DNA of 64,000 nt, taken from Patescibacteria group bacterium (lineage in GTDB: Bacteria > Patescibacteriota > Gracilibacteria > UBA4473). Shown here piece after piece: positions 1 through 64,000 of the stretch; within the stretch, counting starts at the first letter, position 1, and every line of letters begins with the position of its first letter. The stretch lies in assembly GCA_965660445.1 (NCBI GenBank), contig CBFIAK010000002.1, positions 1-64,000 on the forward strand, written 5' to 3'. Under the pieces are notes generated by a model. It saw only the letters and a list, made by a program, of their open reading frames with translations, ran no database searches and was not told where the DNA came from. The position numbers and the translations under genes are program-made.

Positions 1-3000
1 CATGCCATTGCTCGTAAATCCGGTGCTTCTCAAGAAGCAACTCAATGGGTTTTAGATTCTTTTTTAGGAAGTAAGAAAACAAGAAAACTGGACCAGAAAA
101 TGTTTGAGAAAAGTTTAAAAACGCCTGTAGAAAAGAAAGTGTCTGATGTGCCTGTGAGTGCAAAAGAGTCGCCTGTTCGACTCGATAATCTGCTCTCAAA
201 AGCGCCGAGATTGGGAAAAATTCCTGATAATCTAAAAACGGTATTTGGTGTTGTGTCAACAGATAATGAGGCTCAAGTATTCCAAAAAATGAAAAAAGGA
301 TTTGTTTCATTGGGAGTTGTTTTAGAAAAGGCAGATATAAATGAGGTATCAAGAGCGATTGAAACCTTTACTGATATGGTAGATGAGTTTCAGTTTGCTA
401 CGAATCGTATGTCTAAGTTTACAAGATTAGAGGAAGGAAATGCAGTGAAAAGAATTGACGATTTGCATGCACAGGTAGTTTTGTCTCCTGAAATGCAAAA
501 AATGTATGATGAAGGGGTTGGGGTATTGGATGAGTTTTTAGAAGTGTCTCAAGAACTATTAGTATCGGCAAGGAAGCATGGAGATGAAATATCTGTGCAA
601 AAAATAGAGAGTCTTGTTTCTTCGCTTCAACAAGAAAAGAAGCTCTTTCGTGTGGGGTTGGGAAATGTTGATTTAACAGACGATGCAAGAAAAGTTCGTG
701 TTCAAGAAGATGTTCGGGAAATATTTGGAATGGATTTATCGCCAAAACAATTAGATGCTTTTGTGGAAGCGCATAAAATGCCGGGTGAGTTTGGAAACCT
801 TACACAAGCACAAATAAAAATGAGAATTACTCATTTGCACGAAGCAGGGGTGTCAGATGATGTTATTCGATATGCTTTGGATGCAGGGTATTTGGGGTGG
901 GTGCAATCTTTGGGGAATGGTATGAAACGGGTGGGGAAGGGATTATGGAGAAATACACTTGGATTGATTACGAGAGGAAAAAATAAAGCAGTTGGAACGT
1001 TGAAAGAAGGTGCTACTGCTACAAAGACAAAACTTATGGATTGGCGTAAGGAAAAGAATTCAGGAGTTGCTCTCTCTGAGGTGCAAAAACGATCTCAATC
1101 GATTTTAGATAAAAATAGAAAAGCGTATGCTGATTTGCAAGAAACATTGGAGAATCTGCTTACGAGGGGCATGAATTTGCGTTATCGATTTGAGAGAGCT
1201 TCTGGTCAGCATTATGTTTCATCATTTGAAAATTTTGATAAGGTCTTAGATCATGATCCAAAAGGGTTGTTGGCTTCTGCGGATTTATTAATAAAGAGTT
1301 TGAAAAAAACAGTTCAGGGGTCTGTTATTGATTTAAAAGATTCTGGTCGTTTGGTTTCTGGGAAATTTGAGTATGATATGGATTCGGGGAAGTATATTTT
1401 TGATGATGATTTTGTAACAGCTTTTAAAAGACAAGGAGGAACAAAAGAGTCTTTAAATGTTTTAGCTCCTCTGTTGAAGGATATAAATCCTGAAACAGAT
1501 AAAGATTTAGTCGCAGATATTCTAGCATATGTACAATTAAAGTCATCGGCATCGTCAGGTGGGGTGACTAGTAATGCTTTTTCTTATAGAGATATTAATA
1601 CCCAGAGGAAAGCAATTATAAATAAATTAAAGGGAGAACCAGGGGCTATTGATGATATTCGTAAGGATGTGCGTTCTTATTTATCAATGAAACAAACGAA
1701 TCTTACAATAAGTCCAAGTGATATTACAGCAGCAGAGCTTGATTTAAAAGATAAAAAGAATGTTTGGGATTCGTATTTGAAAAGTTGGTTAAATGAGGGT
1801 GATGGAATGAATTTATCTCCAGATGAGTTGGCAAATTCAAGGAAAACATTAGAGCTTTCTAGTGAATATCAAGATTTTGTGAATGCGAATAGCAAACTCT
1901 TATCGCTTAAAAGAGATTATAATCGGATAACGTTTTCTCAAGGAGTGGATGGATTAGATGATCAAACACTTCTAATGCGTTTAACTGAGCGATTAACAAA
2001 AGATTCTGAGGCAGCTGTAGCCGCTGAGACGCGATTTTTGAAGGCATGGGATCGTGTATCAGAAGTTCAAGAAAGGCAAAAGAAAGGAAAGGGGAAACTT
2101 GTGGCAGGGGGTATTGTTTTGACTGCTTTAGTTGGAGGAGGTGTTTATTTTCGTGAAGAATTAGAATCGGCTTTTGGTGTTGGTGTTTCTGTCGCAGAAA
2201 CTACGAAAGAGGCGGCGGAAGCTTTAGCAGAGCGCATTCAGATTGTATGGAATGGGAAGGGGGTTGTCTGGGAAAAAGATCTTAATGGTAATAAGAGGTT
2301 GCTTATTGATCCAAATTTGCAAGAAACTAGATGGGCTGTGTTAGCGGGGGAGATTGCGAGTGGATATACTATTACGTCTATCGATGATCTTATTGAGAAA
2401 AAGGAATTAGGGAAAATGGTTCAGCATACAGTGCAATCACTGACGCCATTGCAATTTGCAAATATGAAGGTACCAGAGTCAGTTTCTTTCCTTGGGAAGG
2501 CGTGGGATAATGCCACAAATGGTATGGATAAAAGTGTTTTTATTCAGGGTCTTAAAGCGGAAAATATACAATATTTTGTAGACAAATTGATTTATAAGAA
2601 GGAGGGAATTAAAAAAGACGGAACTCCGTATACGAGTTTTCAGGATAAACCTGATGCTGGATATGCCGAAGTTTCTGCATTTCAGCCTTGGATGGTTCAG
2701 TATATTCAAAAAGATGTTGTAAATGATATTGCCCAAAAAAATCAGAAACTCTTTTTTCAGCTCTTTGATCTGATTCGATCAGGAGAGCGAAATGTCTCAA
2801 AAGGAGGTATTCAAGTAGAAAATGAAAAGTTCTCGCCAACACAGAATGAGTTCGTATCTCATTTGAATGAAAAATCAATTCAATCATTAATGCAATCAGG
2901 AAATCTTGATAAACTAGAATCGTTTATTGTGTCGATTGATTTATCGGATTTTTCTGTGAATGAACTAAAACATTTATCGCTTAAACAATGGGTTGCTTTA

Positions 3001-4032
3001 AAAGAAGCTTCTCAGCGAAGTTTGGATCCAAAAGCTTTTATGGATACGCTTGAGTATCATTTGTCTTATCCAGGGGATGAGGATCATATGAAGATTGCAA
3101 AGACTTTACTTGCTATTGTATATGGTGATGATGTTGTGAATTCAGGAATCGGGTATACAGATAGGACGGATAAGAGTTTCTTGGAAAACCTATCAAATAA
3201 AGTGTATTCTGCATTTGAAAAGACAAAAGATGGAGTTGTAGATGCGTCGGTTGGTGTGGGTGAGTGGACGGCTGACCAATATAACGCTATTCGGTATTGG
3301 ATAAAAGATAAAGAGGAGATGATAGTTGTAATGGAGGATTTAAATAAAGATTTTAATAAAAAGGAATCGTATGAGGTTCGAGACTTAGAGCGCTATGTTT
3401 TAGCTCTTGATTATTTGGAAAGTAAAGGAGGGACAATCTTTTTGCCTGATAGTTTTGATGTTGTAAAACTAGCGAATGGAGTAAAGATGGGTGATTTGGA
3501 GTCGAAAGATATTTCTTATTTTTATGAAGATAATGGAGTGTTAAAACGAAAACCACTTTCTGAATTAAAAGGTGAGGGTTTTTGGGGTGCTTTAGTGGGG
3601 ATGGATATCAAAGGTTTCTTAGAAAACCAAGAAGGTCTTCTTGAAAAGCTGAAAGGTAAAAATGAAGAATCGAAAGATGAGGAAACCAAAAACTCTGAAA
3701 AAGAAACAACACCGGAGAAAAGAGAACTATCAAAGGAGGAAAAAGAGAAACTTATATCTCAGGCAATTGATGGGATGAATCTTTTGCGTGGTATTGATCC
3801 GCTTTCAAGAAAACATATTGAATCATATCAAAAGCTTTTAGACTCCGTTCGGAAAAATGGTGGGGATATTGCCGATATTCCGTTTCTCATTGGAAAGCGT
3901 GGAGGGCAATATATTATCATTGATAATAATATAAATGATGCCTTGTATCAAGGCTTTCGAAAAGGTGTTTTTAAGGGGAAAGATATTACTTTACCGCTTT
4001 TATATTCTTATGTTTCAAATATTGATGAATAG
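1..4032 (+). CDS. Very large orphan protein (>1340 aa, 5'-truncated by window edge), helical, one central TM segment
   Basis: Frame is open from base 1 (HAIARKSGASQEATQWV...) through the ATG at 100, so the true start lies upstream; hydrophobic LVAGGIVLTALVGGGVYF at ~2098-2151; no recognisable catalytic motif. Confidence 0.8.
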   Translation, partial: HAIARKSGASQEATQWVLDSFLGSKKTRKLDQKMFEKSLKTPVEKKVSDVPVSAKESPVRLDNLLSKAPRLGKIPDNLKTVFGVVSTDNEAQVFQKMKKGFVSLGVVLEKADINEVSRAIETFTDMVDEFQFATNRMSKFTRLEEGNAVKRIDDLHAQVVLSPEMQKMYDEGVGVLDEFLEVSQELLVSARKHGDEISVQKIESLVSSLQQEKKLFRVGLGNVDLTDDARKVRVQEDVREIFGMDLSPKQLDAFVEAHKMPGEFGNLTQAQIKMRITHLHEAGVSDDVIRYALDAGYLGWVQSLGNGMKRVGKGLWRNTLGLITRGKNKAVGTLKEGATATKTKLMDWRKEKNSGVALSEVQKRSQSILDKNRKAYADLQETLENLLTRGMNLRYRFERASGQHYVSSFENFDKVLDHDPKGLLASADLLIKSLKKTVQGSVIDLKDSGRLVSGKFEYDMDSGKYIFDDDFVTAFKRQGGTKESLNVLAPLLKDINPETDKDLVADILAYVQLKSSASSGGVTSNAFSYRDINTQRKAIINKLKGEPGAIDDIRKDVRSYLSMKQTNLTISPSDITAAELDLKDKKNVWDSYLKSWLNEGDGMNLSPDELANSRKTLELSSEYQDFVNANSKLLSLKRDYNRITFSQGVDGLDDQTLLMRLTERLTKDSEAAVAAETRFLKAWDRVSEVQERQKKGKGKLVAGGIVLTALVGGGVYFREELESAFGVGVSVAETTKEAAEALAERIQIVWNGKGVVWEKDLNGNKRLLIDPNLQETRWAVLAGEIASGYTITSIDDLIEKKELGKMVQHTVQSLTPLQFANMKVPESVSFLGKAWDNATNGMDKSVFIQGLKAENIQYFVDKLIYKKEGIKKDGTPYTSFQDKPDAGYAEVSAFQPWMVQYIQKDVVNDIAQKNQKLFFQLFDLIRSGERNVSKGGIQVENEKFSPTQNEFVSHLNEKSIQSLMQSGNLDKLESFIVSIDLSDFSVNELKHLSLKQWVALKEASQRSLDPKAFMDTLEYHLSYPGDEDHMKIAKTLLAIVYGDDVVNSGIGYTDRTDKSFLENLSNKVYSAFEKTKDGVVDASVGVGEWTADQYNAIRYWIKDKEEMIVVMEDLNKDFNKKESYEVRDLERYVLALDYLESKGGTIFLPDSFDVVKLANGVKMGDLESKDISYFYEDNGVLKRKPLSELKGEGFWGALVGMDIKGFLENQEGLLEKLKGKNEESKDEETKNSEKETTPEKRELSKEEKEKLISQAIDGMNLLRGIDPLSRKHIESYQKLLDSVRKNGGDIADIPFLIGKRGGQYIIIDNNINDALYQGFRKGVFKGKDITLPLLYSYVSNIDE

Positions 4033-4058
4033 GTTGAGCTTTGTCTTTTAAAAAAAAC

Positions 4059-4088
4059 TTGCCAACCAAACTTCCTTTTCTCTATACT
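4059..4088 (+). promoter_or_regulatory. sigma70-type promoter of the 4134 gene
   Basis: TTGCCA ... TATACT with ~18 nt spacing, 45 nt upstream of the ATG. Confidence 0.6.
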
Positions 4089-4133
4089 AGGTATGTATTA
4101 CTAATTTTTGATTCTTAAATCATTAAAAAACTC

Positions 4134-6518
4134 ATGAAATTCTTCTCGTCTATCGTTTCCAAATCATCTCCTTCTCGTTTTTTGTATAATGTAGAGCAGT
4201 ATAATGCTGCAAGAGAAGAACTCGGAGATGTTATTGCTTCTATTCGTGAGGAGCTTGAACAAAACAAACTTGAAACTGTCGATGTAAAAGCAGGGTACAC
4301 TCTGTCTGAATCAGTAGCAGCTCTGGCGAATAAATCAGTAGGAGAGGCTTTAAATATGCCTTTGCGATATGAGAGTATTCGAAAAAGTGTGTATGGGCCT
4401 TCTGTGCCTGATCAGGTGCGAGGAGCTGCTTGGATTTATCCAGGACAGGTTGTGAGTATTGAAGACGGAGTTGTTGTTGTGCGGGATAAGAGTGCGAATT
4501 TACAGAAAGTTTCTGCAGAGTTGGCAAGTGTGGAGGATCCTTCAAAGGGATGGGACGAGCCGAAAGATCTTTCGGAAGGATGGGATCTTCCTGAAAATGT
4601 TGATGGGTTTTTAGGATCAGTATGGGATACGGTGGGTAATGGAGAAACGTGGTCAAATTTAGGAGAAGGAACTTTGAATGTATTGAAAAAAATTGGAGGG
4701 GGGCTTGAAGATGTTTTTGATGGAACTGCTTACGAAGGACTTAAAAATCATTTGAATAAAGCAGGAGATTTAACAATGGTTGATATTTTGAAAGGGGTAA
4801 AAGATGGAACTTTGTATGTTGCTAGAAAAGGTGGAGAAGTCGTTATTTGGACAGGGGGAAAAGTTGGTGAAGGGGTGAAGTATGTACTTAGTGGTGATGA
4901 AGCTGAAAAATTTGAACAGAAAAAAGAAGCGGTTGAGAAAGGATTTATTGAAGGTGTTCGAGATGGAACGGTTGATCTTTATGAAAATGGGGAAAAGAAA
5001 GCCGTTGATGTGATGAATTGGTTTTCTGATACGTATGATGAGTATTTGGGTGCAGAATCAAAAGATGTGCGTGCAACACTGAAAGATTATATTGCCGGAA
5101 AAGAAGTGAATCCTGCTGATTTAATGCATAAAATTACAAATGTAAAAACACTCGATGAAAACTTGATGCAGGCACTGCAAGTTGAGAAGGTTCGTCAATT
5201 TTTTACAGGAAAAGATATTGTATTTGCTCATCTTGAGTCGGTTGATGCAGGGGCGTACCGATTGATGGAAAACTGGAACGCGAAAAGTTTAACGTTTGAA
5301 AAGTTGGAGGATTTGAATCTTCCGAAAAACGGGAAAGGTGAAATTGATGTTGATATTGAAGACTGGTCGTTTGGAAATTTGAGTTTTAAAAAAGTAAAAA
5401 GTCTGAATGAAACTGAAGCTCGGTGGTTGTCTCGTTTTGATGGTGTTGTGTACTTACCTTCATTAAATGAAGATACAAATAAGAATATCATTGATGCTCT
5501 TGACGGAGGGAAAGCAACGATAAGATTTAATGATTCAATTAACGGAAAACGGCTGGATTGGAACGCCGAGTCAATTATTGATAATACGACACGATATTAT
5601 GCAGAAAAAGATATTTTGGATTCTGGTGATTGGGGGAAAATGTCTGCTTTGGAATCACTTTCTACTGCGAAATATGGAGGTATGCCCGAAGGGTATTCTG
5701 AAACAGGGTTTGTAAATGCGTTGTGGGGAGAAGTGAGTCGTGCTGATGGGGCATTGGATGCCATTGATCTTTCTGGTTTGAAAGAAGGTGGTGTTTCGGC
5801 AGAACAAATGAGTATTCTTTCGCGTATTCCAGTTGATGTGAAGCTGAGTGGAGGACTTAAAAAACAATTAAATGATGCTCGTAATAATATTTTAATTCAA
5901 GGATTTGAAAGTGGGAATATGGAAATGAGAGGAATCGCTCTTGCTTTGGCTCCTTTGAAATCTATTAAATTTTCACCTGAGGCAAAAGATGCCATTCGAA
6001 ATTATGTATTTATGTGTTGTATGGAAACTCGACTCGATTGGGAAGACCAAACAGCTGCTTTGGTTGAGTCTTATAAAGAAGTATTTGGAAACGAAGGTGA
6101 TGCGATACGAGAGAGAGTGAGTGGGCGAGTGGAAAATGTTGAGTTTTTATCAATTTCTTTAGATCGAAGTCTTTTGGAATCATATATAGAGCAATTGAAA
6201 AATAGTGATTCTCTTGATGATGCTCAAAAACAAGTTTTAATCAACTATTTCGAAGAAACGATGAATCTGCCAGATGTTGTAAATGGTATTGATCCGAATG
6301 CTTGGAAAGGGGTGTTGTATCATATGTATGTTTCAAAAGATGTTTCGGCAGCTATTCCAGATTCTCAAGAATTGATTCAAGAATTCTTGGCTGGGCATGG
6401 TTCGGAGATAACTCCTGAGCAAGTATCATACTTACAATCGTTTGTTGGGGAAAATGCAGATGATATGATGACATTTGATCCAACAGTATGGCTTGTGATT
6501 TTCGATAAGATGTATTAA
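4134..6518 (+). CDS. Orphan protein with N-terminal RFLY motif, LysM-like segment and degenerate LRR-like repeats
   Basis: 794 aa; TVDVKAGYTLSE...WIYPGQVVSI resembles LysM ends; LSFKKVKSLNETEARWLSRFDGVVYLPSL and IDLSGLK resemble LRR-type repeats; no hydrophobic signal peptide. Confidence 0.7.
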   Translation: MKFFSSIVSKSSPSRFLYNVEQYNAAREELGDVIASIREELEQNKLETVDVKAGYTLSESVAALANKSVGEALNMPLRYESIRKSVYGPSVPDQVRGAAWIYPGQVVSIEDGVVVVRDKSANLQKVSAELASVEDPSKGWDEPKDLSEGWDLPENVDGFLGSVWDTVGNGETWSNLGEGTLNVLKKIGGGLEDVFDGTAYEGLKNHLNKAGDLTMVDILKGVKDGTLYVARKGGEVVIWTGGKVGEGVKYVLSGDEAEKFEQKKEAVEKGFIEGVRDGTVDLYENGEKKAVDVMNWFSDTYDEYLGAESKDVRATLKDYIAGKEVNPADLMHKITNVKTLDENLMQALQVEKVRQFFTGKDIVFAHLESVDAGAYRLMENWNAKSLTFEKLEDLNLPKNGKGEIDVDIEDWSFGNLSFKKVKSLNETEARWLSRFDGVVYLPSLNEDTNKNIIDALDGGKATIRFNDSINGKRLDWNAESIIDNTTRYYAEKDILDSGDWGKMSALESLSTAKYGGMPEGYSETGFVNALWGEVSRADGALDAIDLSGLKEGGVSAEQMSILSRIPVDVKLSGGLKKQLNDARNNILIQGFESGNMEMRGIALALAPLKSIKFSPEAKDAIRNYVFMCCMETRLDWEDQTAALVESYKEVFGNEGDAIRERVSGRVENVEFLSISLDRSLLESYIEQLKNSDSLDDAQKQVLINYFEETMNLPDVVNGIDPNAWKGVLYHMYVSKDVSAAIPDSQELIQEFLAGHGSEITPEQVSYLQSFVGENADDMMTFDPTVWLVIFDKMY

Positions 6519-6540
6519 TTTGTTTATTTAAGAAAAAGGA

Positions 6541-6577
6541 AAAAAGCACTTTCTTGAAGGAGAAAGTGCTTTTTTTT
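6541..6577 (+). terminator. Rho-independent terminator
   Basis: AAAAAGCACTTTCT-TGAAGG-AGAAAGTGCTTTTTTTTT. Confidence 0.85.
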
Positions 6578-6702
6578 ATTGTTTTGTAATATTTTTGTAA
6601 TTATTTCAAGCGCAATTGTGTTATTTGTTTTGAAAATACTTGCCAATATCTAGTGATGTACGTTACAATTTTATTGATACAATTTTTTATTCTTTCGATA
6701 TT

Positions 6703-8085
6703 ATGAAAACACTGCAAAATTCGGTTCTTAATTGGTCTTCTTCTGAAGTTGGAGCTCGGTTTGTTTTTCAACAATCAAGACCTTCTGCTACTCCAGGAGG
6801 GACTGCTGAAAAGGCAACGCTTGGTGATGCATGGGGAATGAATTATGAAATGATTTCTCGAGATTTTAAAAAAATGGGAGTAGAGGCTGAATCTATGTGG
6901 GATGAAGGGTATGATAAAGTAACGAATAGTCTTTCTGATTTTTGGGATTCGGCTGTTGAGGCGGGTGTTGAGTTCTCGAATAGTGAGTTAGAACAGAATA
7001 ATATTCGAGCGGCTATTCTTTTGGGTGATTATTCTCGTGTTTCGGAACTGAAAACATTGGGTGGTGAATATGCGAAATATTTTGATATTTCTATTGATAA
7101 AAATGAGTACCATTCAAAAGTCGGTGATGATATTCGAGCAAAAGCACCATTTTTGAATTCGAAATATGATCAGATTATTATGGAAACTTTGGTGAATAAT
7201 GCGGGGATAGAAAAAGATGGTTGGCGTACGCAGATGACAAAGATGCCTCTCAATAAAATTCAAACAATGTCTATAGATGCCGCTCGTTCTCTTTTGAATT
7301 TCAATGGGAGTGTTGTGGAATTGCAGTCTTTGGATCAAAATATTGTTGATCCAGCGGTGATTGATGTGTTTGCACGATGTGAGCAAAAAGGAATTACTAT
7401 TGTGTTGGGAGCGGATCAAGCATTACTTCGAAAGTTAATTGATAATCAAAAACAAGCTTTAGCAAATACGGTTTCAAGTGTGCCACAGCATACTATTATT
7501 GAACAAATTAGCAATGGGTATCTTGGAAATGTTCATCAACTTGACTCAGCTTCTTTGACGTATGAAGTCGCTAAGAATATTGAAAAATATGAAGATCGAT
7601 TGAAAGGAAAATTAGATCTTTCAGGTGTTGAATCTATTTCGGATCCGCGGGTAGCTGCAGAGTTGGCAGATGTTGATGTTAAAATTATGTTATTAGGTGT
7701 TCGTGATTTTCAGAGCCCAGAAATTGCTAGAGAGTTGGGTGATGCGAGTGCTGATCGAATTAATATGCCGAATTTAAAAGCAAAAGGTACAAATCCAGAA
7801 GCGATGCGAGCATTGCTTGAATATGAAGGAACTTTAATTCTTCCAAAGATGTCACGATCTGATGTGTGGGCAGATGGAACGAAGTTTGTTTCATTGATGC
7901 AAAACGCAGAATCGTTTGTAGAGGATAAAGATTTTTTCCAAACAAATCTTGGTGATCCAAATGCAATAGTGCCGAAAACGACAAATTCTTCAAATACTAA
8001 TACTCAAGGTTCAGGAAAAAAATCGTCTCCATTCGGAGGGGGTGGGAATAATAATTCTTCAGGAAAAAAGAAGAGCCCATTCTAA
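6703..8085 (+). CDS. Orphan protein with N-terminal RFVF motif and LRR-like repeats
   Basis: ATG at 6703 follows promoter TTGCCA(6640)-N18-TACAAT(6664); repeats such as LDLSGVESISDPRVAAELADVDV / IMLLGVRDFQSPEIARELGD / INMPNLKAKGTNPEAMRALLEYEG; low-complexity tail with SGKK(S/K)SPF twice. Confidence 0.7.
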   Translation: MKTLQNSVLNWSSSEVGARFVFQQSRPSATPGGTAEKATLGDAWGMNYEMISRDFKKMGVEAESMWDEGYDKVTNSLSDFWDSAVEAGVEFSNSELEQNNIRAAILLGDYSRVSELKTLGGEYAKYFDISIDKNEYHSKVGDDIRAKAPFLNSKYDQIIMETLVNNAGIEKDGWRTQMTKMPLNKIQTMSIDAARSLLNFNGSVVELQSLDQNIVDPAVIDVFARCEQKGITIVLGADQALLRKLIDNQKQALANTVSSVPQHTIIEQISNGYLGNVHQLDSASLTYEVAKNIEKYEDRLKGKLDLSGVESISDPRVAAELADVDVKIMLLGVRDFQSPEIARELGDASADRINMPNLKAKGTNPEAMRALLEYEGTLILPKMSRSDVWADGTKFVSLMQNAESFVEDKDFFQTNLGDPNAIVPKTTNSSNTNTQGSGKKSSPFGGGGNNNSSGKKKSPF

Positions 8086-8109
8086 ACGAGAAGAAATTAT
8101 AAAAATTAT

Positions 8110-8140
8110 GAAAAAACTAGTACTTGTACTGGTTTTTTTT
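8110..8140 (+). terminator. Rho-independent terminator
   Basis: AAAAAACTAGTAC-TT-GTACTGGTTTTTTTT. Confidence 0.65.
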
Positions 8141-8179
8141 GTTTTTTTGTGGTATAATGGAAAGATTTTATTTCTCTAA

Positions 8180-10153
8180 ATGATTTTATTCTCATTCTCG
8201 GTTTCGGAAAATATGCGGTTTTTGTATCAAAATAGCCCAAAGAATGCCCCTAATGCGGTGAGTACTTATCCTGTTATTATTGCACAAACAAAAGAAGATC
8301 TTCTACAACTCGATAAAAGAGTTGCTTTGTATCCTCAATCAGAAGAAGAAAAAGACATAGTATCAAAACCTTCTTCATTAATTTCTCAAAAATCGTCACC
8401 GAGTATAACACAAAAACCAAATTCAACTGTTGTTCTTGCACAACAAAATACAGAATTACTCGATACACTCTATAGTGATGAAAGAGTTGCATTATTTCCT
8501 TTGCAGTCTCCGTCCCCTTGGGATTATTTTCTAAAATCTGGAGTGAATTTAGAAACGAATCGGTTAAATTTTTCAGATGTCAATGTATTGAACCATAACC
8601 GGCTTCCTATTGATGCTTTTGGTGGTGGGCGGAATGAAACAGCACAGTTTTTTCAAATGTTGGCTGATTATGGAGATATGCATGATAAAGCGTTTATTCA
8701 AAACAATTCAAAACAATTAACCTATTATGCCGATCAAATAGATATGACCAGAACATTGCACCAAATGCTCAATCCTGAGTATACAGAAAAATGGGCTTCG
8801 CAATGGAGTGAATATAAAGATTTTATTGCGTTTGCTCAAAACACACTTTTGCCAAAACTTCAGTCGTTTAACCCAGAAACACAAACATTTAAAGAATTCT
8901 TAGATGATGCGGTGTCTGATTTTTCTTCACTTGAAGCGTTTCAAGATGCACCAGATTCTTTGAAAAGTACGCTTGAAAATGGACTGAAATCAGCTTTACT
9001 GAACCAACTTTGGTATGTTAACGATCGGTTTCAGGAAAATTCAACAGCAAAACAAGATCTTCAGTTTCAGTCGCAATTGTATGGGTTTTCATTAATTCAG
9101 TCTCAGTTTCTTCAAAGACCAGCGCAACGATCAGCAATCAATGTGTTTGCACAAAAAACAATGGAAAGTTGGTTGAATTCTGAAAATTCTCTTGTGCATG
9201 TCGAAGGAACCGCCCAATATGATATAGGGAAAAAAGGAAAACTCTCTTTTTCTGGAGCATTAGGGTTAAACCCTTCTGGAAAACTTGGAGGAGACGAAGG
9301 AAACTTTGATCTCTATACAAGAAATGCTCTTTTAGCAACGACCAAGCTTGCCTACACACAACCAATTTTCGAAAAATCCGGTATTGATGCTGATATTAAT
9401 GCAGAACTGAAGTTTGGGGTAATTACTCCATTAGGGGATGCAATGTCTCGCCATACGGGAAATTTTCAATTAGCAGGAAATATTGTGGGGGTGGATAGTG
9501 GAATGTTGACTTTTGGAAACCTTGCCGATACGGAAATGATGGGATACGGGAAAATTGATGCCGTTTTTCGAACGGAAAATAAATCACAAACACTCTTGAT
9601 TGATTGGAACCCTCAAATGTACGTGTTACCATACCAAGTCATTGATACATTCCAAGGGGAGGCTTGGCAACAAGCCAAAGAAATATCAGGTATTCAGTCT
9701 TCTGGAGCCGACCTTGTTCCAGAAATGCTTTTTGGAATAAATCTTCAGTATTCACCAGATTCTATACGAAGAAATAATAAAAATGAACCACAACGAATTG
9801 ATAAAGCTCCGGATTTACTCTTTAAAGGAGGCCTTCTCTTGAATGTAAAACGACCATTCTTAGAGGCTTTATCTGAAAACGATAACGTTGAAATACTTCG
9901 TTCTATTCAAGCGTTAAACCTTGAAGTCGATAAAAAAGTAGCTGATGATGTTCAATTATATCTCAAAACTCAATTCTCTGGAGGTATTGGAGGTGGAGCA
10001 AACGTATTTTTGAATAATTTTAATACTGCGTTTGGAACCAGATGGCAAATGGATAGCAAAGGAAAACTTCTGTTTGATGCCAATGTTGGGCTTACTCAAT
10101 TTGGAGGTCATAAAAACTACAACGCTCAAGTAGGAGTAAAATGGAACTTATAG
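8180..10153 (+). CDS. Orphan protein with N-terminal RFLY motif and C-terminal beta-barrel-like region
   Basis: 657 aa; extended -10 TGTGGTATAAT upstream; C-terminal half has alternating amphipathic strands and ends ...LLFDANVGLTQFGGHKNYNAQVGVKWNL. Confidence 0.7.
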   Translation: MILFSFSVSENMRFLYQNSPKNAPNAVSTYPVIIAQTKEDLLQLDKRVALYPQSEEEKDIVSKPSSLISQKSSPSITQKPNSTVVLAQQNTELLDTLYSDERVALFPLQSPSPWDYFLKSGVNLETNRLNFSDVNVLNHNRLPIDAFGGGRNETAQFFQMLADYGDMHDKAFIQNNSKQLTYYADQIDMTRTLHQMLNPEYTEKWASQWSEYKDFIAFAQNTLLPKLQSFNPETQTFKEFLDDAVSDFSSLEAFQDAPDSLKSTLENGLKSALLNQLWYVNDRFQENSTAKQDLQFQSQLYGFSLIQSQFLQRPAQRSAINVFAQKTMESWLNSENSLVHVEGTAQYDIGKKGKLSFSGALGLNPSGKLGGDEGNFDLYTRNALLATTKLAYTQPIFEKSGIDADINAELKFGVITPLGDAMSRHTGNFQLAGNIVGVDSGMLTFGNLADTEMMGYGKIDAVFRTENKSQTLLIDWNPQMYVLPYQVIDTFQGEAWQQAKEISGIQSSGADLVPEMLFGINLQYSPDSIRRNNKNEPQRIDKAPDLLFKGGLLLNVKRPFLEALSENDNVEILRSIQALNLEVDKKVADDVQLYLKTQFSGGIGGGANVFLNNFNTAFGTRWQMDSKGKLLFDANVGLTQFGGHKNYNAQVGVKWNL

Positions 10154-10164
10154 ACGTTTCGCTT

Positions 10165-10454
10165 TAGAGGAGACAACTTAGAAACCGCCATTCTGCGGTT
10201 TTTTGTTTTCTCCTCTATACGAAAAAGTGCTTACTTTTTCGATACCTCTTTCCAATAAAGAGTTTGAGTGCTTCGAGCCCCACAAGACCCAAAGCGTACT
10301 CACACATATTTTATTTTTGAAATATATTCATTTCAAAATCAAAATCAGTTAAAAATTTGAGTTGGCTCCCTTGGGTGGTGCTGACTCAAATTTTTTCTTC
10401 TTAAAGGGAAAAGATAGGTATTGGAAAGAAAAACCGAATGGTTTGTCTTTCCAA
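10165..10454. other. Intergenic string of stem-loops (candidate structured ncRNA plus terminators)
   Basis: Seven consecutive inverted repeats at 10165-10217, 10220-10241, 10246-10262, 10265-10302, 10315-10338, 10351-10395, 10421-10454. Confidence 0.45.
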
Positions 10455-10464
10455 AAAAGAAGCG

Positions 10465-11688
10465 CTATAGCCCTTCTTGAATTCTCAATAACTGGTTGTA
10501 TTTACACACTCGTTCAGACCGAGAAAGAGACCCTGTTTTGATTTGTCCGGCGTTTGTTCCCACTGCTAAATCAGCAATAAATGAGTCTTCGGTTTCTCCT
10601 GATCGGTGAGAAATAACGGTACCAAACCCGTGTTTTTTCGCTAAGTGCATGGTCTGAAATGTTTCGGTTAAGCTTCCGATTTGGTTTACTTTAATCAAAA
10701 TAGCGTTGCATAAATGTGTATCAATAGCCACTTGTAACCGTTTTGGGTTCGTGACGAGTAAATCGTCACCAACTAACTGCAACTTACTTCCAAACCGTTC
10801 TTGCATTTTTCCAAACCCAATAAAATCGTCTTCATGATGTGAGTCTTCTAGCGACTCAATAGGATATTTTTTCATCAGATCAGCATAGACATCAATAAGT
10901 TCAGCAGACGATACCACTCGGTTATCAATGTGGTACTGTCCGTTTTCATAAAACTCATTGGCTGCTGCATCCATAGCGAGGCGGACTTTTCCGTCGTACC
11001 CCGTTACATGAATTGCTTCCAAAATAACATCACACGCTTCATGAGAATGAGCTATATGAGGAGCAAAACCACCTTCATCACCCACTCCAACAGCGTGTCC
11101 TTTTGATTTAAGTATCTTTTTTAACGTATGAAAAATTTCAGCACCTGCTTGTAAGTTTTGTCGAAAATCTTCGAAATGAGGAAATACCATGAATTCTTGA
11201 ATGGCAAGTCCCGAATCAGCATGAGCGCCTCCATTTAAAATATTCATCATCGGTCGAGGTATGCTCATACGCCCTCCAAATAAATGATTGATATGTCGGT
11301 ATAGCGGGATGTTTTTTTGTACGCTTGCGAGTCGACACACGGCAAGCGATACCCCTAAAATAGCGTTGGCTCCTAATTGTGATTTATTCGGAGTTCCGTC
11401 TAAATGAATCATTTTTTGATCAATGGCTTCTTGGTTTTGAGGATCAAGCCCCAAAACAGACGGCCCAATAATCGTATTCACGTTTCGAATAGCTTGTAAT
11501 ACTCCTTTTCCGTTATATCTATCGAGGTCTTTGTCTCTGAGTTCTAATGCTTCGTGAGCGCCTGTTGATGCCCCTGAGGGGACGCATGCACGTGCGACAT
11601 GTTGTCCATCAGAAACTTCTACTTCAATGGTTGGGTTTCCTCGTGAATCAAGAATTTCTCGTGCGAAAACAGATTTAAGTGGCTTCAT
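10465..11688 (-). CDS. eno: Enolase (phosphopyruvate hydratase)
   Basis: AREILDSRGNPTIEV, VPSGASTG, GDEGGFAP, ILIKVNQIGSLTET, SHRSGETED, QIKTGSLSRSER. Confidence 0.99.
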   Translation of the reverse strand: MKPLKSVFAREILDSRGNPTIEVEVSDGQHVARACVPSGASTGAHEALELRDKDLDRYNGKGVLQAIRNVNTIIGPSVLGLDPQNQEAIDQKMIHLDGTPNKSQLGANAILGVSLAVCRLASVQKNIPLYRHINHLFGGRMSIPRPMMNILNGGAHADSGLAIQEFMVFPHFEDFRQNLQAGAEIFHTLKKILKSKGHAVGVGDEGGFAPHIAHSHEACDVILEAIHVTGYDGKVRLAMDAAANEFYENGQYHIDNRVVSSAELIDVYADLMKKYPIESLEDSHHEDDFIGFGKMQERFGSKLQLVGDDLLVTNPKRLQVAIDTHLCNAILIKVNQIGSLTETFQTMHLAKKHGFGTVISHRSGETEDSFIADLAVGTNAGQIKTGSLSRSERVCKYNQLLRIQEGL

Positions 11689-11868
11689 GGTTGTGTAAAA
11701 AAAATCAGTTTTATTGTAAGGAATTATTCAAAAGAAGTGTAGAGAATGCGTATTGTTTTGGTCTTTAAAATATGGTATAGTTTATGAGTAAAAGAAAACA
11801 TCTTTTCTTTTGTGTGTTTGGTATGAAAATACATTGAATTTCTTTTGGTTTTTCTGCACAATGGATGT

Positions 11869-13422
11869 GTGAAAAAGTTTTTTCTTATCGGGTTTATCTG
11901 TGTTCATTTGTGTTTTGTGCCATACTTTGTGGTACAGGCAAATCTTCGTGTGAGCGATGCCGTGGAGATTGTGAATGGGAAGGTTGTAAAAACCACAGTA
12001 CTGGCTAATAAAGAAGGCTCTGTTTTTCTTGAGTTTTTAAACGATACTCGTGTATTCGCTCCTGTGGAAGGATCATTTGCGGGATCGGTGTTGCCTCCTG
12101 TTGTCATTGATCGTCCTTATTCACCGCCTCTTCCGTTAATGCAAGATGTTGTTGTGTTTTCGTTTGAATCGAGTATGGACGATATGCCGTTGCAATTTGC
12201 TGATAAAATGCAGTTTGTACGTAATAAAACCGCTTATCGTCTTGAGCATTTCTCTCCTGAGGAATTTGAACGTACAGCACATGTGCGTGTGTTTGTACCA
12301 CTGGATAAAGAAGTAACAAAAGCGTCTTTATGGCAATTTATAGATACCAATGAAACGAGATCGGGGCGTATGCCGTTTTGGGTTCGTATGGGAGGACGCA
12401 TAACTCAAACCGATAAAGACCCTGTTTTCGTAGCGCATATAAAAGAAACAGGTACGTATGCTGTCTTTAATGAGAACCCGAACCCCACAGGAACAGATCC
12501 CGTCAACCCCGATGATATAGAATTAGCAGAATTACCCCCTTATATTGATGAATTCACAGACCCTCAAATGGGACTGAATGAAGCTGGTCTTTTTGATTCA
12601 TCTGATCTGGAACTGTATGAGCAATTGGGCGATGTTCCCCCTTATATTGAGTCTCAAGGTTCTCTTGCACCAACCAATCAAACGCCTCTCAATATTGAAG
12701 GCAATCCTGATGCAATGGTTCCAGGGATGCAAGCGCCTAATATTTTTCAGGCTTCTGCTCCGTTATTGCCTACTCAGACCGTACCCGCTCAAAATGCAAT
12801 GGGGACTCAATCGCAAGACATGATTCCTTCAGTAACATCTCTATCAGATACTCTTCCTTCACAATCTCCTGCGCGAAGTGCTCCTCCATTACCTATCTAT
12901 GCTTCATATGTGCAGTGTGATGCTCCACCACCTCGTCTTGATACTCTTCCAGGGGCACCGAACTGGCAACGTCCAAATTATTTGAATCCTGATGTCAATA
13001 CTCAACCACTGACACAAGACCAAATAAACCAAATTCCAACGTATTGTCGTATCTTTATTCCTCGTGATGTGATGCAGTCTTATCAAGACTCATTACTCGC
13101 TTTGGATCAAAACCAAGAAGTACCACAAAATATTCTTGAAACCCAACAAAATAATGGTTCTTTTGCCATAGATACATTTCAGTCTGAAAATGAAGAAAGA
13201 ATCGAGGACGAAGGAAACACTATTCCCAATGATATGAATCTTTCAGATCTTCAGGCACAAGTGTTTCATTCGCCATTACCAAAAACGGGAAACCAAGGGC
13301 GTCTGGATATTCCGTTTGGAGTCTTGAGTGTGTTGGGGCTTTTGGGAGCGAGTGTGTGGGTAATAGTGCGACAACGAAATCAACGCATAGTGCTTGTTCC
13401 TCGTAATCAAAACCGTCCATAG
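11869..13422 (+). CDS. Secreted surface protein with C-terminal LPXTG sortase anchor
   Basis: Probable GTG start giving signal peptide (M)KKFFLIGFICVHLCFVPYFVVQA; Pro/Gln-rich linker; LPKTG at 13276-13290 followed by hydrophobic IPFGVLSVLGLLGASVWVIV and basic RQRNQR. Confidence 0.75.
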   Translation: MKKFFLIGFICVHLCFVPYFVVQANLRVSDAVEIVNGKVVKTTVLANKEGSVFLEFLNDTRVFAPVEGSFAGSVLPPVVIDRPYSPPLPLMQDVVVFSFESSMDDMPLQFADKMQFVRNKTAYRLEHFSPEEFERTAHVRVFVPLDKEVTKASLWQFIDTNETRSGRMPFWVRMGGRITQTDKDPVFVAHIKETGTYAVFNENPNPTGTDPVNPDDIELAELPPYIDEFTDPQMGLNEAGLFDSSDLELYEQLGDVPPYIESQGSLAPTNQTPLNIEGNPDAMVPGMQAPNIFQASAPLLPTQTVPAQNAMGTQSQDMIPSVTSLSDTLPSQSPARSAPPLPIYASYVQCDAPPPRLDTLPGAPNWQRPNYLNPDVNTQPLTQDQINQIPTYCRIFIPRDVMQSYQDSLLALDQNQEVPQNILETQQNNGSFAIDTFQSENEERIEDEGNTIPNDMNLSDLQAQVFHSPLPKTGNQGRLDIPFGVLSVLGLLGASVWVIVRQRNQRIVLVPRNQNRP

Positions 13423-13432
13423 TTTTTTTTGT

Positions 13433-14473
13433 ATGCCTGATTATGAATTTTTTTCGTTTGATGTACCCCATTCTCAAGAATGGGATCTTTTTGTCGCCCA
13501 GTCTCAACTTGGATCGATTCATCAAACTTCATGGTGGGCGAATTTTCAGAAAAAAATACCCGGACGTGACTTTGTTCGTGGATACGGTGTTCGTCATTCA
13601 AAAACCAAACAAATACTGTCGACTACTTTTTGTGTTCAAATGAAGGTGGGAGTTGGTGATTTTTTTTGGTGGTATTCTCCTCGTGGACCTGTATTTGATA
13701 TGGATCATTGTGAAGCAGCGTGTGCCTTATTGCAGTTTGTAAAGAAAGAGTTACAAAAAAGTCGAGGTATATTTTGGCGACTTGATCCATTGGTACCCAT
13801 CTCTCAAACCTTTTCGTATCCATTTTTAACCTGTGCAGCGACACAAAACTATCAACCCACCGATACACTTCATATAGATCTCACGCAATCATCAGATGTA
13901 ATTCTTTCGCAAATGAAACGAAAAGGGCGCTATAATATACAACTGGCTCGTAAACATGGCGTTACGATACAGTCTTTATCAGCTTCAGATATAACCGATC
14001 AAGATATCGATGATTTTTGGAAACTGAATCAAGACACAACACAGCGTGACTCTTTTTCAGGACACGAAAAATCGTATTATCGTCATTTTTTGTCGTCTCT
14101 TCCTGATATTGCCGTCCTATTTTTCGCGGTTGCACCAGATGGAACGCGTATAGCCACCGCTATTTCTACTTTTTATGCTCATCATGCAATTTATTATTTT
14201 GGAGCCTCAACATCTGATCCACACTTTCGAAAATATATGGCGCCTTATTTGCTTCAATGGGAGATGATGCAGTATGCGAAAGACAAAGGCTTTCGGGATT
14301 ACGATTTTTTAGGTATTGCACCAGAAAATAAACAAAACCACCCATATGCAGGTATTTCAGAGTTTAAATGGAAATTCGGGGGAACTCGAAAAACCTATCA
14401 TGCGGGGCGTGAAGTGCCTTTGCGATGGTTTTGGTATGGTGTGTATCGAGTTTTAAAATTTTTTCGTTCATAA
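13433..14473 (+). CDS. femX: FemAB/FemX-family peptidoglycan cross-bridge aminoacyltransferase
   Basis: SIHQTSWWANF, YSPRGPV, MKRKGRYNIQLARKHGV, YYFGAS, APYLLQWEMMQYAK, YDFLGI, GISEFKWKFGG; likely ATG at 13433. Confidence 0.9.
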   Translation: MPDYEFFSFDVPHSQEWDLFVAQSQLGSIHQTSWWANFQKKIPGRDFVRGYGVRHSKTKQILSTTFCVQMKVGVGDFFWWYSPRGPVFDMDHCEAACALLQFVKKELQKSRGIFWRLDPLVPISQTFSYPFLTCAATQNYQPTDTLHIDLTQSSDVILSQMKRKGRYNIQLARKHGVTIQSLSASDITDQDIDDFWKLNQDTTQRDSFSGHEKSYYRHFLSSLPDIAVLFFAVAPDGTRIATAISTFYAHHAIYYFGASTSDPHFRKYMAPYLLQWEMMQYAKDKGFRDYDFLGIAPENKQNHPYAGISEFKWKFGGTRKTYHAGREVPLRWFWYGVYRVLKFFRS

Positions 14474-14486
14474 TTATTTTTTTCTC

Positions 14487-15347
14487 ATGATTAAGCGACT
14501 AACAAAAGCCATTATTCCTGTTGCAGGGTTCGGGACTCGTATGCTTCCTGCTACAAAAACTATCCCGAAAGAAATGCTTCCGGTGTTTGATACTCCCGTT
14601 ATCGATTGGATTATCCGTGAAGTAGTGCAAGCTGGTATTCAGGATATTATTTTAGTGACTAGTAGTAACAAAAAATCAATCGAAGACTATTTTGATGTTC
14701 ATTTCGAGCTTGAAACAAAACTCAAATCGAGATCCAAAACAAAATTGTTGCGTCGTATTGAAGATTTACATAATTTAGCTCGTATTATGTATGTTCGCCA
14801 AACAGAACCTCTTGGAGGAGGGCATGCTATACTGTGTGCTCATCGATTCTTAGCTCCTGACGAATCAGCAATTGTTCTTTTTGGAGACGATATTGTGATG
14901 AACGAGGGCGGAAAAAACGCGGTAGAACAAATGCTTGATATGTATATGAAAGATGGAAACCCTGTGGTACTTTTACAAGATGTTGCAAAAGAAGATGTGT
15001 CAAAATACGGTATCGTACAACAATCAAAAAATGGTCTTATCACTGATATTGTTGAAAAACCATCGATTGAAACAGCGCCGTCTTCTTTAGCCGTTGTGGG
15101 AAAATATATTTTAACGCCTAGAATGTTTGAGTTTTTATACAAAACAAAATCTGGACTGGGCGGAGAAATAGGGCTCACCGATGCTTTTTATGATTATATT
15201 CGTGCAGGAGAATCTTTGCGTGGATGTGTCCTTGAAGGAAAACGGTTTGATACAGGGGACCCTATTGGATACGCGGAAGCCTTTTTGTATGCCGCTTTAC
15301 TTCAGTATCCAGATGAGATAAAAAAACGGTTTCGGTCTTATTTGTAA
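14487..15347 (+). CDS. galU: UTP-glucose-1-phosphate uridylyltransferase (copy 1)
   Basis: KAIIPVAGFGTRMLPATKTIPKEMLP, VRQTEPLGGGHAIL, GEIGLTDA, RFDTG. Confidence 0.93.
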   Translation: MIKRLTKAIIPVAGFGTRMLPATKTIPKEMLPVFDTPVIDWIIREVVQAGIQDIILVTSSNKKSIEDYFDVHFELETKLKSRSKTKLLRRIEDLHNLARIMYVRQTEPLGGGHAILCAHRFLAPDESAIVLFGDDIVMNEGGKNAVEQMLDMYMKDGNPVVLLQDVAKEDVSKYGIVQQSKNGLITDIVEKPSIETAPSSLAVVGKYILTPRMFEFLYKTKSGLGGEIGLTDAFYDYIRAGESLRGCVLEGKRFDTGDPIGYAEAFLYAALLQYPDEIKKRFRSYL

Positions 15348-15427
15348 AGCGAAATTTCGTTCGTTCTCTTTTTTTCCTGAGAATGTTTTGTATACTGAAA
15401 CAGATTCTATTCTAACGATTTATTTCT

Positions 15428-16297
15428 ATGAAGAAAATTCGAAAAGCTATTCTTCCTGTTGCTGGGTTTGGAACTCGGTTTTTACCTGCTACAAAAGCAC
15501 AACCAAAAGAAATGCTCTCGGTGTTTGATACGCCGGCTATTGAATTTGTTGTTCGAGAAGCTGTTGATTGTGGTGTTCGTGATATTATTCTCATTACTGG
15601 AAAAGATAAACGATCACTCGAAGATCATTTTGATACTCACTTTGAGTTGGAATATAAACTCGAACAGGCTGGGAAAATTAAACAGCTTGAAATGGTTCGT
15701 CGTATCTCACAACTCGCTAATTTTGTGTATGTGAGACAACCCAAACCATTAGGAGACGGACATGCTATTTTGTGTGCCAAAGACTTAATTGGTGAAGATG
15801 AAACAGTAGCAGTTCTTTTTGGGGATGATTTAGTTGATAACCCTGGAGGTCCAAATGCGTTACAACAACTCTTTGATGTGTATGAAAAAACAGGTGATCC
15901 AGTTGTTTTACTCGAAAGTGGAATTAAGTCGCAAGATATGCATAAATATGGAATGGTGCAAATGGATCAAGAAAATATTATTCGGCGAATTGTCGAAAAA
16001 CCAGAAAACCCAAAAGATGCTCCTTCTGATTGTGGTGTTGTAGGAAAATTTGTGGTTACTCCTGATATTTTAAACCGATTAAGAGATGCAGAATCAAGTC
16101 ATACCGATGGCGAAATTCGTCTTACAGATGCATTTATATCACATATTCATGCTGGAAAAAACGTGAGAGGAAAAGTGCTTCAAGGGCGACGGTTTGATAC
16201 AGGAGACAAAATTGGGTTTCTAGAAGCCACGCTTCATTACGCACTTAAAAAAGATCCAGAAGCGGTTCGCAATGTGATTAAAAAGTTTGCGGAGTAG
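15428..16297 (+). CDS. galU: UTP-glucose-1-phosphate uridylyltransferase (copy 2)
   Basis: KAILPVAGFGTRFLPATKAQPKEML, VRQPKPLGDGHAIL, GEIRLTDA, RFDTGDKIGFL. Confidence 0.95.
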   Translation: MKKIRKAILPVAGFGTRFLPATKAQPKEMLSVFDTPAIEFVVREAVDCGVRDIILITGKDKRSLEDHFDTHFELEYKLEQAGKIKQLEMVRRISQLANFVYVRQPKPLGDGHAILCAKDLIGEDETVAVLFGDDLVDNPGGPNALQQLFDVYEKTGDPVVLLESGIKSQDMHKYGMVQMDQENIIRRIVEKPENPKDAPSDCGVVGKFVVTPDILNRLRDAESSHTDGEIRLTDAFISHIHAGKNVRGKVLQGRRFDTGDKIGFLEATLHYALKKDPEAVRNVIKKFAE

Positions 16298-16302
16298 ATC
16301 TT

Positions 16303-17712
16303 CTATTCGAGCGTTCGTATTTGTAAAGCTTTGATCATAGTACCGTTTATTAAAATATCAGAAAGCATTACAAATCGTTGTCCTCGGCGTTCAGGGTATG
16401 TGCGCAAGAGGTGAGCAATAGCTGTTTTAATGGTTGTTTCTGGGTCAGATGAAAACGGAATATGGAACGACTGCGTTCCCCAAAATAAAGACATATTTCG
16501 GCATATTTTTTCTGTATCAGCAAAAACAAATAATGGTTCATGAGGGCGAAAGCTTGCCATAGTTCGGGCAGTTGATCCACTTCGAGTTAAGACCATAATA
16601 AATTCTATGTGCTCAAGTGTATCTATAACATTCCATGCGTTTTGGCAGAATGATTCTTTTTCTGTTTCTACTTCTAATTTTCGAATAGATCGTTTTCCTA
16701 AATACGCTTCTTCTGTGCGTTTAATAATACGACTCATAGCCTCTACTGCCTTAAATGGATAAGCGCCTATTGTTGTTTCTCCTGAAAGCATAACGGCATC
16801 ATTTCGTTGATAAGTAGCGGTGAAGACATCGGTTGCTTCTGCTCGAGTAGGGATGGGTTCTTGAATCATTGATTCAAGCATATGCGTTGCGACAATCACT
16901 GGTTTTTTGTAGATCGCACTTTTTTTGGCTATTTCCCATTGAATAATGGGTACATCTTCAAACGGAATTTCTGCTCCTAAGTCTCCACGAGCAACCATAA
17001 TACCGTCTGATACTTGAAATAAATCATCAATGTTTTGTGTGGCTCTCAGTGTTTCTACTTTTGTAATGAGTTGAATAGTTGATTTTTTTTCTTCTAAAAA
17101 TTTTCGAATCGTCAAAATGTCTTCAGCTGACCGAATAAACGATAACGCAATAAAATCAGCATCGTTTTCAACCGCAAACTCAATATCAGACCAATCTTTT
17201 TCTGTAATTGAGGGAAGTGATATATCTTTTCCGGGGAGATTTACATGTCGTTTGCTTTTTATTTCTCCTCCATCAAGAACCCGACACAGTACATCGGTGT
17301 TCTGTATTGAATCTACCGTAAGGGTAATAACTCCATTATCAATAAGAATCGTGTCTCCAGATTGCACATCTTGAGGAAACTCTTTGTAGTTGATCGTGAG
17401 GATTGATTGAGAGAACGGTTTGTCCGTATCAGTGGTCAGTGTTATCGTATCGTTTTCATGAATAGTGAATGGGTGTGGAACATCACCAGTTCGAATTTCT
17501 GGGCCTTTGGTATCAATCATAATACCATAATGAAGTCCTGTTTCTTGATTGAGTTGCTTAATGCGATCAATAACTTGTCTGTGAGACTCATGTGTGCCGT
17601 GAGAAAAATTGAGGCGGAAAATATTTACTCCGCACTCGCCAAGTCGTTTTAAGTTTTCATAGCTTTCGGTAACGGGTCCAATGGTCGCAACGATTTTTGT
17701 TTTTTTGTTCAT
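16303..17712 (-). CDS. pyk: Pyruvate kinase
   Basis: KTKIVATIGP, RLNFSHG, DTKGPEIRTG, GIMVARGDLG, PTRAE, DAVMLSGET. Confidence 0.99.
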   Translation of the reverse strand: MNKKTKIVATIGPVTESYENLKRLGECGVNIFRLNFSHGTHESHRQVIDRIKQLNQETGLHYGIMIDTKGPEIRTGDVPHPFTIHENDTITLTTDTDKPFSQSILTINYKEFPQDVQSGDTILIDNGVITLTVDSIQNTDVLCRVLDGGEIKSKRHVNLPGKDISLPSITEKDWSDIEFAVENDADFIALSFIRSAEDILTIRKFLEEKKSTIQLITKVETLRATQNIDDLFQVSDGIMVARGDLGAEIPFEDVPIIQWEIAKKSAIYKKPVIVATHMLESMIQEPIPTRAEATDVFTATYQRNDAVMLSGETTIGAYPFKAVEAMSRIIKRTEEAYLGKRSIRKLEVETEKESFCQNAWNVIDTLEHIEFIMVLTRSGSTARTMASFRPHEPLFVFADTEKICRNMSLFWGTQSFHIPFSSDPETTIKTAIAHLLRTYPERRGQRFVMLSDILINGTMIKALQIRTLE

Positions 17713-17724
17713 ATGAGTGGAAAT

Positions 17725-18129
17725 TTAAGATTCGTTATCAGGTTTTGTTTCTATTTTTGGAAGTTGATACATGCTTATACTGTACTCAACCAGTGATAAA
17801 AATAAAGCGGTTAAAAATGCAGCGTATATATCAAGCATGTTTAAAAACGCAAAGAGTATTAAAGCGGTTATAAAAACACCAATAAAAACACCTCGTCTCA
17901 GTGCTGTATAGAGTGATTTTATACCGAGCGTTCTTCTGGCAAATAATTCTTTTCCAAAAAAAAGAATAAGTGTCCAAAGAGAAGCCATCATGAGGAATAA
18001 CGATATAAAAAAGAGTAAGATTCCTAGGTTTTTTTGTGGACCAAATGGGTCAATGCGCGTAATGGTCATAAGAAAGAGGATTCCGCTAAGAATAAAAACC
18101 ATACCCAGAGCCAGTAAATATCGTATCAT
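17725..18129 (-). CDS. Conserved-looking hypothetical membrane protein (4 TM)
   Basis: Four hydrophobic segments; IDP and ALRRG motifs; co-directional between pilD and pyk. Confidence 0.7.
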   Translation of the reverse strand: MIRYLLALGMVFILSGILFLMTITRIDPFGPQKNLGILLFFISLFLMMASLWTLILFFGKELFARRTLGIKSLYTALRRGVFIGVFITALILFAFLNMLDIYAAFLTALFLSLVEYSISMYQLPKIETKPDNES

Positions 18130-18132
18130 ATG

Positions 18133-18912
18133 TTATCCAAAGAAACCAAGCAGTTGTATATACCAATTCCATAACCATGTATCGGTATAGAGGAAAACCA
18201 GCAGTGCCGGCATAAGGAATGCGCCCATGGGTAATGGAGTTTCTCCATTTGCTTTTTTAAAAATGAGTAATGGTAGGGCAATAAAACTTCCCAATATGTA
18301 AGACAAAAATAATGCCCCAAGTGTCAGCTTCCATCCCAACACAAGACCTATAAAAAGAGCTAATTGTTGGTCTCCGTCGCCTACCCATTTTCCTTTTGAA
18401 ATCCAGTATTGCAACGCGTAAAAGGAAAACCCAATGGCTCCACCAATAAGAAAAGTCTGAACACCTTCTTCTCGAAAAAATGCCCAAAGTAGAACACCAG
18501 CTATCGCAGGAATCGTGAGTCTCTGGTCCACTTCAAAGTACCAAAGATCGTAATAGAAAAAAACCAATGCGAAAAAAACCACCCATAACACAGGAATAAG
18601 CTCTACGCTTGGATACATTTTTTGTGCAAACAAAAAAAACAAAAGCCCAAAACTTATTTCCAATAGTGGGTATATGGCTGATATTTTTGTTTTACAAAAA
18701 CTACATTTTCCTTTTTGTATTACCCATGAGAGCACAGGAATAAGATTGAGAACGCCAAGGCGGTGTTTGCATTTTGTGCATTTCGATCGTCCATTGATAA
18801 TACCTATTTCATCGTTATGGAGTCTGTGAATAAGCAGTGATGAAAAACTTCCAAGTACGAGTCCGAGACAAGTAATGAAAAAGAGGGGAAATGCTGATAA
18901 AGTGTGAAGCAT
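18133..18912 (-). CDS. pilD: Type IV prepilin peptidase (A24)
   Basis: GLVLGSF, RSKCTKCKHRL, IPVLSWVIQKGKCSFCKTKISAIYPLLE, WVGDGD, PMGAFL. Confidence 0.95.
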   Translation of the reverse strand: MLHTLSAFPLFFITCLGLVLGSFSSLLIHRLHNDEIGIINGRSKCTKCKHRLGVLNLIPVLSWVIQKGKCSFCKTKISAIYPLLEISFGLLFFLFAQKMYPSVELIPVLWVVFFALVFFYYDLWYFEVDQRLTIPAIAGVLLWAFFREEGVQTFLIGGAIGFSFYALQYWISKGKWVGDGDQQLALFIGLVLGWKLTLGALFLSYILGSFIALPLLIFKKANGETPLPMGAFLMPALLVFLYTDTWLWNWYIQLLGFFG

Positions 18913-18930
18913 GTGAGAGGAAAGAGATAT

Positions 18931-20196
18931 TTATTTTTTCGGATATATGACATCAAATCCACAGAGTGATTGGAGTACTTTTGGAATACGAACACTTCCA
19001 TCTTTTTCTTGTAGGTTTTCAAGTATTGCAATAAGCGGACGTCCAGAAACGACAGTTCCATTCAGCGTATAAGCGGGAACAATATCACCATTTTTTCGTC
19101 GAATACGAATATTGAGTCGCCGAGTTTGAAAATCAGTACAAATAGAAGTCGATGTCATTTCTCGGTATTGGTTTTGTCCGGGAAGCCATGCTTCTAAATC
19201 GTATTTTTTAGCCGCTGAGTTTCCTAAGTCTCCACAACACACATTCACGACCCGATAGGGGATTTCTAGTGATGAGAGTATGTGTTCTTCAATGTTTCGG
19301 AGTTCTTCATGAATTGTTTCTGCATTTTCAGGAAGAGCAAAAACAACCATTTCTACTTTTTCAAACTGATGTACTCGAAATATACCACGAGTATCTTTTC
19401 CGTACGTTCCGGCTTCTCGTCGAAAACAAGGAGAATAAGATACATATCGAGCCGGCATATCTTCTTCGTTGAGTATTTCCCCGTCGTGATAACTCACCAT
19501 TGGAACTTCACTTGTTCCGATGAGATACAAGTCGTCTTCACCAGGGTTTATACAATAGTTTTCGTCTTTATCTAAATATCCGGTACCAAACAAGGCTCGT
19601 TCACGAGTCATGAACGGAGGAATAATCGCGGTAAACCCTTTTTTTTGAACTTCCATGAACGCCCAAAAAATCAACGCTCTTTGGAGGATTGCGAGTTCAT
19701 TTTTGAGGTAGTAAAACCGAGCACCTGAAGTTTTTGCACTTCGTTCCGTATCGAGAATATCAAGTATTTCTGCTAAGTCAGCATGGTCTTTCACAGGGAA
19801 ATCAAACTGAGGGATGGTTCCTTCTTTTCGTATAACTTGGTTTTCTTCGTCACTTTTTCCATCAGGAGCGTCTTTGTGTGGTGGATTTGGTAGAGAAAAT
19901 AAAATGTTTTGGTATTGTTCTTCGGCAAACCGAAACGCAGACTCTTTTTCTTTTCGAGTTTCAGATAATGTCTTCATATGAGCAAGTACGTTCACTTTTT
20001 CGTTTCCAGAAAGAGTTGGTATTTTTTTAGAAGCCTCGTTTTGTTGTGCTTTGAGTGATTCGATTTCTTGTTGGAGTGCAATACGGTTTTGATCGAGTTC
20101 TAATAACTCATCAAGAAGAAGAGGTGATACCCCTTTTCGAGCGAGGCTTGTTTTGTAGTCTTGGGTTTGAGAACGAATATCTTTTATATCAAGCAT
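18931..20196 (-). CDS. serS: Serine--tRNA ligase
   Basis: MLDIKDIR, SGARFYYL, YLIGTSE, CFRREAG, GIFRVHQFEKVE, KKYDLEAWLP. Confidence 0.99.
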   Translation of the reverse strand: MLDIKDIRSQTQDYKTSLARKGVSPLLLDELLELDQNRIALQQEIESLKAQQNEASKKIPTLSGNEKVNVLAHMKTLSETRKEKESAFRFAEEQYQNILFSLPNPPHKDAPDGKSDEENQVIRKEGTIPQFDFPVKDHADLAEILDILDTERSAKTSGARFYYLKNELAILQRALIFWAFMEVQKKGFTAIIPPFMTRERALFGTGYLDKDENYCINPGEDDLYLIGTSEVPMVSYHDGEILNEEDMPARYVSYSPCFRREAGTYGKDTRGIFRVHQFEKVEMVVFALPENAETIHEELRNIEEHILSSLEIPYRVVNVCCGDLGNSAAKKYDLEAWLPGQNQYREMTSTSICTDFQTRRLNIRIRRKNGDIVPAYTLNGTVVSGRPLIAILENLQEKDGSVRIPKVLQSLCGFDVIYPKK

Positions 20197-20228
20197 GTGC
20201 GTCTAAAAAATAAAATAAAAAGTTTTGT

Positions 20229-21278
20229 TTATGAAAACAAGTTTGGGGGTGGTTTGATACCAATATGTTGAAACGCTGCATCAGTTGCCATTCTTCCGCG
20301 TGGAGTTTTTTGCAAGAACCCTTCTTGAATAAGAAATGGTTCGATCATGTCTTCAATCGTGTTTTCTTCTTCGCCCATAGCAGCCCCTATAGTACTTAAT
20401 CCTACAGGGCCACCTCTAAATTTTTCGCATAAGTTTTGGAGATACATTTGGTCGGAATGATCAAGCCCTTTGTGATCAATAGATAAGTTTTGGAGCCCAT
20501 CAAGAATCACTGCTTTTGTGATGCGTCCTTGGTGCAATATTTCCGCAAAATCTCGCATTCGTCGTAAGAGTCGGTTTGCAATTCGAGGCGTTTTTCGTGC
20601 TGAGTGGGAGAGTATTTCAGCGGCTTCATCTTCAATAACAATATCAAGAATATGAGCTGATCGAGTGATAATGTGTTGTATTTCCTCAGGTGAGTAGTAT
20701 CGAAGTCGTTCTACGTGTCCAAACCGGTCACGAAGAGGTCCTGCCAAGCTTGATGCCTTTGTGGTCGCTCCAATAAGCGTGAATTTTGGGACATTGAGTC
20801 TCATGGTTCTCGCACTTGGCCCTTTTCCGACGACAATATCGAGTACAAAATCTTCCATAGCGCTATACAGGATTTCTTCAACGGTGGTTTTAAGTCGATG
20901 TATTTCGTCGATAAAAAGGAAATCGTTTGGTTTGAGACTGGTAAGAATAGCGGCTAAATCTCCGGGTTTGTCGAGTGCTGGGCCCGATGTTATGCGAAGA
21001 TTTGATTGCATGTGATGAGCAATAATCAGAGAGAGTGTTGTTTTTCCAAGTCCAGGAGGACCATAGAGGAGAATGTGGTCGAGACTTTCTCCTCGTTTAC
21101 GAGATGCTTCACAAAATATTTTTAAGTTTTGTTTGATATCCGTTTGTCCGATATAGTTTTCAAAATCTTTTGGACGGAGCGTGTTTTCAAACGAATCAAT
21201 ATCACTTTGTGTTTGCGGTGACACAAATGAATTATTGGTTTTTTTAGGTTGAAAGGGTTTGTTTTCTTCTATGGCCAT
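20229..21278 (-). CDS. ruvB: Holliday junction branch migration helicase RuvB
   Basis: LRPK, GPPGLGKTTL, FIDEIHRL, LYSAMEDF, PLRDRFG, GGPVGL, KTPRGR; likely ATG at 21278 after promoter TTGTCA-N17-TACCAT. Confidence 0.98.
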   Translation of the reverse strand: MAIEENKPFQPKKTNNSFVSPQTQSDIDSFENTLRPKDFENYIGQTDIKQNLKIFCEASRKRGESLDHILLYGPPGLGKTTLSLIIAHHMQSNLRITSGPALDKPGDLAAILTSLKPNDFLFIDEIHRLKTTVEEILYSAMEDFVLDIVVGKGPSARTMRLNVPKFTLIGATTKASSLAGPLRDRFGHVERLRYYSPEEIQHIITRSAHILDIVIEDEAAEILSHSARKTPRIANRLLRRMRDFAEILHQGRITKAVILDGLQNLSIDHKGLDHSDQMYLQNLCEKFRGGPVGLSTIGAAMGEEENTIEDMIEPFLIQEGFLQKTPRGRMATDAAFQHIGIKPPPNLFS

Positions 21279-21350
21279 AGTCACTGAGAATGGTACTCTA
21301 TATTGATAGGAATGACAATTGAATTCACGGCTATTTTTTATAAAAAAAAC

Positions 21351-21378
21351 TTGCCACAAAAAATTTTTTTTTTACAAT
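21351..21378 (+). promoter_or_regulatory. sigma70 promoter of tRNA-Thr
   Basis: TTGCCA-N16-TACAAT about 47 nt upstream of the tRNA. Confidence 0.65.
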
Positions 21379-21425
21379 GGCAAAGCTGTTTACCGTAATA
21401 CACTTACCGCACTGAAAAAACAATC

Positions 21426-21502
21426 GCCACCTTAGCTCAGCTGGCTAGAGCAACGGATTTGTAACCCGTAGGTCATCGGTTCGACTCCGATAGGTGGCTC
21501 CA
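21426..21502 (+). tRNA. tRNA-Thr (anticodon UGU), CCA encoded
   Basis: Acceptor GCCACCT/AGGTGGC, D arm GCTC..GAGC, anticodon loop TTTGTAA, T arm ATCGG-TTCGACT-CCGAT, 3' TCCA. Confidence 0.97.
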
Positions 21503-21516
21503 CCCATATACAGAAC

Positions 21517-21541
21517 AAACACTCCTTCGGGGTGTTTTTTT
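21517..21541 (+). terminator. Rho-independent terminator after tRNA
   Basis: AAACACTCC-TTC-GGGGTGTTTTTT. Confidence 0.85.
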
Positions 21542-21586
21542 GATTTTCATTCCTTTCTTTTTTCTCTTCTTTTTCGTATCATATGA

Positions 21587-22963
21587 ATGTTCATGCAACT
21601 GACTGCTGCTCACATTGTTCGGATATTGCAAAATAATGGGTTTGAGGCTTATTTTGTAGGGGGTTGTGTGCGTGATTTACTCCTAAAAAAAGAGCCTCAA
21701 GATTTTGATATTGCCACCAATGCCACTCCAGAACAAATAGAATCTCTTTTTCAGAAAACATATGCTATTGGAAAACGATTTGGAGTGATTCTTATTGAAG
21801 AAAATAACCACCATTTTGAAGTGGCAACATTCCGTTCCGATAGCGGATACTCCGATGGGCGTCGTCCTGATTTTGTTACGTTTTCTACCGCAAAAGAAGA
21901 TGCACTTCGTCGTGATTTTACTATTAATGCACTCTACTACGATCCCATAAAAGAATCGATTTTGGATTTTGTAGGCGGAAAATCAGATTTAGCTCGTGGT
22001 ATTATTCGGTTTGTGGGAAACCCCGATGAACGTATAGAAGAAGACTGTCTTCGGTTGTTGCGGGCTATTCGGTTTCGGCATAGACTTGGATACGACTACG
22101 ATACCGAAACAAGAAATGCACTGAAACGTCATTCTTCACTTGTAAACCATATCAGTGTTGAACGTATTCGTGATGAGTTGAATAAAATAATTGTTCACTA
22201 TTCGAGTAAAGACGCGTTTGCTGAGCTTCTGGATTTTGGTATTCTGTCTCGTCTTATTCCTGATATTGAAAAGTTGCAGTGGGTTACTCAACCGGAAGAT
22301 CATCATAGTGAAGGCAATGTTTGGGCTCATTCTGTACTGGTGCTTTCTCATATTCCGCCAGATTCTTGTTTAGAGCTGTATTGGGCAGCGCTTTTTCATG
22401 ATATAGGAAAAATGGATACTGTTGTTTTTTCGGATGGGCGATTGCGTTACCCTCATCATCAAGATGCCAGTCGTCAGCGTGCAGAAAATTGGTGTCACCA
22501 GTTTTCTTTTTCGAGAAGGCAAATCAATAAAATAGGTTGGCTTATTCATAATCATCATATATTTAATACTTTTCAAGACTGGAAACTTGTGCGAAAACTT
22601 GAATATTTTGATCATCCGTATTTCTTAGATCTCCTCACGCTCGTGCGTGCTGATATTCAGGGTTCTCGTCCCACAGATAATGATTACACAGGACATAAAA
22701 AAATACTTGAAAAGTTAGAATCTATTGAAGAAAATTACCATTATGCGCATTCAGCTCGTATACTCCCTTCTCATCACGAGCCTTTTTTTGATGGACATCA
22801 AATTCAAAAAATATTAGGTCTTTCCTCAGGAGAGCATATTGGGGTACTCAAACAAAAACTCAAAGAAGCACAGCTCGTGGGGGATGTTACTACGCAAGGA
22901 GAAGCTCTTGCATGGCTCAAATATCAAGAAAAAAGACTTTCTTCGAAAAGAAAGTCTTTGTAG
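21587..22963 (+). CDS. cca: CCA tRNA nucleotidyltransferase / poly(A) polymerase family with HD domain
   Basis: AYFVGGCVRDLLL, DFDIAT, EVATFR, EDALRRDFTINAL, EDCLRLLRAIRF, ERIRDEL, ALFHDIGK. Confidence 0.93.
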   Translation: MFMQLTAAHIVRILQNNGFEAYFVGGCVRDLLLKKEPQDFDIATNATPEQIESLFQKTYAIGKRFGVILIEENNHHFEVATFRSDSGYSDGRRPDFVTFSTAKEDALRRDFTINALYYDPIKESILDFVGGKSDLARGIIRFVGNPDERIEEDCLRLLRAIRFRHRLGYDYDTETRNALKRHSSLVNHISVERIRDELNKIIVHYSSKDAFAELLDFGILSRLIPDIEKLQWVTQPEDHHSEGNVWAHSVLVLSHIPPDSCLELYWAALFHDIGKMDTVVFSDGRLRYPHHQDASRQRAENWCHQFSFSRRQINKIGWLIHNHHIFNTFQDWKLVRKLEYFDHPYFLDLLTLVRADIQGSRPTDNDYTGHKKILEKLESIEENYHYAHSARILPSHHEPFFDGHQIQKILGLSSGEHIGVLKQKLKEAQLVGDVTTQGEALAWLKYQEKRLSSKRKSL

Positions 22964-22975
22964 GGAATAACTTGT

Positions 22976-24145
22976 TCACGTTGTTTTTTTAATCTTCAGT
23001 GTTTTTGCACTCAAAAAAGAAAGAATGATCATAATAGAAGATCCAATAAGAACTCCCATTTTTGCAGATGCTTGAATATCACTATTGATAAAGGCTGCCC
23101 CACTGACAAATAAAGCAACGGTGAGTCCAATACCTGTAATATTAGCGAGTACAAAAAGTTCTTTCATTCTTATGCCTTTTGGAAGTTTTATACCTAGTAA
23201 ATGAGCGGTAAAAGCAAATCCAAAGACTCCCATAAATTTACCAATCATAAGTCCGAACATTACGGGGTATGTAGAATCTCCAATAGAAGACAGAAGTACT
23301 CCGGCATTCACAAGTGCGAAAACAAAAAGTCCGACTTCAATAGGCGTTTTAAAGAAGTGTTCGAATTGATTGAGAGGATCAATGTTTTTTTTCATATGGC
23401 CACTGACTTCTCTTCTTTCTTCTTCCGCAAAAAGACCTTCATCTTTTGTGGCAGATGGAATAAATGGAATAATCGGAACGAGTGCCAGTGCTGGATGTAA
23501 GTGAGCTGTGTAGAGCCCTATCCAGCTTAAGCCTCCTCCAAATATGATATACCACCAAAAGTTTTCAATTCGTGCTTTTTTAAAACCGAATGAAAGAAAA
23601 ACGCCCAAGACAAGAAATAGTAGGTTTTGCAGTTCCACTGGATGATTTGGATCGGGATAGAATATGGCAATTATACCCAGTCCGAGTGCGTCATCAACAA
23701 TGGCGAGTAAGAGTAAATATTGAATAGCAGGGTGTTTTTTCCCAAATATAAGGGATGCAATCATCCATGCAATAGCAATATCAGTTGCTGTTGGAATACC
23801 AAAACCAATAAGAAGGGATTCTTGTTTTCCCATAACAAAGACTGTTATGATATAGACCCCAATTGGTACAAGTATTCCGCCCATTGTGGCAATAAGCGGA
23901 TTCAGTGCGTTTTTTATATTCGCTAATGATCCACCTGGTTTTGTGGCTTCAACAATCTCTTTTGTGGCAATCCCAAAAAAGAAAACCATAAAAATATCAT
24001 TTATGGCGAAATGAAGTGTGTGAACCATATTATTATAGGATTCACTATCGACATTAATCCATATGAGAGAAGCAATTATTCCTGATATCAGAAATAATGA
24101 AAATTCCATGGATAAGCTCCATGCCTTTTGAAGGTATTTTGTCAT
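22976..24145 (-). CDS. nhaA: Na+/H+ antiporter NhaA
   Basis: INDIFMVFFFG, GIPTATDIA, LLAIVDD, LFVFALVNAGV, GIGLTVALF, AKMG. Confidence 0.95.
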   Translation of the reverse strand: MTKYLQKAWSLSMEFSLFLISGIIASLIWINVDSESYNNMVHTLHFAINDIFMVFFFGIATKEIVEATKPGGSLANIKNALNPLIATMGGILVPIGVYIITVFVMGKQESLLIGFGIPTATDIAIAWMIASLIFGKKHPAIQYLLLLAIVDDALGLGIIAIFYPDPNHPVELQNLLFLVLGVFLSFGFKKARIENFWWYIIFGGGLSWIGLYTAHLHPALALVPIIPFIPSATKDEGLFAEEERREVSGHMKKNIDPLNQFEHFFKTPIEVGLFVFALVNAGVLLSSIGDSTYPVMFGLMIGKFMGVFGFAFTAHLLGIKLPKGIRMKELFVLANITGIGLTVALFVSGAAFINSDIQASAKMGVLIGSSIMIILSFLSAKTLKIKKTT

Positions 24146-24247
24146 TTAAGACATCTCCTTTTTTTGTTGAACAAGTTGTGTAAAAGAACCATGAATAAGT
24201 ATGATTTGTATCATCTTTTCATGAATTTTTATTTTTCATTTTTTATA

Positions 24248-24871
24248 TTAAAAGTCAATGTTTTTCTTAATTTTCATAGAGAAAGGGTTTGCTTTTAAAC
24301 CTTCCAGAAAATCTTTAAATATTATTTCTTGGCTTCTCAGTGATAGTGTATTGTGAAGTCCTTCTGATTCGAGGAATAAATCAAACTCTTCATAAATATT
24401 TGTTATAATCTGATTATAGAGAGTGTGTAAGAAAAATTTATTGTTCCGAAACTCTGATCGGTTTCCAGTGTAGAGTGGTTCGTTTTGGCTTTCTATAAAC
24501 AATAAAAATGAAGTGTTGTTTTCGTGTTGTAAGAAATCTAAGTCTTCTTTTGAAAGAGAAAGATAGATAGTGATTATTTCAAATTTTCTTTCAATATCTT
24601 CTGGCATCAACGATTGATCAATAATTTCAGAAATTCTATTGATGGGATAGTTTTTTTTATTTATGTATTGGCGCAAGAGAGAAGAAAATGTAAGAATTTC
24701 ATCGATGTTATCTGTATTGTCAAGAACATCATTAATGCGATTATTGTATTCAGAAAGTGCATAATAATAAGCTTGAAAAGCTTCTTTTTTTGAGAGTTTC
24801 AATTGATGTGCAATTTTTATAAGGGCCTGATCATTTTCATTTTCAAACTCAGATGAGTGATATTTTTCCAT
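24248..24871 (-). CDS. Hypothetical protein (very AT-rich)
   Basis: 207-aa ORF filling the gap, no motif recognised. Confidence 0.55.
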   Translation of the reverse strand: MEKYHSSEFENENDQALIKIAHQLKLSKKEAFQAYYYALSEYNNRINDVLDNTDNIDEILTFSSLLRQYINKKNYPINRISEIIDQSLMPEDIERKFEIITIYLSLSKEDLDFLQHENNTSFLLFIESQNEPLYTGNRSEFRNNKFFLHTLYNQIITNIYEEFDLFLESEGLHNTLSLRSQEIIFKDFLEGLKANPFSMKIKKNIDF

Positions 24872-24943
24872 AAATTATTTATAAAATATTTAAATATTGT
24901 GTCAATGTGTTTTTTTTGTATTTTTTCTTTTATAATAAAAAAC

Positions 24944-25834
24944 ATGAATCGTTTTTTTTCTTTCTTGTTTGTTCTTGGTCTTTGTATAGGAGGGTATGTA
25001 TGGTTGCGTCCAATAAATCCATGTGAGATTTCATTTGAATATCGACTTGGTATACTTGATGAACGTTTTGGAATTTCTCGTGAAGAGGTATTACAGATAC
25101 TTCTTGATGTGGAAACTTTTTGGGAAACCCCAACTCAGAAAAATCTTTTTACGTATAATCCAGAGGCTTCTTATACTATTGATTTTATATTTGACGATCG
25201 TCAGATTCGAACCAATACTGTCAATAAATCATCACAAAAACTGAATGATATGAAATCGATATTTGATGAATTTCAGTTGCGTTATGAACAAGAAAAAGTG
25301 AAATACGAATCCCTTATTCAAGAATACGAACAAAAAAAATCAGTCTATGAAATTGATCTTTCACAAATCAATCAACGAATTCAAGATTGGAATAAGAATC
25401 CATCTTTCGATCCGAATATTCGTGCTGAACTGGAACGTGATCAAAAGAGTATACAGCAACGACAGCAATTATTATTGAATGAGCAATTAGATATTGCACA
25501 ACAACAAGAAATCGTTAACAGTATTGCTCAAGAAGCGAATGTACTTCAAACAGAATATAATAGGGCTGTTGAAGAATTTAATGCGTTGTATTCTGATGGA
25601 CGTGAGTTTAGTCAGGGCACATGGTTTCCTGATCGAATAGAGATTTATGAGTTTGAAAATGAACAACGGTTAAAATTTTTACTCGCTCATGAGTTTGGTC
25701 ATGCACTTGGCGTTGATCATGTTTCAGATCCTACGTCTATTATGCATGCTTATATGGAAGAACAACCACTTGATACTCAAACAGTTTCAGTATTTGATAT
25801 TAATGCTTTATACGCTGTCTGTGGAATCGAGTAG
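24944..25834 (+). CDS. Membrane-anchored matrixin (M10/metzincin) metalloprotease with coiled-coil insert
   Basis: N-terminal TM; HEFGHALGVDH zinc motif and SIMH Met-turn; long Q/E-rich coiled coil; ATG at 24944. Confidence 0.9.
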   Translation: MNRFFSFLFVLGLCIGGYVWLRPINPCEISFEYRLGILDERFGISREEVLQILLDVETFWETPTQKNLFTYNPEASYTIDFIFDDRQIRTNTVNKSSQKLNDMKSIFDEFQLRYEQEKVKYESLIQEYEQKKSVYEIDLSQINQRIQDWNKNPSFDPNIRAELERDQKSIQQRQQLLLNEQLDIAQQQEIVNSIAQEANVLQTEYNRAVEEFNALYSDGREFSQGTWFPDRIEIYEFENEQRLKFLLAHEFGHALGVDHVSDPTSIMHAYMEEQPLDTQTVSVFDINALYAVCGIE

Positions 25835-25836
25835 TA

Positions 25837-27210
25837 TTATTCTGTTGTCCCAATAATTACCTGAATGTCTGTAATGTCACTGGCTGTTTTATGTTCAGGA
25901 GATATGGTCATTATTTTATCAGTATTGAATATTTTTTTCAGGATTTTAATGGTTTCTGGTGTTTTTTCTGGGCTATAAACATGTAAAAAACTGGTGAAAA
26001 TAGGCATTTCTGAATCGAAATTTCCAACGTCAATGACATGGAACCCAAGTTTCTTCAGTCTATTTGCAGATTCTCGTGCTTTTCCTGGAAGTCGTGATCC
26101 GTTTAAAACCTCTATTTGTGCGTTCTCAAGTAGTACTTCTGGATGAATGAGTACAAGATCCATAAAGAGTTGTGTTTCTCGTAAGTCTTCAGGAAGTAAC
26201 ACATATCGGCCTCCGTAAAATTCTTTTGCTGGCGTATAAAGATATCCTCCTGGTTTTAGTTGATCATCATTAAGGACCGCCACAACAGAATTATTGTAGT
26301 CAATATTAAGTGCCATTTTAGCCAGTGATATCATTTGCGTTGTGCTAATATCAGTGATGATATTTTGAGTGATTGAATCATAAAACCGTTTCAATTTGCC
26401 CATATCAGTAAAAAGGCTTATGTCTTCTGCTTTTTTTCGGATAGCGAGTAGAATGTCTTGTTGTCGTCGAGCTCTATCATAATCAGATGATGTTTTTCGG
26501 CTTCGTGCGTATCGCAACGCTGTACGTCCATCAATAGTTTGGAGTCCTTTTCGAATGACAAAAGTTGTATATCCATAATTATTATCAGGATAAAAAGGAT
26601 CTTCAATGTCTTCTGGGATAAAAATATCTATCCCGCCAAGAGTATCAATGAGGCTCTCAAACATATGAAAATCAATCACTACACCGTAGTGAATATCAAT
26701 ATTGGTAAAATTAGAAATAGCTTCTTTTACAATACTAAGTCCCTTTTGAGGATCTTTGTATTTATATTTTGCAGATGCATAGACCTCATTGATTCTTCGT
26801 GCACCCATATCTGATTCTACAAATAAGTCTCGAGGGAGGCTTAAAAAAGAAGCAGATGGGTTCTTCGGATTTAAGGAAGCAATCATAATTGAATCCGTGA
26901 GATTTCCTCCTTCATTTCCCTCACCAGCTACACCCAAAAACACAATATTTATATGTTTATTTGTGTCGGTTGAGAGATTCGTAATTGGTTGAAATGCGTT
27001 TCCATTTAAAACATGGTTAATAGTGCCCATTGCCCAAACAAATGACCCTAAAAGTCCAACACCAAGAACAAAAAACCAGATTTTTGATCCACCACAAAGA
27101 ATATGTTTCTCAATCCAGAAAGGAACTTTTTTTTCCTTTTTTTGTTTTATTTTTCTCACTTTAAAATTCATTTCGTGTGGCATAGTATCGCTTTTCTTAA
27201 AAATGGTCAA
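25837..27210 (-). CDS. LytR-CpsA-Psr (LCP) cell-wall glycopolymer transferase with LytR_C domain
   Basis: TM then NIVFLGV, LTDSIMIAS, SLPRDL, ALRYARSRK, SDYDRARRQQ, IEVLNGS. Confidence 0.93.
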   Translation of the reverse strand: MTIFKKSDTMPHEMNFKVRKIKQKKEKKVPFWIEKHILCGGSKIWFFVLGVGLLGSFVWAMGTINHVLNGNAFQPITNLSTDTNKHINIVFLGVAGEGNEGGNLTDSIMIASLNPKNPSASFLSLPRDLFVESDMGARRINEVYASAKYKYKDPQKGLSIVKEAISNFTNIDIHYGVVIDFHMFESLIDTLGGIDIFIPEDIEDPFYPDNNYGYTTFVIRKGLQTIDGRTALRYARSRKTSSDYDRARRQQDILLAIRKKAEDISLFTDMGKLKRFYDSITQNIITDISTTQMISLAKMALNIDYNNSVVAVLNDDQLKPGGYLYTPAKEFYGGRYVLLPEDLRETQLFMDLVLIHPEVLLENAQIEVLNGSRLPGKARESANRLKKLGFHVIDVGNFDSEMPIFTSFLHVYSPEKTPETIKILKKIFNTDKIMTISPEHKTASDITDIQVIIGTTE

Positions 27211-27278
27211 ACTGAATACAAAAATTATTCAAATTTAGAATTTGCATCGTTTTTTGTGTTCGTTTATTATACCGGTTG

Positions 27279-28280
27279 ATGAAAAAAATAATTTTTGCTC
27301 CCGTATTGTTTCTATTGAGTGTTGGGTTTACTCCATCACTTGTGTTTGCGTATAGCGATATTTCTCTTGAAAATAGCCTTTATCCTGCACTTGAGTATCT
27401 TACGACAAAGAAATTCGTTAATGGATATAGCGATGGAACCTTTCGTCCTTCACAACCGATCAATAGAGCGGAAGCCTTAAAAATGATATTGGTAGCAGCA
27501 GAAACACCTCTTTTAGATGAAGGGGAATTACTTTCTGATGTACCAGAAGATGCATGGTTTGCGCCTTATGTTCGGTTTGCTCAAGCGAGAGGTATTGTTT
27601 CTGGAAATGAAGATGGTCTGTTTGTGCCTGATCGACAAGTAAATCGAGCTGAGTTTTTAAAAATGCTATTAGGGGCTTTTGATGTTAACCCAAGTGATTA
27701 TGAACTGAATGTGCAACCAGTTGATGCTCCGCAAGATGCATGGTTTGCACCTCATGTTCGGTTTGCGACAGAGTTTAATATCATTGAAATGGATGGGTTT
27801 CAAAAAGTGTATCCTGCCGAAACACTTACCAGAGGTGGGGCAGCTACTCTGCTCTATAAAACATTAAAAGTCGGTCAAGGCCTTGATGCTCAAACATTAC
27901 TGACACTTACTGAAAATCATTTAGTATCGGCTTTAGAGACACTTCAACAAAAAAACATGTTTCAAGCAGGGCTTCATGTTCAATCGGCACAGTATTTTTC
28001 CAAAGTATCTCAAGGTTTATTGCCCGATAACGAAATTGTCATTGCGGCTCATAATACTACTTCAGCGGTAAATAATTTAGTCGGTGCGTATGTAGCAGCT
28101 GAAAACGTGCAATTAGAAGATGTTATTACCGCCGCAAAAAATGCTTGGTCATTTGCGGATAAAATTCATATGTCAGGAGGACCCAATCTTATGAATATGG
28201 CATTAGAAATTAAGGAACTCGCTGGAAGTATAGCTAATAAAGCTCGTGAGTTACAAAAAACACTGAATACTGAAGAATAA
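27279..28280 (+). CDS. S-layer homology (SLH) domain protein
   Basis: Signal peptide; VNGYSDGTFRPSQPINRAEALKM, DVPEDAWFAPYV, FVPDRQVNRAEFLKM. Confidence 0.9.
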   Translation: MKKIIFAPVLFLLSVGFTPSLVFAYSDISLENSLYPALEYLTTKKFVNGYSDGTFRPSQPINRAEALKMILVAAETPLLDEGELLSDVPEDAWFAPYVRFAQARGIVSGNEDGLFVPDRQVNRAEFLKMLLGAFDVNPSDYELNVQPVDAPQDAWFAPHVRFATEFNIIEMDGFQKVYPAETLTRGGAATLLYKTLKVGQGLDAQTLLTLTENHLVSALETLQQKNMFQAGLHVQSAQYFSKVSQGLLPDNEIVIAAHNTTSAVNNLVGAYVAAENVQLEDVITAAKNAWSFADKIHMSGGPNLMNMALEIKELAGSIANKARELQKTLNTEE

Positions 28281-28291
28281 AAGATGTTTTC

Positions 28292-28326
28292 AAAAAAATA
28301 CCACAGAATATCTGTGGTATTTTTTT
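28292..28326. terminator. Bidirectional terminator between convergent genes
   Basis: AAAAAAATACCACAGA-ATA-TCTGTGGTATTTTTTT. Confidence 0.85.
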
Positions 28327-28373
28327 GTGAATGAATCGAACCTATCGAGTTCTCTTCTTTTTAAAGAAGGGGA

Positions 28374-29630
28374 TTATTTAACGTTGGTATTGAACTTGAT
28401 TTCTCCCACATAACTCGCGTTTTGATCTTCTGAAAACATTCGGATTCGGATTGTCATGTATTGTCCTGGTGTAAAAGTTCCTCCTGTAAAGGTAATCGCA
28501 TTATCGTTCACCCATGTTGTACTTGCGGCAGGAGTGTCTCCACTATCGATACTAGTTACTGGTGAACCATCAGTTCCGATAATATCTACAATTTCAATTG
28601 CATTGTCAGCCAAGTTTGCCGTATCGGTTCGGTAGTCGATTGTGATAGGTGTTGCTTGCCATCCTTGAAAGTTTTCAGGAATAGCCCATTGAAGAATGAT
28701 ATCATAGTCTTGCATTGTATTTCGTCGAGTTGACCATTTGTAGTAGTTTCGGTTTGTTGCTCCATCATGGTCTTATTCAAGTGTTCCAGAATTTGCTGAT
28801 CCGTCAGCTACAATAGTAAAGTTTTGAAACTCTGGAGAAAGTGTAAATGTTCCTGTTCGTGCTGATATATCAGCGAGTGTAATAGACCCATCAGCAATTT
28901 CATCAGTTCCAACAGCACCTGTAGCGATTTCAGAAGCCGTTACTGCATCAGCAGCAATTTCATCAGAGTCTACAGAATCGGTTCCTAAATCATCAGCAGT
29001 AACAGAACCATCAATGATTTGAGCAGATCCAACAGAATCGTTTGCTAAATTGGTTTGTGTAATAGTGGCAGAACCAATATCAGTTCCAGTAACAGACCCA
29101 TCAGCAATTTCATCAGTTCCAACAGCACCTGTAGCAATTTCATCAGAGTCTACAGAGTCGGTTCCAAGGTCATCTGCGGTAATAGTTCCGTCAGCAATAT
29201 CACTACTGGTAATGGATCCAACACCTCCTACTTGAAGCGTTACCCACGTTGTTCCATTACAGTAAAGGAGATCAGAATCAACAGTATTGTAGTACATCCG
29301 CCCTTCTGCTCCAGCGTTACAAGCCGTTGGATCAGCAGCGAGTTTCTCCACAATAAAGTTTTGAAGTTCTTGAGCACTTAAATTCAATGAATCACTCAAG
29401 ATGAATGTGTCTGTCGATACGTCGTATCGCAAACGATTTGTAAGATCCGACCCGAAAGCCAAATCAATAAAAGTAGTAGACGCTCCTTCCCGATCAATTC
29501 GGTATGATTCAGAAGCAGTCCCGTCATCTTCTGTTGTGAAGATAAGACGTGCATTTGCAGTAGATACTGCGAGTACCGATATAATACATATCAATACAAT
29601 GTTACGAAAACGATAGGTGATTTGTTTCAT
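28374..29630 (-). pseudogene. Secreted fibre/adhesin-like repeat protein interrupted by one in-frame TAA (28773-28775)
   Basis: ORFs 28773-29630 and 28374-28715 are in the same frame; read-through gives ...GTLE*DHDGATNRNYYKWSTRRNTMQDYDI..., collinear with the neighbouring paralogue 29791-31044. Confidence 0.8.
28860..29220 (-). repeat. Intragenic tandem 30-bp (10-aa) repeats with a larger duplication
   Basis: Units such as SVTADDLGTD/SVDSDEIATG/AVGTDEIADG; DNA block TCAGCAATTTCATCAGTTCCAACAGCACCTGTAGC occurs at 28891 and 29101. Confidence 0.85.
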
Positions 29631-29761
29631 TTGTGTTTTGGTTTAAAAAATAAGCAAATCCGAGTATTGTACTCTAAAATTTGCTTTTTTTCAATTATTA
29701 TGACTTGCCTTGTTTCTTATTTTGTGTTTTATGTATTTTTTAAGAAATAGCCGTTTTGTTT

Positions 29762-29790
29762 AGAAAACCCCATATATATCGGGGTTTTCT
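29762..29790 (-). terminator. Stem-loop terminator after the 29791 gene
   Basis: AGAAAACCCC-N9-GGGGTTTTCT. Confidence 0.6.
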
Positions 29791-31044
29791 TTATTGTCCA
29801 ATGTATCGAATTGATATATTACTGATGTGGGCAATATTGTTTTGAGTGGCATTCATTTTTACTTTAAAGACGAGCGTATCATCGTTATCCCATGTGGTTG
29901 ATGGTTCAAGGGTAAAGATTTGAGTGATCCATCCATTATGAGAAAGGTTGAGTCCATTCCCGTTTATTTGATCAGTTCCAATCTCATCACTTTTCTCAAG
30001 AACAATGTCGAGCTTTGAATCGGTAAGAAGTCCTTCTGTTTTGTAGAGTACCTCTATTTGGTTATTACTTTCAAACCGAATGAAATCTTCTGGAAGATTA
30101 TAGTGAATTTGCATATCGTAGTCTTGTATCGTTACTTGTTGTGTACTCCATTGAATAGTTTGGTAGTTTATACCTGCATTATCTTCACTGTCTTCATACA
30201 TAGAACCTTTATTATCACTTCCATCAGCAAGAAATACGGTATTTGGATAATGAGGACTGAGTATTTCTTTTTTTGATTTTTCACCAACACTCACGCTATT
30301 TATAGTTCCAGAAACCACTAAGTCGCCTGTGATAGATACGGAATCATTAAATTCAAATTGATTTAGGAGTCCGTTCCAAGAAATAAGCTTTCCAATAGTA
30401 TTTCCAAACTGAAGGCTGAGTGTATCTGTTGGATTTGCATTACCGTCTCTATCAAGTGTAAATATATTATCGCTTACTCCGTTTGGAATTATAGTGTCGG
30501 GAAGTTTCCCAGTTCCGTCTGTGTAGGGAATGTTATTCGCTCCCATTCCGACTTCTCTGTTACCAACTTTCCCAGCATTAAGTGCATAGGGGCTTTTATT
30601 AAGTTCACGTCTATTCTGAGTTGGTTTTGAGGAGATGTCTATTTGTTCGTAACTGCTTTCTGGGTTTTCGTTTGATTTAATATCGATATGAAGAAATATA
30701 TTTGGTTCATCTGAGAATATATTTATATCAATTGGGTTTATACTTCCCAGATAAGAAACAAACATTCCTCGATCTTTTTCGGCAATAGTAACGGTATGTG
30801 TTTCATTCCATGCCAAGTAATCAGGAGCTAATGTATTTATTATACCACTGGCAATATCTCCTGCTTGGGTATTTGCATTTCTCCAAAGACTGAATCGAAT
30901 ATCAAAGGTTCCTTCACCATAGTTCCCAAGAGTGTCTTGAATACGTCCTTGATATTTTATTTCATGATTTGCTTTTACAATTTGAGGTATAATCCCTGTT
31001 GTGATGATGCAGAGTGTAATGATGATAGTTTTTATTGTATTCAT
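29791..31044 (-). CDS. Secreted surface/fibre-like protein, paralogue of the interrupted gene
   Basis: Signal peptide; N-terminal IKYQGRIQD...FDIRFSLW and SPYALNA; C-terminal domain LSP.....ADGS.N.G...WST...QDYD shared with 28374-29630. Confidence 0.8.
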   Translation of the reverse strand: MNTIKTIIITLCIITTGIIPQIVKANHEIKYQGRIQDTLGNYGEGTFDIRFSLWRNANTQAGDIASGIINTLAPDYLAWNETHTVTIAEKDRGMFVSYLGSINPIDINIFSDEPNIFLHIDIKSNENPESSYEQIDISSKPTQNRRELNKSPYALNAGKVGNREVGMGANNIPYTDGTGKLPDTIIPNGVSDNIFTLDRDGNANPTDTLSLQFGNTIGKLISWNGLLNQFEFNDSVSITGDLVVSGTINSVSVGEKSKKEILSPHYPNTVFLADGSDNKGSMYEDSEDNAGINYQTIQWSTQQVTIQDYDMQIHYNLPEDFIRFESNNQIEVLYKTEGLLTDSKLDIVLEKSDEIGTDQINGNGLNLSHNGWITQIFTLEPSTTWDNDDTLVFKVKMNATQNNIAHISNISIRYIGQ

Positions 31045-31079
31045 TCTATTATTGAAATATTATTTTTGTTTGTTTCTTT

Positions 31080-31433
31080 TTAAGAAAGTGATTTCTTTTT
31101 TGTGTTTCTTCGAAGGAAAAGCATGAATATAAGAATTACATTCACAATTTGAAGTCCTGCAAGGTAAAGCACACTGGTTGTGTTTAAGAATGTGCTTTCT
31201 TTTGATGTCTCAATATATTTTGCGATATGAGAGAGGAGTCCTGCATCGATCATAACTTTCATTCCTAAATTTTTTTCTTGAACGATATAAACATTGGAAG
31301 AAGATGGAGCGACTGATTCGATATTTGAGAGACTGACTGTTTGAGTTGTCTCATATTGAGCAAATGTGTCGTTCTGTGGAACTAATAGTGTGATAGCACA
31401 CAGAGTGAAGATAAATGAAGAAATGTATTTCAT
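31080..31433 (-). CDS. Small secreted protein with C-terminal TM anchor
   Basis: Signal peptide ending TFA; C-terminal hydrophobic helix plus RRNTKKK. Confidence 0.7.
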   Translation of the reverse strand: MKYISSFIFTLCAITLLVPQNDTFAQYETTQTVSLSNIESVAPSSSNVYIVQEKNLGMKVMIDAGLLSHIAKYIETSKESTFLNTTSVLYLAGLQIVNVILIFMLFLRRNTKKKSLS

Positions 31434-31469
31434 GGTATAAAAGGGGATTAGAAAGAATAGAAAATAAAA

Positions 31470-32396
31470 TTATTTTTTTGGTTTTTGGATTCCTTTTTCT
31501 TCTTCTGGCTTATCATCTTCATCAAAGAAGAGATAGAGAAGAACAAAGAGTGTCATAATTTGTAATACGAGAAGAATTGATGTTAGTTTTTTAATGTCTC
31601 CGTTTTTGAGTGTTACGTGGTCGAGTCCTGCAAGGAAGTGTTGTAATATAGTGTCATCAAGGAATATAACTTGAATTTCATCTGTATTTTCTGATGATGG
31701 AATCATTATTTCTTCTGTTTGTGTTTCTGGGACTGGTTGTAATGTATTGTCTTGTGTTTGATCATTCTCTTCTTGAAAGTCTTGTATATTTGATCGTGTT
31801 GCGAGATCATCGTCATTGGTTTGTATATTCCCAGTATTATAATCGGTATTGGTGATTGTCTCTTCGTTCGTTTCAATATTCGTATTGTCACTGACGATTT
31901 CATTGTTTCCTTTTTCGTTTTTTTCAGGTGTATTTGTTTGCTCGTCTGGAATTTGTGTTTCTGGGGTATTGGTCGGATTTTCTGTTTTTGGGGCAGAAGC
32001 AAAATATTGGTCATATTCTTCTTCTGTATTTTGAACAATGAGATTTTCTTTTTGTGTACTTAGTTCTTCGTATTTTTGTTCGAGTACCCAATTTGCAGCG
32101 TTGTATTTGCTGTTGTCATTTTCGGCAACTGAATCTCTGACTCCGTTTCCACTATTTCCTCCAAGAGGTGTATCTTCTTGAGGTTGAGTGTTGTTTTCTG
32201 TTGGAGGAGTTGAATCGTCTTCAAATGAAAAAGAATTTACGACTAATATATCAGCCACTTCACCTTCGATATTTCCGCCATGATCAGTTATAAAATCAAC
32301 CTCGTCATGGGTAATGCTCCACGCATTGGCGTAAGGCGTTATACTCATATACCCTATTAAGGTGAGCAAAAGAAGTTTTTTGGAAAGACTATTCAT
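31470..32396 (-). CDS. Secreted acidic low-complexity protein with C-terminal TM anchor
   Basis: Signal peptide ending ANA; E/N/T/Q-rich stalk; C-terminal TM LTSILLVLQIMTLFVLLYLFF. Confidence 0.75.
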   Translation of the reverse strand: MNSLSKKLLLLTLIGYMSITPYANAWSITHDEVDFITDHGGNIEGEVADILVVNSFSFEDDSTPPTENNTQPQEDTPLGGNSGNGVRDSVAENDNSKYNAANWVLEQKYEELSTQKENLIVQNTEEEYDQYFASAPKTENPTNTPETQIPDEQTNTPEKNEKGNNEIVSDNTNIETNEETITNTDYNTGNIQTNDDDLATRSNIQDFQEENDQTQDNTLQPVPETQTEEIMIPSSENTDEIQVIFLDDTILQHFLAGLDHVTLKNGDIKKLTSILLVLQIMTLFVLLYLFFDEDDKPEEEKGIQKPKK

Positions 32397-32513
32397 GAGA
32401 TATAAAAAGATAAGAATTGAAAGAGTTTTTCTGACTAAAAATTTAAGTCATTAGAATATTTTAACATAAATTTGCATAAATAGCAATAATATTATTTATT
32501 AAATAAACATGGC

Positions 32514-32541
32514 TTGATTTTTTATAGAAACCAATTAGTAT
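32514..32541 (+). promoter_or_regulatory. sigma70 promoter of rnpB
   Basis: TTGATT ... TAGTAT ending ~6 nt before the P1 helix. Confidence 0.6.
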
Positions 32542-32547
32542 TTTTGA

Positions 32548-33102
32548 GCTCTTTGTTATGTCGCCTAATGAATTTTGGGAGGAAAGTCCGAGCCACACAA
32601 AAGATATCAAGACCGCTCACGGCTGGTGCGTCGTTGATGATTCGAGTATTCTATTGATATATCTATGACACATGAGAATGTGGTGATGTAGAATATTGGA
32701 ATGATTGGAATTGCGATTTTGTCCATGAAAAATGATGAGAGAAGAAGGAAGAGTCTTCGAACGAACAATTTTCATGAGAGGAGGAGATGATGAAAAAAAA
32801 GAGAATTTTGCGGAGCAAAATAGAATGTTGGAATCATCGACGACGACGGATAGTGGCACAGAAATCAAACGATCCCGATTTATCGGGAGGTCGGTGAAAT
32901 AAAAAACAGGTCATGCTGTTTTTCTGGTATATCGCAAGGTATATCAGTGCTAAACCCCTTGAGTGGAGAGGCAGGTGGCGTTTCTTTTAGGAGATGTGTC
33001 TTTTCATCTGTGATCGAAAGAAACTCCTGCTGATGACTTCTCGCATAGAGAAGATGTAAGATAAATGACATTTAAAACAGAACTCGGCTTATCGCAGAGA
33101 GC
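32548..33102 (+). ncRNA. rnpB: RNase P RNA (bacterial type A), unusually long (~555 nt)
   Basis: P1 GCTCTTTG/CAGAGAGC; GAGGAAAGTCCGAGC; AGTGGCACAGAAA; GGTGAAA; P13 and P14 hairpins; CTAAACCCC; AGATAAATGAC; ACAGAACTCGGCTTA. Confidence 0.95.
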
Positions 33103-33106
33103 ATAT

Positions 33107-33135
33107 AAAAAAAAGGAGATTTTCTCCTTTTTTTT
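33107..33135 (+). terminator. Rho-independent terminator of rnpB
   Basis: AAAAAAAAGGAGA-TTT-TCTCCTTTTTTTT. Confidence 0.85.
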
Positions 33136-33182
33136 ATACATTCGATTCTTGATTCTTGTTTTATTTCTCGTAGTATGGATGT

Positions 33183-34610
33183 ATGAAAAAGTATTTCACG
33201 ACGCCTATTTATTATGTGAATGACGTGCCACATATCGGACATGCTTATTGCACGCTTGCAACCGATACTTTAGCGCGATATTGGCGAGAGAAAATTGGAA
33301 ACAAGAACGTTTTCTTTGTCACTGGGACCGATGAAAACTCTCAAAAAACGATTGATGCCGCTCAATCATCAGGGAAAGATGTTTTTCTCTATTTAGATGA
33401 AATGGCTCATGTCTGGAGAACAACGTGGGAGCAGTGTGGTGTTTCATTTGATGATTTTATTCGTACTACAGAAGATCGTCATGTTCAGACCGTACAATCT
33501 ATTCTCCAGCAGATGTATGATCGTGGTGATATTTATAAAGGAATATATAAGGGATTGTATTGTACGGGGTGCGAAACATTCTTAAAAGAATCAGATTTAG
33601 ATGAAAATAAACATTGTCCGGCTCATAAACGACCTCCACAAGAAATAGAAGAAGAAAACTATTTTTTTAAGTTGTCTTCTTACCAAGACGATTTATTGGA
33701 TTTATATGCCAATAATACTGAATTATTATATCCAGAGAAGAGGAAGAATGAAGTCTTGAGATTTATAGAGTCAGGACTTGATGATATATCTATATCAAGA
33801 GAAAAAGCCGAATTTGGTATTTCTCTGCCTTGGGATTCGTCACAAAAAGTCTATGTATGGTTTGATGCATTACTGAATTATTTAACGGTTGTCCGTGACA
33901 CAAAAAAAGAATCATTTTGGAATTCTGCTCATCATGTACTCGGAAAAGATATCACAAAATTTCATTGTATTATCTGGCCAGCAATGCTTATGAGTGCTCG
34001 TTTAAAATGCCCTGAGAAAATGTTAGCTCATGGTTTTTTTACCGTTGATGGAGTGAAGATGTCAAAAAGTTTAGGCAATGTTGTTTCGCCTTTGCAGTTA
34101 TCTGAAAAATATGGAAATGATGCTTTGAGATCAGGTTTATTATCGAGTTTTGAGTTTGGAAACGATGGAGATTTTTCGATTTCTCATTTTGAAGATTTTT
34201 ATCAAAAAAAATTGGTGAGTGGATTCGGAAACGTAACACATCGAGTGTTGACGCTTATTCATAAGTTTTTAGACGGAAAAAAGCCGCGCGTTGATACCGA
34301 TTATACTCTCTCGGTTCGAAAAGAATATCATCGACTTATTGAACATTACAAACTCAAAGGTGTTTATGACCATTTTTTTCAGGTTGTTGATTTTACGAAT
34401 GAACGGTTGAATCAAACAGAGGTTTGGAAACTTGCAAAAGAAAACCCAGAATCGGCATTTCTGGTTTTTGCTGAATTATATCAATACATAGAATTCTTAT
34501 CAGAGATGTCGGTTGTGCTTTTTCCTGATGCTGCTCAAAAATTAAAAATCATATTAGGCAATGAAGACTCTCTTAAACCTTCTCAATATTTGTTTCCATC
34601 TCTTGAATAA
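33183..34610 (+). CDS. metG: Methionine--tRNA ligase (short form)
   Basis: YFTTPIYYVNDVPHIGHAY, GTDE, YCTGCE, VYVWFDAL, GKDI, KMSKS. Confidence 0.98.
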   Translation: MKKYFTTPIYYVNDVPHIGHAYCTLATDTLARYWREKIGNKNVFFVTGTDENSQKTIDAAQSSGKDVFLYLDEMAHVWRTTWEQCGVSFDDFIRTTEDRHVQTVQSILQQMYDRGDIYKGIYKGLYCTGCETFLKESDLDENKHCPAHKRPPQEIEEENYFFKLSSYQDDLLDLYANNTELLYPEKRKNEVLRFIESGLDDISISREKAEFGISLPWDSSQKVYVWFDALLNYLTVVRDTKKESFWNSAHHVLGKDITKFHCIIWPAMLMSARLKCPEKMLAHGFFTVDGVKMSKSLGNVVSPLQLSEKYGNDALRSGLLSSFEFGNDGDFSISHFEDFYQKKLVSGFGNVTHRVLTLIHKFLDGKKPRVDTDYTLSVRKEYHRLIEHYKLKGVYDHFFQVVDFTNERLNQTEVWKLAKENPESAFLVFAELYQYIEFLSEMSVVLFPDAAQKLKIILGNEDSLKPSQYLFPSLE

Positions 34611-34655
34611 AGAAAAATGAGTTGATCTTTTTTTTACACATATACATACACACAC

Positions 34656-37292
34656 ATGAAACATACTGGTCTCCGATCTCGTGATATTGCAGCATTGCGT
34701 TCTAAATTTGGTTGGAATAGCCTTTCTGTTCGCAATATGAATCCTTGGTGGAAAATATTTTTTCATCAGTTTACTGATATTTTAGTTCTTATTTTGATTG
34801 GTGCGGCAGTACTTTCATTTGTGTTGGAAGATCACCCAACTGATAGTTATGTTATTGCTGGTATTGTTCTTTTGAATGCTCTTATTGGATTTGTGCAAGA
34901 GTTTCGAACTGAACAAACGATTCAAGCGTTACAAAAAATGGTAAGTAGTTCAATTCGTGTGTTGCGAGACGGAAAAGAAATGGCACTCCCAACGAAAGAG
35001 TTGTTACCCGGAGATATAGTTTTTTTATCGGAAGGAGACAAAATCCCTGCTGACGGAGTATTGAAAGAATCACATGCACTTCGAGCGGAGGAATCGGCAC
35101 TTACGGGGGAATCCTTGCCAATTGAAAAATCACAAGGAGATGAGGTTTTTATGGGAACATCTATCGTTCATGGGTCAGGAGTCTATGAGGTTAAAACAAT
35201 TGGTATGCAGACAAAGTTTGGAACCATTGCACAGCTTACAACTGAAACAGAACAAACACTTTCTCCTTTGCAGAAAGAGTTGTCACATATGGGATTATTT
35301 GTGACAAAAGTGACATTTTTTGTGTGTGGAATTTTGTTTGTGTTTGGGTTTTTGAATGCCGATGAAGGTTTGTCATTATCTGAGAAATTGATTCAAAATC
35401 TCATGTATGCGGTAGCAGTAGCTATTGCGGCAGTTCCTGAAGGACTTCCGACAACTATTACCATAGCATTAGCGTTAGGAGCGACTATTTTGGCAAGAAA
35501 AAAGACAATTGTAAAACGTTTGTCATCAGTCGAGACATTGGGGTCTGTAACGACTATTTGTTCCGATAAAACAGGAACACTGACTCAAAACGAAATGACC
35601 GTTCGGGAGGTATATTTAGCAGATCGATCTGTTTATACGGTGAGTGGTGTTGGGTACGATCCACATTCTGGAAAAATTGCTTTTGTGGGAGGAAGTGAAA
35701 AAAAATCTACACAGAATGATTCGTTATTACATGATCTATTAGAAATTTGTACTCATTGTAATGAAGCTGTTTTACAACAGAAAGAGAATGAATATACAGT
35801 CTTAGGCGATCCTACAGAAGGGGCTTTGTTAACGCTGGCTCAAAAATCAGGATTGGTTTTTCCTGGGGTATGTGATGAAGTTTTTCCGTTTGATGCTGAT
35901 CGAAAAATGATGTCGGTGGTGTTTCAAAAAAAAGTGTTTGTAAAAGGATCACCAGATCATGTACTTAATCGGTGTACGCATTGGTCAGATGGTTATTTGG
36001 TTCATCGTATGACCGATGAGAAACGATTACATATTCAAACGCATTATGAACGTATGGCTCAAAATGCTTTGCGAGTATTAGCGTTTGCGTCTCGATCTAT
36101 TGGAGACAGTGAAAAAGTTTCAGATGAAGACTCTGCAGAAAAAAACTTAGTGTTTATGGGGCTTGTAGGGATGATTGATCCTCCTCGAGATGAAGTGCGT
36201 GATGCGGTAAAAGCTTGTCGTACAGCGGGTATAAGAGTGATTGTGATTACGGGTGATTTTGGAGTGACGGCTGAAGCGATTGCGAGAGAATTAGGGATTG
36301 TGCGAGGAAAATCAGTAGAAGTATTAACAGGCGATCAAGTAGCACAGTTATCGGATCAAGATTTATCAGCCCTTTTATCAGATCGAAATCAGTCGCTTAT
36401 TTTTGCACGCAGTAGACCAGATCAAAAAATGAGAATTGTTCAGTTACTTCAATCTCATGGTGAGATTGTGGCGATGACGGGTGATGGAGTGAATGATGCA
36501 CCAGCACTCAAAGCTGCTGATATTGGAGTTGCAATGGGTATTGCGGGAACCGATGTGAGTAAAGAAGCAGCGACAATGGTGCTTTTAGATGATTCGTTTG
36601 CTTCGATTGTAAGTGCTATTCGAGAAGGTCGACGTATTTATGAAAATTTAAAGAAGTTTGTCTGGTTTATTTTCTCTTGTAATATCGGAGAACTCGTCAC
36701 TATCTTTTTGGCTATTGCTTTTGGGTTTCCGTTAGTATTAACCGCTATCTTAATTTTAGCTATTGATTTAGGAACAGATATTTTACCAGCTATAGCATTA
36801 GGAGTCGATGATGAAAACATAAATATCATGAAACTCCCTCCAAGAGATCCGAAATTGCGAGTTATGAACAAAAATTTTATACTGAGTTTCTTTTTTATGG
36901 GAAGTGTTATTGGAGTATGCGTAACAGGTGCTTATGTATGGACTTTGCTGCGTGATGGTTGGTCATGGGGCGATATGTCGTTTGATAACATTCATGCTCA
37001 AACGGTTGGGTTTACATCACTTGTTTTTGTTCAGCTGTTAAATACTTTTTCGGCTCGGAGTCAGACGGTGTCGGTATTTTCTCAACAATTGTTTTCGAAT
37101 CATTTTCTTCTATTAGCCAATATTTCATCGATTCTTTTAGTACTTTTACTCTTATATGTACCTTTTTTCAATCGTGTTATAGGAACAACCCCGCTTGATG
37201 GGTATGATTGGGGAGTGGTGTTTGCGGCAACGGTTATTCCTTTTTTGGTATTGGAAACACGAAAATACTTTTTACGACATAAAAAAGTATAG
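34656..37292 (+). CDS. Cation-transporting P-type ATPase (P2A, Ca2+-type)
   Basis: LTGES, AAVPEGLP, ICSDKTGTLTQN, GDPTEGAL, MIDPPR, MTGDGVNDAPALK. Confidence 0.95.
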   Translation: MKHTGLRSRDIAALRSKFGWNSLSVRNMNPWWKIFFHQFTDILVLILIGAAVLSFVLEDHPTDSYVIAGIVLLNALIGFVQEFRTEQTIQALQKMVSSSIRVLRDGKEMALPTKELLPGDIVFLSEGDKIPADGVLKESHALRAEESALTGESLPIEKSQGDEVFMGTSIVHGSGVYEVKTIGMQTKFGTIAQLTTETEQTLSPLQKELSHMGLFVTKVTFFVCGILFVFGFLNADEGLSLSEKLIQNLMYAVAVAIAAVPEGLPTTITIALALGATILARKKTIVKRLSSVETLGSVTTICSDKTGTLTQNEMTVREVYLADRSVYTVSGVGYDPHSGKIAFVGGSEKKSTQNDSLLHDLLEICTHCNEAVLQQKENEYTVLGDPTEGALLTLAQKSGLVFPGVCDEVFPFDADRKMMSVVFQKKVFVKGSPDHVLNRCTHWSDGYLVHRMTDEKRLHIQTHYERMAQNALRVLAFASRSIGDSEKVSDEDSAEKNLVFMGLVGMIDPPRDEVRDAVKACRTAGIRVIVITGDFGVTAEAIARELGIVRGKSVEVLTGDQVAQLSDQDLSALLSDRNQSLIFARSRPDQKMRIVQLLQSHGEIVAMTGDGVNDAPALKAADIGVAMGIAGTDVSKEAATMVLLDDSFASIVSAIREGRRIYENLKKFVWFIFSCNIGELVTIFLAIAFGFPLVLTAILILAIDLGTDILPAIALGVDDENINIMKLPPRDPKLRVMNKNFILSFFFMGSVIGVCVTGAYVWTLLRDGWSWGDMSFDNIHAQTVGFTSLVFVQLLNTFSARSQTVSVFSQQLFSNHFLLLANISSILLVLLLLYVPFFNRVIGTTPLDGYDWGVVFAATVIPFLVLETRKYFLRHKKV

Positions 37293-37305
37293 GCAATATA
37301 GAGGA

Positions 37306-39111
37306 TTATTTTTTCATCATTGAAAAGAATGCGTCTTGGGGAATGGTTACTTTTCCAAACTGCTTCAGTCTTTTTTTCCCTGCTTTTTGTTTTTTCAGGA
37401 GTTTGTTCTTTCGGGTAACATCTCCTCCATAGAGTTTTGCGGTTACGTCTTTTCGAAGAGCTGATATCGTTTCTCGTGCGAGTACTTTTCCTCCAATGGC
37501 AGCTTGAATAGCGATAGCAAACTGAGCTTTTGGGATGATGTCTTTGAGTTTTTCACACCATCGAGCACCGATATAATACGCATCATCACGGTGAACAATT
37601 TGGCTTAGTGCATCAACCCTGTCTCCCGCAACGAGTATATCGAGTCGAGAGAGTTTTCCTTCACGCATACCGATGGGTTCGTATGACATTGAGGCATATC
37701 CAGAGGTCATTGATTTAAGGTCGTCGTAAAAATCGGTGATGATAGAGGCGAGTGGTATTTCAAAAAACATCTCTACTCTGTCTTCGCTGGTATACTGAAT
37801 ATTTTTAGAAATTCCATGTCGACTTGTACATAAATCCATTACAGCACCTATATATTGAGACGGAACAAGGATACTGATATTCATCCATGGTTCTTGTATA
37901 GATTCGTATGTGCCTGCATCAGGGAGTTCTCCAGGATTGGCGATAGGGACAACCGATCCGTCTTTTTGGATTATGTTATACGATACTGATGGAGCTGTTA
38001 CTAAAATATCTAAATCAAATTCACGTTCGAGTCTTTCTTGAACAATATCGAGATGAAGAAGTCCGAGAAATCCAACTCGAAACCCATTTCCTAAAGAAGC
38101 TGATTGTTCTGGCTCAAATTGGAGTGAAGCATCATTGAGGGAAAGTTTCTCAAGCGCTTTTCGCAGGAGTGCAAAATCATCCCCCTCAATAGGGTATACT
38201 CCTGCGTATACAAAAGGCGTTACTTCTTTATATCCAGGGAGTGATAATGGTTTCTCTATTTTTCCTTGATAAAGCGTTTCTCCTACTTTTGCATCAATAA
38301 CATTTTTAAGTCCAGTAACGACGTATCCTACTTCACCGGTGTTCAATTTTTCGGTGGGTGAATATCGAGGATTTAAAAACCCTACTTCGATTGCTTCTAT
38401 TTTTCGTCCGGTTCTCAGGAGAGTGAGTTTGTCACCTTTGTTGATTGATCCGGAAAAAACTCGAACACTTGAAACCACTCCACGATACGTATCAAACGTT
38501 GAATCAAAAATAAGAGCTTTTGTTTCAGTTATATCAGAAAAAACTGGTTGATGGTTTTTAAAAATAGGGTTTTGAGGAGGACTTGGAATATGAGTTACAA
38601 TAGCATCGAGGAGTTCTGGAACTCCGGTTCCTTCTTTTCCGCTGACTTGTAAAATATCTTCGGCTTTAAATCCCAAAAGGGACTCAATTTCTTGAGCTCG
38701 TCGTTCAGGTTCTGCAGCAGGAAGATCAATTTTATTGAGGACGGGTATAATTTCGAGTCCTTGATCAAGCGCAAGATAGACATTGGCGAGAGTTTGGGCT
38801 TCAATTCCTTGTGTAGCATCAACCACAAGCACAGCTCCTTCGCAGGCTGCCAAACTTCGAGATACTTCATAAGAAAAATCAACATGCCCAGGGGTATCGA
38901 TAAGGTTTAGTTGTGTGCCTTTCCAATACATTCGAACTGGCTGGAGTTTAATAGTGATACCTCGCTCTTGTTCGAGTTCCATTGTGTCCAGTAGTTGGGC
39001 TTTCATATCTCGTTTCTGAATAGTTCCTGTTATTTCTAAAAGTCGATCAGCGAGTGTCGATTTCCCGTGGTCGATGTGGGCAATAATACAGAAATTACGA
39101 ATAGATGTCAT
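37306..39111 (-). CDS. lepA: Elongation factor 4 (LepA)
   Basis: IRNFCIIAHIDHGKSTLADRLL, ERGITIK, DTPGHVDF, GFLGLLH, RKDVTAKLYGGD. Confidence 0.99.
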   Translation of the reverse strand: MTSIRNFCIIAHIDHGKSTLADRLLEITGTIQKRDMKAQLLDTMELEQERGITIKLQPVRMYWKGTQLNLIDTPGHVDFSYEVSRSLAACEGAVLVVDATQGIEAQTLANVYLALDQGLEIIPVLNKIDLPAAEPERRAQEIESLLGFKAEDILQVSGKEGTGVPELLDAIVTHIPSPPQNPIFKNHQPVFSDITETKALIFDSTFDTYRGVVSSVRVFSGSINKGDKLTLLRTGRKIEAIEVGFLNPRYSPTEKLNTGEVGYVVTGLKNVIDAKVGETLYQGKIEKPLSLPGYKEVTPFVYAGVYPIEGDDFALLRKALEKLSLNDASLQFEPEQSASLGNGFRVGFLGLLHLDIVQERLEREFDLDILVTAPSVSYNIIQKDGSVVPIANPGELPDAGTYESIQEPWMNISILVPSQYIGAVMDLCTSRHGISKNIQYTSEDRVEMFFEIPLASIITDFYDDLKSMTSGYASMSYEPIGMREGKLSRLDILVAGDRVDALSQIVHRDDAYYIGARWCEKLKDIIPKAQFAIAIQAAIGGKVLARETISALRKDVTAKLYGGDVTRKNKLLKKQKAGKKRLKQFGKVTIPQDAFFSMMKK

Positions 39112-39139
39112 AGAGAGAATAAGTGTGAGGGAATCATGT

Positions 39140-39170
39140 CTTGTCGCCCCGAAGCTTTATGCGTAGGGTG
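39140..39170 (+). repeat. Short imperfect palindrome, REP-like
   Basis: CTTGTCGCCCCGAAGCTTTATGCGTAGGGTG, a GC-rich island in an AT-rich intergenic region; single copy in window. Confidence 0.3.
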
Positions 39171-39335
39171 CTGGTCGATGTGAGTAATAATACAAAAATT
39201 TCTCATATCTATAATTGGTTTCGATTGTACGGTGAAATAGAAGTTTTACAAATTTTTTCATGTTTTTCTTGTGACTCGGTTTTTTCCTATTATACTAAAG
39301 AATGCACATACACATATATATTTGAGTTTTTGTTT

Positions 39336-39860
39336 ATGAAACAGGGATTTACGCTTCTAGAACTGGTAGTGACGATATCTATTTTAGGTATTTTATTTTC
39401 TATTACTGTTCCAACCTTGTATGAAACTATTTTAAAATCTCGATTTTCATTGGAAGTAGATAGAATTATACAGGCCTTATCAGATACTCGAAACGATGTA
39501 CTGGCTCGTCGAGATTGTTCAGATGATGAAGGTATTCAATTTCGAGTGAATAATGATCTTGTTTCTTTTGGATGTGAACAAACATTAGTATTGCAAGAAA
39601 GTCGCATTGTGTTTGAAGACTCTTTTGCACAGAATGGAAGTATTGGTTTTTCAGTTGATCCTTTTGCAATGGAATTGATTACTTCTTCCGGAAATGTATC
39701 TCAAACATATTTTACTATCGAAAGCCAAAATATTTCTTCCACCGAGATATATACAGTGTGTTTAGACAGTGTACTTGCTTATCCGAAAATGTATAAGAAT
39801 CATTGTGACTGTTTTGATACCATACCCTATGAAACTATTCCTGACTGTGAAATTTTATGA
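39336..39860 (+). CDS. Type IV pilin-like protein (FimT/GspH-like)
   Basis: Class III signal MKQG|FTLLELVVTISILGIL; ATG at 39336. Confidence 0.9.
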   Translation: MKQGFTLLELVVTISILGILFSITVPTLYETILKSRFSLEVDRIIQALSDTRNDVLARRDCSDDEGIQFRVNNDLVSFGCEQTLVLQESRIVFEDSFAQNGSIGFSVDPFAMELITSSGNVSQTYFTIESQNISSTEIYTVCLDSVLAYPKMYKNHCDCFDTIPYETIPDCEIL

Positions 39861-40462
39861 AAAAAGAACAAAAAAAGTATTCAATAAAAAAAACAGGTGA
39901 GACTCTTATTGAAGTTCTTATTGCTATTGTTATTCTTGTCATTTTCTTGAGTAGTATTTTGGTTATTTTAAATCGTGCGATTATGATTAATAGTAATATT
40001 GAAAATCGTATTACAGCCCTCAGTCTTGCTAGAGAAGGTATTGAAGGTGTTCGACATATTCGAGACACCAATTGGCTTCGATTTTCTGGAAATAAAAGAG
40101 AAAATTGGTTGTGTATCGATACTGATTGTAATGAGAAAATAAATGATGGATTTTATCGTCTTGATTTTGATCCTCCTCTCTATGTCCTATCAGAACAAGG
40201 AGCATTAACACCTCTTGATGAATCGTATCGTTTGTACAGTCATGAAGACACTCCTTTTCTTAACCATGACACGGTGAATGGCTCGCCAACTCTTTTTTAT
40301 CGACAAATTCAGACACGTCAAGAGGAAGTATCTTGTCCGCTCGTTGATTGTCCGAATAAATTAATTGTTCAATCTCGTGTTTCTTGGCAAGAAGCAAATG
40401 GGGATAAAGAAATAGTATTAGAAACTCACTTATTTGATTATTTTGAACGAGATGCGTATTAA
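39857..40462 (+). CDS. Minor pilin (PilV-like)
   Basis: KKTG|ETLIEVLIAIVIL; ALSLAREGIEGVRHIRDTNWL; ATGA overlap with upstream gene. Confidence 0.88.
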   Translation: MKKEQKKYSIKKTGETLIEVLIAIVILVIFLSSILVILNRAIMINSNIENRITALSLAREGIEGVRHIRDTNWLRFSGNKRENWLCIDTDCNEKINDGFYRLDFDPPLYVLSEQGALTPLDESYRLYSHEDTPFLNHDTVNGSPTLFYRQIQTRQEEVSCPLVDCPNKLIVQSRVSWQEANGDKEIVLETHLFDYFERDAY

Positions 40463-41282
40463 ACAAAAGAAAAAAGCTTTTTCCCTTTTAGAACTCGTCA
40501 TTGCTATGACGCTTTTTGCCGTTGTCTTTTTGAGTATTTTTTCTCTTGTGGGGCAAATGCAATTAACTCAGAAAAAACTTGATATTGCACATAATTTTTA
40601 TGATGAATCTCGTTTGCTTATGGATAGAATGGTTGAGTTTGGTCGTTATTATGTGCTTGATTACGATCGGTATTTTTGTGAAGAAGATAATGTTGCTGAA
40701 GATTGTGATTCTCGGTATGAAGATGTATTTTATGATGATATTGGTGGACGATTAAGGAATTTGGGAGGTATGGATAGAGAGTTTGAGCAATCAGATGTAG
40801 AGACAAATGCATTTGATGTTTCACAACAAGACGTATTATTTTTACGGCATCCAGAGCGAAATGTTCGTATTGCTCTTCGAGTCGAAAGTGAACAAGTACA
40901 AGTACAATCTCAAGTTGGTGTTGATACAAATGATGATGGACGTCTTGATGTATGGAGTGCTGAACCTCTTGTTTTACCCAATAAACAGTGCCGTATAGAA
41001 GGAATTGAATTCTCTGAAGATTTGTGTCGAGAAGCTTATGATTGGAAAACAATATCTCCATCACATGTTCGAGTTTTATCTTCTGTGTTTGAATTGTATC
41101 CTCAAAAAGACCCATATCTTGCGTTTGCTGATGATGCAGTGCAATTGCAACCTGTTATTCGTATGGCGTTTAAATTTCAGTTTGATGAAGAAAATACTGG
41201 TTATGGGTTTTCACAGCAGGAAGTGCCAGAGATACATTTACAAACCGCTGTCGTTTCGCGTATCCATGGAAATACTCGTTAA
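40452..41282 (+). CDS. Minor pilin (PilW/GspJ-like)
   Basis: KKKA|FSLLELVIAMTLFAVV; ATG at 40452. Confidence 0.88.
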   Translation: MRIKQKKKAFSLLELVIAMTLFAVVFLSIFSLVGQMQLTQKKLDIAHNFYDESRLLMDRMVEFGRYYVLDYDRYFCEEDNVAEDCDSRYEDVFYDDIGGRLRNLGGMDREFEQSDVETNAFDVSQQDVLFLRHPERNVRIALRVESEQVQVQSQVGVDTNDDGRLDVWSAEPLVLPNKQCRIEGIEFSEDLCREAYDWKTISPSHVRVLSSVFELYPQKDPYLAFADDAVQLQPVIRMAFKFQFDEENTGYGFSQQEVPEIHLQTAVVSRIHGNTR

Positions 41283-43030
41283 AACTCAGGTTTTTGCATA
41301 TGCCATAAAAAAATGAGCCCCGTGTTTTTTCGGAGTCTGTTTTTTTCTTCTTGAGTCAGGGCATCTCTTTTGAAGAGTTTTGGTTTTGGGGGGGTGGGAA
41401 TAATAATTTGAGAAGGCGGCATAGTTTTGAGTATCTGTATTTTTTCAGGAGAAAGTGCGTTTAAGAAATCTTCAAAAAAAGGCTTCTCGTATACATCATC
41501 AATATTTTTCTTCGTCATTTGTGATTGTGTCCATTTCTGAATTGATTGTTCAAATATATGCGGAGCACCTCCTCCTCTCGTTGTTTTTTGTATAATTTGG
41601 GTTGTTACTTCTATTGGGATTTCAAGGGTGTCTTTTTCCCCAGAATGGTCCCAAAGAGTAAGTTTTATTGTATAGAGACCTTCTGCATCAAAATAGATAG
41701 TTTTTGGGTTTGAACGTTTTGATTCAATTTCACAATAGTCACTCCATCGCCAAGTATCAGTGATATCGTTTGGACATGATTTTCCATTGATCTCCCATTG
41801 ATAGGTATGCAGATCATGATCTCCATCGGGATCAAAAGAATTTTCAGCAGTGAGGTTGAGTGATTTTGTGTATATCTTTCGACCGCCTTGAAGTGTTATC
41901 TGAGCTTTTGGTGGTGTGTTTTGAGACTTGTTTTTTGTCCCTTTTGATCCATTAAAATGTCGAAAAAAATTAGATGCTTGGTTTGGTGGTGAGTTTTTTT
42001 CTTTTCGTGCGATTGATTCATTGGGAATCATGTCTTGAATATCAATACATTCTCCATTCCATAGGAATGCTTCTCGGTATTGGATAACTCGTTTTGTTTC
42101 TGATTGACTGAGTGTTTGTTTTTTCCAGCAGACGGTGTCAATTCGTTCTTCGGCACTTGTTCCATACATATGAATAATTTCAACGGTTCCTGAACCAGAA
42201 GATAGACTTTCTTTTTTCGATGTTTGAGCTGTGTAGAAAGTATTTTGTTTTTGAATATCTGTTGTGTGACTCCCTGTTTCGAGTACAAAAATATCGTTTG
42301 TAGATACAAATAATGGAGTTTCTTGCACGAATAAAAGAGTTCCGTTGTGTTTTATGGCGAGCCCTTGAATGTTTATCGGTTCACTGAAAGGGAGAGTAAA
42401 CTGTATTTCGATAAAGTCTGTATTCGTGTTTTTCGGCGATATTTCTTGAATGAGAATGTCTCCTTTTTGAAGTTTTACTGTTGAGGGAGGGTTTTCTTCT
42501 CCTTTTGAATGATTCCAGACAGTGTTATTTGGTTCGTATCGAATGGGGATAAGTGGCAATAGGGGGTTATCTGTTCGATTCCATATTTCCGTATAGGGGT
42601 TTCCCTGAATTGTACCGGATTTTGTTTTTGGATACGTAACGGTATCTTTTCTATTTGTTTGTTCTTGAATAGAAATCGTTGCTCCATTATCTGGCAATGA
42701 AAGAGGCGATTTATCCCACCACAATAGACCGTTTATGGAACTGGTCAGGAGTGTTTGGTTTCCGCTTTCGTCTTCATGAACCGTTATATTTTTTGTTTGC
42801 ATTGTTTCTTTTATTTCATCAAATGGTTTTTCCTGATTCCCATTACTGATGAAGAGAGATGAAATATTACAGGCGCTTTCCTTTTCTACGACTATTTCAA
42901 TCCACTCATCTTCTTCGGCAATACGAGTCGGGCTTATTTCAGAAATAAAAAGATTACATTCGTTTTCATCATTTGCCAAAGATTGCATTGGAAAGCAAAA
43001 GGAAATGAGAAAAAAAATAATTCGTTTCAT
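41279..43030 (-). CDS. Secreted protein with lamin-tail-like domains and a PKD/Ig domain
   Basis: Signal peptide; LFISEISP..DEWIEI and ILIQEISP..DFIEI; SLPDNGATI; LNLTAENSFDPDGD..YQW, GLYTIKLTLWD. Confidence 0.75.
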   Translation of the reverse strand: MKRIIFFLISFCFPMQSLANDENECNLFISEISPTRIAEEDEWIEIVVEKESACNISSLFISNGNQEKPFDEIKETMQTKNITVHEDESGNQTLLTSSINGLLWWDKSPLSLPDNGATISIQEQTNRKDTVTYPKTKSGTIQGNPYTEIWNRTDNPLLPLIPIRYEPNNTVWNHSKGEENPPSTVKLQKGDILIQEISPKNTNTDFIEIQFTLPFSEPINIQGLAIKHNGTLLFVQETPLFVSTNDIFVLETGSHTTDIQKQNTFYTAQTSKKESLSSGSGTVEIIHMYGTSAEERIDTVCWKKQTLSQSETKRVIQYREAFLWNGECIDIQDMIPNESIARKEKNSPPNQASNFFRHFNGSKGTKNKSQNTPPKAQITLQGGRKIYTKSLNLTAENSFDPDGDHDLHTYQWEINGKSCPNDITDTWRWSDYCEIESKRSNPKTIYFDAEGLYTIKLTLWDHSGEKDTLEIPIEVTTQIIQKTTRGGGAPHIFEQSIQKWTQSQMTKKNIDDVYEKPFFEDFLNALSPEKIQILKTMPPSQIIIPTPPKPKLFKRDALTQEEKNRLRKNTGLIFLWHMQKPEF

Positions 43031-43094
43031 TTTCTTTTAATGTACTCTTCTTTTTTCGTATTTGCATTTTTTTTTTGTTTTCGAGACAATAAGA

Positions 43095-45332
43095 ATGTTC
43101 ATGAATCGTTTCATCTTTCTATTCCTCTTTTCGTTTTTTTCTCTTATTGCGCTTGAGTCACATGCCGACTTTGTTCGTGATTCAGGAATAGATCTTGATG
43201 CGTCTCAATTAGTGATTGATTTTACAGCTCCCGTGCTATTACCACATTTAGAAGGAGAATATCCAGCGTTTGAGTGTTTTGGGTTTTTTGAGTCTCCAGT
43301 GACCGTTTCTTTTCAGAGCATAGGCATGACCGATCCGGATAATTTAACAGCGGTGTTACAAAACACAGCCAATGGAGGATGTTTTCGTCAAGCAGGAACA
43401 TACGAACTTGATGTTTTTGTACAAGACAAAGCCGGAAACACAGCCTTTTCTTCTGTATTTCCAGTTGTGATTGAAGTACTTCCATCAGACCCACATCCAT
43501 CACAAATCACCCATCATGTTACTTATGATGACAACAATAAAGCCACTCCATCATTAGCCAATGATAGCGATAAAACAATTTATACTCTTATTTTGAAAGA
43601 TTTTGCAGGAAACCCCGTGACTCAAATTGATGGAGATGATATTCAATTGCCGGCTGGATATGTGGTTGATACCAACGGTCAAACAGATGCAAATACAGGA
43701 TTATCTTTTCTTGATGGATTTGCAAACCAAGAAGTGAATACAGATGCGGCATGGATTCAGTTATCGTTTAAAGCAAAAGCCCCAACTGTTGCCAAAGTAG
43801 GGGACCATTTGGCTCGGTTTACTGATGATTGGTCATTGAGAATGTCGGATATACAAGTCGCTGATATCAATAGTGCGGGTGGGGTTGTGGGAGGCGTTTG
43901 GAACCCGGTTTCGGTAACCACTCCTGTGAGAGTTGCATTTCAACCACTTTTCACCCTTATTCCTAAAGCACTGGAAGACTCTGTAATGGGGGAAACACAA
44001 GATGCTATCTATATTCTTGACTCTGATTATGTTCACCCTGAAGATCCTGATCCACCTACAGGAAGTAATAATGCCTCTCGTTTTTTCTTAGAATTGCAGT
44101 CCAAGGATTCCGGAATTTCTCTTAATTCATTTGCGGTTCGGAATGAGGATTCTTGGCTTAGTTATTATAATAATCTAGCAAGTAATAGTTTTTCTCCTTC
44201 TGTAGAACTTGATACGACCTTTTATGATTGGGGATTGGCTGATCCTGAAGATGATGATTCATGGTCATATTATATTCAAAAAACGGCAGGGTTTGTGCGT
44301 GATATGAGTACAGAAAAATATCCGTTATCACTCGTTGTTGAAGGAAACTACAGTGTCGGAGGATCGCCTATTTCTTATCCAATGGGAGGAAGTGGGTTTC
44401 ATGAAACCGATGTGCTGAACCCAGCAAATAATAATCCGAATGATTTTATTGATTTAACAACTCGGAATGGAGGTGTTTCAGGAGCAGGAACACTTGGTTA
44501 TAATTCGATTTCTGGTGGGTCTGTGCCACCATTAGGAGCTGATGTGGTGGGGGCAGTAAGAGGCGTGATTGATAGCCGAATGACATCATCGTCTTCAGTA
44601 CTCGTATCTGGAACAGTTGGAGAAGATGCTCGTTCGATCTTGTATGATAATGCTCTTTCGCTTATTCGTGGTATAGAAGAATCATGTCTCAACCCCATAG
44701 AACAAGATAGAGCATTGCAAATATCAGTATTTGACACTTGTGATGTGGTGGTCGTTAATGATGGAGGCGATGTGCGATTCGCTTCTGGATGGAATCAAGG
44801 TATTATGCTTCTTCCTGCAGGGCAAAAAACATTGATTGTACAAAATGCAAATGTGATTATAGAAGGGAATATGATGTATGGGAATCCGAATGATGCGTTT
44901 GGTATTATGGCTATTAATACTCCGCTTCGTCCATTTCCAGAAACAGGAAACATATTTGTGCGATCAGATATACAACAAATAGTTGGTCATTTATTTTTAG
45001 AAGGAGCATTTGTGAGTAATGATGGAGATAGTATTTGGGATGCGAATACTGGAACTGACCAGAATCAATTGGTATTTCAGGGTACGTTCTTAACGCATAA
45101 TACATTGGGAGGGAGTCGTATTACGCCTGTGAGAACTCCATGGGAAAGAACAAATGATACATTGCAATTGGTTCCTGTAGAGATAGAGGATCAGCGATTA
45201 TCTCAGATTTATGATTTGCACTGGGTAAGAACAGGGAATTCTATGCCGGTTCATCTTTCAAATCAAAACGCATTTGTACTTGAAGTCAAACCACCACTTA
45301 TTTCTCCTCCTGGATTTGTGCATCAAGAATAG
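43095..45332 (+). CDS. Large secreted beta-rich protein with Ig-like segments
   Basis: Signal peptide ending SHA; GTYELDVFVQDKAGN, LILKDFAGNPV; C-terminal beta-rich GQKTLIVQNANVIIEGN region. Confidence 0.7.
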   Translation: MFMNRFIFLFLFSFFSLIALESHADFVRDSGIDLDASQLVIDFTAPVLLPHLEGEYPAFECFGFFESPVTVSFQSIGMTDPDNLTAVLQNTANGGCFRQAGTYELDVFVQDKAGNTAFSSVFPVVIEVLPSDPHPSQITHHVTYDDNNKATPSLANDSDKTIYTLILKDFAGNPVTQIDGDDIQLPAGYVVDTNGQTDANTGLSFLDGFANQEVNTDAAWIQLSFKAKAPTVAKVGDHLARFTDDWSLRMSDIQVADINSAGGVVGGVWNPVSVTTPVRVAFQPLFTLIPKALEDSVMGETQDAIYILDSDYVHPEDPDPPTGSNNASRFFLELQSKDSGISLNSFAVRNEDSWLSYYNNLASNSFSPSVELDTTFYDWGLADPEDDDSWSYYIQKTAGFVRDMSTEKYPLSLVVEGNYSVGGSPISYPMGGSGFHETDVLNPANNNPNDFIDLTTRNGGVSGAGTLGYNSISGGSVPPLGADVVGAVRGVIDSRMTSSSSVLVSGTVGEDARSILYDNALSLIRGIEESCLNPIEQDRALQISVFDTCDVVVVNDGGDVRFASGWNQGIMLLPAGQKTLIVQNANVIIEGNMMYGNPNDAFGIMAINTPLRPFPETGNIFVRSDIQQIVGHLFLEGAFVSNDGDSIWDANTGTDQNQLVFQGTFLTHNTLGGSRITPVRTPWERTNDTLQLVPVEIEDQRLSQIYDLHWVRTGNSMPVHLSNQNAFVLEVKPPLISPPGFVHQE

Positions 45333-45392
45333 CATTTTTAGATTGAGGAGTTTGTTTTGCAAAACAAGAAAAGAGAGTATTATACGTGTACT

Positions 45393-46094
45393 ATGTTGCG
45401 ATTTGAATCAGTTTCGCTTTCATTTGATGAACATCCCGTTTTGTCTGATGTTTCTTTTGTTATTCAACCCGGAGAAAAAGTAGGTATTATTGGTGCGTCT
45501 GGAGCAGGGAAGTCTTCCTTATTTAAGCTCCTTATTGGAGAACTGCGGCCAACAACAGGATCAATTTATGTTGATGATATATCCTTGGGAGATTTATCTC
45601 TTTCTGGTATTCAAGAATATCGTCGTCATATCGGGGTGGTATTTCAGGATTTTCGTTTGTTACCTCAAAAGACAGTTTTTGAAAACTTATCGTTTGCGCT
45701 TGAGGTATGTGGTAAAGAAGATGATATACTTGAAAAAGCAGAAACACTTCTTTCGACCGTTGGTCTTTTAGATGCCTACAATCAGTTTCCCAACTCTCTT
45801 TCGGGAGGAGAACGCCAGAGACTTGCTATCGCTCGCGCGTTAATTCATGATCCACGAATTCTTATTGCCGATGAACCAACAGGAAATCTTGATCCTCAAA
45901 ATGCAAAAGATATTGCGTATTTGTTCCGAAACCTTCATGAAGAAAAAGGATTAACCTGTATTTGTGCAACACATGATCCTCAATTTATTGATATATTAAG
46001 ACCCCGTATTATACGAGTTGCAAACGGTACCATTCTTGCTGATGAACCGTATAACACAACTATTGAGGCCTTTGGCGACCTATTGCGTTTGTGA
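45393..46094 (+). CDS. ftsE: Cell division ABC ATPase FtsE-like
   Basis: GASGAGKSS, IGVVFQDFRLLPQKTVFEN, LSGGERQR, ADEPTGNLDP, ATHD. Confidence 0.85.
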   Translation: MLRFESVSLSFDEHPVLSDVSFVIQPGEKVGIIGASGAGKSSLFKLLIGELRPTTGSIYVDDISLGDLSLSGIQEYRRHIGVVFQDFRLLPQKTVFENLSFALEVCGKEDDILEKAETLLSTVGLLDAYNQFPNSLSGGERQRLAIARALIHDPRILIADEPTGNLDPQNAKDIAYLFRNLHEEKGLTCICATHDPQFIDILRPRIIRVANGTILADEPYNTTIEAFGDLLRL

Positions 46095-48323
46095 GTCGCT
46101 AATAGATTGGTTTATAAACTCAAGTCCTTCCGTAATACTATAGTTTTGATTACTTTGTTTTTGTGCACGATTGAGGAGTATGGTTATATCGGATAGTTGT
46201 TCTGATTCTTTGTTGAATAAAAAATGTATTCTTGATTCTCGGTGTATTACGTCTTGAATTTTAAATTGTGTGTATTCCCAGTTTGTAATTTCTATATGAG
46301 ATTTATTGATTCGGAGTCCATATGCGTTAAAAAGTTGAATAATGTTATTTTTTACCTGTAGTGCTTGTTGAGTTTCTTGAGGAATTCGAATGTTTATTGA
46401 ACTTGGTTCTGTTGACGAAGTATTCGTTTGATTATTCCAAAATTTCTCGAGTATAAGTGGTTGAATAGTTTGTGCTCCACGAATATGAATGAGCGTGTTG
46501 TCTTCTTTTATATTCGTAAACACTTGAGATTTATAATAAAACTGACCAGAAAGAGAAATTGTTCCTTTTTTGGCTTGTGAAAACTCAACTGATGGGTTTG
46601 CTCCATCGATTTCTTTTATTTGCATAGTATTTGTTTCCCATCCGTTTTTTTCTAAAAATGTAAAGAGATCATCAGTATTATTTATCCCTCCTATGTGCTT
46701 TGGAACAGTTTCTATTTGAGGAATGATCCGCTCACCTCCTATTGTATAATTTTTTTGTTCTTCTTCTTGTTCTTTTATTCTTTGTATTGATTCTGTATTT
46801 ATGTTTCCGTCTCCAATTTTTTTAATAATTTGGATTATATCTCGTTCGGTTTGCGTAAAAATTGTAATTTTTAAATCAGCCTCAATAGAATCAATATTGA
46901 GTATTCTATATGACTGCATCAGCGTACTTAATGGAATGGTATGCATACGCGCGGCAATAGATTTTTCAATAAAAACCATGATGTCTTTTCCATTTTCAAG
47001 AATGAGTTCTTGTCTTTTTTCAAGATGATTTTCTGTGTCTAATTCTGTTTCAATAAGTATTTTATGAGTTTCAAATGTATCTTCGTTTTGTAATTGTGTA
47101 TGGAGTTGAAGGTTTTCACTGAGCAGTCTTCGAATCCGTGTGTATGTTTGAGTTGGAATGGTTTTCTTGAGTTGTGGGTTTGTTTCAATCATTTTTTTTA
47201 TATTGATGATTGATTCTTTTGCTTCATTCCATTGTTTTTCAAAAATAAATACTTCTGCGGTGTTCCAGAGTGTCGATATATTTTCATCGCTATAAAAAAA
47301 CATATACAGTTCGTTTGAAGGATTTAAACTAGCACGCCAAAACTTATAGATATGTTGATACGTTTCCCACATATCCTTGTATTTGGGTAGATTATTCAGT
47401 GCATCTTTGAGTATAAGTTGGTTCTCTGTTGATTCAAACATTGATTTTTGTGTTTGTGCTGTTTCGAAATCTCCTTCTTGTAAGGCATTCAAGAATACAA
47501 AAAATGGTTTTATTGATTTGAAAAATGCATCTTCATTTTTTTCTGATTGAGAGAGTCCTACCGCATTTTTTTGAAGTGATTGAATTGATTCAATGTTTTG
47601 TGAAATTGTTTGATAAAAAATTCCTTCTTTTGATTGTTGTATGAACTCGGATACGAGGTTTCTTCGTTCTTGTATCCTTTTTTGAGTAGGTTGTGCAAGT
47701 GCTAAAAGTTCTGGTTCTGTTGTATTAGGACGCAGTCTTAATAACTTTTTTAGTTTTGAATAAAACAAAATACCCGTTCTCTCAGAAATAAACCGTTCAT
47801 TTATGAGTACATTCATGCCCGAAGGAACAATAAATGGTTCTTGTATACCATCAAATAAAAGCTCAATTGATTGTCCTTCATTGACAATAGAAATGCTGTG
47901 TTCTTGTTTTTGAATGACCAGCGTGCTTTTTGGGTTTCGTATTCGTATTTTTCCGACGAATATCTCGTTTTTTCCAATTGATGATTGTGACTGTAAAAAT
48001 GGGAATGTATGGATGCTTTTTTCGGGGTTTGAAAAATATGTACTCCATATAAGTGTTCCGTTGTTGAGCATTCTTTCGTTTTGGTTCCAGTCAGTATTAT
48101 TGTCGAGTTTCTCAAATAATTCTCCATTCGTATCCCATATTTCAGCAGGAAAACTTCCGCCATTTTCTTCAAATGTTTTCCATGTATCTCTTTCTGATTG
48201 TGTAAGAGACCAGATTTTGACTGTATTCAAATTTATCGGCTTTTTGTCTTGCACTATAAAGAGGATGCTATAGAGGCATCCCACAATACAGGCAAGAATT
48301 TGAAGTGTTTTTGTTTTCATCAA
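46080..48323 (-). CDS. Large hypothetical membrane-anchored protein
   Basis: 747 aa, N-terminal TM; promoter TTGAAT-N17-TATAAT upstream. Confidence 0.7.
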   Translation of the reverse strand: MMKTKTLQILACIVGCLYSILFIVQDKKPINLNTVKIWSLTQSERDTWKTFEENGGSFPAEIWDTNGELFEKLDNNTDWNQNERMLNNGTLIWSTYFSNPEKSIHTFPFLQSQSSIGKNEIFVGKIRIRNPKSTLVIQKQEHSISIVNEGQSIELLFDGIQEPFIVPSGMNVLINERFISERTGILFYSKLKKLLRLRPNTTEPELLALAQPTQKRIQERRNLVSEFIQQSKEGIFYQTISQNIESIQSLQKNAVGLSQSEKNEDAFFKSIKPFFVFLNALQEGDFETAQTQKSMFESTENQLILKDALNNLPKYKDMWETYQHIYKFWRASLNPSNELYMFFYSDENISTLWNTAEVFIFEKQWNEAKESIINIKKMIETNPQLKKTIPTQTYTRIRRLLSENLQLHTQLQNEDTFETHKILIETELDTENHLEKRQELILENGKDIMVFIEKSIAARMHTIPLSTLMQSYRILNIDSIEADLKITIFTQTERDIIQIIKKIGDGNINTESIQRIKEQEEEQKNYTIGGERIIPQIETVPKHIGGINNTDDLFTFLEKNGWETNTMQIKEIDGANPSVEFSQAKKGTISLSGQFYYKSQVFTNIKEDNTLIHIRGAQTIQPLILEKFWNNQTNTSSTEPSSINIRIPQETQQALQVKNNIIQLFNAYGLRINKSHIEITNWEYTQFKIQDVIHRESRIHFLFNKESEQLSDITILLNRAQKQSNQNYSITEGLEFINQSISDSQTQ

Positions 48324-48456
48324 AAAGACGTATGAAATCCCACCATTATACCATATATCTATTCTTTATTCAAACAAAACAATCTTTTTTTGTGTATCAA
48401 GATCGATTTGTTTTTTTTAAGTTTCATTTATTTCTTTTTTATGATATAATAGGAGG

Positions 48457-49596
48457 ATGTCTGAATTCATTCAATTCCTTACCTCATCTTCATTCTTGCT
48501 TTATGCAAGTATGAGTTTAGTGCCAATACTCGGATGGATTTATTTCGCCCAACGGCTTCATCATGAACGTCGATGGTATGTTTTTATAACATTTCTTGCG
48601 GGAATGCTTTCTGTGCTCCCGATTAAACTCTATGAGCGATATTTTCATTTTGGAGTACTGTATCTTGAACATACGAACCTATTTACGTATTTAGGGGATC
48701 TTTTCTTTAGTCCTTCTCTTCCAACACTTTTAGCATATGTTTTCGTAAACGGAGTTGTAGCACTTGCTCTGTTTTTTTTCTCAGCGTTCCTTCTTTTTCT
48801 TCTTGAGATTCTTACAGGAGATAATACAATTCGAGTTTTTCAGAACAAGTTTCAGAAAATACTAGAAATGCCTTTTATTTTTCTGTTTATTGGTTTTTTC
48901 ATTGGTTTGTGTTCATACTTCTTTTCTTCTTTTACGGGAAATGTATCTTGGTTTGGATATGAAGTATCTCAAACAGTCTCTTTCTTTCTCGTCGTTGGGA
49001 TGCTTGAAGAATATATTAAACACCTTATGCTTCGGTTTTCAGATGAAGAAAAAATAGAAACCGTTGATGATGCTGTTTCGTTTTCTATTATCATTGCTCT
49101 TGGGTTTGCGTTTGTGGAAAACATTATGTATCTGAATAATTTTTCTTACAGCTATAACTCTCTTGCTTCATTTTTAGTACTTTTCTTTTTAAGAGCCGTT
49201 ATTCCAGTAGCCGCTCATATATCTTTTTCTGCTATTGTTGGATACTTTTATGGTATTGCTTTATTCGCAAATGATATTGTGCGTGATGAAGTGTTTCGTG
49301 CACAACACAAAGTACTCGTAAAAGTTCATAAAATCGTTCATTTAAAAACATCAACATTATTTCATGAAGAAAAAATATTTGAAGGTCTTTTTATTGCCAT
49401 GATTGTCCATACTATTTTCAATTTATTACTTCAATTTACGACTATTTGGGTTGTTCTTCCGTTTTTAGTGATTTGTATGCTTTTTACTATTTCATTTTTT
49501 GATTCTCTTCATTTTTATAGAAAACATAAGTACCTAAAAGAAGATACATCAATGCCAATACTACTCGATAAAGATCCTGTACTTTTAGATCGTTAG
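48457..49596 (+). CDS. prsW: PrsW-family intramembrane metalloprotease
   Basis: GMLEEYIK, ALGFAFVENIMY, AAHISFSAIVGY, HTIFN; multiple TM. Confidence 0.9.
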   Translation: MSEFIQFLTSSSFLLYASMSLVPILGWIYFAQRLHHERRWYVFITFLAGMLSVLPIKLYERYFHFGVLYLEHTNLFTYLGDLFFSPSLPTLLAYVFVNGVVALALFFFSAFLLFLLEILTGDNTIRVFQNKFQKILEMPFIFLFIGFFIGLCSYFFSSFTGNVSWFGYEVSQTVSFFLVVGMLEEYIKHLMLRFSDEEKIETVDDAVSFSIIIALGFAFVENIMYLNNFSYSYNSLASFLVLFFLRAVIPVAAHISFSAIVGYFYGIALFANDIVRDEVFRAQHKVLVKVHKIVHLKTSTLFHEEKIFEGLFIAMIVHTIFNLLLQFTTIWVVLPFLVICMLFTISFFDSLHFYRKHKYLKEDTSMPILLDKDPVLLDR

Positions 49597-50543
49597 TGAC
49601 TTATATGTTTTATACGGTGGAGAATGTGATTATGGGGATGGTTATGGTGATGTAATTGTGTAAGAATAAGCCCTGTAAAAATGCATAAACCTCCCCATAT
49701 ATGATGCGAAAAAAGCATTTCTCCTAAAATAACAACAGCAAAAAAAACACCAAAGAGGGGATTGAGTAGATACATAAGTGATGCTTGTGTTGCTGAAAGT
49801 ATTTCGAGTGATTTATACCAGAGAATCTGAGCGCCCATTATTACTAGTAGTGCATAGAGGATGAGTGGTAATAAGACGGTTTCTTGAGTGAGTGCTTGAA
49901 AATTATGATTATGACTTGAAAAGAATGGGAAAAGTGTTGATAAAAAAATCGCACCTGTTGTGTTTCTGAGTAATACCACTATTTGTGGTTGAATATCGGA
50001 TAAAAATCGTTTAAAAAGAGTATTACTCACAGCCGTTAGAAAACAAGCCATAGTTATAAAAATATATCCAATATTAACATCAAGTGTATTGATAGATCCT
50101 TTCATCGCAATAATTGCTAGTCCTATAAGTAAACAAGTGAACCCTCCGATTTGTTGTGCACTTATACGTTCATTTAAAAATAAAACACCTAATACTCCTA
50201 AGAATATAGGACTCATGCCTCCGAGTAATACCGCTTCATTGGCTTGTATGTGTTGCAGTCCTGAAAATGACAAAAAAGGAATAATGACCCCTGATAAAAT
50301 AGAAACAAGGAGAATCCATATTTTTTGTTTGTGGGGAATATGAAAAATTGTTTTTATTTCGGGTACTACTCCAAAAAATAAAAGCAATACCAGAAGTGAT
50401 AATGATTGTCCAAGAAGTATAAGTGTGTGTGGAGGAAAATGTTCTAACAGCATTTTCCCAAAAATAGAATAGAGTGAGAAAAATATCATAGCGGTTACTC
50501 CACTTCCTGTAGCAAAAAAGGTTCGTAATGATTGATTATTCAT
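49593..50543 (-). CDS. DMT/EamA family transporter
   Basis: About 10 TM in two EamA-like halves (FLNERIS; LNPLFGVFFAVVILGE); His-rich C-tail. Confidence 0.88.
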   Translation of the reverse strand: MNNQSLRTFFATGSGVTAMIFFSLYSIFGKMLLEHFPPHTLILLGQSLSLLVLLLFFGVVPEIKTIFHIPHKQKIWILLVSILSGVIIPFLSFSGLQHIQANEAVLLGGMSPIFLGVLGVLFLNERISAQQIGGFTCLLIGLAIIAMKGSINTLDVNIGYIFITMACFLTAVSNTLFKRFLSDIQPQIVVLLRNTTGAIFLSTLFPFFSSHNHNFQALTQETVLLPLILYALLVIMGAQILWYKSLEILSATQASLMYLLNPLFGVFFAVVILGEMLFSHHIWGGLCIFTGLILTQLHHHNHPHNHILHRIKHISH

Positions 50544-50555
50544 AGTTGTGCTCGT

Positions 50556-51008
50556 TTAAAACTCAGTATCGATAAAAACTTGATCACCTATTTTTCCTTG
50601 AAATGTATGAGCGTTTACTTCAAATACAAATCGAGCTTTCTCTTTTGGGTATGCATTTTCGCATTGTTTCTCACAGGGTGAATGTGTTTGTATATCAACA
50701 ATCTGATGGTCTTTATTGATCCAAATAATATCCAGTGGAATAAGTGTATTTTTCATCCAGAATGTATAGTAATCTTCTGTATCAAATACAAAAAGCATAC
50801 CATGATTTGGGTCAAGGAATTCTCGGTTCATAAGTCCTTTCATTTTTTCTTCGGGGGTTTGAGCGATTTCAGCAGTCCATGTTTGTGAACCGATACGAAC
50901 AGAAGTTGTTTGCATTGATGTACGAGATAAAAAGAACGCAGAAATAAAGCTTCCTACGCAGAGAAGAAAGAAGAGTAATCCAATATATGTTTTTGCTTTT
51001 GTTCCCAC
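50556..51008 (-). CDS. DUF192 family protein
   Basis: AEIAQTPEEKMKGLMNR, GMLFVF, FWMKNTLIPLDIIWI, VFEVNA. Confidence 0.92.
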   Translation of the reverse strand: MGTKAKTYIGLLFFLLCVGSFISAFFLSRTSMQTTSVRIGSQTWTAEIAQTPEEKMKGLMNREFLDPNHGMLFVFDTEDYYTFWMKNTLIPLDIIWINKDHQIVDIQTHSPCEKQCENAYPKEKARFVFEVNAHTFQGKIGDQVFIDTEF

Positions 51009-51092
51009 GTTTCTGAGTATACGATTTTTTTATTTTTATAACAATACTTTGTAAAACTTGTTTATTTTTGGTATTCTACCAAACGATTTTTC

Positions 51093-51692
51093 ATGGTTAA
51101 ACGTGTTCGAGCTCATGTTAATCCACTTTCTGTCTTAAAAGAATATGATTTTGAGGGATTTTCGAATAGGTATCCAATAGTCATTGATATTGGTTCCTTT
51201 AAGGGTGAGTTTGTAGAATCACTCGCATTACAACATCCTCGTAAAAACTATATTGCTTTTGAAATACGAGTGCCGATTGCGCAGTTTTTAAAACAAAAAT
51301 TTAAATCGTTCGATAATGTTGTTGTTTTTGATGGCGATGCAGGAAGAAACCTAAAATCGATTCTTCTTTCATCATTAGAAAAGAATATTCCTATTGAAAC
51401 TATTTATATCAATTTTCCAGATCCTTGGTTTAAAGAAAAACATAAGAAACGACGATTTATAACTTCATCGTCGTTAGCGTATTTTTCGACTTTTATCCCA
51501 AAAGAAACCGTGTTTGTGTTTCAAACCGATCAACAATTCCTTTTTGAAGAAACGAAAGAGATCATTACTCATTCTGTCTATAACCATATTGAATATTTTG
51601 ATGACTCTCCTTTTGGAGTTCGGACTGATTGGGAGCAATCAAAAATAGAACAAGGATTTCCTATTTATCGATTAAAGTTTTGGCGTGATTAA
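51093..51692 (+). CDS. trmB: tRNA (guanine-N7)-methyltransferase
   Basis: RVRAHVNPL, DIGSFKGEF, INFPDPWFKEKHKKRR, QTD, RTDWE. Confidence 0.93.
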   Translation: MVKRVRAHVNPLSVLKEYDFEGFSNRYPIVIDIGSFKGEFVESLALQHPRKNYIAFEIRVPIAQFLKQKFKSFDNVVVFDGDAGRNLKSILLSSLEKNIPIETIYINFPDPWFKEKHKKRRFITSSSLAYFSTFIPKETVFVFQTDQQFLFEETKEIITHSVYNHIEYFDDSPFGVRTDWEQSKIEQGFPIYRLKFWRD

Positions 51693-52143
51693 CAGAAAAA
51701 GAAAACAAGAACTGTCGAGAAAATCGACCATTGTTGTATTTTTGACAACACGCTTTGCACGCAATCATTCTTTTTTTATGAGCTTTGTGTTTTATGGCGC
51801 ATTGTGGGCAAGTGATTGTGTATTTCGCAATTGATGTTTGAATGTCACCAGTGTGGTATCGCACTTTTCCGTTTCCACCTATGCGTATAAGGGTTTCTTT
51901 CCAGATACGGTTATGTTTGTTTTCATGTCCAGCAAGTACATGGGCAATTTCATGAAGAATGGTTTGAGTGACGACTTCTTCGTCATTGATTTCTGTTAAT
52001 GGGCGGGAGAGTGTTATCATTTTTTTTCCGTACCAGCAACATCCTAATCGGGTTTTTGCACGATCAAATCCAAACGTCCAGTCAGAAAGATTATGGATAG
52101 CGAGCAGTTTTTCTGCTTTTTGTTGAGCATCATCAAGGTTCAT
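51661..52143 (-). CDS. SprT-like zinc metalloprotease
   Basis: FDRAKTRLGCC, ITLSR, TILHEIAH, HNRIWK, C-terminal CxxC pairs. Confidence 0.88.
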   Translation of the reverse strand: MNLDDAQQKAEKLLAIHNLSDWTFGFDRAKTRLGCCWYGKKMITLSRPLTEINDEEVVTQTILHEIAHVLAGHENKHNRIWKETLIRIGGNGKVRYHTGDIQTSIAKYTITCPQCAIKHKAHKKRMIACKACCQKYNNGRFSRQFLFSFSVNHAKTLIDK

Positions 52144-52637
52144 GTAATTGATTGGGTATAGTGATATTTGTGGAGTATGAGTTGTGGGAAATCAATAACA
52201 AAATAAAATCCGTCATCCGCTAGAGCTCCAGGGTTTAAAAAAAGCGTACCTCCTTTTTTTTCAATTCTGATGCGATGAGTATGTCCATGAAAGATTATAT
52301 CGGGAGAACTTTTTTGTGTATGGGATATTGCATCAGACTCTTTATGTGCCGCAAGGAAAGAAACACCCTCAATATTTTTCTGAATATATGATTGACATTC
52401 AACATTGGGCAAAGCCTCTAATTGTTGAGCAATGGTATCATCAATATCCCAGTTTCCTCTCGTAATCCAAATAGTTATCCGTTGGTATTTCTGACAAACA
52501 GCAAGAAAATCATCTGTAAAACAGTCGCCACAGTGAAGAAGCGTATCAATGCCTGCTTTTTCTATATTTTGCATCGCTTGTGAAAACCGATCAGTGCTAC
52601 TGTGAGAATCAGAAAGAACGACAATACGTTGGCTCAT
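52140..52637 (-). CDS. YfcE/MJ0936-family metallophosphoesterase
   Basis: VLSDSH, HCGD, RGNWD, FHGHTH, LNPGA. Confidence 0.9.
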   Translation of the reverse strand: MSQRIVVLSDSHSSTDRFSQAMQNIEKAGIDTLLHCGDCFTDDFLAVCQKYQRITIWITRGNWDIDDTIAQQLEALPNVECQSYIQKNIEGVSFLAAHKESDAISHTQKSSPDIIFHGHTHRIRIEKKGGTLFLNPGALADDGFYFVIDFPQLILHKYHYTQSIT

Positions 52638-52645
52638 ATAATGAA

Positions 52646-53713
52646 TTATGGTGTATAGGGGGAGAGTTTTGGACGTAATCGGCTTTTATAAACACTTAAA
52701 CCAGATGAAGTTCGTGCTCGTCGTTTTTTTTGTTCTTCAATGGGGAGTTTATTTATTTCCTGACACTCTTTTGTACAACAGTTTTCGAATTGTGCCTTAC
52801 ACGAAGAACACTGAATGAATAATAAATGACACGCATCATTTTTACAATTGGTGTGATCATCACAAGGCGTACCACATTGATGGCATTGACTAATAATATC
52901 ATCAGTAATGCGTTCTCCCATGCGTTCATCAAATACAAAGTTTTTTCCGATGTATTTTGACGGAATGCCTTCTTTTTTGCACTGATGAGCATAATAGATA
53001 ATTCCTCCATAGAGCTGATTCACATCCTGAAATCCTTGGTGTTTTAAGTATGCACTTGCTTTTTCACATCGAACTCCTCCAGTACAATACAAGAGCACCT
53101 TTTTATCTTTTTTGTCTTTAAGTGCTTCGATTACTAATGGAAGCTCTTCTCGAAATGTATCAGCATCAGGGCAGAGTGCGTTTTTAAAATGACCAATTTC
53201 ACTTTCGTAATGATTTCTCATATCCACTACTATTGTATCAGGATTTTCAAGAGCCTCGTTAAATTCTCGAGCGGTAAGATGGTTTCCTACATCTGAAGCA
53301 TTGAAAGTATCATCATTGAGTCCATCAGCAACAATTTTCTTTTTCACAATTACTCGTAGTTTATAAAATGATTCATAGTCTTCAACAGCAATTTTTAAAG
53401 GCATATTTTTGAGTTCATCTTTTTCTTGAAGGTATTGTGAAAAAGAATCCCAATGAGGTTCAGGAACATTTATTTGTGCATTTATACCTTCTTGGGCTAC
53501 GTAAACACGCCCCAATACACCGAGTGCATTCCAATCTTTATACAGTTGATTTCTGTATTCTTGAGGGTTTTCAATAGCTACATATCGATAAAAAGAGACG
53601 GTTCGTCTTGCAAACGATTCATTACGGATTTCTTCAAGGAGTTGCGCTTTGCTTTTGCGATTATGAAGAAAAACAGTTTTTGATTTAATCTTTTTCATGG
53701 GCAATATGTTCAA
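52646..53713 (-). CDS. trhO: Rhodanese-related tRNA U34 hydroxylase TrhO (YceA/UPF0176)
   Basis: VSFYRY, GRVYVAQEGINAQ, VVDMRNHYESEIGHF, YCTGGVRCEKAS, LYGGII, GKNFVFDER, Cys-rich tail. Confidence 0.93.
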   Translation of the reverse strand: MNILPMKKIKSKTVFLHNRKSKAQLLEEIRNESFARRTVSFYRYVAIENPQEYRNQLYKDWNALGVLGRVYVAQEGINAQINVPEPHWDSFSQYLQEKDELKNMPLKIAVEDYESFYKLRVIVKKKIVADGLNDDTFNASDVGNHLTAREFNEALENPDTIVVDMRNHYESEIGHFKNALCPDADTFREELPLVIEALKDKKDKKVLLYCTGGVRCEKASAYLKHQGFQDVNQLYGGIIYYAHQCKKEGIPSKYIGKNFVFDERMGERITDDIISQCHQCGTPCDDHTNCKNDACHLLFIQCSSCKAQFENCCTKECQEINKLPIEEQKKRRARTSSGLSVYKSRLRPKLSPYTP

Positions 53714-53758
53714 TACGCCCAGTATTTTAGTAATTCTATATTTTTTTTCTAGTTTTTT

Positions 53759-54598
53759 TTAGATTTCATTATCAATAGTGTTTTCTATTTGTTCTCCAAT
53801 TAAAATGAGTCTATTCTTGTTTGTTCCAATAGGCGTACAGGTCATGAGTGTGATGATTTTTACATCATCAGGTTGTTTGAGAACTTGTGTTGCAGTAGGG
53901 GGAACAACTTTCTTTGCTTTAATGAGATAGGTGTATTTTTTTCCGTTCCAATAAACTTCAACAATTTCGTTCGTATTCATTTCATGAAGCAGTGCAAAAA
54001 CATCTTTGAATCTTCCATTATCCCATGTGTAGTAAGATGAATGACCTGTGATAAATAAATTACCTTCTTTCTCAGGAGGCCGAGAGACTGGATGAACGAC
54101 TACCCCATCTTGAAGTCCTTTTTGAATATTTGTTTCCAGTTGATTCCAGTTTTTGTGATGTGGGACGGTAATGAGTGGAACATTTTTATCTAAACTCGGA
54201 ATATAAAGTCGGTTATCTGATGGATAAATATCCATGTCACGAAAAACTCTTTTCGCTTCGTTTTTTGGTTTGAGTGCCGTACTTGCAAATAAAGGTTTCC
54301 GAGTGTTTTGCTGTACAAGGGTTACTTCTTTGAGTTTTTCTACTTGTGGAGTAAATGAATTTTCTGCTTTTACTTCGGCAATTCCTTTATTTTGAATTGC
54401 ATCAATTTTAAATTCTGCAATTTGTGAATACGCACTATAGTTTAAAGCAATATGACTTCCACCCCAAAAACACAAAACCGATAAAACAAATAAAGACATC
54501 TCTTTCCACATTGGTTTTCGTTTTTGAAGTTGAAACCGAAACTGATTTCCAGAATTGTTATCTGTAGGAGATGTGTGCTTTATTTTTTTGTGATTCAT
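53759..54598 (-). CDS. Sortase
   Basis: N-terminal TM; LYIPSL, ITGHSS, FALLH, catalytic TLMTCTPIGTNKNRL. Confidence 0.92.
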   Translation of the reverse strand: MNHKKIKHTSPTDNNSGNQFRFQLQKRKPMWKEMSLFVLSVLCFWGGSHIALNYSAYSQIAEFKIDAIQNKGIAEVKAENSFTPQVEKLKEVTLVQQNTRKPLFASTALKPKNEAKRVFRDMDIYPSDNRLYIPSLDKNVPLITVPHHKNWNQLETNIQKGLQDGVVVHPVSRPPEKEGNLFITGHSSYYTWDNGRFKDVFALLHEMNTNEIVEVYWNGKKYTYLIKAKKVVPPTATQVLKQPDDVKIITLMTCTPIGTNKNRLILIGEQIENTIDNEI

Positions 54599-54692
54599 AT
54601 ATCTGTTAAAAAGAAATCAGGATATTATACCTGATTTTCTTATTTTTTTCAATGAAGATATATTGATTTATTGTTTTGATTGTAGTGAATTA

Positions 54693-56777
54693 CTACTCTT
54701 GTGATTCGGCTCGTCGGCGAAGTATTTCTTCTGGGTTACTGGTAATGATTCGGTCTTCTCCAAAACTTGCAATAATTTCAATAGCAACGTGTTGATTTCC
54801 AGCAAAGAAAAGCCCTTGTCCGACGGTTGAGTTTAAGAGGAGATATTTCTCTCCATCAGTGAGATTAAATACTTTTTTAAGTCTCTCAATAGCAACAGGG
54901 GCTTGCCTGAGAAGGAGTTGCATTGAAGAGTTTGTAATGATTGGTTTCCCCCATTTACTGTCTAAGAAATCTTCTACGTCTTGCGTGATAGTTGTAATTC
55001 CTAAGTAGTATTTCCGTGCTCGTTTAGTCAGATTATGTAAAAATCGTCCAGAGTCTTCATATTGCACCATGTGCCATGCCTCATCAATAGCGAGTATCCG
55101 TTTTCGTAAATCAGATCGTACGCGGTTCCAAATAAAATTCAGAAGCATGTACATCGCAATCGGACGAAGTTGCTCTTCTAAATCACGAATACAAAAGACA
55201 ATGAGTCCAGAATTTAAATCAACATTTGTTACATCAGAAAAAAGTCCTGAAAATGTTCCTTTGGTGTATTTTTCCAGTCTTATGGCAAGATTTTTTGAAC
55301 CATCAAGGGAATGGAGAACGTCTTCAAGATCAACCATGGTCGGCATTTCGTATTCCCATGGGTTTTCAGTTTGAAGTGTGATTCCTTTGAGTTCATAGGT
55401 TTGTAAAATGGCTTTATCCATTAAGGCTTCTTCTTCAGGGGTGAGTTTTCCAAGCATGATATTAAGAAGCCCTAAAAGATTGATAGTGTTTTCTTTGATG
55501 AGTTCTCCTGGACGAATATCGTCTTTATCAATAGGAAGGGGAAGATCAAACGGATTGATTCGGTGATTTGATGTGAGCGAAATATGAACATAACTTCCAC
55601 CAACTGTTTTTGCGAGTTCTTCGTATTCGTTTTCTGGATCAAGAACAATAACATCGGTTCCCATCATGAGAGACCGAAGAATTTCGAGTTTTACGGCATA
55701 TGATTTACCAGCCCCAGATTTCGCAAATACAACTGCATTTGCATTTTCTAAATCAAATCGGTCAAAGATAATAAGAGAATTGTTATGTCGATTAATACCA
55801 TACAAAATTCCACTATCAGTTGTAAGATCGTTTGATACAAAAGGAAATGTTGTTGAAAGAGGAGAAGTGTTCATGTTGCGTGTTACCTCTAGCAGATCAA
55901 CGCCTTGTGGAGTTGTTGATGTAAATCCTCGTTCCGTTCGAAAATCACTACTTCGAGTCATAACCAACTGTCCTCCAAGTATGGTTTCGATTTGTTTACT
56001 GGTTTCTTTTAGTTTTTCGTCTGATTCAGCATAAACGGTTAAATACATTCCCACATGAAAAAATTTTTCCATACCACGTTGTAAATCGATTCGTAACTGT
56101 TGTGCATCTTCAAGTGCCGTATCTAAGGATGTACTGTTTATTTTTCCTTGTTTTTCGTTTATGTGTTTTGTTGAAATCATTTCTACCACTTTTCGTCGCA
56201 GAACTTTCATAATTTTCGCGGAATCACGAGGATACACAAAAAGCGATAAATCAAATGTTGCATCAAAGTTTATAATCGGATTAAGCCAGTTTGCTTCTAG
56301 ATATCGTGGGTAGTTGTATACATAATATGTTCGTGCGTGAGCACTATTTATTTGAATACTATTCGTAGAAATCTCCATAGAAGATGGAGCGATAAGGTCT
56401 TTGACGGATATAATCCCTTCTCTATATTTTTTTTCTGATTCAATGATGCGTTTTCGCATTTCATTGGTCAGTTTTTTCTTGTCTCGTTTTGGATCAAAAT
56501 TTTCAAAAAAGGCATCTAAGTCACCCATTTCTTTTTCTTTTTTTTCGTTTTCAGCTTTTTCGTTCTCAGCCTCTTCTTCTTTATCGGTTCCCCATTTTTT
56601 TCTTATTTTCTCAGCAATACCATACCCAAAAGTTCCTTTTTTCTCTTTACTGGCTATGACAATATCTTTTGTTTCTTTTTCTTCAGTTCCGTTATTCGGT
56701 TTGGTATTGTCTGTATCCACTTGAGGGGGGAGTGGTTGGTTGCTCTGAGATGTTGTTGTTTTTTGTTCTTCACTCAT
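54693..56777 (-). CDS. virB4: VirB4-like (TraC/ConE, DUF87) secretion ATPase
   Basis: LSTTFPF, GILYGIN, IIFDRF, NANAVVFAKSGAGKSY, DPENEY, INPFD, IDEAW, RARKY, ITQDVEDF. Confidence 0.88.
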   Translation of the reverse strand: MSEEQKTTTSQSNQPLPPQVDTDNTKPNNGTEEKETKDIVIASKEKKGTFGYGIAEKIRKKWGTDKEEEAENEKAENEKKEKEMGDLDAFFENFDPKRDKKKLTNEMRKRIIESEKKYREGIISVKDLIAPSSMEISTNSIQINSAHARTYYVYNYPRYLEANWLNPIINFDATFDLSLFVYPRDSAKIMKVLRRKVVEMISTKHINEKQGKINSTSLDTALEDAQQLRIDLQRGMEKFFHVGMYLTVYAESDEKLKETSKQIETILGGQLVMTRSSDFRTERGFTSTTPQGVDLLEVTRNMNTSPLSTTFPFVSNDLTTDSGILYGINRHNNSLIIFDRFDLENANAVVFAKSGAGKSYAVKLEILRSLMMGTDVIVLDPENEYEELAKTVGGSYVHISLTSNHRINPFDLPLPIDKDDIRPGELIKENTINLLGLLNIMLGKLTPEEEALMDKAILQTYELKGITLQTENPWEYEMPTMVDLEDVLHSLDGSKNLAIRLEKYTKGTFSGLFSDVTNVDLNSGLIVFCIRDLEEQLRPIAMYMLLNFIWNRVRSDLRKRILAIDEAWHMVQYEDSGRFLHNLTKRARKYYLGITTITQDVEDFLDSKWGKPIITNSSMQLLLRQAPVAIERLKKVFNLTDGEKYLLLNSTVGQGLFFAGNQHVAIEIIASFGEDRIITSNPEEILRRRAESQE

Positions 56778-56833
56778 GAGATATATATCATTTTATTATA
56801 GCACAGAGAGCCAGAAAATACAAACATTTTCCC

Positions 56834-58012
56834 TTATTGGCTTGCGAGTGAACGGCTAAATTCGAGTGGTTGTCCTGCAATGCGACGGAGTTCATTTCGA
56901 TTCGCCTCATAGGCGAGTTGGTATTCCCATTCTTGTGCGAGATCTTGTTGTTGGTTTTCAAGAATTTGATTCAGTACTTTTTTTGTTGACGGTCCTACTT
57001 TTCCTGCGCCTAAAGCGTTTTTACTCCGGATAATATTGTGAGCGATTTGAAAATCAATGAGTGCGTTTTTTGTAATAGGGCCAAAGTATCCCGTTGGATG
57101 AACCATCATGAATTCTTCTTGTACCAATATGTTTTGAAGTTTGAAAACTTCATGGTTTCGAGTACCTGTTGATAATTCGTTTTCAAAATGAAAACTATCC
57201 CATGCTTCTTTTATTTTTTCTTCAACACTCTTTTTATACAGTACTTCGGTTAGTTTTGCTCGTGTTTGTGGACCAAAGACCCCTGCTCCGATATCTGTTT
57301 TCTTCTCAACTACAAAGTGTTGTTTCTGAAACTGAAATACTCCCTCTTTTACTTTTTCATTATAGATACCATCTTGAAATCCTTCATAGAGTCTTAACGT
57401 GTGAAGTGCTTGTTGGAGTAATGCGACTTTTTCTCCACTGTTTCCAAAAGAAAGATTCGTATTGAATATCGGACGTTGTGGCAAATCAATAATGTCTCCT
57501 AGTTGTGGAGGAACTTCGAAATTCATAAATACACGTATATCGGCATTACTTGGATATACAGTTCCTTTCTTTTGTTTTACGCCCCAAGCAAGCGCTCGGA
57601 GGAGTCCTTCTTCGCCATATCCCATCCAAATATCAATACGATCATGTTGAGCGAGCGTTGTCTTGCCGGCTTCTACAATAGCTCCTCCTCGGTCATGAAC
57701 CATTCCGCATCCAACCCCCTCAAAACAAATTTTCGTACCAAATGCATAGCTTTTTGGAGCAGCAATCATTCCCGCATATACAGGCGTTCCATCAGCTCCG
57801 GCAATACCTTCCCCATTGAGTCGTTTTTCCGATTCATACGTTCCAGTAATATAAAAGTTTTGGTTTGGAAGTGGTGAATAATACCCTGTTATAGTGAACA
57901 TTCTTTGTTCCCCTTGAGTTTGTGCTTGTGCATATTGAGTGTGACTGAGTATTGAAAAACAGAAAACAAGAAGTGTTGAAAATGGTATGCTTTTTAATTT
58001 TGAAAATCTCAT
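56834..58012 (-). CDS. Secreted 3D/RlpA-like peptidoglycan hydrolase with PG-binding domains
   Basis: Signal peptide; ITGYYSP, IAAPKSYAFGT, VHDRGGAI, RIDIWMG; two PG_binding_1-like repeats (VALLQQAL...FGPQT; VFKLQ...TGYFGPITKNALIDFQ). Confidence 0.85.
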   Translation of the reverse strand: MRFSKLKSIPFSTLLVFCFSILSHTQYAQAQTQGEQRMFTITGYYSPLPNQNFYITGTYESEKRLNGEGIAGADGTPVYAGMIAAPKSYAFGTKICFEGVGCGMVHDRGGAIVEAGKTTLAQHDRIDIWMGYGEEGLLRALAWGVKQKKGTVYPSNADIRVFMNFEVPPQLGDIIDLPQRPIFNTNLSFGNSGEKVALLQQALHTLRLYEGFQDGIYNEKVKEGVFQFQKQHFVVEKKTDIGAGVFGPQTRAKLTEVLYKKSVEEKIKEAWDSFHFENELSTGTRNHEVFKLQNILVQEEFMMVHPTGYFGPITKNALIDFQIAHNIIRSKNALGAGKVGPSTKKVLNQILENQQQDLAQEWEYQLAYEANRNELRRIAGQPLEFSRSLASQ

Positions 58013-58140
58013 AACACTTTTGATATAAAATAAAAATGATTGAGTTGTATAAAAAAAATATACTATTTTTTACAAAATAGTAATTTTTCTGTATTGATTT
58101 TCTGTTGTTTTTTATGGTTTTATAACCTTTCAAGGCGGAG

Positions 58141-58569
58141 TTATTTTTGTTCCCATTGTAAGAGTTCTTGGAATATTTGGGTTTCTCGAATACTCTTAAA
58201 ATCAGGATCGTCTTTGGCTAAGTCAACTGCATAATTATGAATAAAGACGGCTTGGGTTAGTGTATGGAGTGCTTCTTCTGTGTTGCCAAGCTTTGCAAAT
58301 GCACAGGCTTTATTATAGAGTGACTCAAACCGATGAGGTATTATTTCGAGGGAGATATTGTACCAATGAATAGCTTTTTCGTATTCTTGTTGATAGAAAA
58401 ATGAATCTGCTTTTATGCGAGCATCATACTCTTGTTGAAGTGTTGTGTTGATATTGTGTTGCGTGTTTGGTTTTTGTTGAGCTTGCGAAATAGAAATGCC
58501 CATAAGAATCAGCATAACGAGGCATAGTGTTTGGAACTGAGGAGAAAAAAATTTCATATAGAAAAACAA
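58141..58569 (-). CDS. Secreted TPR protein
   Basis: Signal peptide; YEKAIHWY, LYNKACAFAKLG, AKDDPDFKSIR. Confidence 0.85.
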   Translation of the reverse strand: MFFYMKFFSPQFQTLCLVMLILMGISISQAQQKPNTQHNINTTLQQEYDARIKADSFFYQQEYEKAIHWYNISLEIIPHRFESLYNKACAFAKLGNTEEALHTLTQAVFIHNYAVDLAKDDPDFKSIRETQIFQELLQWEQK

Positions 58570-58620
58570 GAGAAAATAAGAAGTGTTTGTTTTTATATAT
58601 GTGTTTGAAAAATGAATGCC

Positions 58621-59289
58621 TTATTCAACGAGTGTTAAAAACTCCTCATTATCCCATAAGTTTTGAAGGTCGGTGTCTTCAACGGCAAATGTCTTTGCTT
58701 CTGAGTTGAGTTCAAATGCTATACGGAGATGACGTAATGCATCTGCTTCGTTTCCCATAAGTGCGTATATGCAGGCTTTGTTGTAATATGCGGGAAAATT
58801 GTCTTGAGTGATAGCAAGTGATTGATCGTATATATTTAATGCTTCTTCATATTGTCCAAGTTTTAAAAGAGCGGCTCCTTTATCGCTTAAAAAGTTTGAA
58901 TTGTTGGGTTCCATTTCAATCAGTTGATCATATTGAGTAATAGCTTCTTCGTATCGTTCGAGTGTGTAGAGAATACGAGCTTTGTTATTGATTGGTATTT
59001 TTCGCATATCTTCAGGGGCGATCTCTAAAGCAGACTCAAACATTTCGAGTGCTCCTTCAAAATTTCCACTCGTGGCTTGTTGCATGCCTTTTGTAATGAA
59101 GTTTTGCGTTGCTTGACGGTTGATTGATTCCACAGAAGCGCCAAGCTTTTCATTTGTTGCTTGTGGTATTTCCATCTGAGACGTTGTATCTTGTGTTGCC
59201 GTATCGATGGGTGCATCGAATTGCGTAACACGATTTGAGCTACATCCAGTAAGAAAGAGGAGGATAAGAAATGCGATAGTATGTTTCAT
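58621..59289 (-). CDS. TPR lipoprotein
   Basis: Lipobox LTG|C; several TPRs; YYNKACIYALMG, AVEDTDLQNLW. Confidence 0.88.
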   Translation of the reverse strand: MKHTIAFLILLFLTGCSSNRVTQFDAPIDTATQDTTSQMEIPQATNEKLGASVESINRQATQNFITKGMQQATSGNFEGALEMFESALEIAPEDMRKIPINNKARILYTLERYEEAITQYDQLIEMEPNNSNFLSDKGAALLKLGQYEEALNIYDQSLAITQDNFPAYYNKACIYALMGNEADALRHLRIAFELNSEAKTFAVEDTDLQNLWDNEEFLTLVE

Positions 59290-59324
59290 AATGTTTAATA
59301 AAAAATAAAAAAAATCGAAATATG

Positions 59325-60755
59325 TTAAAATCCCGCTTGTCGGGTTTTTTCAAGGTTATCAAATTTCATACGTGCACGATCAAATAAAATAGAAACTCGT
59401 CCGATGTCACCATTTCTGTGTTTTATAATATTGAGTTCGAGTTCGTTTTTTCGTTCAGAATCTTCATTGTAGTAGTCATCTCGGTAAAGCATAACAACAA
59501 TATCAGCATCTTGTTCGATAGATCCAGATTCTCTTAAATCAGAGAGTACGGGGCGTTTATCGACTCGACTTTCAACATTCCGAGAAAGCTGAGAAAGGGC
59601 AATGATTGGAATATGAAGTTCTCGTGCGAGTTGTTTTATGTTTCGGGATATATCTGATATTTCTTGGACTCTGTTCATTGGGTTTCCTCCGCTCATGAGC
59701 TGGAGATAATCGATAATGAGTAAATCAAGTCCGTGTTCCATTTGAAGTCGTCGTGCTTTTGCTCGGAGTTCTGTGATGCTTCCTCCCATTGTATCATCAA
59801 TAAATATAGGAGCTGTTGAGAGCTCCTCCATAACGGTTCCCATGCGCATGAAATCGGATTCATCAAGTTTTCCTTTATGGAGTTTCCATGATTCTATCCC
59901 AAGTCGACTACAGAGCATTCGATCGACAAGTTGCTCTTTTGACATTTCGAGCGAAATAACCCCCACTTTTTTGTTTTGTTCAATGGCAGATCTCATTCCC
60001 ATCTCAAGAGAGAACGCGGTTTTTCCCATAGAAGGACGGGCTGCAACAATAATGAGATCTGAGGGACTAAATCCACCATTGAGTTTGTTATCTAAGTCTC
60101 GGAAAGATGTTCCGATTTTGTTTTTATTCGCGAGTTCAGGGTTTTCGTTGATTTCACAAAATTTTTCATAACTGGCGGTAAGGATTTCTCGAATAGGGAT
60201 AAATCTATCTTTCAGAAATGTTTGAGAAATAGAGAAGATTCTTTTTTCAGCCGCTTCGAGTAGTTCCTCGATATTTTTTTCCATATCGTACCCGAGATTG
60301 GTGATTTCATTTCCCGCTTTGATGAGTTTTCGTAGTGTTGCTCGGTGTTTTACAATTTGTGCGTATTGGAATATATGGTTTCCAATCGGGACTTCGTTTG
60401 AAATTTCTGCTAGATACTCAGCACCACCAATAAGTTCAAGTTTCTCAGATGCTTGTAATTTTGTAGCAAGAGTAATCAGATCAATAGGTTCTGCTTTATG
60501 AAAAAGATTTAAACAGGCAGCATAGATGTATCCATGATGATCATGGTAGAAATCTTCTGAAGAAAGGAAATCGGCAATTTGTATAATTGCTTCTTTGCTT
60601 TGCAAGAGTGACCCCAGTACAGCTCTTTCGGCATCAAGTGCTTGGGGGACAACTTTTTTCCCGAGTTCAGTGGTGTTGTACTGACGCATCAAAGACTCAA
60701 TAGCACTTGTGCTATTGCTTGATGTTTTTTGTACATCAGAAGAAGGAATACTCAT
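59325..60755 (-). CDS. dnaB: Replicative DNA helicase
   Basis: PQALDAERAVLGSLL, IVAARPSMGKTAF, SLEMS, IIDYLQLM, ALSQLSR, DLRESGSIEQDAD, KHRNG. Confidence 0.99.
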   Translation of the reverse strand: MSIPSSDVQKTSSNSTSAIESLMRQYNTTELGKKVVPQALDAERAVLGSLLQSKEAIIQIADFLSSEDFYHDHHGYIYAACLNLFHKAEPIDLITLATKLQASEKLELIGGAEYLAEISNEVPIGNHIFQYAQIVKHRATLRKLIKAGNEITNLGYDMEKNIEELLEAAEKRIFSISQTFLKDRFIPIREILTASYEKFCEINENPELANKNKIGTSFRDLDNKLNGGFSPSDLIIVAARPSMGKTAFSLEMGMRSAIEQNKKVGVISLEMSKEQLVDRMLCSRLGIESWKLHKGKLDESDFMRMGTVMEELSTAPIFIDDTMGGSITELRAKARRLQMEHGLDLLIIDYLQLMSGGNPMNRVQEISDISRNIKQLARELHIPIIALSQLSRNVESRVDKRPVLSDLRESGSIEQDADIVVMLYRDDYYNEDSERKNELELNIIKHRNGDIGRVSILFDRARMKFDNLEKTRQAGF

Positions 60756-60881
60756 GGAAAAGTGAAACAAAGAGGGGAATTGGTTCCTTTTTGTTGTACG
60801 TATTTTTACCGGTTTTGTAAAGTTTTCTTTTTGTGAGATACTCTTTTTTTGATAGAGTAATGATGTTTTTTACTTTCTTTC

Positions 60882-62138
60882 ATGATTACTTTTGATTTTC
60901 AAAATATGCTTTCTGTTTTGCGTATGGAATCTGTTCAGGATTGTGCTTTGCAGGAAGAATCTATACAATTGCTTCAGAACCGTTTTATGAGTCGGAATCA
61001 GCGATTTTATGCCGCTCTTGATGAAGATGCTTTATTGGTGCAAATGGAATCGTTTGTTGATTCTTTATCTGATATGTATACAGATATTGTCCTTCTTGGT
61101 ATTGGTGGTTCGGCTTTAGGGCCGAAAACTATTCGTGATGCATTGGGATCAAAGAATAATCGTCGATTGCATGTGTATGAAAATATTGATCCAGATTTTG
61201 TGTGTCGACATTCTGAAACGTTTGATCTTGAGAATACGTTGTTTTTAGTGGTGAGCAAATCGGGAAAGACAACAGAAACACTGGCACAATATTTTTATTT
61301 TTTAGAACGGATTCAGCAAACAAATCGGAACCCTCAACACCACTTTGTGTTTATAACAGAAGAAGGTTCATTGCTTCATGAGGAATCACAACGATATAAT
61401 GCCCCTTTTTTTCCTATTGCAAAAGATATTGGAGGAAGATTCTCGGTATTTACTCCTGTAGGAATTCTTCCGGCTTTACTTTTAGGAATTGATGTACAAT
61501 CTTTTTTACAAGGAGCAAAAGATATGAGAGTTTCATTTTTTGAGCATTCGTGGGAACAAAATATACCTGCACAAGTAGCACAAATACAATTCCTCTCTCT
61601 GATGAAGAAAAGAACAAAAAATGTATTCATGCCATATATTCATTCTTTACGGACGTTTTCAGATTGGTTTGTTCAATTAGTTGCAGAATCAACTGGCAAG
61701 ACGAATGAAAATGGGGAAAAAGTAGGTATCACTCCTATTCCAGCTTTAGGTGCGACTGATCAGCATTCACAACTTCAGTTGTTTTCAGAAGGGCCACGGG
61801 ATGTATATGTGTTTTTTGTGAAGTCAAAAACGGCTTACAAGGCAGACCCCTTTGTTGTTCCTGAACATTTTCGTTCAGAATATTCTTTTTTAAATGGTAT
61901 TTCTTTTCATACATTGCTCAATACACAGCATCAAGCAACATCGGATTCTTTGGTGGAATCTGGATGTGGAAATGCTACGTTTGTTCTGGATTGTTTAGAT
62001 GCGTATCATTTAGGGGCTCTTTTCTTTTTGTTTTTAGGCAGTACGGCTTACGTGGGTGAATTGATGGATATTGATGCTTTTAATCAACCAGGGGTAGAGC
62101 GATCAAAAGTGTTGACGCGTCAATACTTGAGTGCATAG
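60882..62138 (+). CDS. pgi: Glucose-6-phosphate isomerase
   Basis: LGIGGSALG, VSKSGKTTET, IGGRFSV, QLVAESTGK, GATDQHSQLQL, AFNQPGVE. Confidence 0.97.
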   Translation: MITFDFQNMLSVLRMESVQDCALQEESIQLLQNRFMSRNQRFYAALDEDALLVQMESFVDSLSDMYTDIVLLGIGGSALGPKTIRDALGSKNNRRLHVYENIDPDFVCRHSETFDLENTLFLVVSKSGKTTETLAQYFYFLERIQQTNRNPQHHFVFITEEGSLLHEESQRYNAPFFPIAKDIGGRFSVFTPVGILPALLLGIDVQSFLQGAKDMRVSFFEHSWEQNIPAQVAQIQFLSLMKKRTKNVFMPYIHSLRTFSDWFVQLVAESTGKTNENGEKVGITPIPALGATDQHSQLQLFSEGPRDVYVFFVKSKTAYKADPFVVPEHFRSEYSFLNGISFHTLLNTQHQATSDSLVESGCGNATFVLDCLDAYHLGALFFLFLGSTAYVGELMDIDAFNQPGVERSKVLTRQYLSA

Positions 62139-62211
62139 GTTTTCGAGTTGCATTTCTTTTGGCGCATTTTATACTATCGGCACATATATTTTGTTTTTTA
62201 ATTTTTTTCTT

Positions 62212-62502
62212 ATGGGCATGTTTTCACAAATGGGCGATATGTATCGTCTTCAAAAAGAAGCGAAACGGTTAAAACAAGAACTCGCTCAAACACATATTTC
62301 TGCTGAAGAGTCAGGTGTAAAAGTAGTTGTGAGTGGAGAGCAAGAAGTTATTTCGTATGAGATACTCGATGATACTTTATTGGGTGACTCAAAAGCGTTA
62401 AGTTCGGCAACGGTCAAAGCGATGAATAAAGCCATGAAGAAAGCTCAAACCATTGCTGCTGAAAAAATGAAACCAATTATGGGAGGGTTAGGACTTGGAT
62501 AG
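62212..62502 (+). CDS. ybaB: YbaB/EbfC nucleoid-associated protein
   Basis: MGMFSQMGDMYRLQKEAKRLKQEL, GVKVVVSGEQEV, KAMNKAMKKAQ; ATG at 62212. Confidence 0.88.
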   Translation: MGMFSQMGDMYRLQKEAKRLKQELAQTHISAEESGVKVVVSGEQEVISYEILDDTLLGDSKALSSATVKAMNKAMKKAQTIAAEKMKPIMGGLGLG

Positions 62503-62535
62503 GTTTTCAATGGTATAACGAAAATATTTTAAAAG

Positions 62536-62567
62536 AAAACCGCTGATATTGTGTCAGCGGTTTATTT
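62536..62567. terminator. Stem-loop terminator between convergent genes
   Basis: AAACCGCTGA-TATTGTG-TCAGCGGTTT. Confidence 0.7.
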
Positions 62568-62597
62568 GATCTGAATCTTCCCCTAAAATTTAAAAAA

Positions 62598-62861
62598 TCA
62601 ATGTGTTTTTGGAATCCTGTTTCTTCTGAGGTGTCCAATTGATCGATATTCTATTTGTTGTAACGCGAAATAGGCAACATCGGTATTTTCACTTTTACTT
62701 AATTTTCGAAGTGTTTGGATGTTGGTGTTGGCATTTTGAGCTACTTGTATCAAAATTTCGGGATCTTCTTCTGTTGAAAGCATATCAAGAACGTTTGGTT
62801 GTCTTGATTGCTGTGCTTTTCTTGCCTTTTCTGCATTGGATAAGTTGTCCACGTTGTTCAT
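62598..62861 (-). CDS. Small hypothetical protein with LRV/HEAT-like helical repeat
   Basis: LDMLSTEEDPEILIQVAQNANTNIQTLRKLSKSE; AAGGAG ribosome-binding site upstream. Confidence 0.6.
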   Translation of the reverse strand: MNNVDNLSNAEKARKAQQSRQPNVLDMLSTEEDPEILIQVAQNANTNIQTLRKLSKSENTDVAYFALQQIEYRSIGHLRRNRIPKTH

Positions 62862-63028
62862 AAATGCTCCTTGTTTTTTAGTTTTGTAAAAAAATAGAAA
62901 AAATATTCGTTTTGGGAAAGATCACAGATTTAGTCTTAATGTATATTGTTTTGTTATTCTGTCAATTGTTGTGTTCTTGATTCTTTTTTCTTTTTTTCTA
63001 TTATTTGTTTCACTAGATTTTCTTTTTT

Positions 63029-63997
63029 ATGAAAAAAATAATTTTTCTTTGTTTCCTTTTTGTAAGTCTTTATTTTGGTGGTCGTGTTGCATTGGTATGG
63101 AATGTGCAAAACTCTGATTCTACTCAAAGAGTATCTTTTTCTATTCGCCCAGGTAGTTCGTTGAAATCAATTGCAGAACAACTTCATCAAGAAGGTCTGA
63201 TTCGTGATCCTTTTGTGTTTGAGCTTTTTGTGCGTTGGCATGATCTATCACAGAAATTACAAGCGGGGGATTATGTAATTCCTCAAAACTTAACGCATGC
63301 AGAACTTGTTGATATCTTGCAGAGAGCGAAAGCACAAGAAATACAACTGACTATTCCTGAAGGTTTTACAATTGCACAAATTGATGATTTGCTCGTTCGA
63401 AAAGCATTGATAGAACCTTTATCATTTATTGACTGTGCACAAACGTGTGATTTAGGGTTTCGTATCCCATCACTTGAAGGATATCTGTTTCCTGCAACGT
63501 ATGCTATAAACCCAAAAACATTTACACCTGAAGGATTTATTCGTCGTTTGTATGGAGAGTTTCAAAAACGTGTTGAGCCTTTTCGTGCAGAGATTGAGTC
63601 ATCAGGACGAACACTGGATGATATTGTTATCATGGCCTCTATGATTGAGCGAGAGGCCGTTTATGATGAAGAAATGGCTATGATTTCTGATGTATTGTGG
63701 AAACGAATTGATGAAGGGATAGCATTAGGTGTTGATGCCACAACGCGGTACGAAATTAATGATTGGAAACGCCCTCTTTATACAGCTGATTTTCAAAAGG
63801 ATACTCCATATAATACCCGAATACGAAAAGGTATGCCTCCAACCGCTATTTCAAACCCTGGAATAAGAGCTCTTCAAGCGGCGATTATGCCAGAACCAAA
63901 TCCATACTATTTTTATCTTCATGATAGTTCGGGTGGGATTCATTATGGGGTAACGTATAATGACCATTTAGAAAACAAGCGTCGGTATATCGACTAA
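63029..63997 (+). CDS. mltG: Endolytic transglycosylase MltG
   Basis: TM anchor; LQAGDY, LTIPEGF, LEGYLFPATY, MASMIERE, PYNTR..GMPPTAISNPG, YFYLHD. Confidence 0.96.
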   Translation: MKKIIFLCFLFVSLYFGGRVALVWNVQNSDSTQRVSFSIRPGSSLKSIAEQLHQEGLIRDPFVFELFVRWHDLSQKLQAGDYVIPQNLTHAELVDILQRAKAQEIQLTIPEGFTIAQIDDLLVRKALIEPLSFIDCAQTCDLGFRIPSLEGYLFPATYAINPKTFTPEGFIRRLYGEFQKRVEPFRAEIESSGRTLDDIVIMASMIEREAVYDEEMAMISDVLWKRIDEGIALGVDATTRYEINDWKRPLYTADFQKDTPYNTRIRKGMPPTAISNPGIRALQAAIMPEPNPYYFYLHDSSGGIHYGVTYNDHLENKRRYID

Positions 63998-64000
63998 TCT

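Follow-up and report, generated by a model that had tools for sequence, protein, structure and literature searches.

Unrelated proteins of one bacterial family share a short N-terminal tag, which is selected at the protein level, is restricted to that family and carries no hydrophobic core; export is a plausible role for it. In all, 53 carriers were found, from 21 genomes and 13 genera of a family of Peregrinibacteria, with one to at least eight verified carriers per genome. Three of them are encoded in the window, the whole 64,000-nucleotide stretch of DNA that was analysed, and the 0.99 Mb genome to which it belongs encodes five further tagged proteins.

Within the window, the three carrier genes follow one another on the forward strand, and each encodes an orphan protein. 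Gene A (4134-6518) encodes a protein of 794 aa with a pI of 4.6, and its tag (4134-4190) reads MKFFSSIVSKSSPS-RFLYN, with the core RFLYN at 4176-4190. Gene B (6703-8085, 460 aa) has its tag at 6703-6771, MKTLQNSVLNWSSSEVGA-RFVFQ, with the core RFVFQ at 6757-6771, and gene C (8180-10153, 657 aa) has its tag at 8180-8230, MILFSFSVSENM-RFLYQ, with the core RFLYQ at 8216-8230. The first-pass annotation had described these three R-F-(L/V)-(Y/F)-(N/Q) N-termini with exact coordinates and sequences, and the motif turned out to be far more widespread. A search of 5.8 billion proteins returned only gene A itself for gene A and no homologue for gene C, which also has none in 40 relatives. The start of gene B is the ATG at 6703, and the TTG further upstream, at 6640, forms the -35 hexamer in a promoter-like site; the public gene call for gene C begins at M12, immediately ahead of the R.

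Each gene had been assigned its own promoter. Scanning gave a promoter-like site upstream of gene A (4059-4088, + strand, TTGCCA-18-TATACT, a consensus match only) and of gene B (6640-6669, + strand, TTGCCA-18-TACAAT), while for gene C an extended -10 box (TGgTATAAT, 8150-8158, + strand), 22 nt 5' of the ATG, was recognised by eye only; the scan total did not exceed that of shuffles (20 vs 18.9). Terminators had likewise been placed between the genes, and this was borne out in part: a strong intrinsic-terminator-like hairpin follows gene A (6538-6577, + strand) and a terminator-like hairpin follows gene C (10180-10203, + strand), but the terminator scan gave none between genes B and C. Upstream lies the 3' part of a giant gene (1-4032, + strand, 1343 codons), which is truncated by the contig start and is possibly a fourth carrier. 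A candidate for its N-terminus, which carries a degenerate form of the tag (MKFLSHFSDTEMK-LWLYANATP), extends past the 3' limit of contig C3, and we infer that C3 joins contig C2, which would link the two parts.

The tag comprises about 20 residues, M-K-N-L-F-x-S, a short loop and then [RK]-F-[LIV]-[YFW]-Q-[EN]-x-P-P. Of the 53 carriers, 41 have R and 8 have K at core position 0; 12-16 residues stand ahead of it in 46, and position -1 is T, S or A; two carriers begin directly with M-RF. The tag region is predicted to be disordered (pLDDT 30-37), and what generally follows it is a polar, acidic, Pro-rich spacer instead of the amphipathic helix proposed from the first genes.

A profile (A1) was built solely from genomes G000 and G013 and then run on 41 other family genomes, and all 44 of its matches with E≤1 in open frames of at least 159 aa were inspected. 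N-terminal tags, 1-24 residues behind the first ATG, accounted for 38 of the 44 (binomial P(X≥38 | 44, 0.15) = 1.3e-25), which agrees with the N-terminal position originally observed; of the remaining six matches, five are internal and one, in a coupling-protein homologue, comes after the membrane helix. The statistics within single genomes are more modest. The pattern [RK]F[LVIM][YFW][NQ] occurs 10 times in a crude set of 870 ORFs of the window's own genome, and six occurrences, the three founding cases included, fall within the first 60 residues, which make up 17% of all residues (P=0.003). In the complete genome G013, 6 of 11 occurrences are N-terminal (P=0.006), and in the complete genome G015 it is 1 of 6, which is not significant. 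By N-terminal count, the true motif order ranked second of 120 permutations, and the reduced-alphabet 5-mer kflfq ranked only 185th of 1108 by N-terminal enrichment.

Several carriers have no other start codon within 70 codons, so their true starts do not lie downstream of the tag, and in one inspected set of 15 N-terminal hits an in-frame stop precedes every match by 11-32 codons. Among carriers, none of the residues R, F, [LIV], [YF] and Q is tied to one codon, and therefore selection on the tag acts at the protein level. The tag is retained between paralogues that are only 27% identical, and among the homologues P0008, P0009 and P0013 it is kept in the first two and degenerate in the third.

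At E≤0.02, the profile matched 10 of 22 family genomes vs 6 of 178 others. Four of the six out-of-family hits were inspected, each of them either internal or located after a membrane helix, and the other two lie in short frames; the juxtamembrane hits occur in coupling-protein-like proteins. Across the genomes compared, the tag is confined to one family of uncultured, ultra-small bacteria among the Peregrinibacteria (CPR), in line with the lineage specificity first suspected. No Pfam or NCBIfam model matched the N-terminal 35 residues of any carrier, and we found no published description of the tag in the literature.

Behind the tag, the carriers have little in common. BLAST of 39 carriers with the first 35 residues removed gave 29 unrelated clusters, and the carriers are genus-specific. 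They are acidic and hydrophilic, their ORFs range from 133 to 1935 aa, and a TM-like segment (KD19 above 1.6) is lacking in 34 of 39. LysM, VWA and PG-binding modules usually act outside the cell, and VWA domains are known inside cells as well. A Pfam scan of 35 carriers gave domains in only two, LysM and VWA, and no housekeeping domain. The LysM domain of one carrier is bona fide (27.7 bits), and VWA_2 passes Pfam in one carrier family, a fold assignment that AF2 and Foldseek bore out. That family also has a weak PG_binding_1-like region (2 of 12 homologues, best E=0.0033), and a weak LysM-like stretch (E=0.0045) is present in carrier C1 565811. The cargo therefore looks like envelope or host-interaction proteins rather than housekeeping proteins, as far as domain matches indicate. 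For genes A, B and C themselves, the LysM-like, LRR-like and beta-barrel-like domains named in the first-pass annotation found no match above threshold in Pfam and NCBIfam.

We compared the carriers with known export routes. None of the 53 has a Sec (SPI/SPII) signal peptide, that is, none reaches KD10≥2.0 vs 39% of G000 ORFs, and the maximum Kyte-Doolittle 10-residue mean within the first 45 aa has a median of 0.49 and a highest value of 1.89, so the lack of a Sec-type core noted in the three genes extends to the whole set. A Tat signal was rejected, given the single R/K with T/S/A at position -1, no twin arginine and no h-region, and a type IV prepilin leader was rejected for the lack of a hydrophobic segment; an A24 peptidase is encoded, but the carriers do not show the features of its substrates. 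Against a double-glycine leader, PF03412 is absent from a 100%-complete genome and no conserved GG follows the tag. Type VII secretion would call for a multi-FtsK ATPase, and the one FtsK_SpoIIIE match above cut-off is a single FtsK of 788 aa; for accessory Sec (SecA2), there is only a single SecA_DEAD match and no second SecA. A leader-peptide attenuator does not fit either, as the ORFs that continue in frame from the tag are 133-1935 aa long and the codons of the tag are not conserved. In the VWA carrier family, none of 12 homologues replaces the tag by a Sec signal peptide, and there is thus no evidence of signal swapping.

Type IV secretion (T4SS) offers weak leads, and the tie between the tag and the VirB4 or pilus machinery is circumstantial. 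The window encodes a VirB4-like type IV secretion ATPase (54693-56777, - strand, PF19044) as candidate machinery, whose own N-terminus is without the motif. Its neighbours are a sortase (53759-54598) on one side and, on the other, a PG_binding_1 protein (56834-58012) and then a pair of secreted TPR proteins (58141-59289). The pilus machinery includes a prepilin peptidase (A24, 18133-18912, - strand), for which no connection with the tag was found. Besides the VirB4-like PF19044 protein, the genome encodes three TraG-D_C / T4SS-DNA_transf coupling-protein paralogues, and coupling proteins are present in all 43 family genomes, with 2-5 in most and one in two incomplete assemblies. In G013 the gene order is giant carrier, Sec-signal giant, T4CP_c; in G019 the start of a giant carrier and a T4CP paralogue on the same strand are about 220 nt apart; and in G020 a T4CP_c match ends about 3.3 kb upstream of a giant carrier. 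This adjacency is no more than suggestive: it concerns 3 giant carriers of 53, two of them homologous, and was noticed post hoc. The 10 kb on either side of VirB4 show no enrichment of carriers, with only 1 candidate in 55 loci (936 kb in total).

In sister lineages, eight VirB4 orthologues have a disordered N-terminal extension in which a motif resembling the tag core occurs, 10-16 residues from Met1, and other VirB4 lineages have different conserved N-terminal short motifs at the corresponding place. Since no other clear carriers were found in the five genomes with a motif-bearing VirB4, the link between the VirB4 motif and the tag may be coincidental. The substrate signals known for T4SS lie at the C-terminus and depend on charge; in the last 45 residues of 39 carriers, neither a charged or domain-type translocation signal nor any common feature was present.

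Most likely, the tag marks orphan proteins for a non-standard export or docking route. The specific reading that it is a shared recognition mark for a common partner in non-Sec routing, with T4SS as the most likely reader, we hold at about even chances. The tag would then be recognised at the protein level by one common partner and would label a set of fast-evolving proteins, soluble, acidic and for the most part orphans, which it would route out of the cytoplasm or to a cell-envelope machine, bypassing the Sec signal-peptide pathway. We infer an export or sorting signal read by the T4SS, most likely via one of the three conserved coupling proteins.

The tag might instead be a cytoplasmic docking motif that tethers the carriers, and VirB4 in the sister lineages, to one common platform in the cytoplasm or on the inner face, be it a chaperone, coupling protein or membrane scaffold, with the carrier itself untranslocated. 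The VirB4 ATPase is cytoplasmic, and the similar motif on its eight orthologues, at an equal distance from Met1 and in a disordered extension, argues for docking over translocation, as do the other N-terminal motifs of other VirB4 lineages and the predicted disorder of the tag region; yet LysM and probably PG-binding-like modules make little sense on intracellular proteins, the orphan, hypervariable cargo is typical of surface or effector proteins, and in AF2 modelling the VirB4 motif stayed undocked from the body of VirB4, so that we consider this reading rather unlikely. A protease could also read the tag as a propeptide or degron, and the proteins would then stay inactive, or be turned over rapidly, until a signal arrived, for example contact with a host; the reader would be a family-specific processing peptidase or a Clp/Lon/FtsH adaptor. 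A unit of fixed length at the extreme N-terminus, ending in an invariant-like Q ahead of the spacer and partly dispensable in the two M-RF carriers, would suit this proposal, but no candidate peptidase was identified, the genome has no C39 peptidase, and a degron leaves the bias to orphan proteins with envelope-type modules unexplained; we think it improbable.

Colicins carry N-terminal boxes in disordered translocation domains, and on this model the tag, unread by the producer itself, would bind a conserved host protein after the carriers had been released by another route. The tag is short and N-terminal, lies in a disordered region and heads diverse cargo, which would suit the model, and CPR are expected to live as epibionts, but the related motif on cytoplasmic VirB4 does not fit, no release route was identified and the idea is purely analogical, which makes it slightly more improbable still. 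A translation-level element, in which the conserved codons act through the nascent chain as a regulatory or arrest peptide or through the mRNA as an aid to initiation without Shine-Dalgarno sites, seems very unlikely. It would draw on the fact that the genome does not use Shine-Dalgarno sites (9% of starts vs 15% background) and on 5' UTRs that are very short or absent, given -10 boxes 6-22 nt from the ATGs; against it, synonymous codons vary freely while the residues are kept, the tag is in frame with a long ORF with neither stop nor terminator behind it, and R, Q and P are conserved besides the aromatics. Chance, AT-rich codon bias or hidden paralogy within one gene family could appeal to the modest within-genome statistics and to the rank of kflfq, but we regard it as already refuted by the N-terminal placement of 38 of 44 independent hits (P about 1e-25), the 29 unrelated clusters, the tight spacing and the permutation rank.

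Export signalling through the tag would have partial parallels elsewhere. MIX is an N-terminal marker motif of type VI secretion (T6SS) effectors, and we know of no T6SS in CPR. MIX, prePAAR and WHIX resemble the tag as short N-terminal elements on unrelated, fast-evolving, non-Sec proteins that define a repertoire predictable from sequence, but they are domains of tens to hundreds of residues with partners often encoded nearby, whereas the tag is about 20 residues long, keeps a fixed spacing from Met1 and differs in motif, lineage and machine, with export putative (for prePAAR and WHIX, PMC7773334 and PMC12135965). Like Sec, Tat and YSIRK signals, the tag is N-terminal, has basic and then hydrophobic or aromatic residues and heads diverse cargo; unlike the consensus of Sec, Tat (twin-arginine) and YSIRK-type signal peptides, it has no h-region (0 of 53), a single R/K and a polar, acidic spacer. 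RxLR of oomycetes and PEXEL of Plasmodium are host-targeting motifs of eukaryotic pathogens, short and N-terminal on a large, hypervariable effector repertoire of a parasite, and the tag core happens to match the pattern R-x-L-x-Q; those motifs come after a Sec signal peptide and function within the secretory pathway of eukaryotes, so the likeness is best taken as analogy only, with no evolutionary or mechanistic relation.

The carriers share with T4SS substrates a conserved T4SS with three coupling proteins and, for some, adjoining coupling-protein genes, whereas the tag, with its putative recognition, is a defined N-terminal sequence unlike the canonical signals; an N-terminal translocation signal for type IV secretion is described for Legionella (PMC10100965). 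Passages of PMC11665869 and PMC12102498 state that the role of the T4SS in Patescibacteria is unknown, possibly effector delivery. Tentatively, the tag may be the first substrate-recognition signal of a Patescibacteria T4SS, or belong to a wholly undescribed export route. If so, a defined N-terminal peptide would be read by a dedicated coupling-protein paralogue, the VirB4 motif of the sister lineages would mark the docking site of an ancestor, later recruited as the signal, and the one to eight or more tagged orphans verified per genome would form an arsenal of effectors and adhesins that these epibionts direct at their hosts.

Within the window, the N-terminal sequences of three consecutive genes were identical to those reported in the first-pass annotation, coordinates included: gene A (4134–6518, 794 aa) carries the core RFLYN at 4176–4190, gene B (6703–8085, 460 aa) carries RFVFQ at 6757–6771, and gene C (8180–10153, 657 aa) carries RFLYQ at 8216–8230. 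The window covers the first 64 kb of contig C2 of the source genome (G000), which comprises 991,330 bases in 5 contigs with 36.7% G+C, an estimated completeness of 100% and dense open frames under translation table 11. When the products of genes A, B and C and of the truncated giant gene at 1–4032 were scanned, no Pfam or NCBIfam family was found in any of the four. The proteins encoded by genes A and C matched only themselves among 5.8 billion proteins; for the gene C protein, no homologue was found across 40 related genomes, and a search of the ESM Atlas returned unnamed clusters (best score 0.89) and nothing usable. The GC skew is 0.33 in window positions 1–8000, which hold the giant gene and genes A and B, versus 0.03–0.17 in the rest of the window. 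The end of gene B (7990–8085) encodes a repeated GKK-x-SPF motif.

The search was extended to the whole of G000 with a crude non-overlapping set of 870 ORFs (301,887 residues). The pattern RF[LVIM][YFW][NQ] occurs nine times in this set, six of them inside the first 45 residues. Further carriers of the strict pattern lie on contig C1 at 291595 (minus strand), 565811 (plus) and 788701 (plus), and looser variants occupy the same position in the products of C1 450851 (plus; RFLYR) and C2 128156 (minus; RFLFH). The proteins of C1 788701 and C2 128156 are paralogues with 27% identity over 371 residues, in an alignment that begins at the motif, while BLASTP showed the remaining pairs of G000 carriers to be mutually unrelated. 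Codons differ among the carriers at each motif position (CGT, CGA, CGG, CGC or AAA at the first; TTT or TTC at the second; six codons at the aliphatic position; TAT, TAC, TTT, TTC or TGG at the aromatic position; CAA, CAG or AAT at the last), which indicates conservation of the peptide rather than of DNA or RNA. Within the core of gene A, TGTATAAT resembles an internal promoter; a DNA-level reading of it was dropped because of these codon differences. A second paralogous family, with the N-terminus MF(I/L)P(I/V/F)D(I/T/L)D, was seen at C1 790482–792092, at C4 1046–2641 and 3990–5516, and at the 5′ end of C4, and one of its members lies directly 3′ of the VWA carrier C1 788701.

To describe the shared element, hereafter the tag, 53 carriers from 21 genomes were tabulated, representing 13 of the 25 genera of the taxonomic family by genus labels. 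The tag spans about 20 residues and reads M-K-N-L-F-x-S followed by [RK]-F-[LIV]-[YFW]-Q-[EN]-x-P-P. Position 2 is K in 45/53, position 3 is N in 20/49 (counting carriers in which nine or more residues precede the [RK]), and position 4 is L, F, I or M in 49/53. The residue before the core is T, S or A in 34/53, and the core itself opens with R (41/53) or K (8/53), followed by F in all 53, as imposed by the search pattern. Position +2 is L (20), V (17) or I (16), position +3 is Y (22), F (21) or W (10), position +4 is Q in 44/53, position +5 is E (23), N (15) or Q (6), and a Pro lies within positions +6 to +9 in 32/53. The number of residues ahead of the [RK] is 12–16 in 46 of the 53 carriers; two begin immediately with M-RF, one in genome G011 and the other gene C by its public gene call, which starts at M12, immediately before the R. 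Behind the core there is a polar, acidic and often Pro-rich spacer. The amphipathic helix that had been proposed to follow the motif proved to be no general feature of these 53 carriers.

The starts of the carriers were then considered in view of translation initiation. The Shine-Dalgarno sequence is unused in G000, with an SD-like word before 9% of starts versus 15% of random positions. In the carriers, for instance in the window at 4100–4134 and 8150–8180, a −10-like TATAAT box lies 6–22 nt before the ATG, which places the first ATG at or near the 5′ end of the mRNA. The same spacing was seen in many G000 genes and implies leaderless transcripts or very short 5′ untranslated regions. C1 291595 has a single start codon within its first 70 codons, and the only alternative start in gene A is a TTG within the motif; true starts downstream of the motif, which would have undone the earlier proposal, are thus not what these genes show.

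The position of the tag was assessed with a profile (A1; 14 sequences, 20 columns) built from G000 and G013 only, the latter a genome of another genus of the family, whose entire contig encodes seven carriers, one of them 1935 aa long. The profile was searched against all 43 family genomes, and in the 41 remaining genomes every match at E ≤ 1 in an open frame of at least 159 aa was inspected (n = 44); matches in short frames were regarded as noise and left uncounted. The results showed that 38/44 matches are N-terminal, with 1–24 (mostly 12–16) residues from Met1 to the [RK] (P = 1.3e-25 under a generous null of 0.15), while one lies right behind the membrane helix of a coupling-protein homologue and five are internal. 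For 15 N-terminal matches of one inspected batch, an in-frame stop lies 11–32 codons upstream of the match. Counts by regular expression gave a weaker effect, with N-terminal fractions of 6/10 in G000 (P = 0.003), 6/11 in G013 (P = 0.006) and 1/6 in G015 (not significant), and when the five residue classes were permuted, their actual order ranked second of 120 by N-terminal count. The motif is therefore commoner at N-termini than internally, as the first-pass annotation had required. A sequence R-(F/Y)-x-Y-(Q/R) often stands directly behind the N-terminal membrane helix of proteins like T4CP_c, one of three coupling-protein paralogues of G000 (C1 825181–828030; also at loci L245, L101 and L103), and it accounts for the profile's only near-N-terminal false positives.

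Beyond the family, a second profile (A2; 28 sequences) was searched in a class-level sample of 201 genomes. At E ≤ 0.02 it matched 10/22 family genomes versus 6/178 others. Four of these six were inspected, and their matches are internal or come after a membrane helix in proteins resembling coupling proteins; frames of only 36 and 63 aa hold the remaining two. In its present form the tag was thus found only within the family among the genomes searched. G015, a member of the family, was dropped as a tag-negative genome for phylogenetic profiling, since two weak carriers are present in it.

The proteins behind the tag are highly diverse. After removal of the first 35 residues, the 39 carriers with enough sequence fell into 29 BLAST clusters (E < 1e-4). 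They are 133–1935 aa long with a GRAVY of −0.2 to −1.2, and 34/39 have a pI below 6.5; likewise 34/39 lack any 19-residue window above a Kyte-Doolittle mean of 1.6, and one internal hydrophobic segment is present in each of five large carriers. A Sec-type hydrophobic core occurs in the first 45 residues of 0/53 carriers versus 39% of G000 ORFs, which bears out the lack of such a core noticed earlier. Only two of 35 scanned carriers have a Pfam family above threshold, namely VWA_2 in C2 128156 and LysM in a 1144-aa carrier of genome G043; C1 565811 has a weak LysM-like NCBIfam match (E = 0.0045). No shared C-terminal sorting signal was found in the carriers.

Among 1.84 billion representatives, 12 members of the VWA carrier family were identified. 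The tag is kept in the homologues P0008 and P0009 and degenerate in P0013, and more distant members retain an aromatic residue at the tag position, followed by L and Q/N. No Sec signal was found among the 12 homologues, which thus give no evidence of signal swapping. Two members show a weak PG_binding_1 match (best E = 0.0033), and a profile search of the PDB gave weak VWA matches only. In an AF2 model (mean pLDDT 68.6), the tag is disordered (pLDDT 30–37), the middle is confidently helical and a VWA fold is present. The distant homologues P0011 and P0014 end in CPKF, which resembles the motif at the end of gene B.

Upstream of gene A, window positions 1–4032 hold the 3′ part of a giant gene truncated by the contig start. 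The first 41 residues of its product are 71% identical to residues 160–195 of the product of the first gene on C1 (41–1885), which indicates a repeat at the assembly break. This suggests that the giant proteins are paralogues that share a module and differ in their tails. On C3, an ORF with a degenerate tag at its start (10168–10681) continues past the 3′ end of the contig, and it may represent the N-terminus that the giant gene lacks.

Next, the secretion machinery of G000 was surveyed. The genome encodes one SecA, one FtsK, four PilB/PilT-type ATPases and a prepilin peptidase, while an EssC-like ATPase and a C39 peptidase are absent. The one VirB4-like ATPase of the genome is encoded in the window, in an operon-like row on the minus strand (53759–59289) with a pair of secreted TPR proteins, of which one is a lipoprotein, a protein that has a signal peptide and two PG_binding_1 repeats, and a sortase, and its relatives come from MAGs of Candidatus Peregrinibacteria, Peribacteria or Gracilibacteria. 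Carriers are not enriched near VirB4, where only one candidate was found across 55 loci (936 kb in total). Three VirD4/TraG-like coupling proteins are encoded on C1 (182100–184673, 249329–251839 and 825181–828030, the last being T4CP_c), all kept in G013 and G015 (64–73% identity). Coupling-protein matches number two to five in most of the 43 family genomes, and two incomplete assemblies have one. T4CP_c adjoins giant genes, and the other two paralogues are located close to ribosomal-protein operons. In G013 the order is a carrier (510380–516286), a 2260-aa Sec-signal protein and T4CP_c; in G019 a coupling-protein match ends at 64690 and, on the same strand, a carrier starts at 64467; and in G020 a carrier of 1395 aa lies about 3.3 kb downstream of the end of a T4CP_c match. 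This proximity concerns three giant carriers, two of them homologous, and was noticed post hoc. For G000, T4CP_c and the carrier island fall on separate contigs, the former at the end of C1 and the latter at the start of C2.

A related motif was found 10–16 residues from Met1, in a disordered extension, in eight VirB4 orthologues of other Peregrinibacteria (for example E-RFVYQN, KP-FIYQN and K-RLVFQN). It is absent from the VirB4 encoded in the window and from the closest relatives of that protein, and no further convincing carriers were found in five genomes with a motif-bearing VirB4. In an AF2 model of one such VirB4 (locus L130, 37-row alignment), residues 1–57 have a pLDDT of 32–40, and docking of the motif was not seen. 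The disordered VirB4 extension (loci L120–L165) bears conserved short motifs that differ by CPR lineage, namely PSWLKKAQE-, PPGIPE(S/H)LK-, PF(F/L)KKP- and the FIYQN type.

Taken together, the tag is a protein-level, family-restricted and strictly N-terminal element of fixed geometry, borne by many unrelated, Sec-less orphan proteins, and we infer that one single partner reads it. Envelope sorting or export is the function we favour, at about an even chance, because LysM, VWA and PG-binding-like modules occur among the carriers, which are hypervariable and include no housekeeping protein. If the carriers are exported, the T4SS would be the most likely route, and we assign it roughly half of the weight given to export as a whole. 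A purely cytoplasmic docking motif is rather unlikely. It is improbable that the tag is a propeptide or a degron, and a host-directed box is a decidedly doubtful reading. A translational element is very improbable given the codon variation, and chance, set against the positional bias, is scarcely credible.

Neither Pfam nor NCBIfam has a model for the tag, and no description of the motif was found in the full-text literature, supplements being outside the scope of that search. In passages of two papers (PMC11665869, PMC12102498), the T4SS of CPR/Patescibacteria is described as near-universal and essential, and no T4SS substrate or signal in Patescibacteria is named; for Saccharibacteria, what the T4SS does is there called completely unknown (PMC11665869). 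The tag is alike in kind to N-terminal effector markers and export signals, and its sequence, lineage and probable machinery are new.

Little is known of how CPR/Patescibacteria epibionts affect their hosts, and it is in this setting that the tag is relevant. Even as a docking motif or degron, it marks out a co-regulated set of dark-matter proteins. It would also offer a concrete, testable example of a new targeting signal for a monoderm-type envelope and would serve as a peptide bait for the machinery that reads it. By picking out a hypervariable, Sec-independent repertoire, the tag would help to predict candidate effectors and adhesins in uncultured Peregrinibacteria.

Follow-up and report, generated by a model that had tools for sequence, protein, structure and literature searches.

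A lineage-restricted protein with a conserved leader and an outer-membrane-like strand pattern, encoded in a Patescibacteria genome

Described proteins that resemble the one considered here in architecture include the PgaA, BcsC, NfrA and Slam exporters, in which a helical-repeat N-terminal part is followed by a C-terminal barrel, and the LXG-type effector and polymorphic-toxin families, in which a conserved N-terminal trafficking module is combined with variable C-terminal domains. How CPR/Patescibacteria breach and feed from the host envelope is an open question on which this protein may bear. According to the available sections of PMC12857230, the essential type IV secretion system of CPR/Patescibacteria has no known substrates. 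Patescibacteria are described as monoderm in the available sections of PMC12857230 and PMC13278184, and the corresponding parts of PMC13278184, PMC12857230 and PMC12419801 hold no report of an outer-membrane barrel protein in Patescibacteria.

In this study, we analysed a gene in a window of 64,000 nucleotides (positions 1 to 64,000 of contig CBFIAK010000002.1, assembly GCA_965660445.1) from a Patescibacteria group bacterium. A first-pass annotation had placed an outer-membrane beta-barrel-like protein at 9200-10153, which could either be delivered to the outer membrane of a Gram-negative host or point to an unrecognised outer layer. We concluded that the query protein does not qualify as a textbook outer-membrane protein belonging to the bacterium's own envelope.

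The gene at 8180-10153 and its conserved leader

The ORF at 8180-10153 is a genuine gene that stands by itself, as supported by a 657-codon frame in DNA of 36% G+C, a conserved leader, an internal repeat, a promoter-like site, a terminator and the strand pattern described below. The start at 9200 given in the first-pass annotation falls inside this ORF. The features of the gene and its upstream neighbours are as follows:

4134..6518, + strand: upstream neighbour, 794 aa, leader of the same kind (...SPSRFLYN...), no Pfam family
6640..8085, + strand: upstream neighbour, 481 aa, variant form of the leader (...GARFVFQQSRP...) at nt 6745-6816, no Pfam family
8150..8158, + strand: extended -10 promoter-like site TGGTATAAT, preceded by a T-rich tract, with the ATG 21 nt downstream
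8180..10153, + strand: query gene, 657 codons plus TAG, 657-aa protein
8180..8254, + strand: N-terminal leader MILFSFSVSENMRFLYQNSPKNAPN, aa 1-25, from alignments with other leader proteins
8270..8509, + strand: ~24-residue repeat in two copies, aa 31-54 and 83-110, V[IV][IL]AQ...LL...RVAL[YF]P
8609..9175, + strand: probable helical region, aa 144-332, weakly based on helices in a low-confidence AlphaFold2 model
9188..10150, + strand: predicted all-beta C-terminal domain, aa 337-657, with 11 scored strand windows
10115..10150, + strand: terminal strand NYNAQVGVKWNL, polar-x-G-x-x-hydrophobic-x-hydrophobic at the C-terminus, last residue Leu
10180..10213, + strand: intrinsic-terminator-like hairpin of 9 pairs with a T tail, starting 27 nt past the stop codon

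The site TGGTATAAT was absent from the list returned by a two-hexamer promoter consensus scan, and TGnTATAAT-like sites were also found upstream of three other leader-bearing genes. The start at 8180 is favoured over the database start at Met12 (P0002, 646 aa), because leader conservation covers aa 1-25. Eight positions (F4, F6, E10, N11, R13, F14, Y16 and Q17) are invariant between the query leader and three proteins from another genus, and the motif M.LF.F...EN.RF.YQ is common to the 17 otherwise unrelated proteins examined. In six-frame segments of at least 100 aa the motif matched 12 times, half of the matches (6/12) lying within 45 residues of the ORF start. A profile built from nine leaders was then run on 60 relatives and 27 loci were examined; 12 of these lay in frames with at least 170 aa downstream, and in 11 of the 12 the match starts 8-28 codons past the first possible start. 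The top profile score was that of the query itself (32.3 bits), and aa 2-60 of the query share 39% identity with a protein from genome G025 (E 0.0076). The query carries the motif no more than about 30 residues from its start in a long ORF, the position by which family membership was defined.

Where checked, the leader proteins have no Sec-type N-terminus, and leader homologues read KLFQFQSG at the matching positions, with no h-region. The leader itself matched no Pfam or NCBIfam family and no known trafficking domain. As judged from sequence, the leader family is new from this analysis and consists of a conserved, apparently non-Sec leader on otherwise unrelated proteins. Among ten full-length relatives scanned, LysM scored above the Pfam cut-off in one (27.7 vs 20.9 bits), PG_binding_1 gave a sub-threshold match in one, and eight had neither a LysM nor a PG-binding match; a family member from this genome (G000) gave a weak LysM-like match (E 0.0045). 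These matches hint that leader proteins may work outside the cytoplasm. Hydrophobic segments are missing altogether from at least 14 of 18 leader proteins examined, and for these a cytoplasmic location could apply.

Three leader genes stand consecutively at window positions 4134-10153, and there are several copies per genome. One leader gene of this genome is directly upstream of two T4SS_pilin proteins. A leader-T4SS link as a general rule was rejected, as none of five relatives' leader genes lay within 10 kb of a T4SS_pilin match.

The query protein is lineage-restricted. A word-indexed protein search returned the query alone, and the same search with aa 330-657, with E values of up to 10 admitted, found no other protein. 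No relative was found by phmmer among 1.84 billion representatives, in genome contigs (0 of 40 stretches), metagenome contigs (0 of 103) and viral contigs (0 of 1), or by phage tblastn and PHROGs. Sequences in the PDB gave a single chance match (E 0.94), NCBIfam two chance-level rows, and Pfam no family at E up to 1, including the OMP, autotransporter, TPR, SlipAM, NfrA_C, AsmA and DUF490 families. The ESM Atlas held no model for either start variant, and comparison of the query halves with E. coli controls by phmmer, NfrA, PgaA and other barrels included, gave nothing above noise. Neither of the neighbours P0004 and 481-aa protein has a full-length relative among the 60 genomes, and in the nearest enolase-bearing relative (70% identity) an unrelated 599-aa gene occupies the equivalent position.

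Strand pattern and composition of the C-terminal domain

The seven strand peptides quoted in the first-pass annotation (HVEGTAQYDI, KLSFSGALGL, DINAELKFGV, LFGINLQYS, VQLYLKTQF, TAFGTRWQM and LLFDANVGL) and the end NYNAQVGVKWNL are all present in the 657-aa translation. The alternation of hydrophobic and polar residues was borne out by counting 9-residue windows, taken without overlap, in which the alternate face is apolar and uncharged: aa 330-657 contain 11 windows, compared with 3.07 ± 1.55 in shuffled sequences, of which none in 1000 reached 11. With hydrophobic helices masked, the query alone reaches 11 among the 833 gene-like ORFs of the genome. When drawn by hand, aa 337-657 would accommodate some 16 long strands, every one of which has a face that is apolar and uncharged. 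The 9-residue window count gave 4-10 in ten E. coli outer-membrane proteins and 5 in TamA; among non-barrel controls, it was 15 for E. coli TamB and 10 for a protein with PKD repeats encoded in this genome, and the strand pattern is therefore not specific to barrels. A cruder count based on the hydrophobic moment gave 6 windows against 2.39 ± 1.30 in shuffles (3/500 reached 6) and a single amphipathic-strand window in aa 1-329, and on this measure the query ranks 64th among proteins of at least 200 aa, which is ordinary for this proteome.

The terminal strand was previously read as a beta-signal. The pattern does fit NYNAQVGVKWNL, but it also ends 8 of the 833 ORFs of the genome, where 3.06 would be expected, and the last residue is indeed Leu rather than Phe or Trp, as the first-pass annotation had pointed out. 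Among eight control E. coli barrels located at the protein end, seven finish in F or W and TamA finishes in ...GLGPEL.

The composition of aa 330-657 (F+W+Y 9.5%, Tyr 2.7%, Leu 11.6%, Gly 11.0%, Asn 8.2%) was compared with that of eight E. coli barrel domains (F+W+Y 10.9-16.4%, Tyr 4.2-8.5%, Leu 5.1-7.9%), TamB (F+W+Y 5.4%, Tyr 1.4%, Leu 12.2%, Gly 9.1%) and the proteome means for F+W+Y (10.0%) and Tyr (3.3%), both of which exceed the values of the beta domain. The domain is rich in Gly and Asn and free of Cys; its log-enrichment is +0.61 for G and +0.56 for N, against +0.42 and +0.55 in the E. coli barrels. Correlation of composition was rejected as a fold discriminator (r 0.80 with TamB, 0.69 with barrels and 0.72 with PKD; 0.55-0.62 for the N-terminal-half control).

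In the middle region, the two repeat copies are separated by a Ser/Pro/Gln-rich stretch, and their local alignment score of 47 was reached by none of 2000 shuffles (19.3 ± 4.1). AlphaFold2 was run on the single sequence, as there were no relatives for an alignment, and its models were unusable for the same reason (mean pLDDT 33.9 over the full length and 29.2 when aa 330-657 were modelled separately); the best blocks, with pLDDT 55-74, lie at aa 210-260. By language-model proximity, the OM-barrel families SlipAM and NfrA_C were the sole Pfam-named families among the 30 nearest clusters, each at 0.87; Atlas scores below 0.9, with 121-129 of 256 features in common, are graded by the tool as a lead only.

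Export signal, envelope genes and competing readings

No Sec signal peptide was found in the query: its first 50 aa reach a 12-residue hydropathy maximum of 1.04, whereas five proteins of the genome that carry a signal reach 2.27-2.76 and the median over the proteome is 1.43. A transmembrane helix is likewise absent (19-residue hydropathy maximum 1.0). The envelope genes located in the window are:

13394-14473: FemAB, 145 bits
26428-26898: LCP, 111 bits
53759-54598: sortase

An LPKTG sortase substrate is also encoded. Searches for Omp85/BamA, LptD and LpxC gave no match each in the 991,330-base genome, which scored 100 for completeness and 0.74 for contamination; among 14 control genomes, the Omp85 search was positive in 7, the LptD search in 2 and the LpxC search in 4. 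The monoderm gene set described by the first-pass annotation was thus upheld, and the search for bamA and lptD that it had suggested found neither. As for its outer-membrane barrel, the OMP-like strand pattern stands, but there is no Sec signal, aromatic enrichment or Pfam OMP family, and the genome has no BAM, Lpt or Lpx genes. Two small orphan proteins of the genome, encoded at C1:335895-336752 and C1:417195-418004, carry Sec signals, contain 17-21% aromatic residues and have OMP-like ends (...WQTGIIFRF and ...YQYQFGIQYAL).

Considering the above results, the reading we favour, with a probability of roughly 0.4, is that the beta domain is soluble or an open sheet and that the leader-tagged protein acts outside the cell. 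The protein would consist of three parts: the 25-residue leader, a probably helical middle and a 320-residue all-beta C-terminal domain. This domain would most likely form an open or soluble sheet (a sandwich, a jelly-roll or a TamB-like groove), with its apolar face buried or lining the groove. Export might use a pathway that recognises the leader rather than a Sec signal, a role of the leader on which we can only speculate. The site of action would be extracytoplasmic, either on the cell surface or in contact with another cell, where the protein may bind a surface or lipid.

It is unlikely, on the present balance, that the C-terminal domain forms a genuine transmembrane beta-barrel with some 16 strands, exported and inserted into a host outer (or other) membrane as a pore or anchor. 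Its strand count tops that of all ten E. coli OMPs and of TamA, an even-numbered 16-strand layout with an uncharged face on every hand-drawn strand seems drawable, Gly and Asn are enriched as in E. coli barrels, and the terminal strand fits polar-x-G-x-x-Hy-x-Hy, its Leu being no disqualification given the end of TamA. The proximity to SlipAM and NfrA_C points weakly the same way, but at the level of a lead. Against a barrel, the query has no Sec signal and matches no OMP or TPR family in Pfam, phmmer relates it to no E. coli control barrel, NfrA and PgaA included, aromatics are below and Leu is above the values of all eight control barrels, with aromatics also below the proteome mean, the beta-signal pattern occurs at chance level in the genome, and all but one of the protein-terminal control barrels finish in F or W.

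A cytoplasmic protein, with a leader that tags for assembly, turnover or localisation and a beta domain of ordinary soluble fold, is doubtful to a similar degree. The query has neither signal peptide nor transmembrane segment, most of the leader proteins examined are free of hydrophobic segments, and eight of the ten scanned gave no LysM or PG-binding match. Such a reading has to contend with the member in which LysM passes the cut-off and with weaker peptidoglycan-binding hints in three others, with a beta domain that is rich in Gly and Asn and has no Cys, and with the size and fast evolution of the family, which resembles the strain-variable large extracellular proteins of Peribacteria described in the available part of PMC4736985.

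Somewhat less probable is a bolder proposal, in which an undescribed leader-reading export route of this single-membrane, host-dependent bacterium would deliver a cargo whose 16-strand beta domain enters the membrane system of the host, either as a self-inserting barrel pore in the outer membrane of a Gram-negative host or as a groove like that of TamB, through which lipids of the host would be drawn to a cell perhaps not making its own. For Peribacteria, rather than for this genome, the fatty acid source is stated to be unclear in the available part of PMC4736985.

That the query is an outer-membrane protein in some unrecognised outer layer belonging to the bacterium is very improbable: the OMP-like pattern of the query and the two orphan Sec-signal proteins would suit it, but Omp85, LptD and LpxC are absent from a genome scored as 100% complete, sortase, LPKTG substrate, LCP and FemAB are encoded, the query has no Sec signal, and the phylum is described as monoderm in the sections cited above (PMC12857230; PMC13278184). 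Least credible of all is a chance open frame at 8180-10153. The absence of relatives in the collections searched would suit it, but 657 codons stay open in DNA of 36% G+C, leader conservation at the protein level extends to proteins from other genera, the repeat, promoter-like site and terminator are all present, and the strand pattern is well outside the shuffled range.

The favoured reading, a leader-tagged protein acting outside the cell, and its competitors differ in what they would mean. A membrane-facing beta sheet in a cell without outer membrane or BAM would be a candidate host-directed pore or lipid conduit, and a non-Sec leader on many large, fast-evolving proteins would help to find the exported repertoire of the lineage. 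If the beta domain is an ordinary soluble fold, a strand pattern and a beta-signal-like tail are insufficient to call an outer-membrane protein. TamB, an open beta-groove, is a warning case, as it outscores every true barrel tested on strand count (15 vs 4-10).

Comparison with known systems

Compared with BAM-dependent outer-membrane barrels (porins, OmpA/OmpX), the query shares a long run of amphipathic strands, Gly-rich tight turns and Gly/Asn enrichment, and its domain lies at the extreme C-terminus with a last strand that is hydrophobic at -1, -3, -5 and -7 and has Gly at -6. In contrast to these barrels, it lacks a Sec signal, a Pfam match and aromatic enrichment, is high in Leu and ends in Leu, and comes from a genome without BAM, Lpt or LPS genes. 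It differs from autotransporters (type V secretion) in having neither a Pfam autotransporter match nor a signal peptide.

With PgaA, BcsC, NfrA and Slam the query has in common a probably helical region followed by a beta domain of about 320 residues that ends the protein, and the last 330 aa of NfrA are the control barrel closest to it in composition (F+W+Y 10.9%, Gly 9.4%). However, the query matches no TPR, SlipAM or NfrA_C family in Pfam at E up to 1 and lacks a signal peptide, and genes for a polysaccharide-synthase or lipoprotein partner were not seen next to it.

The leader recalls the LXG-type families, in that a short conserved N-terminus is found on many unrelated, fast-evolving large proteins, several per genome. 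Unlike the LXG module, it has only about 25 residues and no trafficking-domain match, with no secretion machinery linked and no toxin or immunity genes recognised.

In contrast to the AsmA/TamB proteins, the query lacks an N-terminal membrane anchor and matches neither AsmA nor DUF490 in Pfam, and its beta domain comprises 320 aa compared with the 1259 aa of TamB. Its strand density is nonetheless similar (per 330 aa, 15 for TamB and 11 for the query by the 9-residue count, 6 and 7 by the 11-residue count), and both proteins are poor in aromatics, rich in Leu and Gly, and end in a strand that resembles a beta-signal.

Amphipathic strands in the C-terminal domain

Translation of window 8180-10153 (+) gives a single open frame of 657 codons (the query), whose back half is the 9200-10153 interval that the first-pass annotation had read as an outer-membrane-type barrel; every strand peptide quoted there was recovered in the translation, and the C-terminus is NYNAQVGVKWNL. 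At a probability of roughly 40%, we read the query as an exported, leader-tagged protein with an open or soluble beta domain, which would act at the surface or at host contact; the alternatives weighed below do not take up all of the remaining probability.

The amphipathic-strand pattern of the query is real and extreme. Strands were counted with a statistic of our own, which was tuned on a single organism (10 positives, 133 negatives) and is blind to barrel versus groove versus sandwich. A 9-residue window was scored, without overlap between windows, if its five alternate positions carry only uncharged residues (L, I, V, F, W, Y, M, A, G, T, C), three or more of them large hydrophobic, and if the four intervening residues include three or more that are polar or Gly. 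The count for residues 330-657 is 11, against 3.07 ± 1.55 in shuffled sequences, and none of 1000 shuffles gets to 11. With hydrophobic helices masked and each protein represented by its highest-scoring 330 residues, the query alone reaches 11 among 833 gene-like ORFs of its genome, where ranks rest on a simple longest-ORF set and not on an annotation. Ten E. coli outer-membrane barrel proteins (OmpF, OmpA, ElfC, OmpT, NfrA, FepA, PgaA, HtrE, FhuA and BamA) score 4-10, and 133 other proteins from the same four chromosome stretches have a mean of 1.87 and a maximum of 8 (Tsf); CusC and CsgG, outer-membrane proteins of another build, were left out. With 11-residue windows, the query scores 7, the E. 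coli outer-membrane proteins 1-5 and the other proteins at most 3. A cruder hydrophobic-moment count was significant, being reached by 3 of 500 shuffles, yet it gives the query an ordinary rank of 64 in the proteome.

The pattern is not barrel-specific, because the runner-up among the 833 ORFs, with a score of 10, is a PKD-repeat protein, and E. coli TamB (locus L119) scores 15, or 6 with 11-residue windows, above all eleven true barrels tested; TamA scores 5. TamB is a periplasm-spanning open beta-groove with no transmembrane barrel, and its score is a caution against calling outer-membrane barrels from sequence alone. Its C-terminus is likewise a beta-signal-like strand.

Table. Residue shares of the query (residues 330-657), of eight barrel domains from E. 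coli and of TamB
F+W+Y: query 9.5%; barrel domains 10.9-16.4%; TamB 5.4%
Tyr: query 2.7%; barrel domains 4.2-8.5%; TamB 1.4%
Leu: query 11.6%; barrel domains 5.1-7.9%; TamB 12.2%
Gly: query 11.0%; barrel domains 8.3-15.2%; TamB 9.1%

The aromatic share of the query is also below the 10.0% of its own proteome. Correlation of enrichment profiles gave no discrimination (barrels 0.69, TamB 0.80, PKD 0.72; control with the N-terminal half of the query 0.55-0.62). The last eight residues match polar-x-G-x-x-hydrophobic-x-hydrophobic, a terminal pattern found in 8 of the 833 ORFs against 3.06 expected from its internal frequency; of eight E. coli barrels placed at the very end of their protein, seven terminate in F or W, and TamA in L. 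The tail appears compatible with a beta-signal and is given little weight. Laid out by hand from the C-terminus, aa 337-657 could be divided into 16 strands with one charge-free face each; tight turns rich in Gly (DIGK, FEKSG, ENKSQ, SGG, DSKG, GGHKN) and three longer links connect them, and one of these links, aa 557-588, is probably helical. Such a layout would suit a barrel of 16 strands whose two ends share a side, and an open sheet equally.

A true membrane barrel directed at a host membrane, as had been proposed, is favoured by the strand count, the beta-signal-compatible tail and the language-model neighbours SlipAM and NfrA_C, but a classical barrel is opposed by the composition, by the lack of a Sec signal and by the failure to find BAM genes in the genome, and we consider this reading unlikely. 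In the protein-language-model search, the 30 nearest clusters include just two families with a Pfam name, SlipAM and NfrA_C, at a weak 0.87 each with 121-129 of 256 features common with the query; they are rated a lead only. We take both to be outer-membrane barrels placed after a helical-repeat region; Pfam detected no SlipAM, NfrA_C or TPR repeats in the query, and by phmmer it was unlike E. coli NfrA and PgaA.

The N-terminal leader and its family

Residues 1-25 of the query are conserved, yet they carry no Sec signal: the best 12-residue hydropathy in the first 50 residues is 1.04, compared with 2.27-2.76 in five signal-peptide proteins of the genome and a proteome median of 1.43. No transmembrane helix was found in the query (19-residue hydropathy maximum 1.0). 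The leader spans about 25 residues with the core RF[ILV][YF]Q, often as M.LF.F...EN.RF.YQ..P. Across all six-frame segments of at least 100 aa in the genome, RF[ILVM][YF][QNE] occurs 12 times, in six cases within 45 residues of a long-ORF start. Six leader ORFs are present, three of them consecutive within window 4134-10153:

Window 4134-6518, leader gene
Window 6640-8085, leader gene
Window 8180-10153 (+), leader gene encoding the query
C1:788701, C1:565811 and C1:292038, leader ORFs on contig C1

The ORF at window 1-4032, before these three genes, is truncated by the contig end. GC skew is 0.28-0.37 (2-kb windows, window 1-8000) across the three large ORFs upstream and 0.04 at the query gene.

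A profile built from nine leaders (alignment A1) was run on 60 related genomes, and 27 loci were examined. Twelve have 170 or more codons of open frame downstream, 11 of them beginning 8-28 codons past the first start and one internal; the remaining 15, whose frames are short, are probably noise. When the query was aligned with three proteins of another genus (A2), F4, F6, E10, N11, R13, F14, Y16 and Q17 were invariant. The public database entry of the query (P0002) starts it at Met12 (646 aa; window 8213 versus 8180); because residues 2-11 are conserved in leader proteins from another genus, the start at 8180 is favoured.

Leader-bearing proteins, including those of relatives (loci L002, L005, L007 and L108-L117), are 146-1564 aa long and mutually unrelated. 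At least 14 of 18 lack a hydrophobic segment, and no Sec-type N-terminus was seen among those checked. Since the other 17 have strand counts of 0-5, the query is alone among them in its beta-rich domain. Among ten leader proteins scanned, LysM exceeded the Pfam cut-off in one, a relative (27.7 vs 20.9 bits), and PG_binding_1 was sub-threshold in one; two further leader proteins gave weak LysM-like matches. The leader family matched no curated model in Pfam or NCBIfam. That these non-Sec leaders form a conserved family is shown. A leader of this kind might also serve another purpose in a cytoplasmic protein, which we regard as improbable for the query; an exported protein is preferred.

T4SS_pilin was matched 15 times in the genome, and the following type IV features were located:

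Window 54693-56774 (-), TraG-like P-loop ATPase, between the sortase and a PG_binding_1 protein (53759-58012)
C2:65590-67280, T4SS_pilin (VirB2-like) array on contig C2, starting just beyond the window end
C1:565811-574501 (9812-18502 of locus L010), leader gene directly before two T4SS_pilin-domain proteins, 520 aa and 1223 aa

At L010, the leader protein has a weak LysM-like match, its stop overlaps the start of the next gene, and PKD-repeat proteins follow the pilin-domain pair. Excerpts of published work describe the patescibacterial type IV system as essential and its substrates as not known. We claim no link between leader and type IV secretion, because no leader gene of five relatives was within 10 kb of a pilin match.

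Envelope genes and the query gene

Omp85, LptD and LpxC were not matched in the genome (991,330 bases, 5 contigs, completeness 100, contamination 0.74), in searches that were positive in 7, 2 and 4 of 14 control genomes, respectively. The sortase, LCP and FemAB genes, taken at first pass as signs of a monoderm envelope, are indeed all in the window:

11845-13422 (+), monoderm marker, a sortase substrate of 525 aa next to the query gene, with normal signal peptide, C-terminal LPKTG, hydrophobic stretch and basic tail
13394-14473, FemAB, monoderm marker
26428-26898, LCP, monoderm marker
53759-54598 (-), sortase, monoderm marker

The 525-aa protein matched no Pfam family. The gene set is thus monoderm, as Patescibacteria are described in excerpts of PMC13278184 and PMC12857230, and that the query belongs to some outer layer of the organism's own cell that has gone unrecognised, the other earlier proposal, is very improbable.

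Two small orphans of the genome begin with Sec-type signal peptides, end like outer-membrane proteins and contain 17-21% aromatic residues; Pfam gave no family for either, and the 285-aa orphan had relatives in 0 of 60 genomes and none in a large protein collection:

C1:335895-336752 (-), locus L014, 285 aa, end ...WQTGIIFRF
C1:417195-418004 (+), locus L013, 269 aa, end ...YQYQFGIQYAL

The query is a real gene, and a spurious ORF can practically be dismissed. Its -10-like site and downstream hairpin make it look like a self-standing unit:

8150-8158, extended -10-like site TGGTATAAT, with a T-rich tract upstream
8270-8341 and 8426-8509, two copies of a ~24-residue repeat, V[IV][IL]AQ...LL...RVAL[YF]P, in the N-terminal part
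10180-10213, hairpin of nine pairs with a T tail, 3' of the stop codon
10465-11688 (-), enolase, tail to tail with the query gene

The repeat pair has an alignment score of 47 against 19 ± 4 in shuffles. The genetic code is standard, and the enolase is closest to those of MAGs labelled UBA4473 (70%), Peribacteria (67%) and Gracilibacteria (64%), all Patescibacteria.

Comparison with known systems

Sequence searches of protein, genome, metagenome, viral and phage collections found no relative of the whole query or of aa 330-657; one of 60 related genomes matched, confined to aa 2-60. Matches in Pfam, PHROGs, NCBIfam and PDB sequences were no better than noise, and AlphaFold2 without an alignment gave a mean pLDDT of 33.9 for the whole query and 29.2 for the C-terminal domain. 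By the features tested, the query differs from members of the outer-membrane protein families, the autotransporters, PgaA/NfrA/Slam and AsmA/TamB, and its likeness may at most be that of an amphipathic beta-sheet protein facing membrane or lipid.
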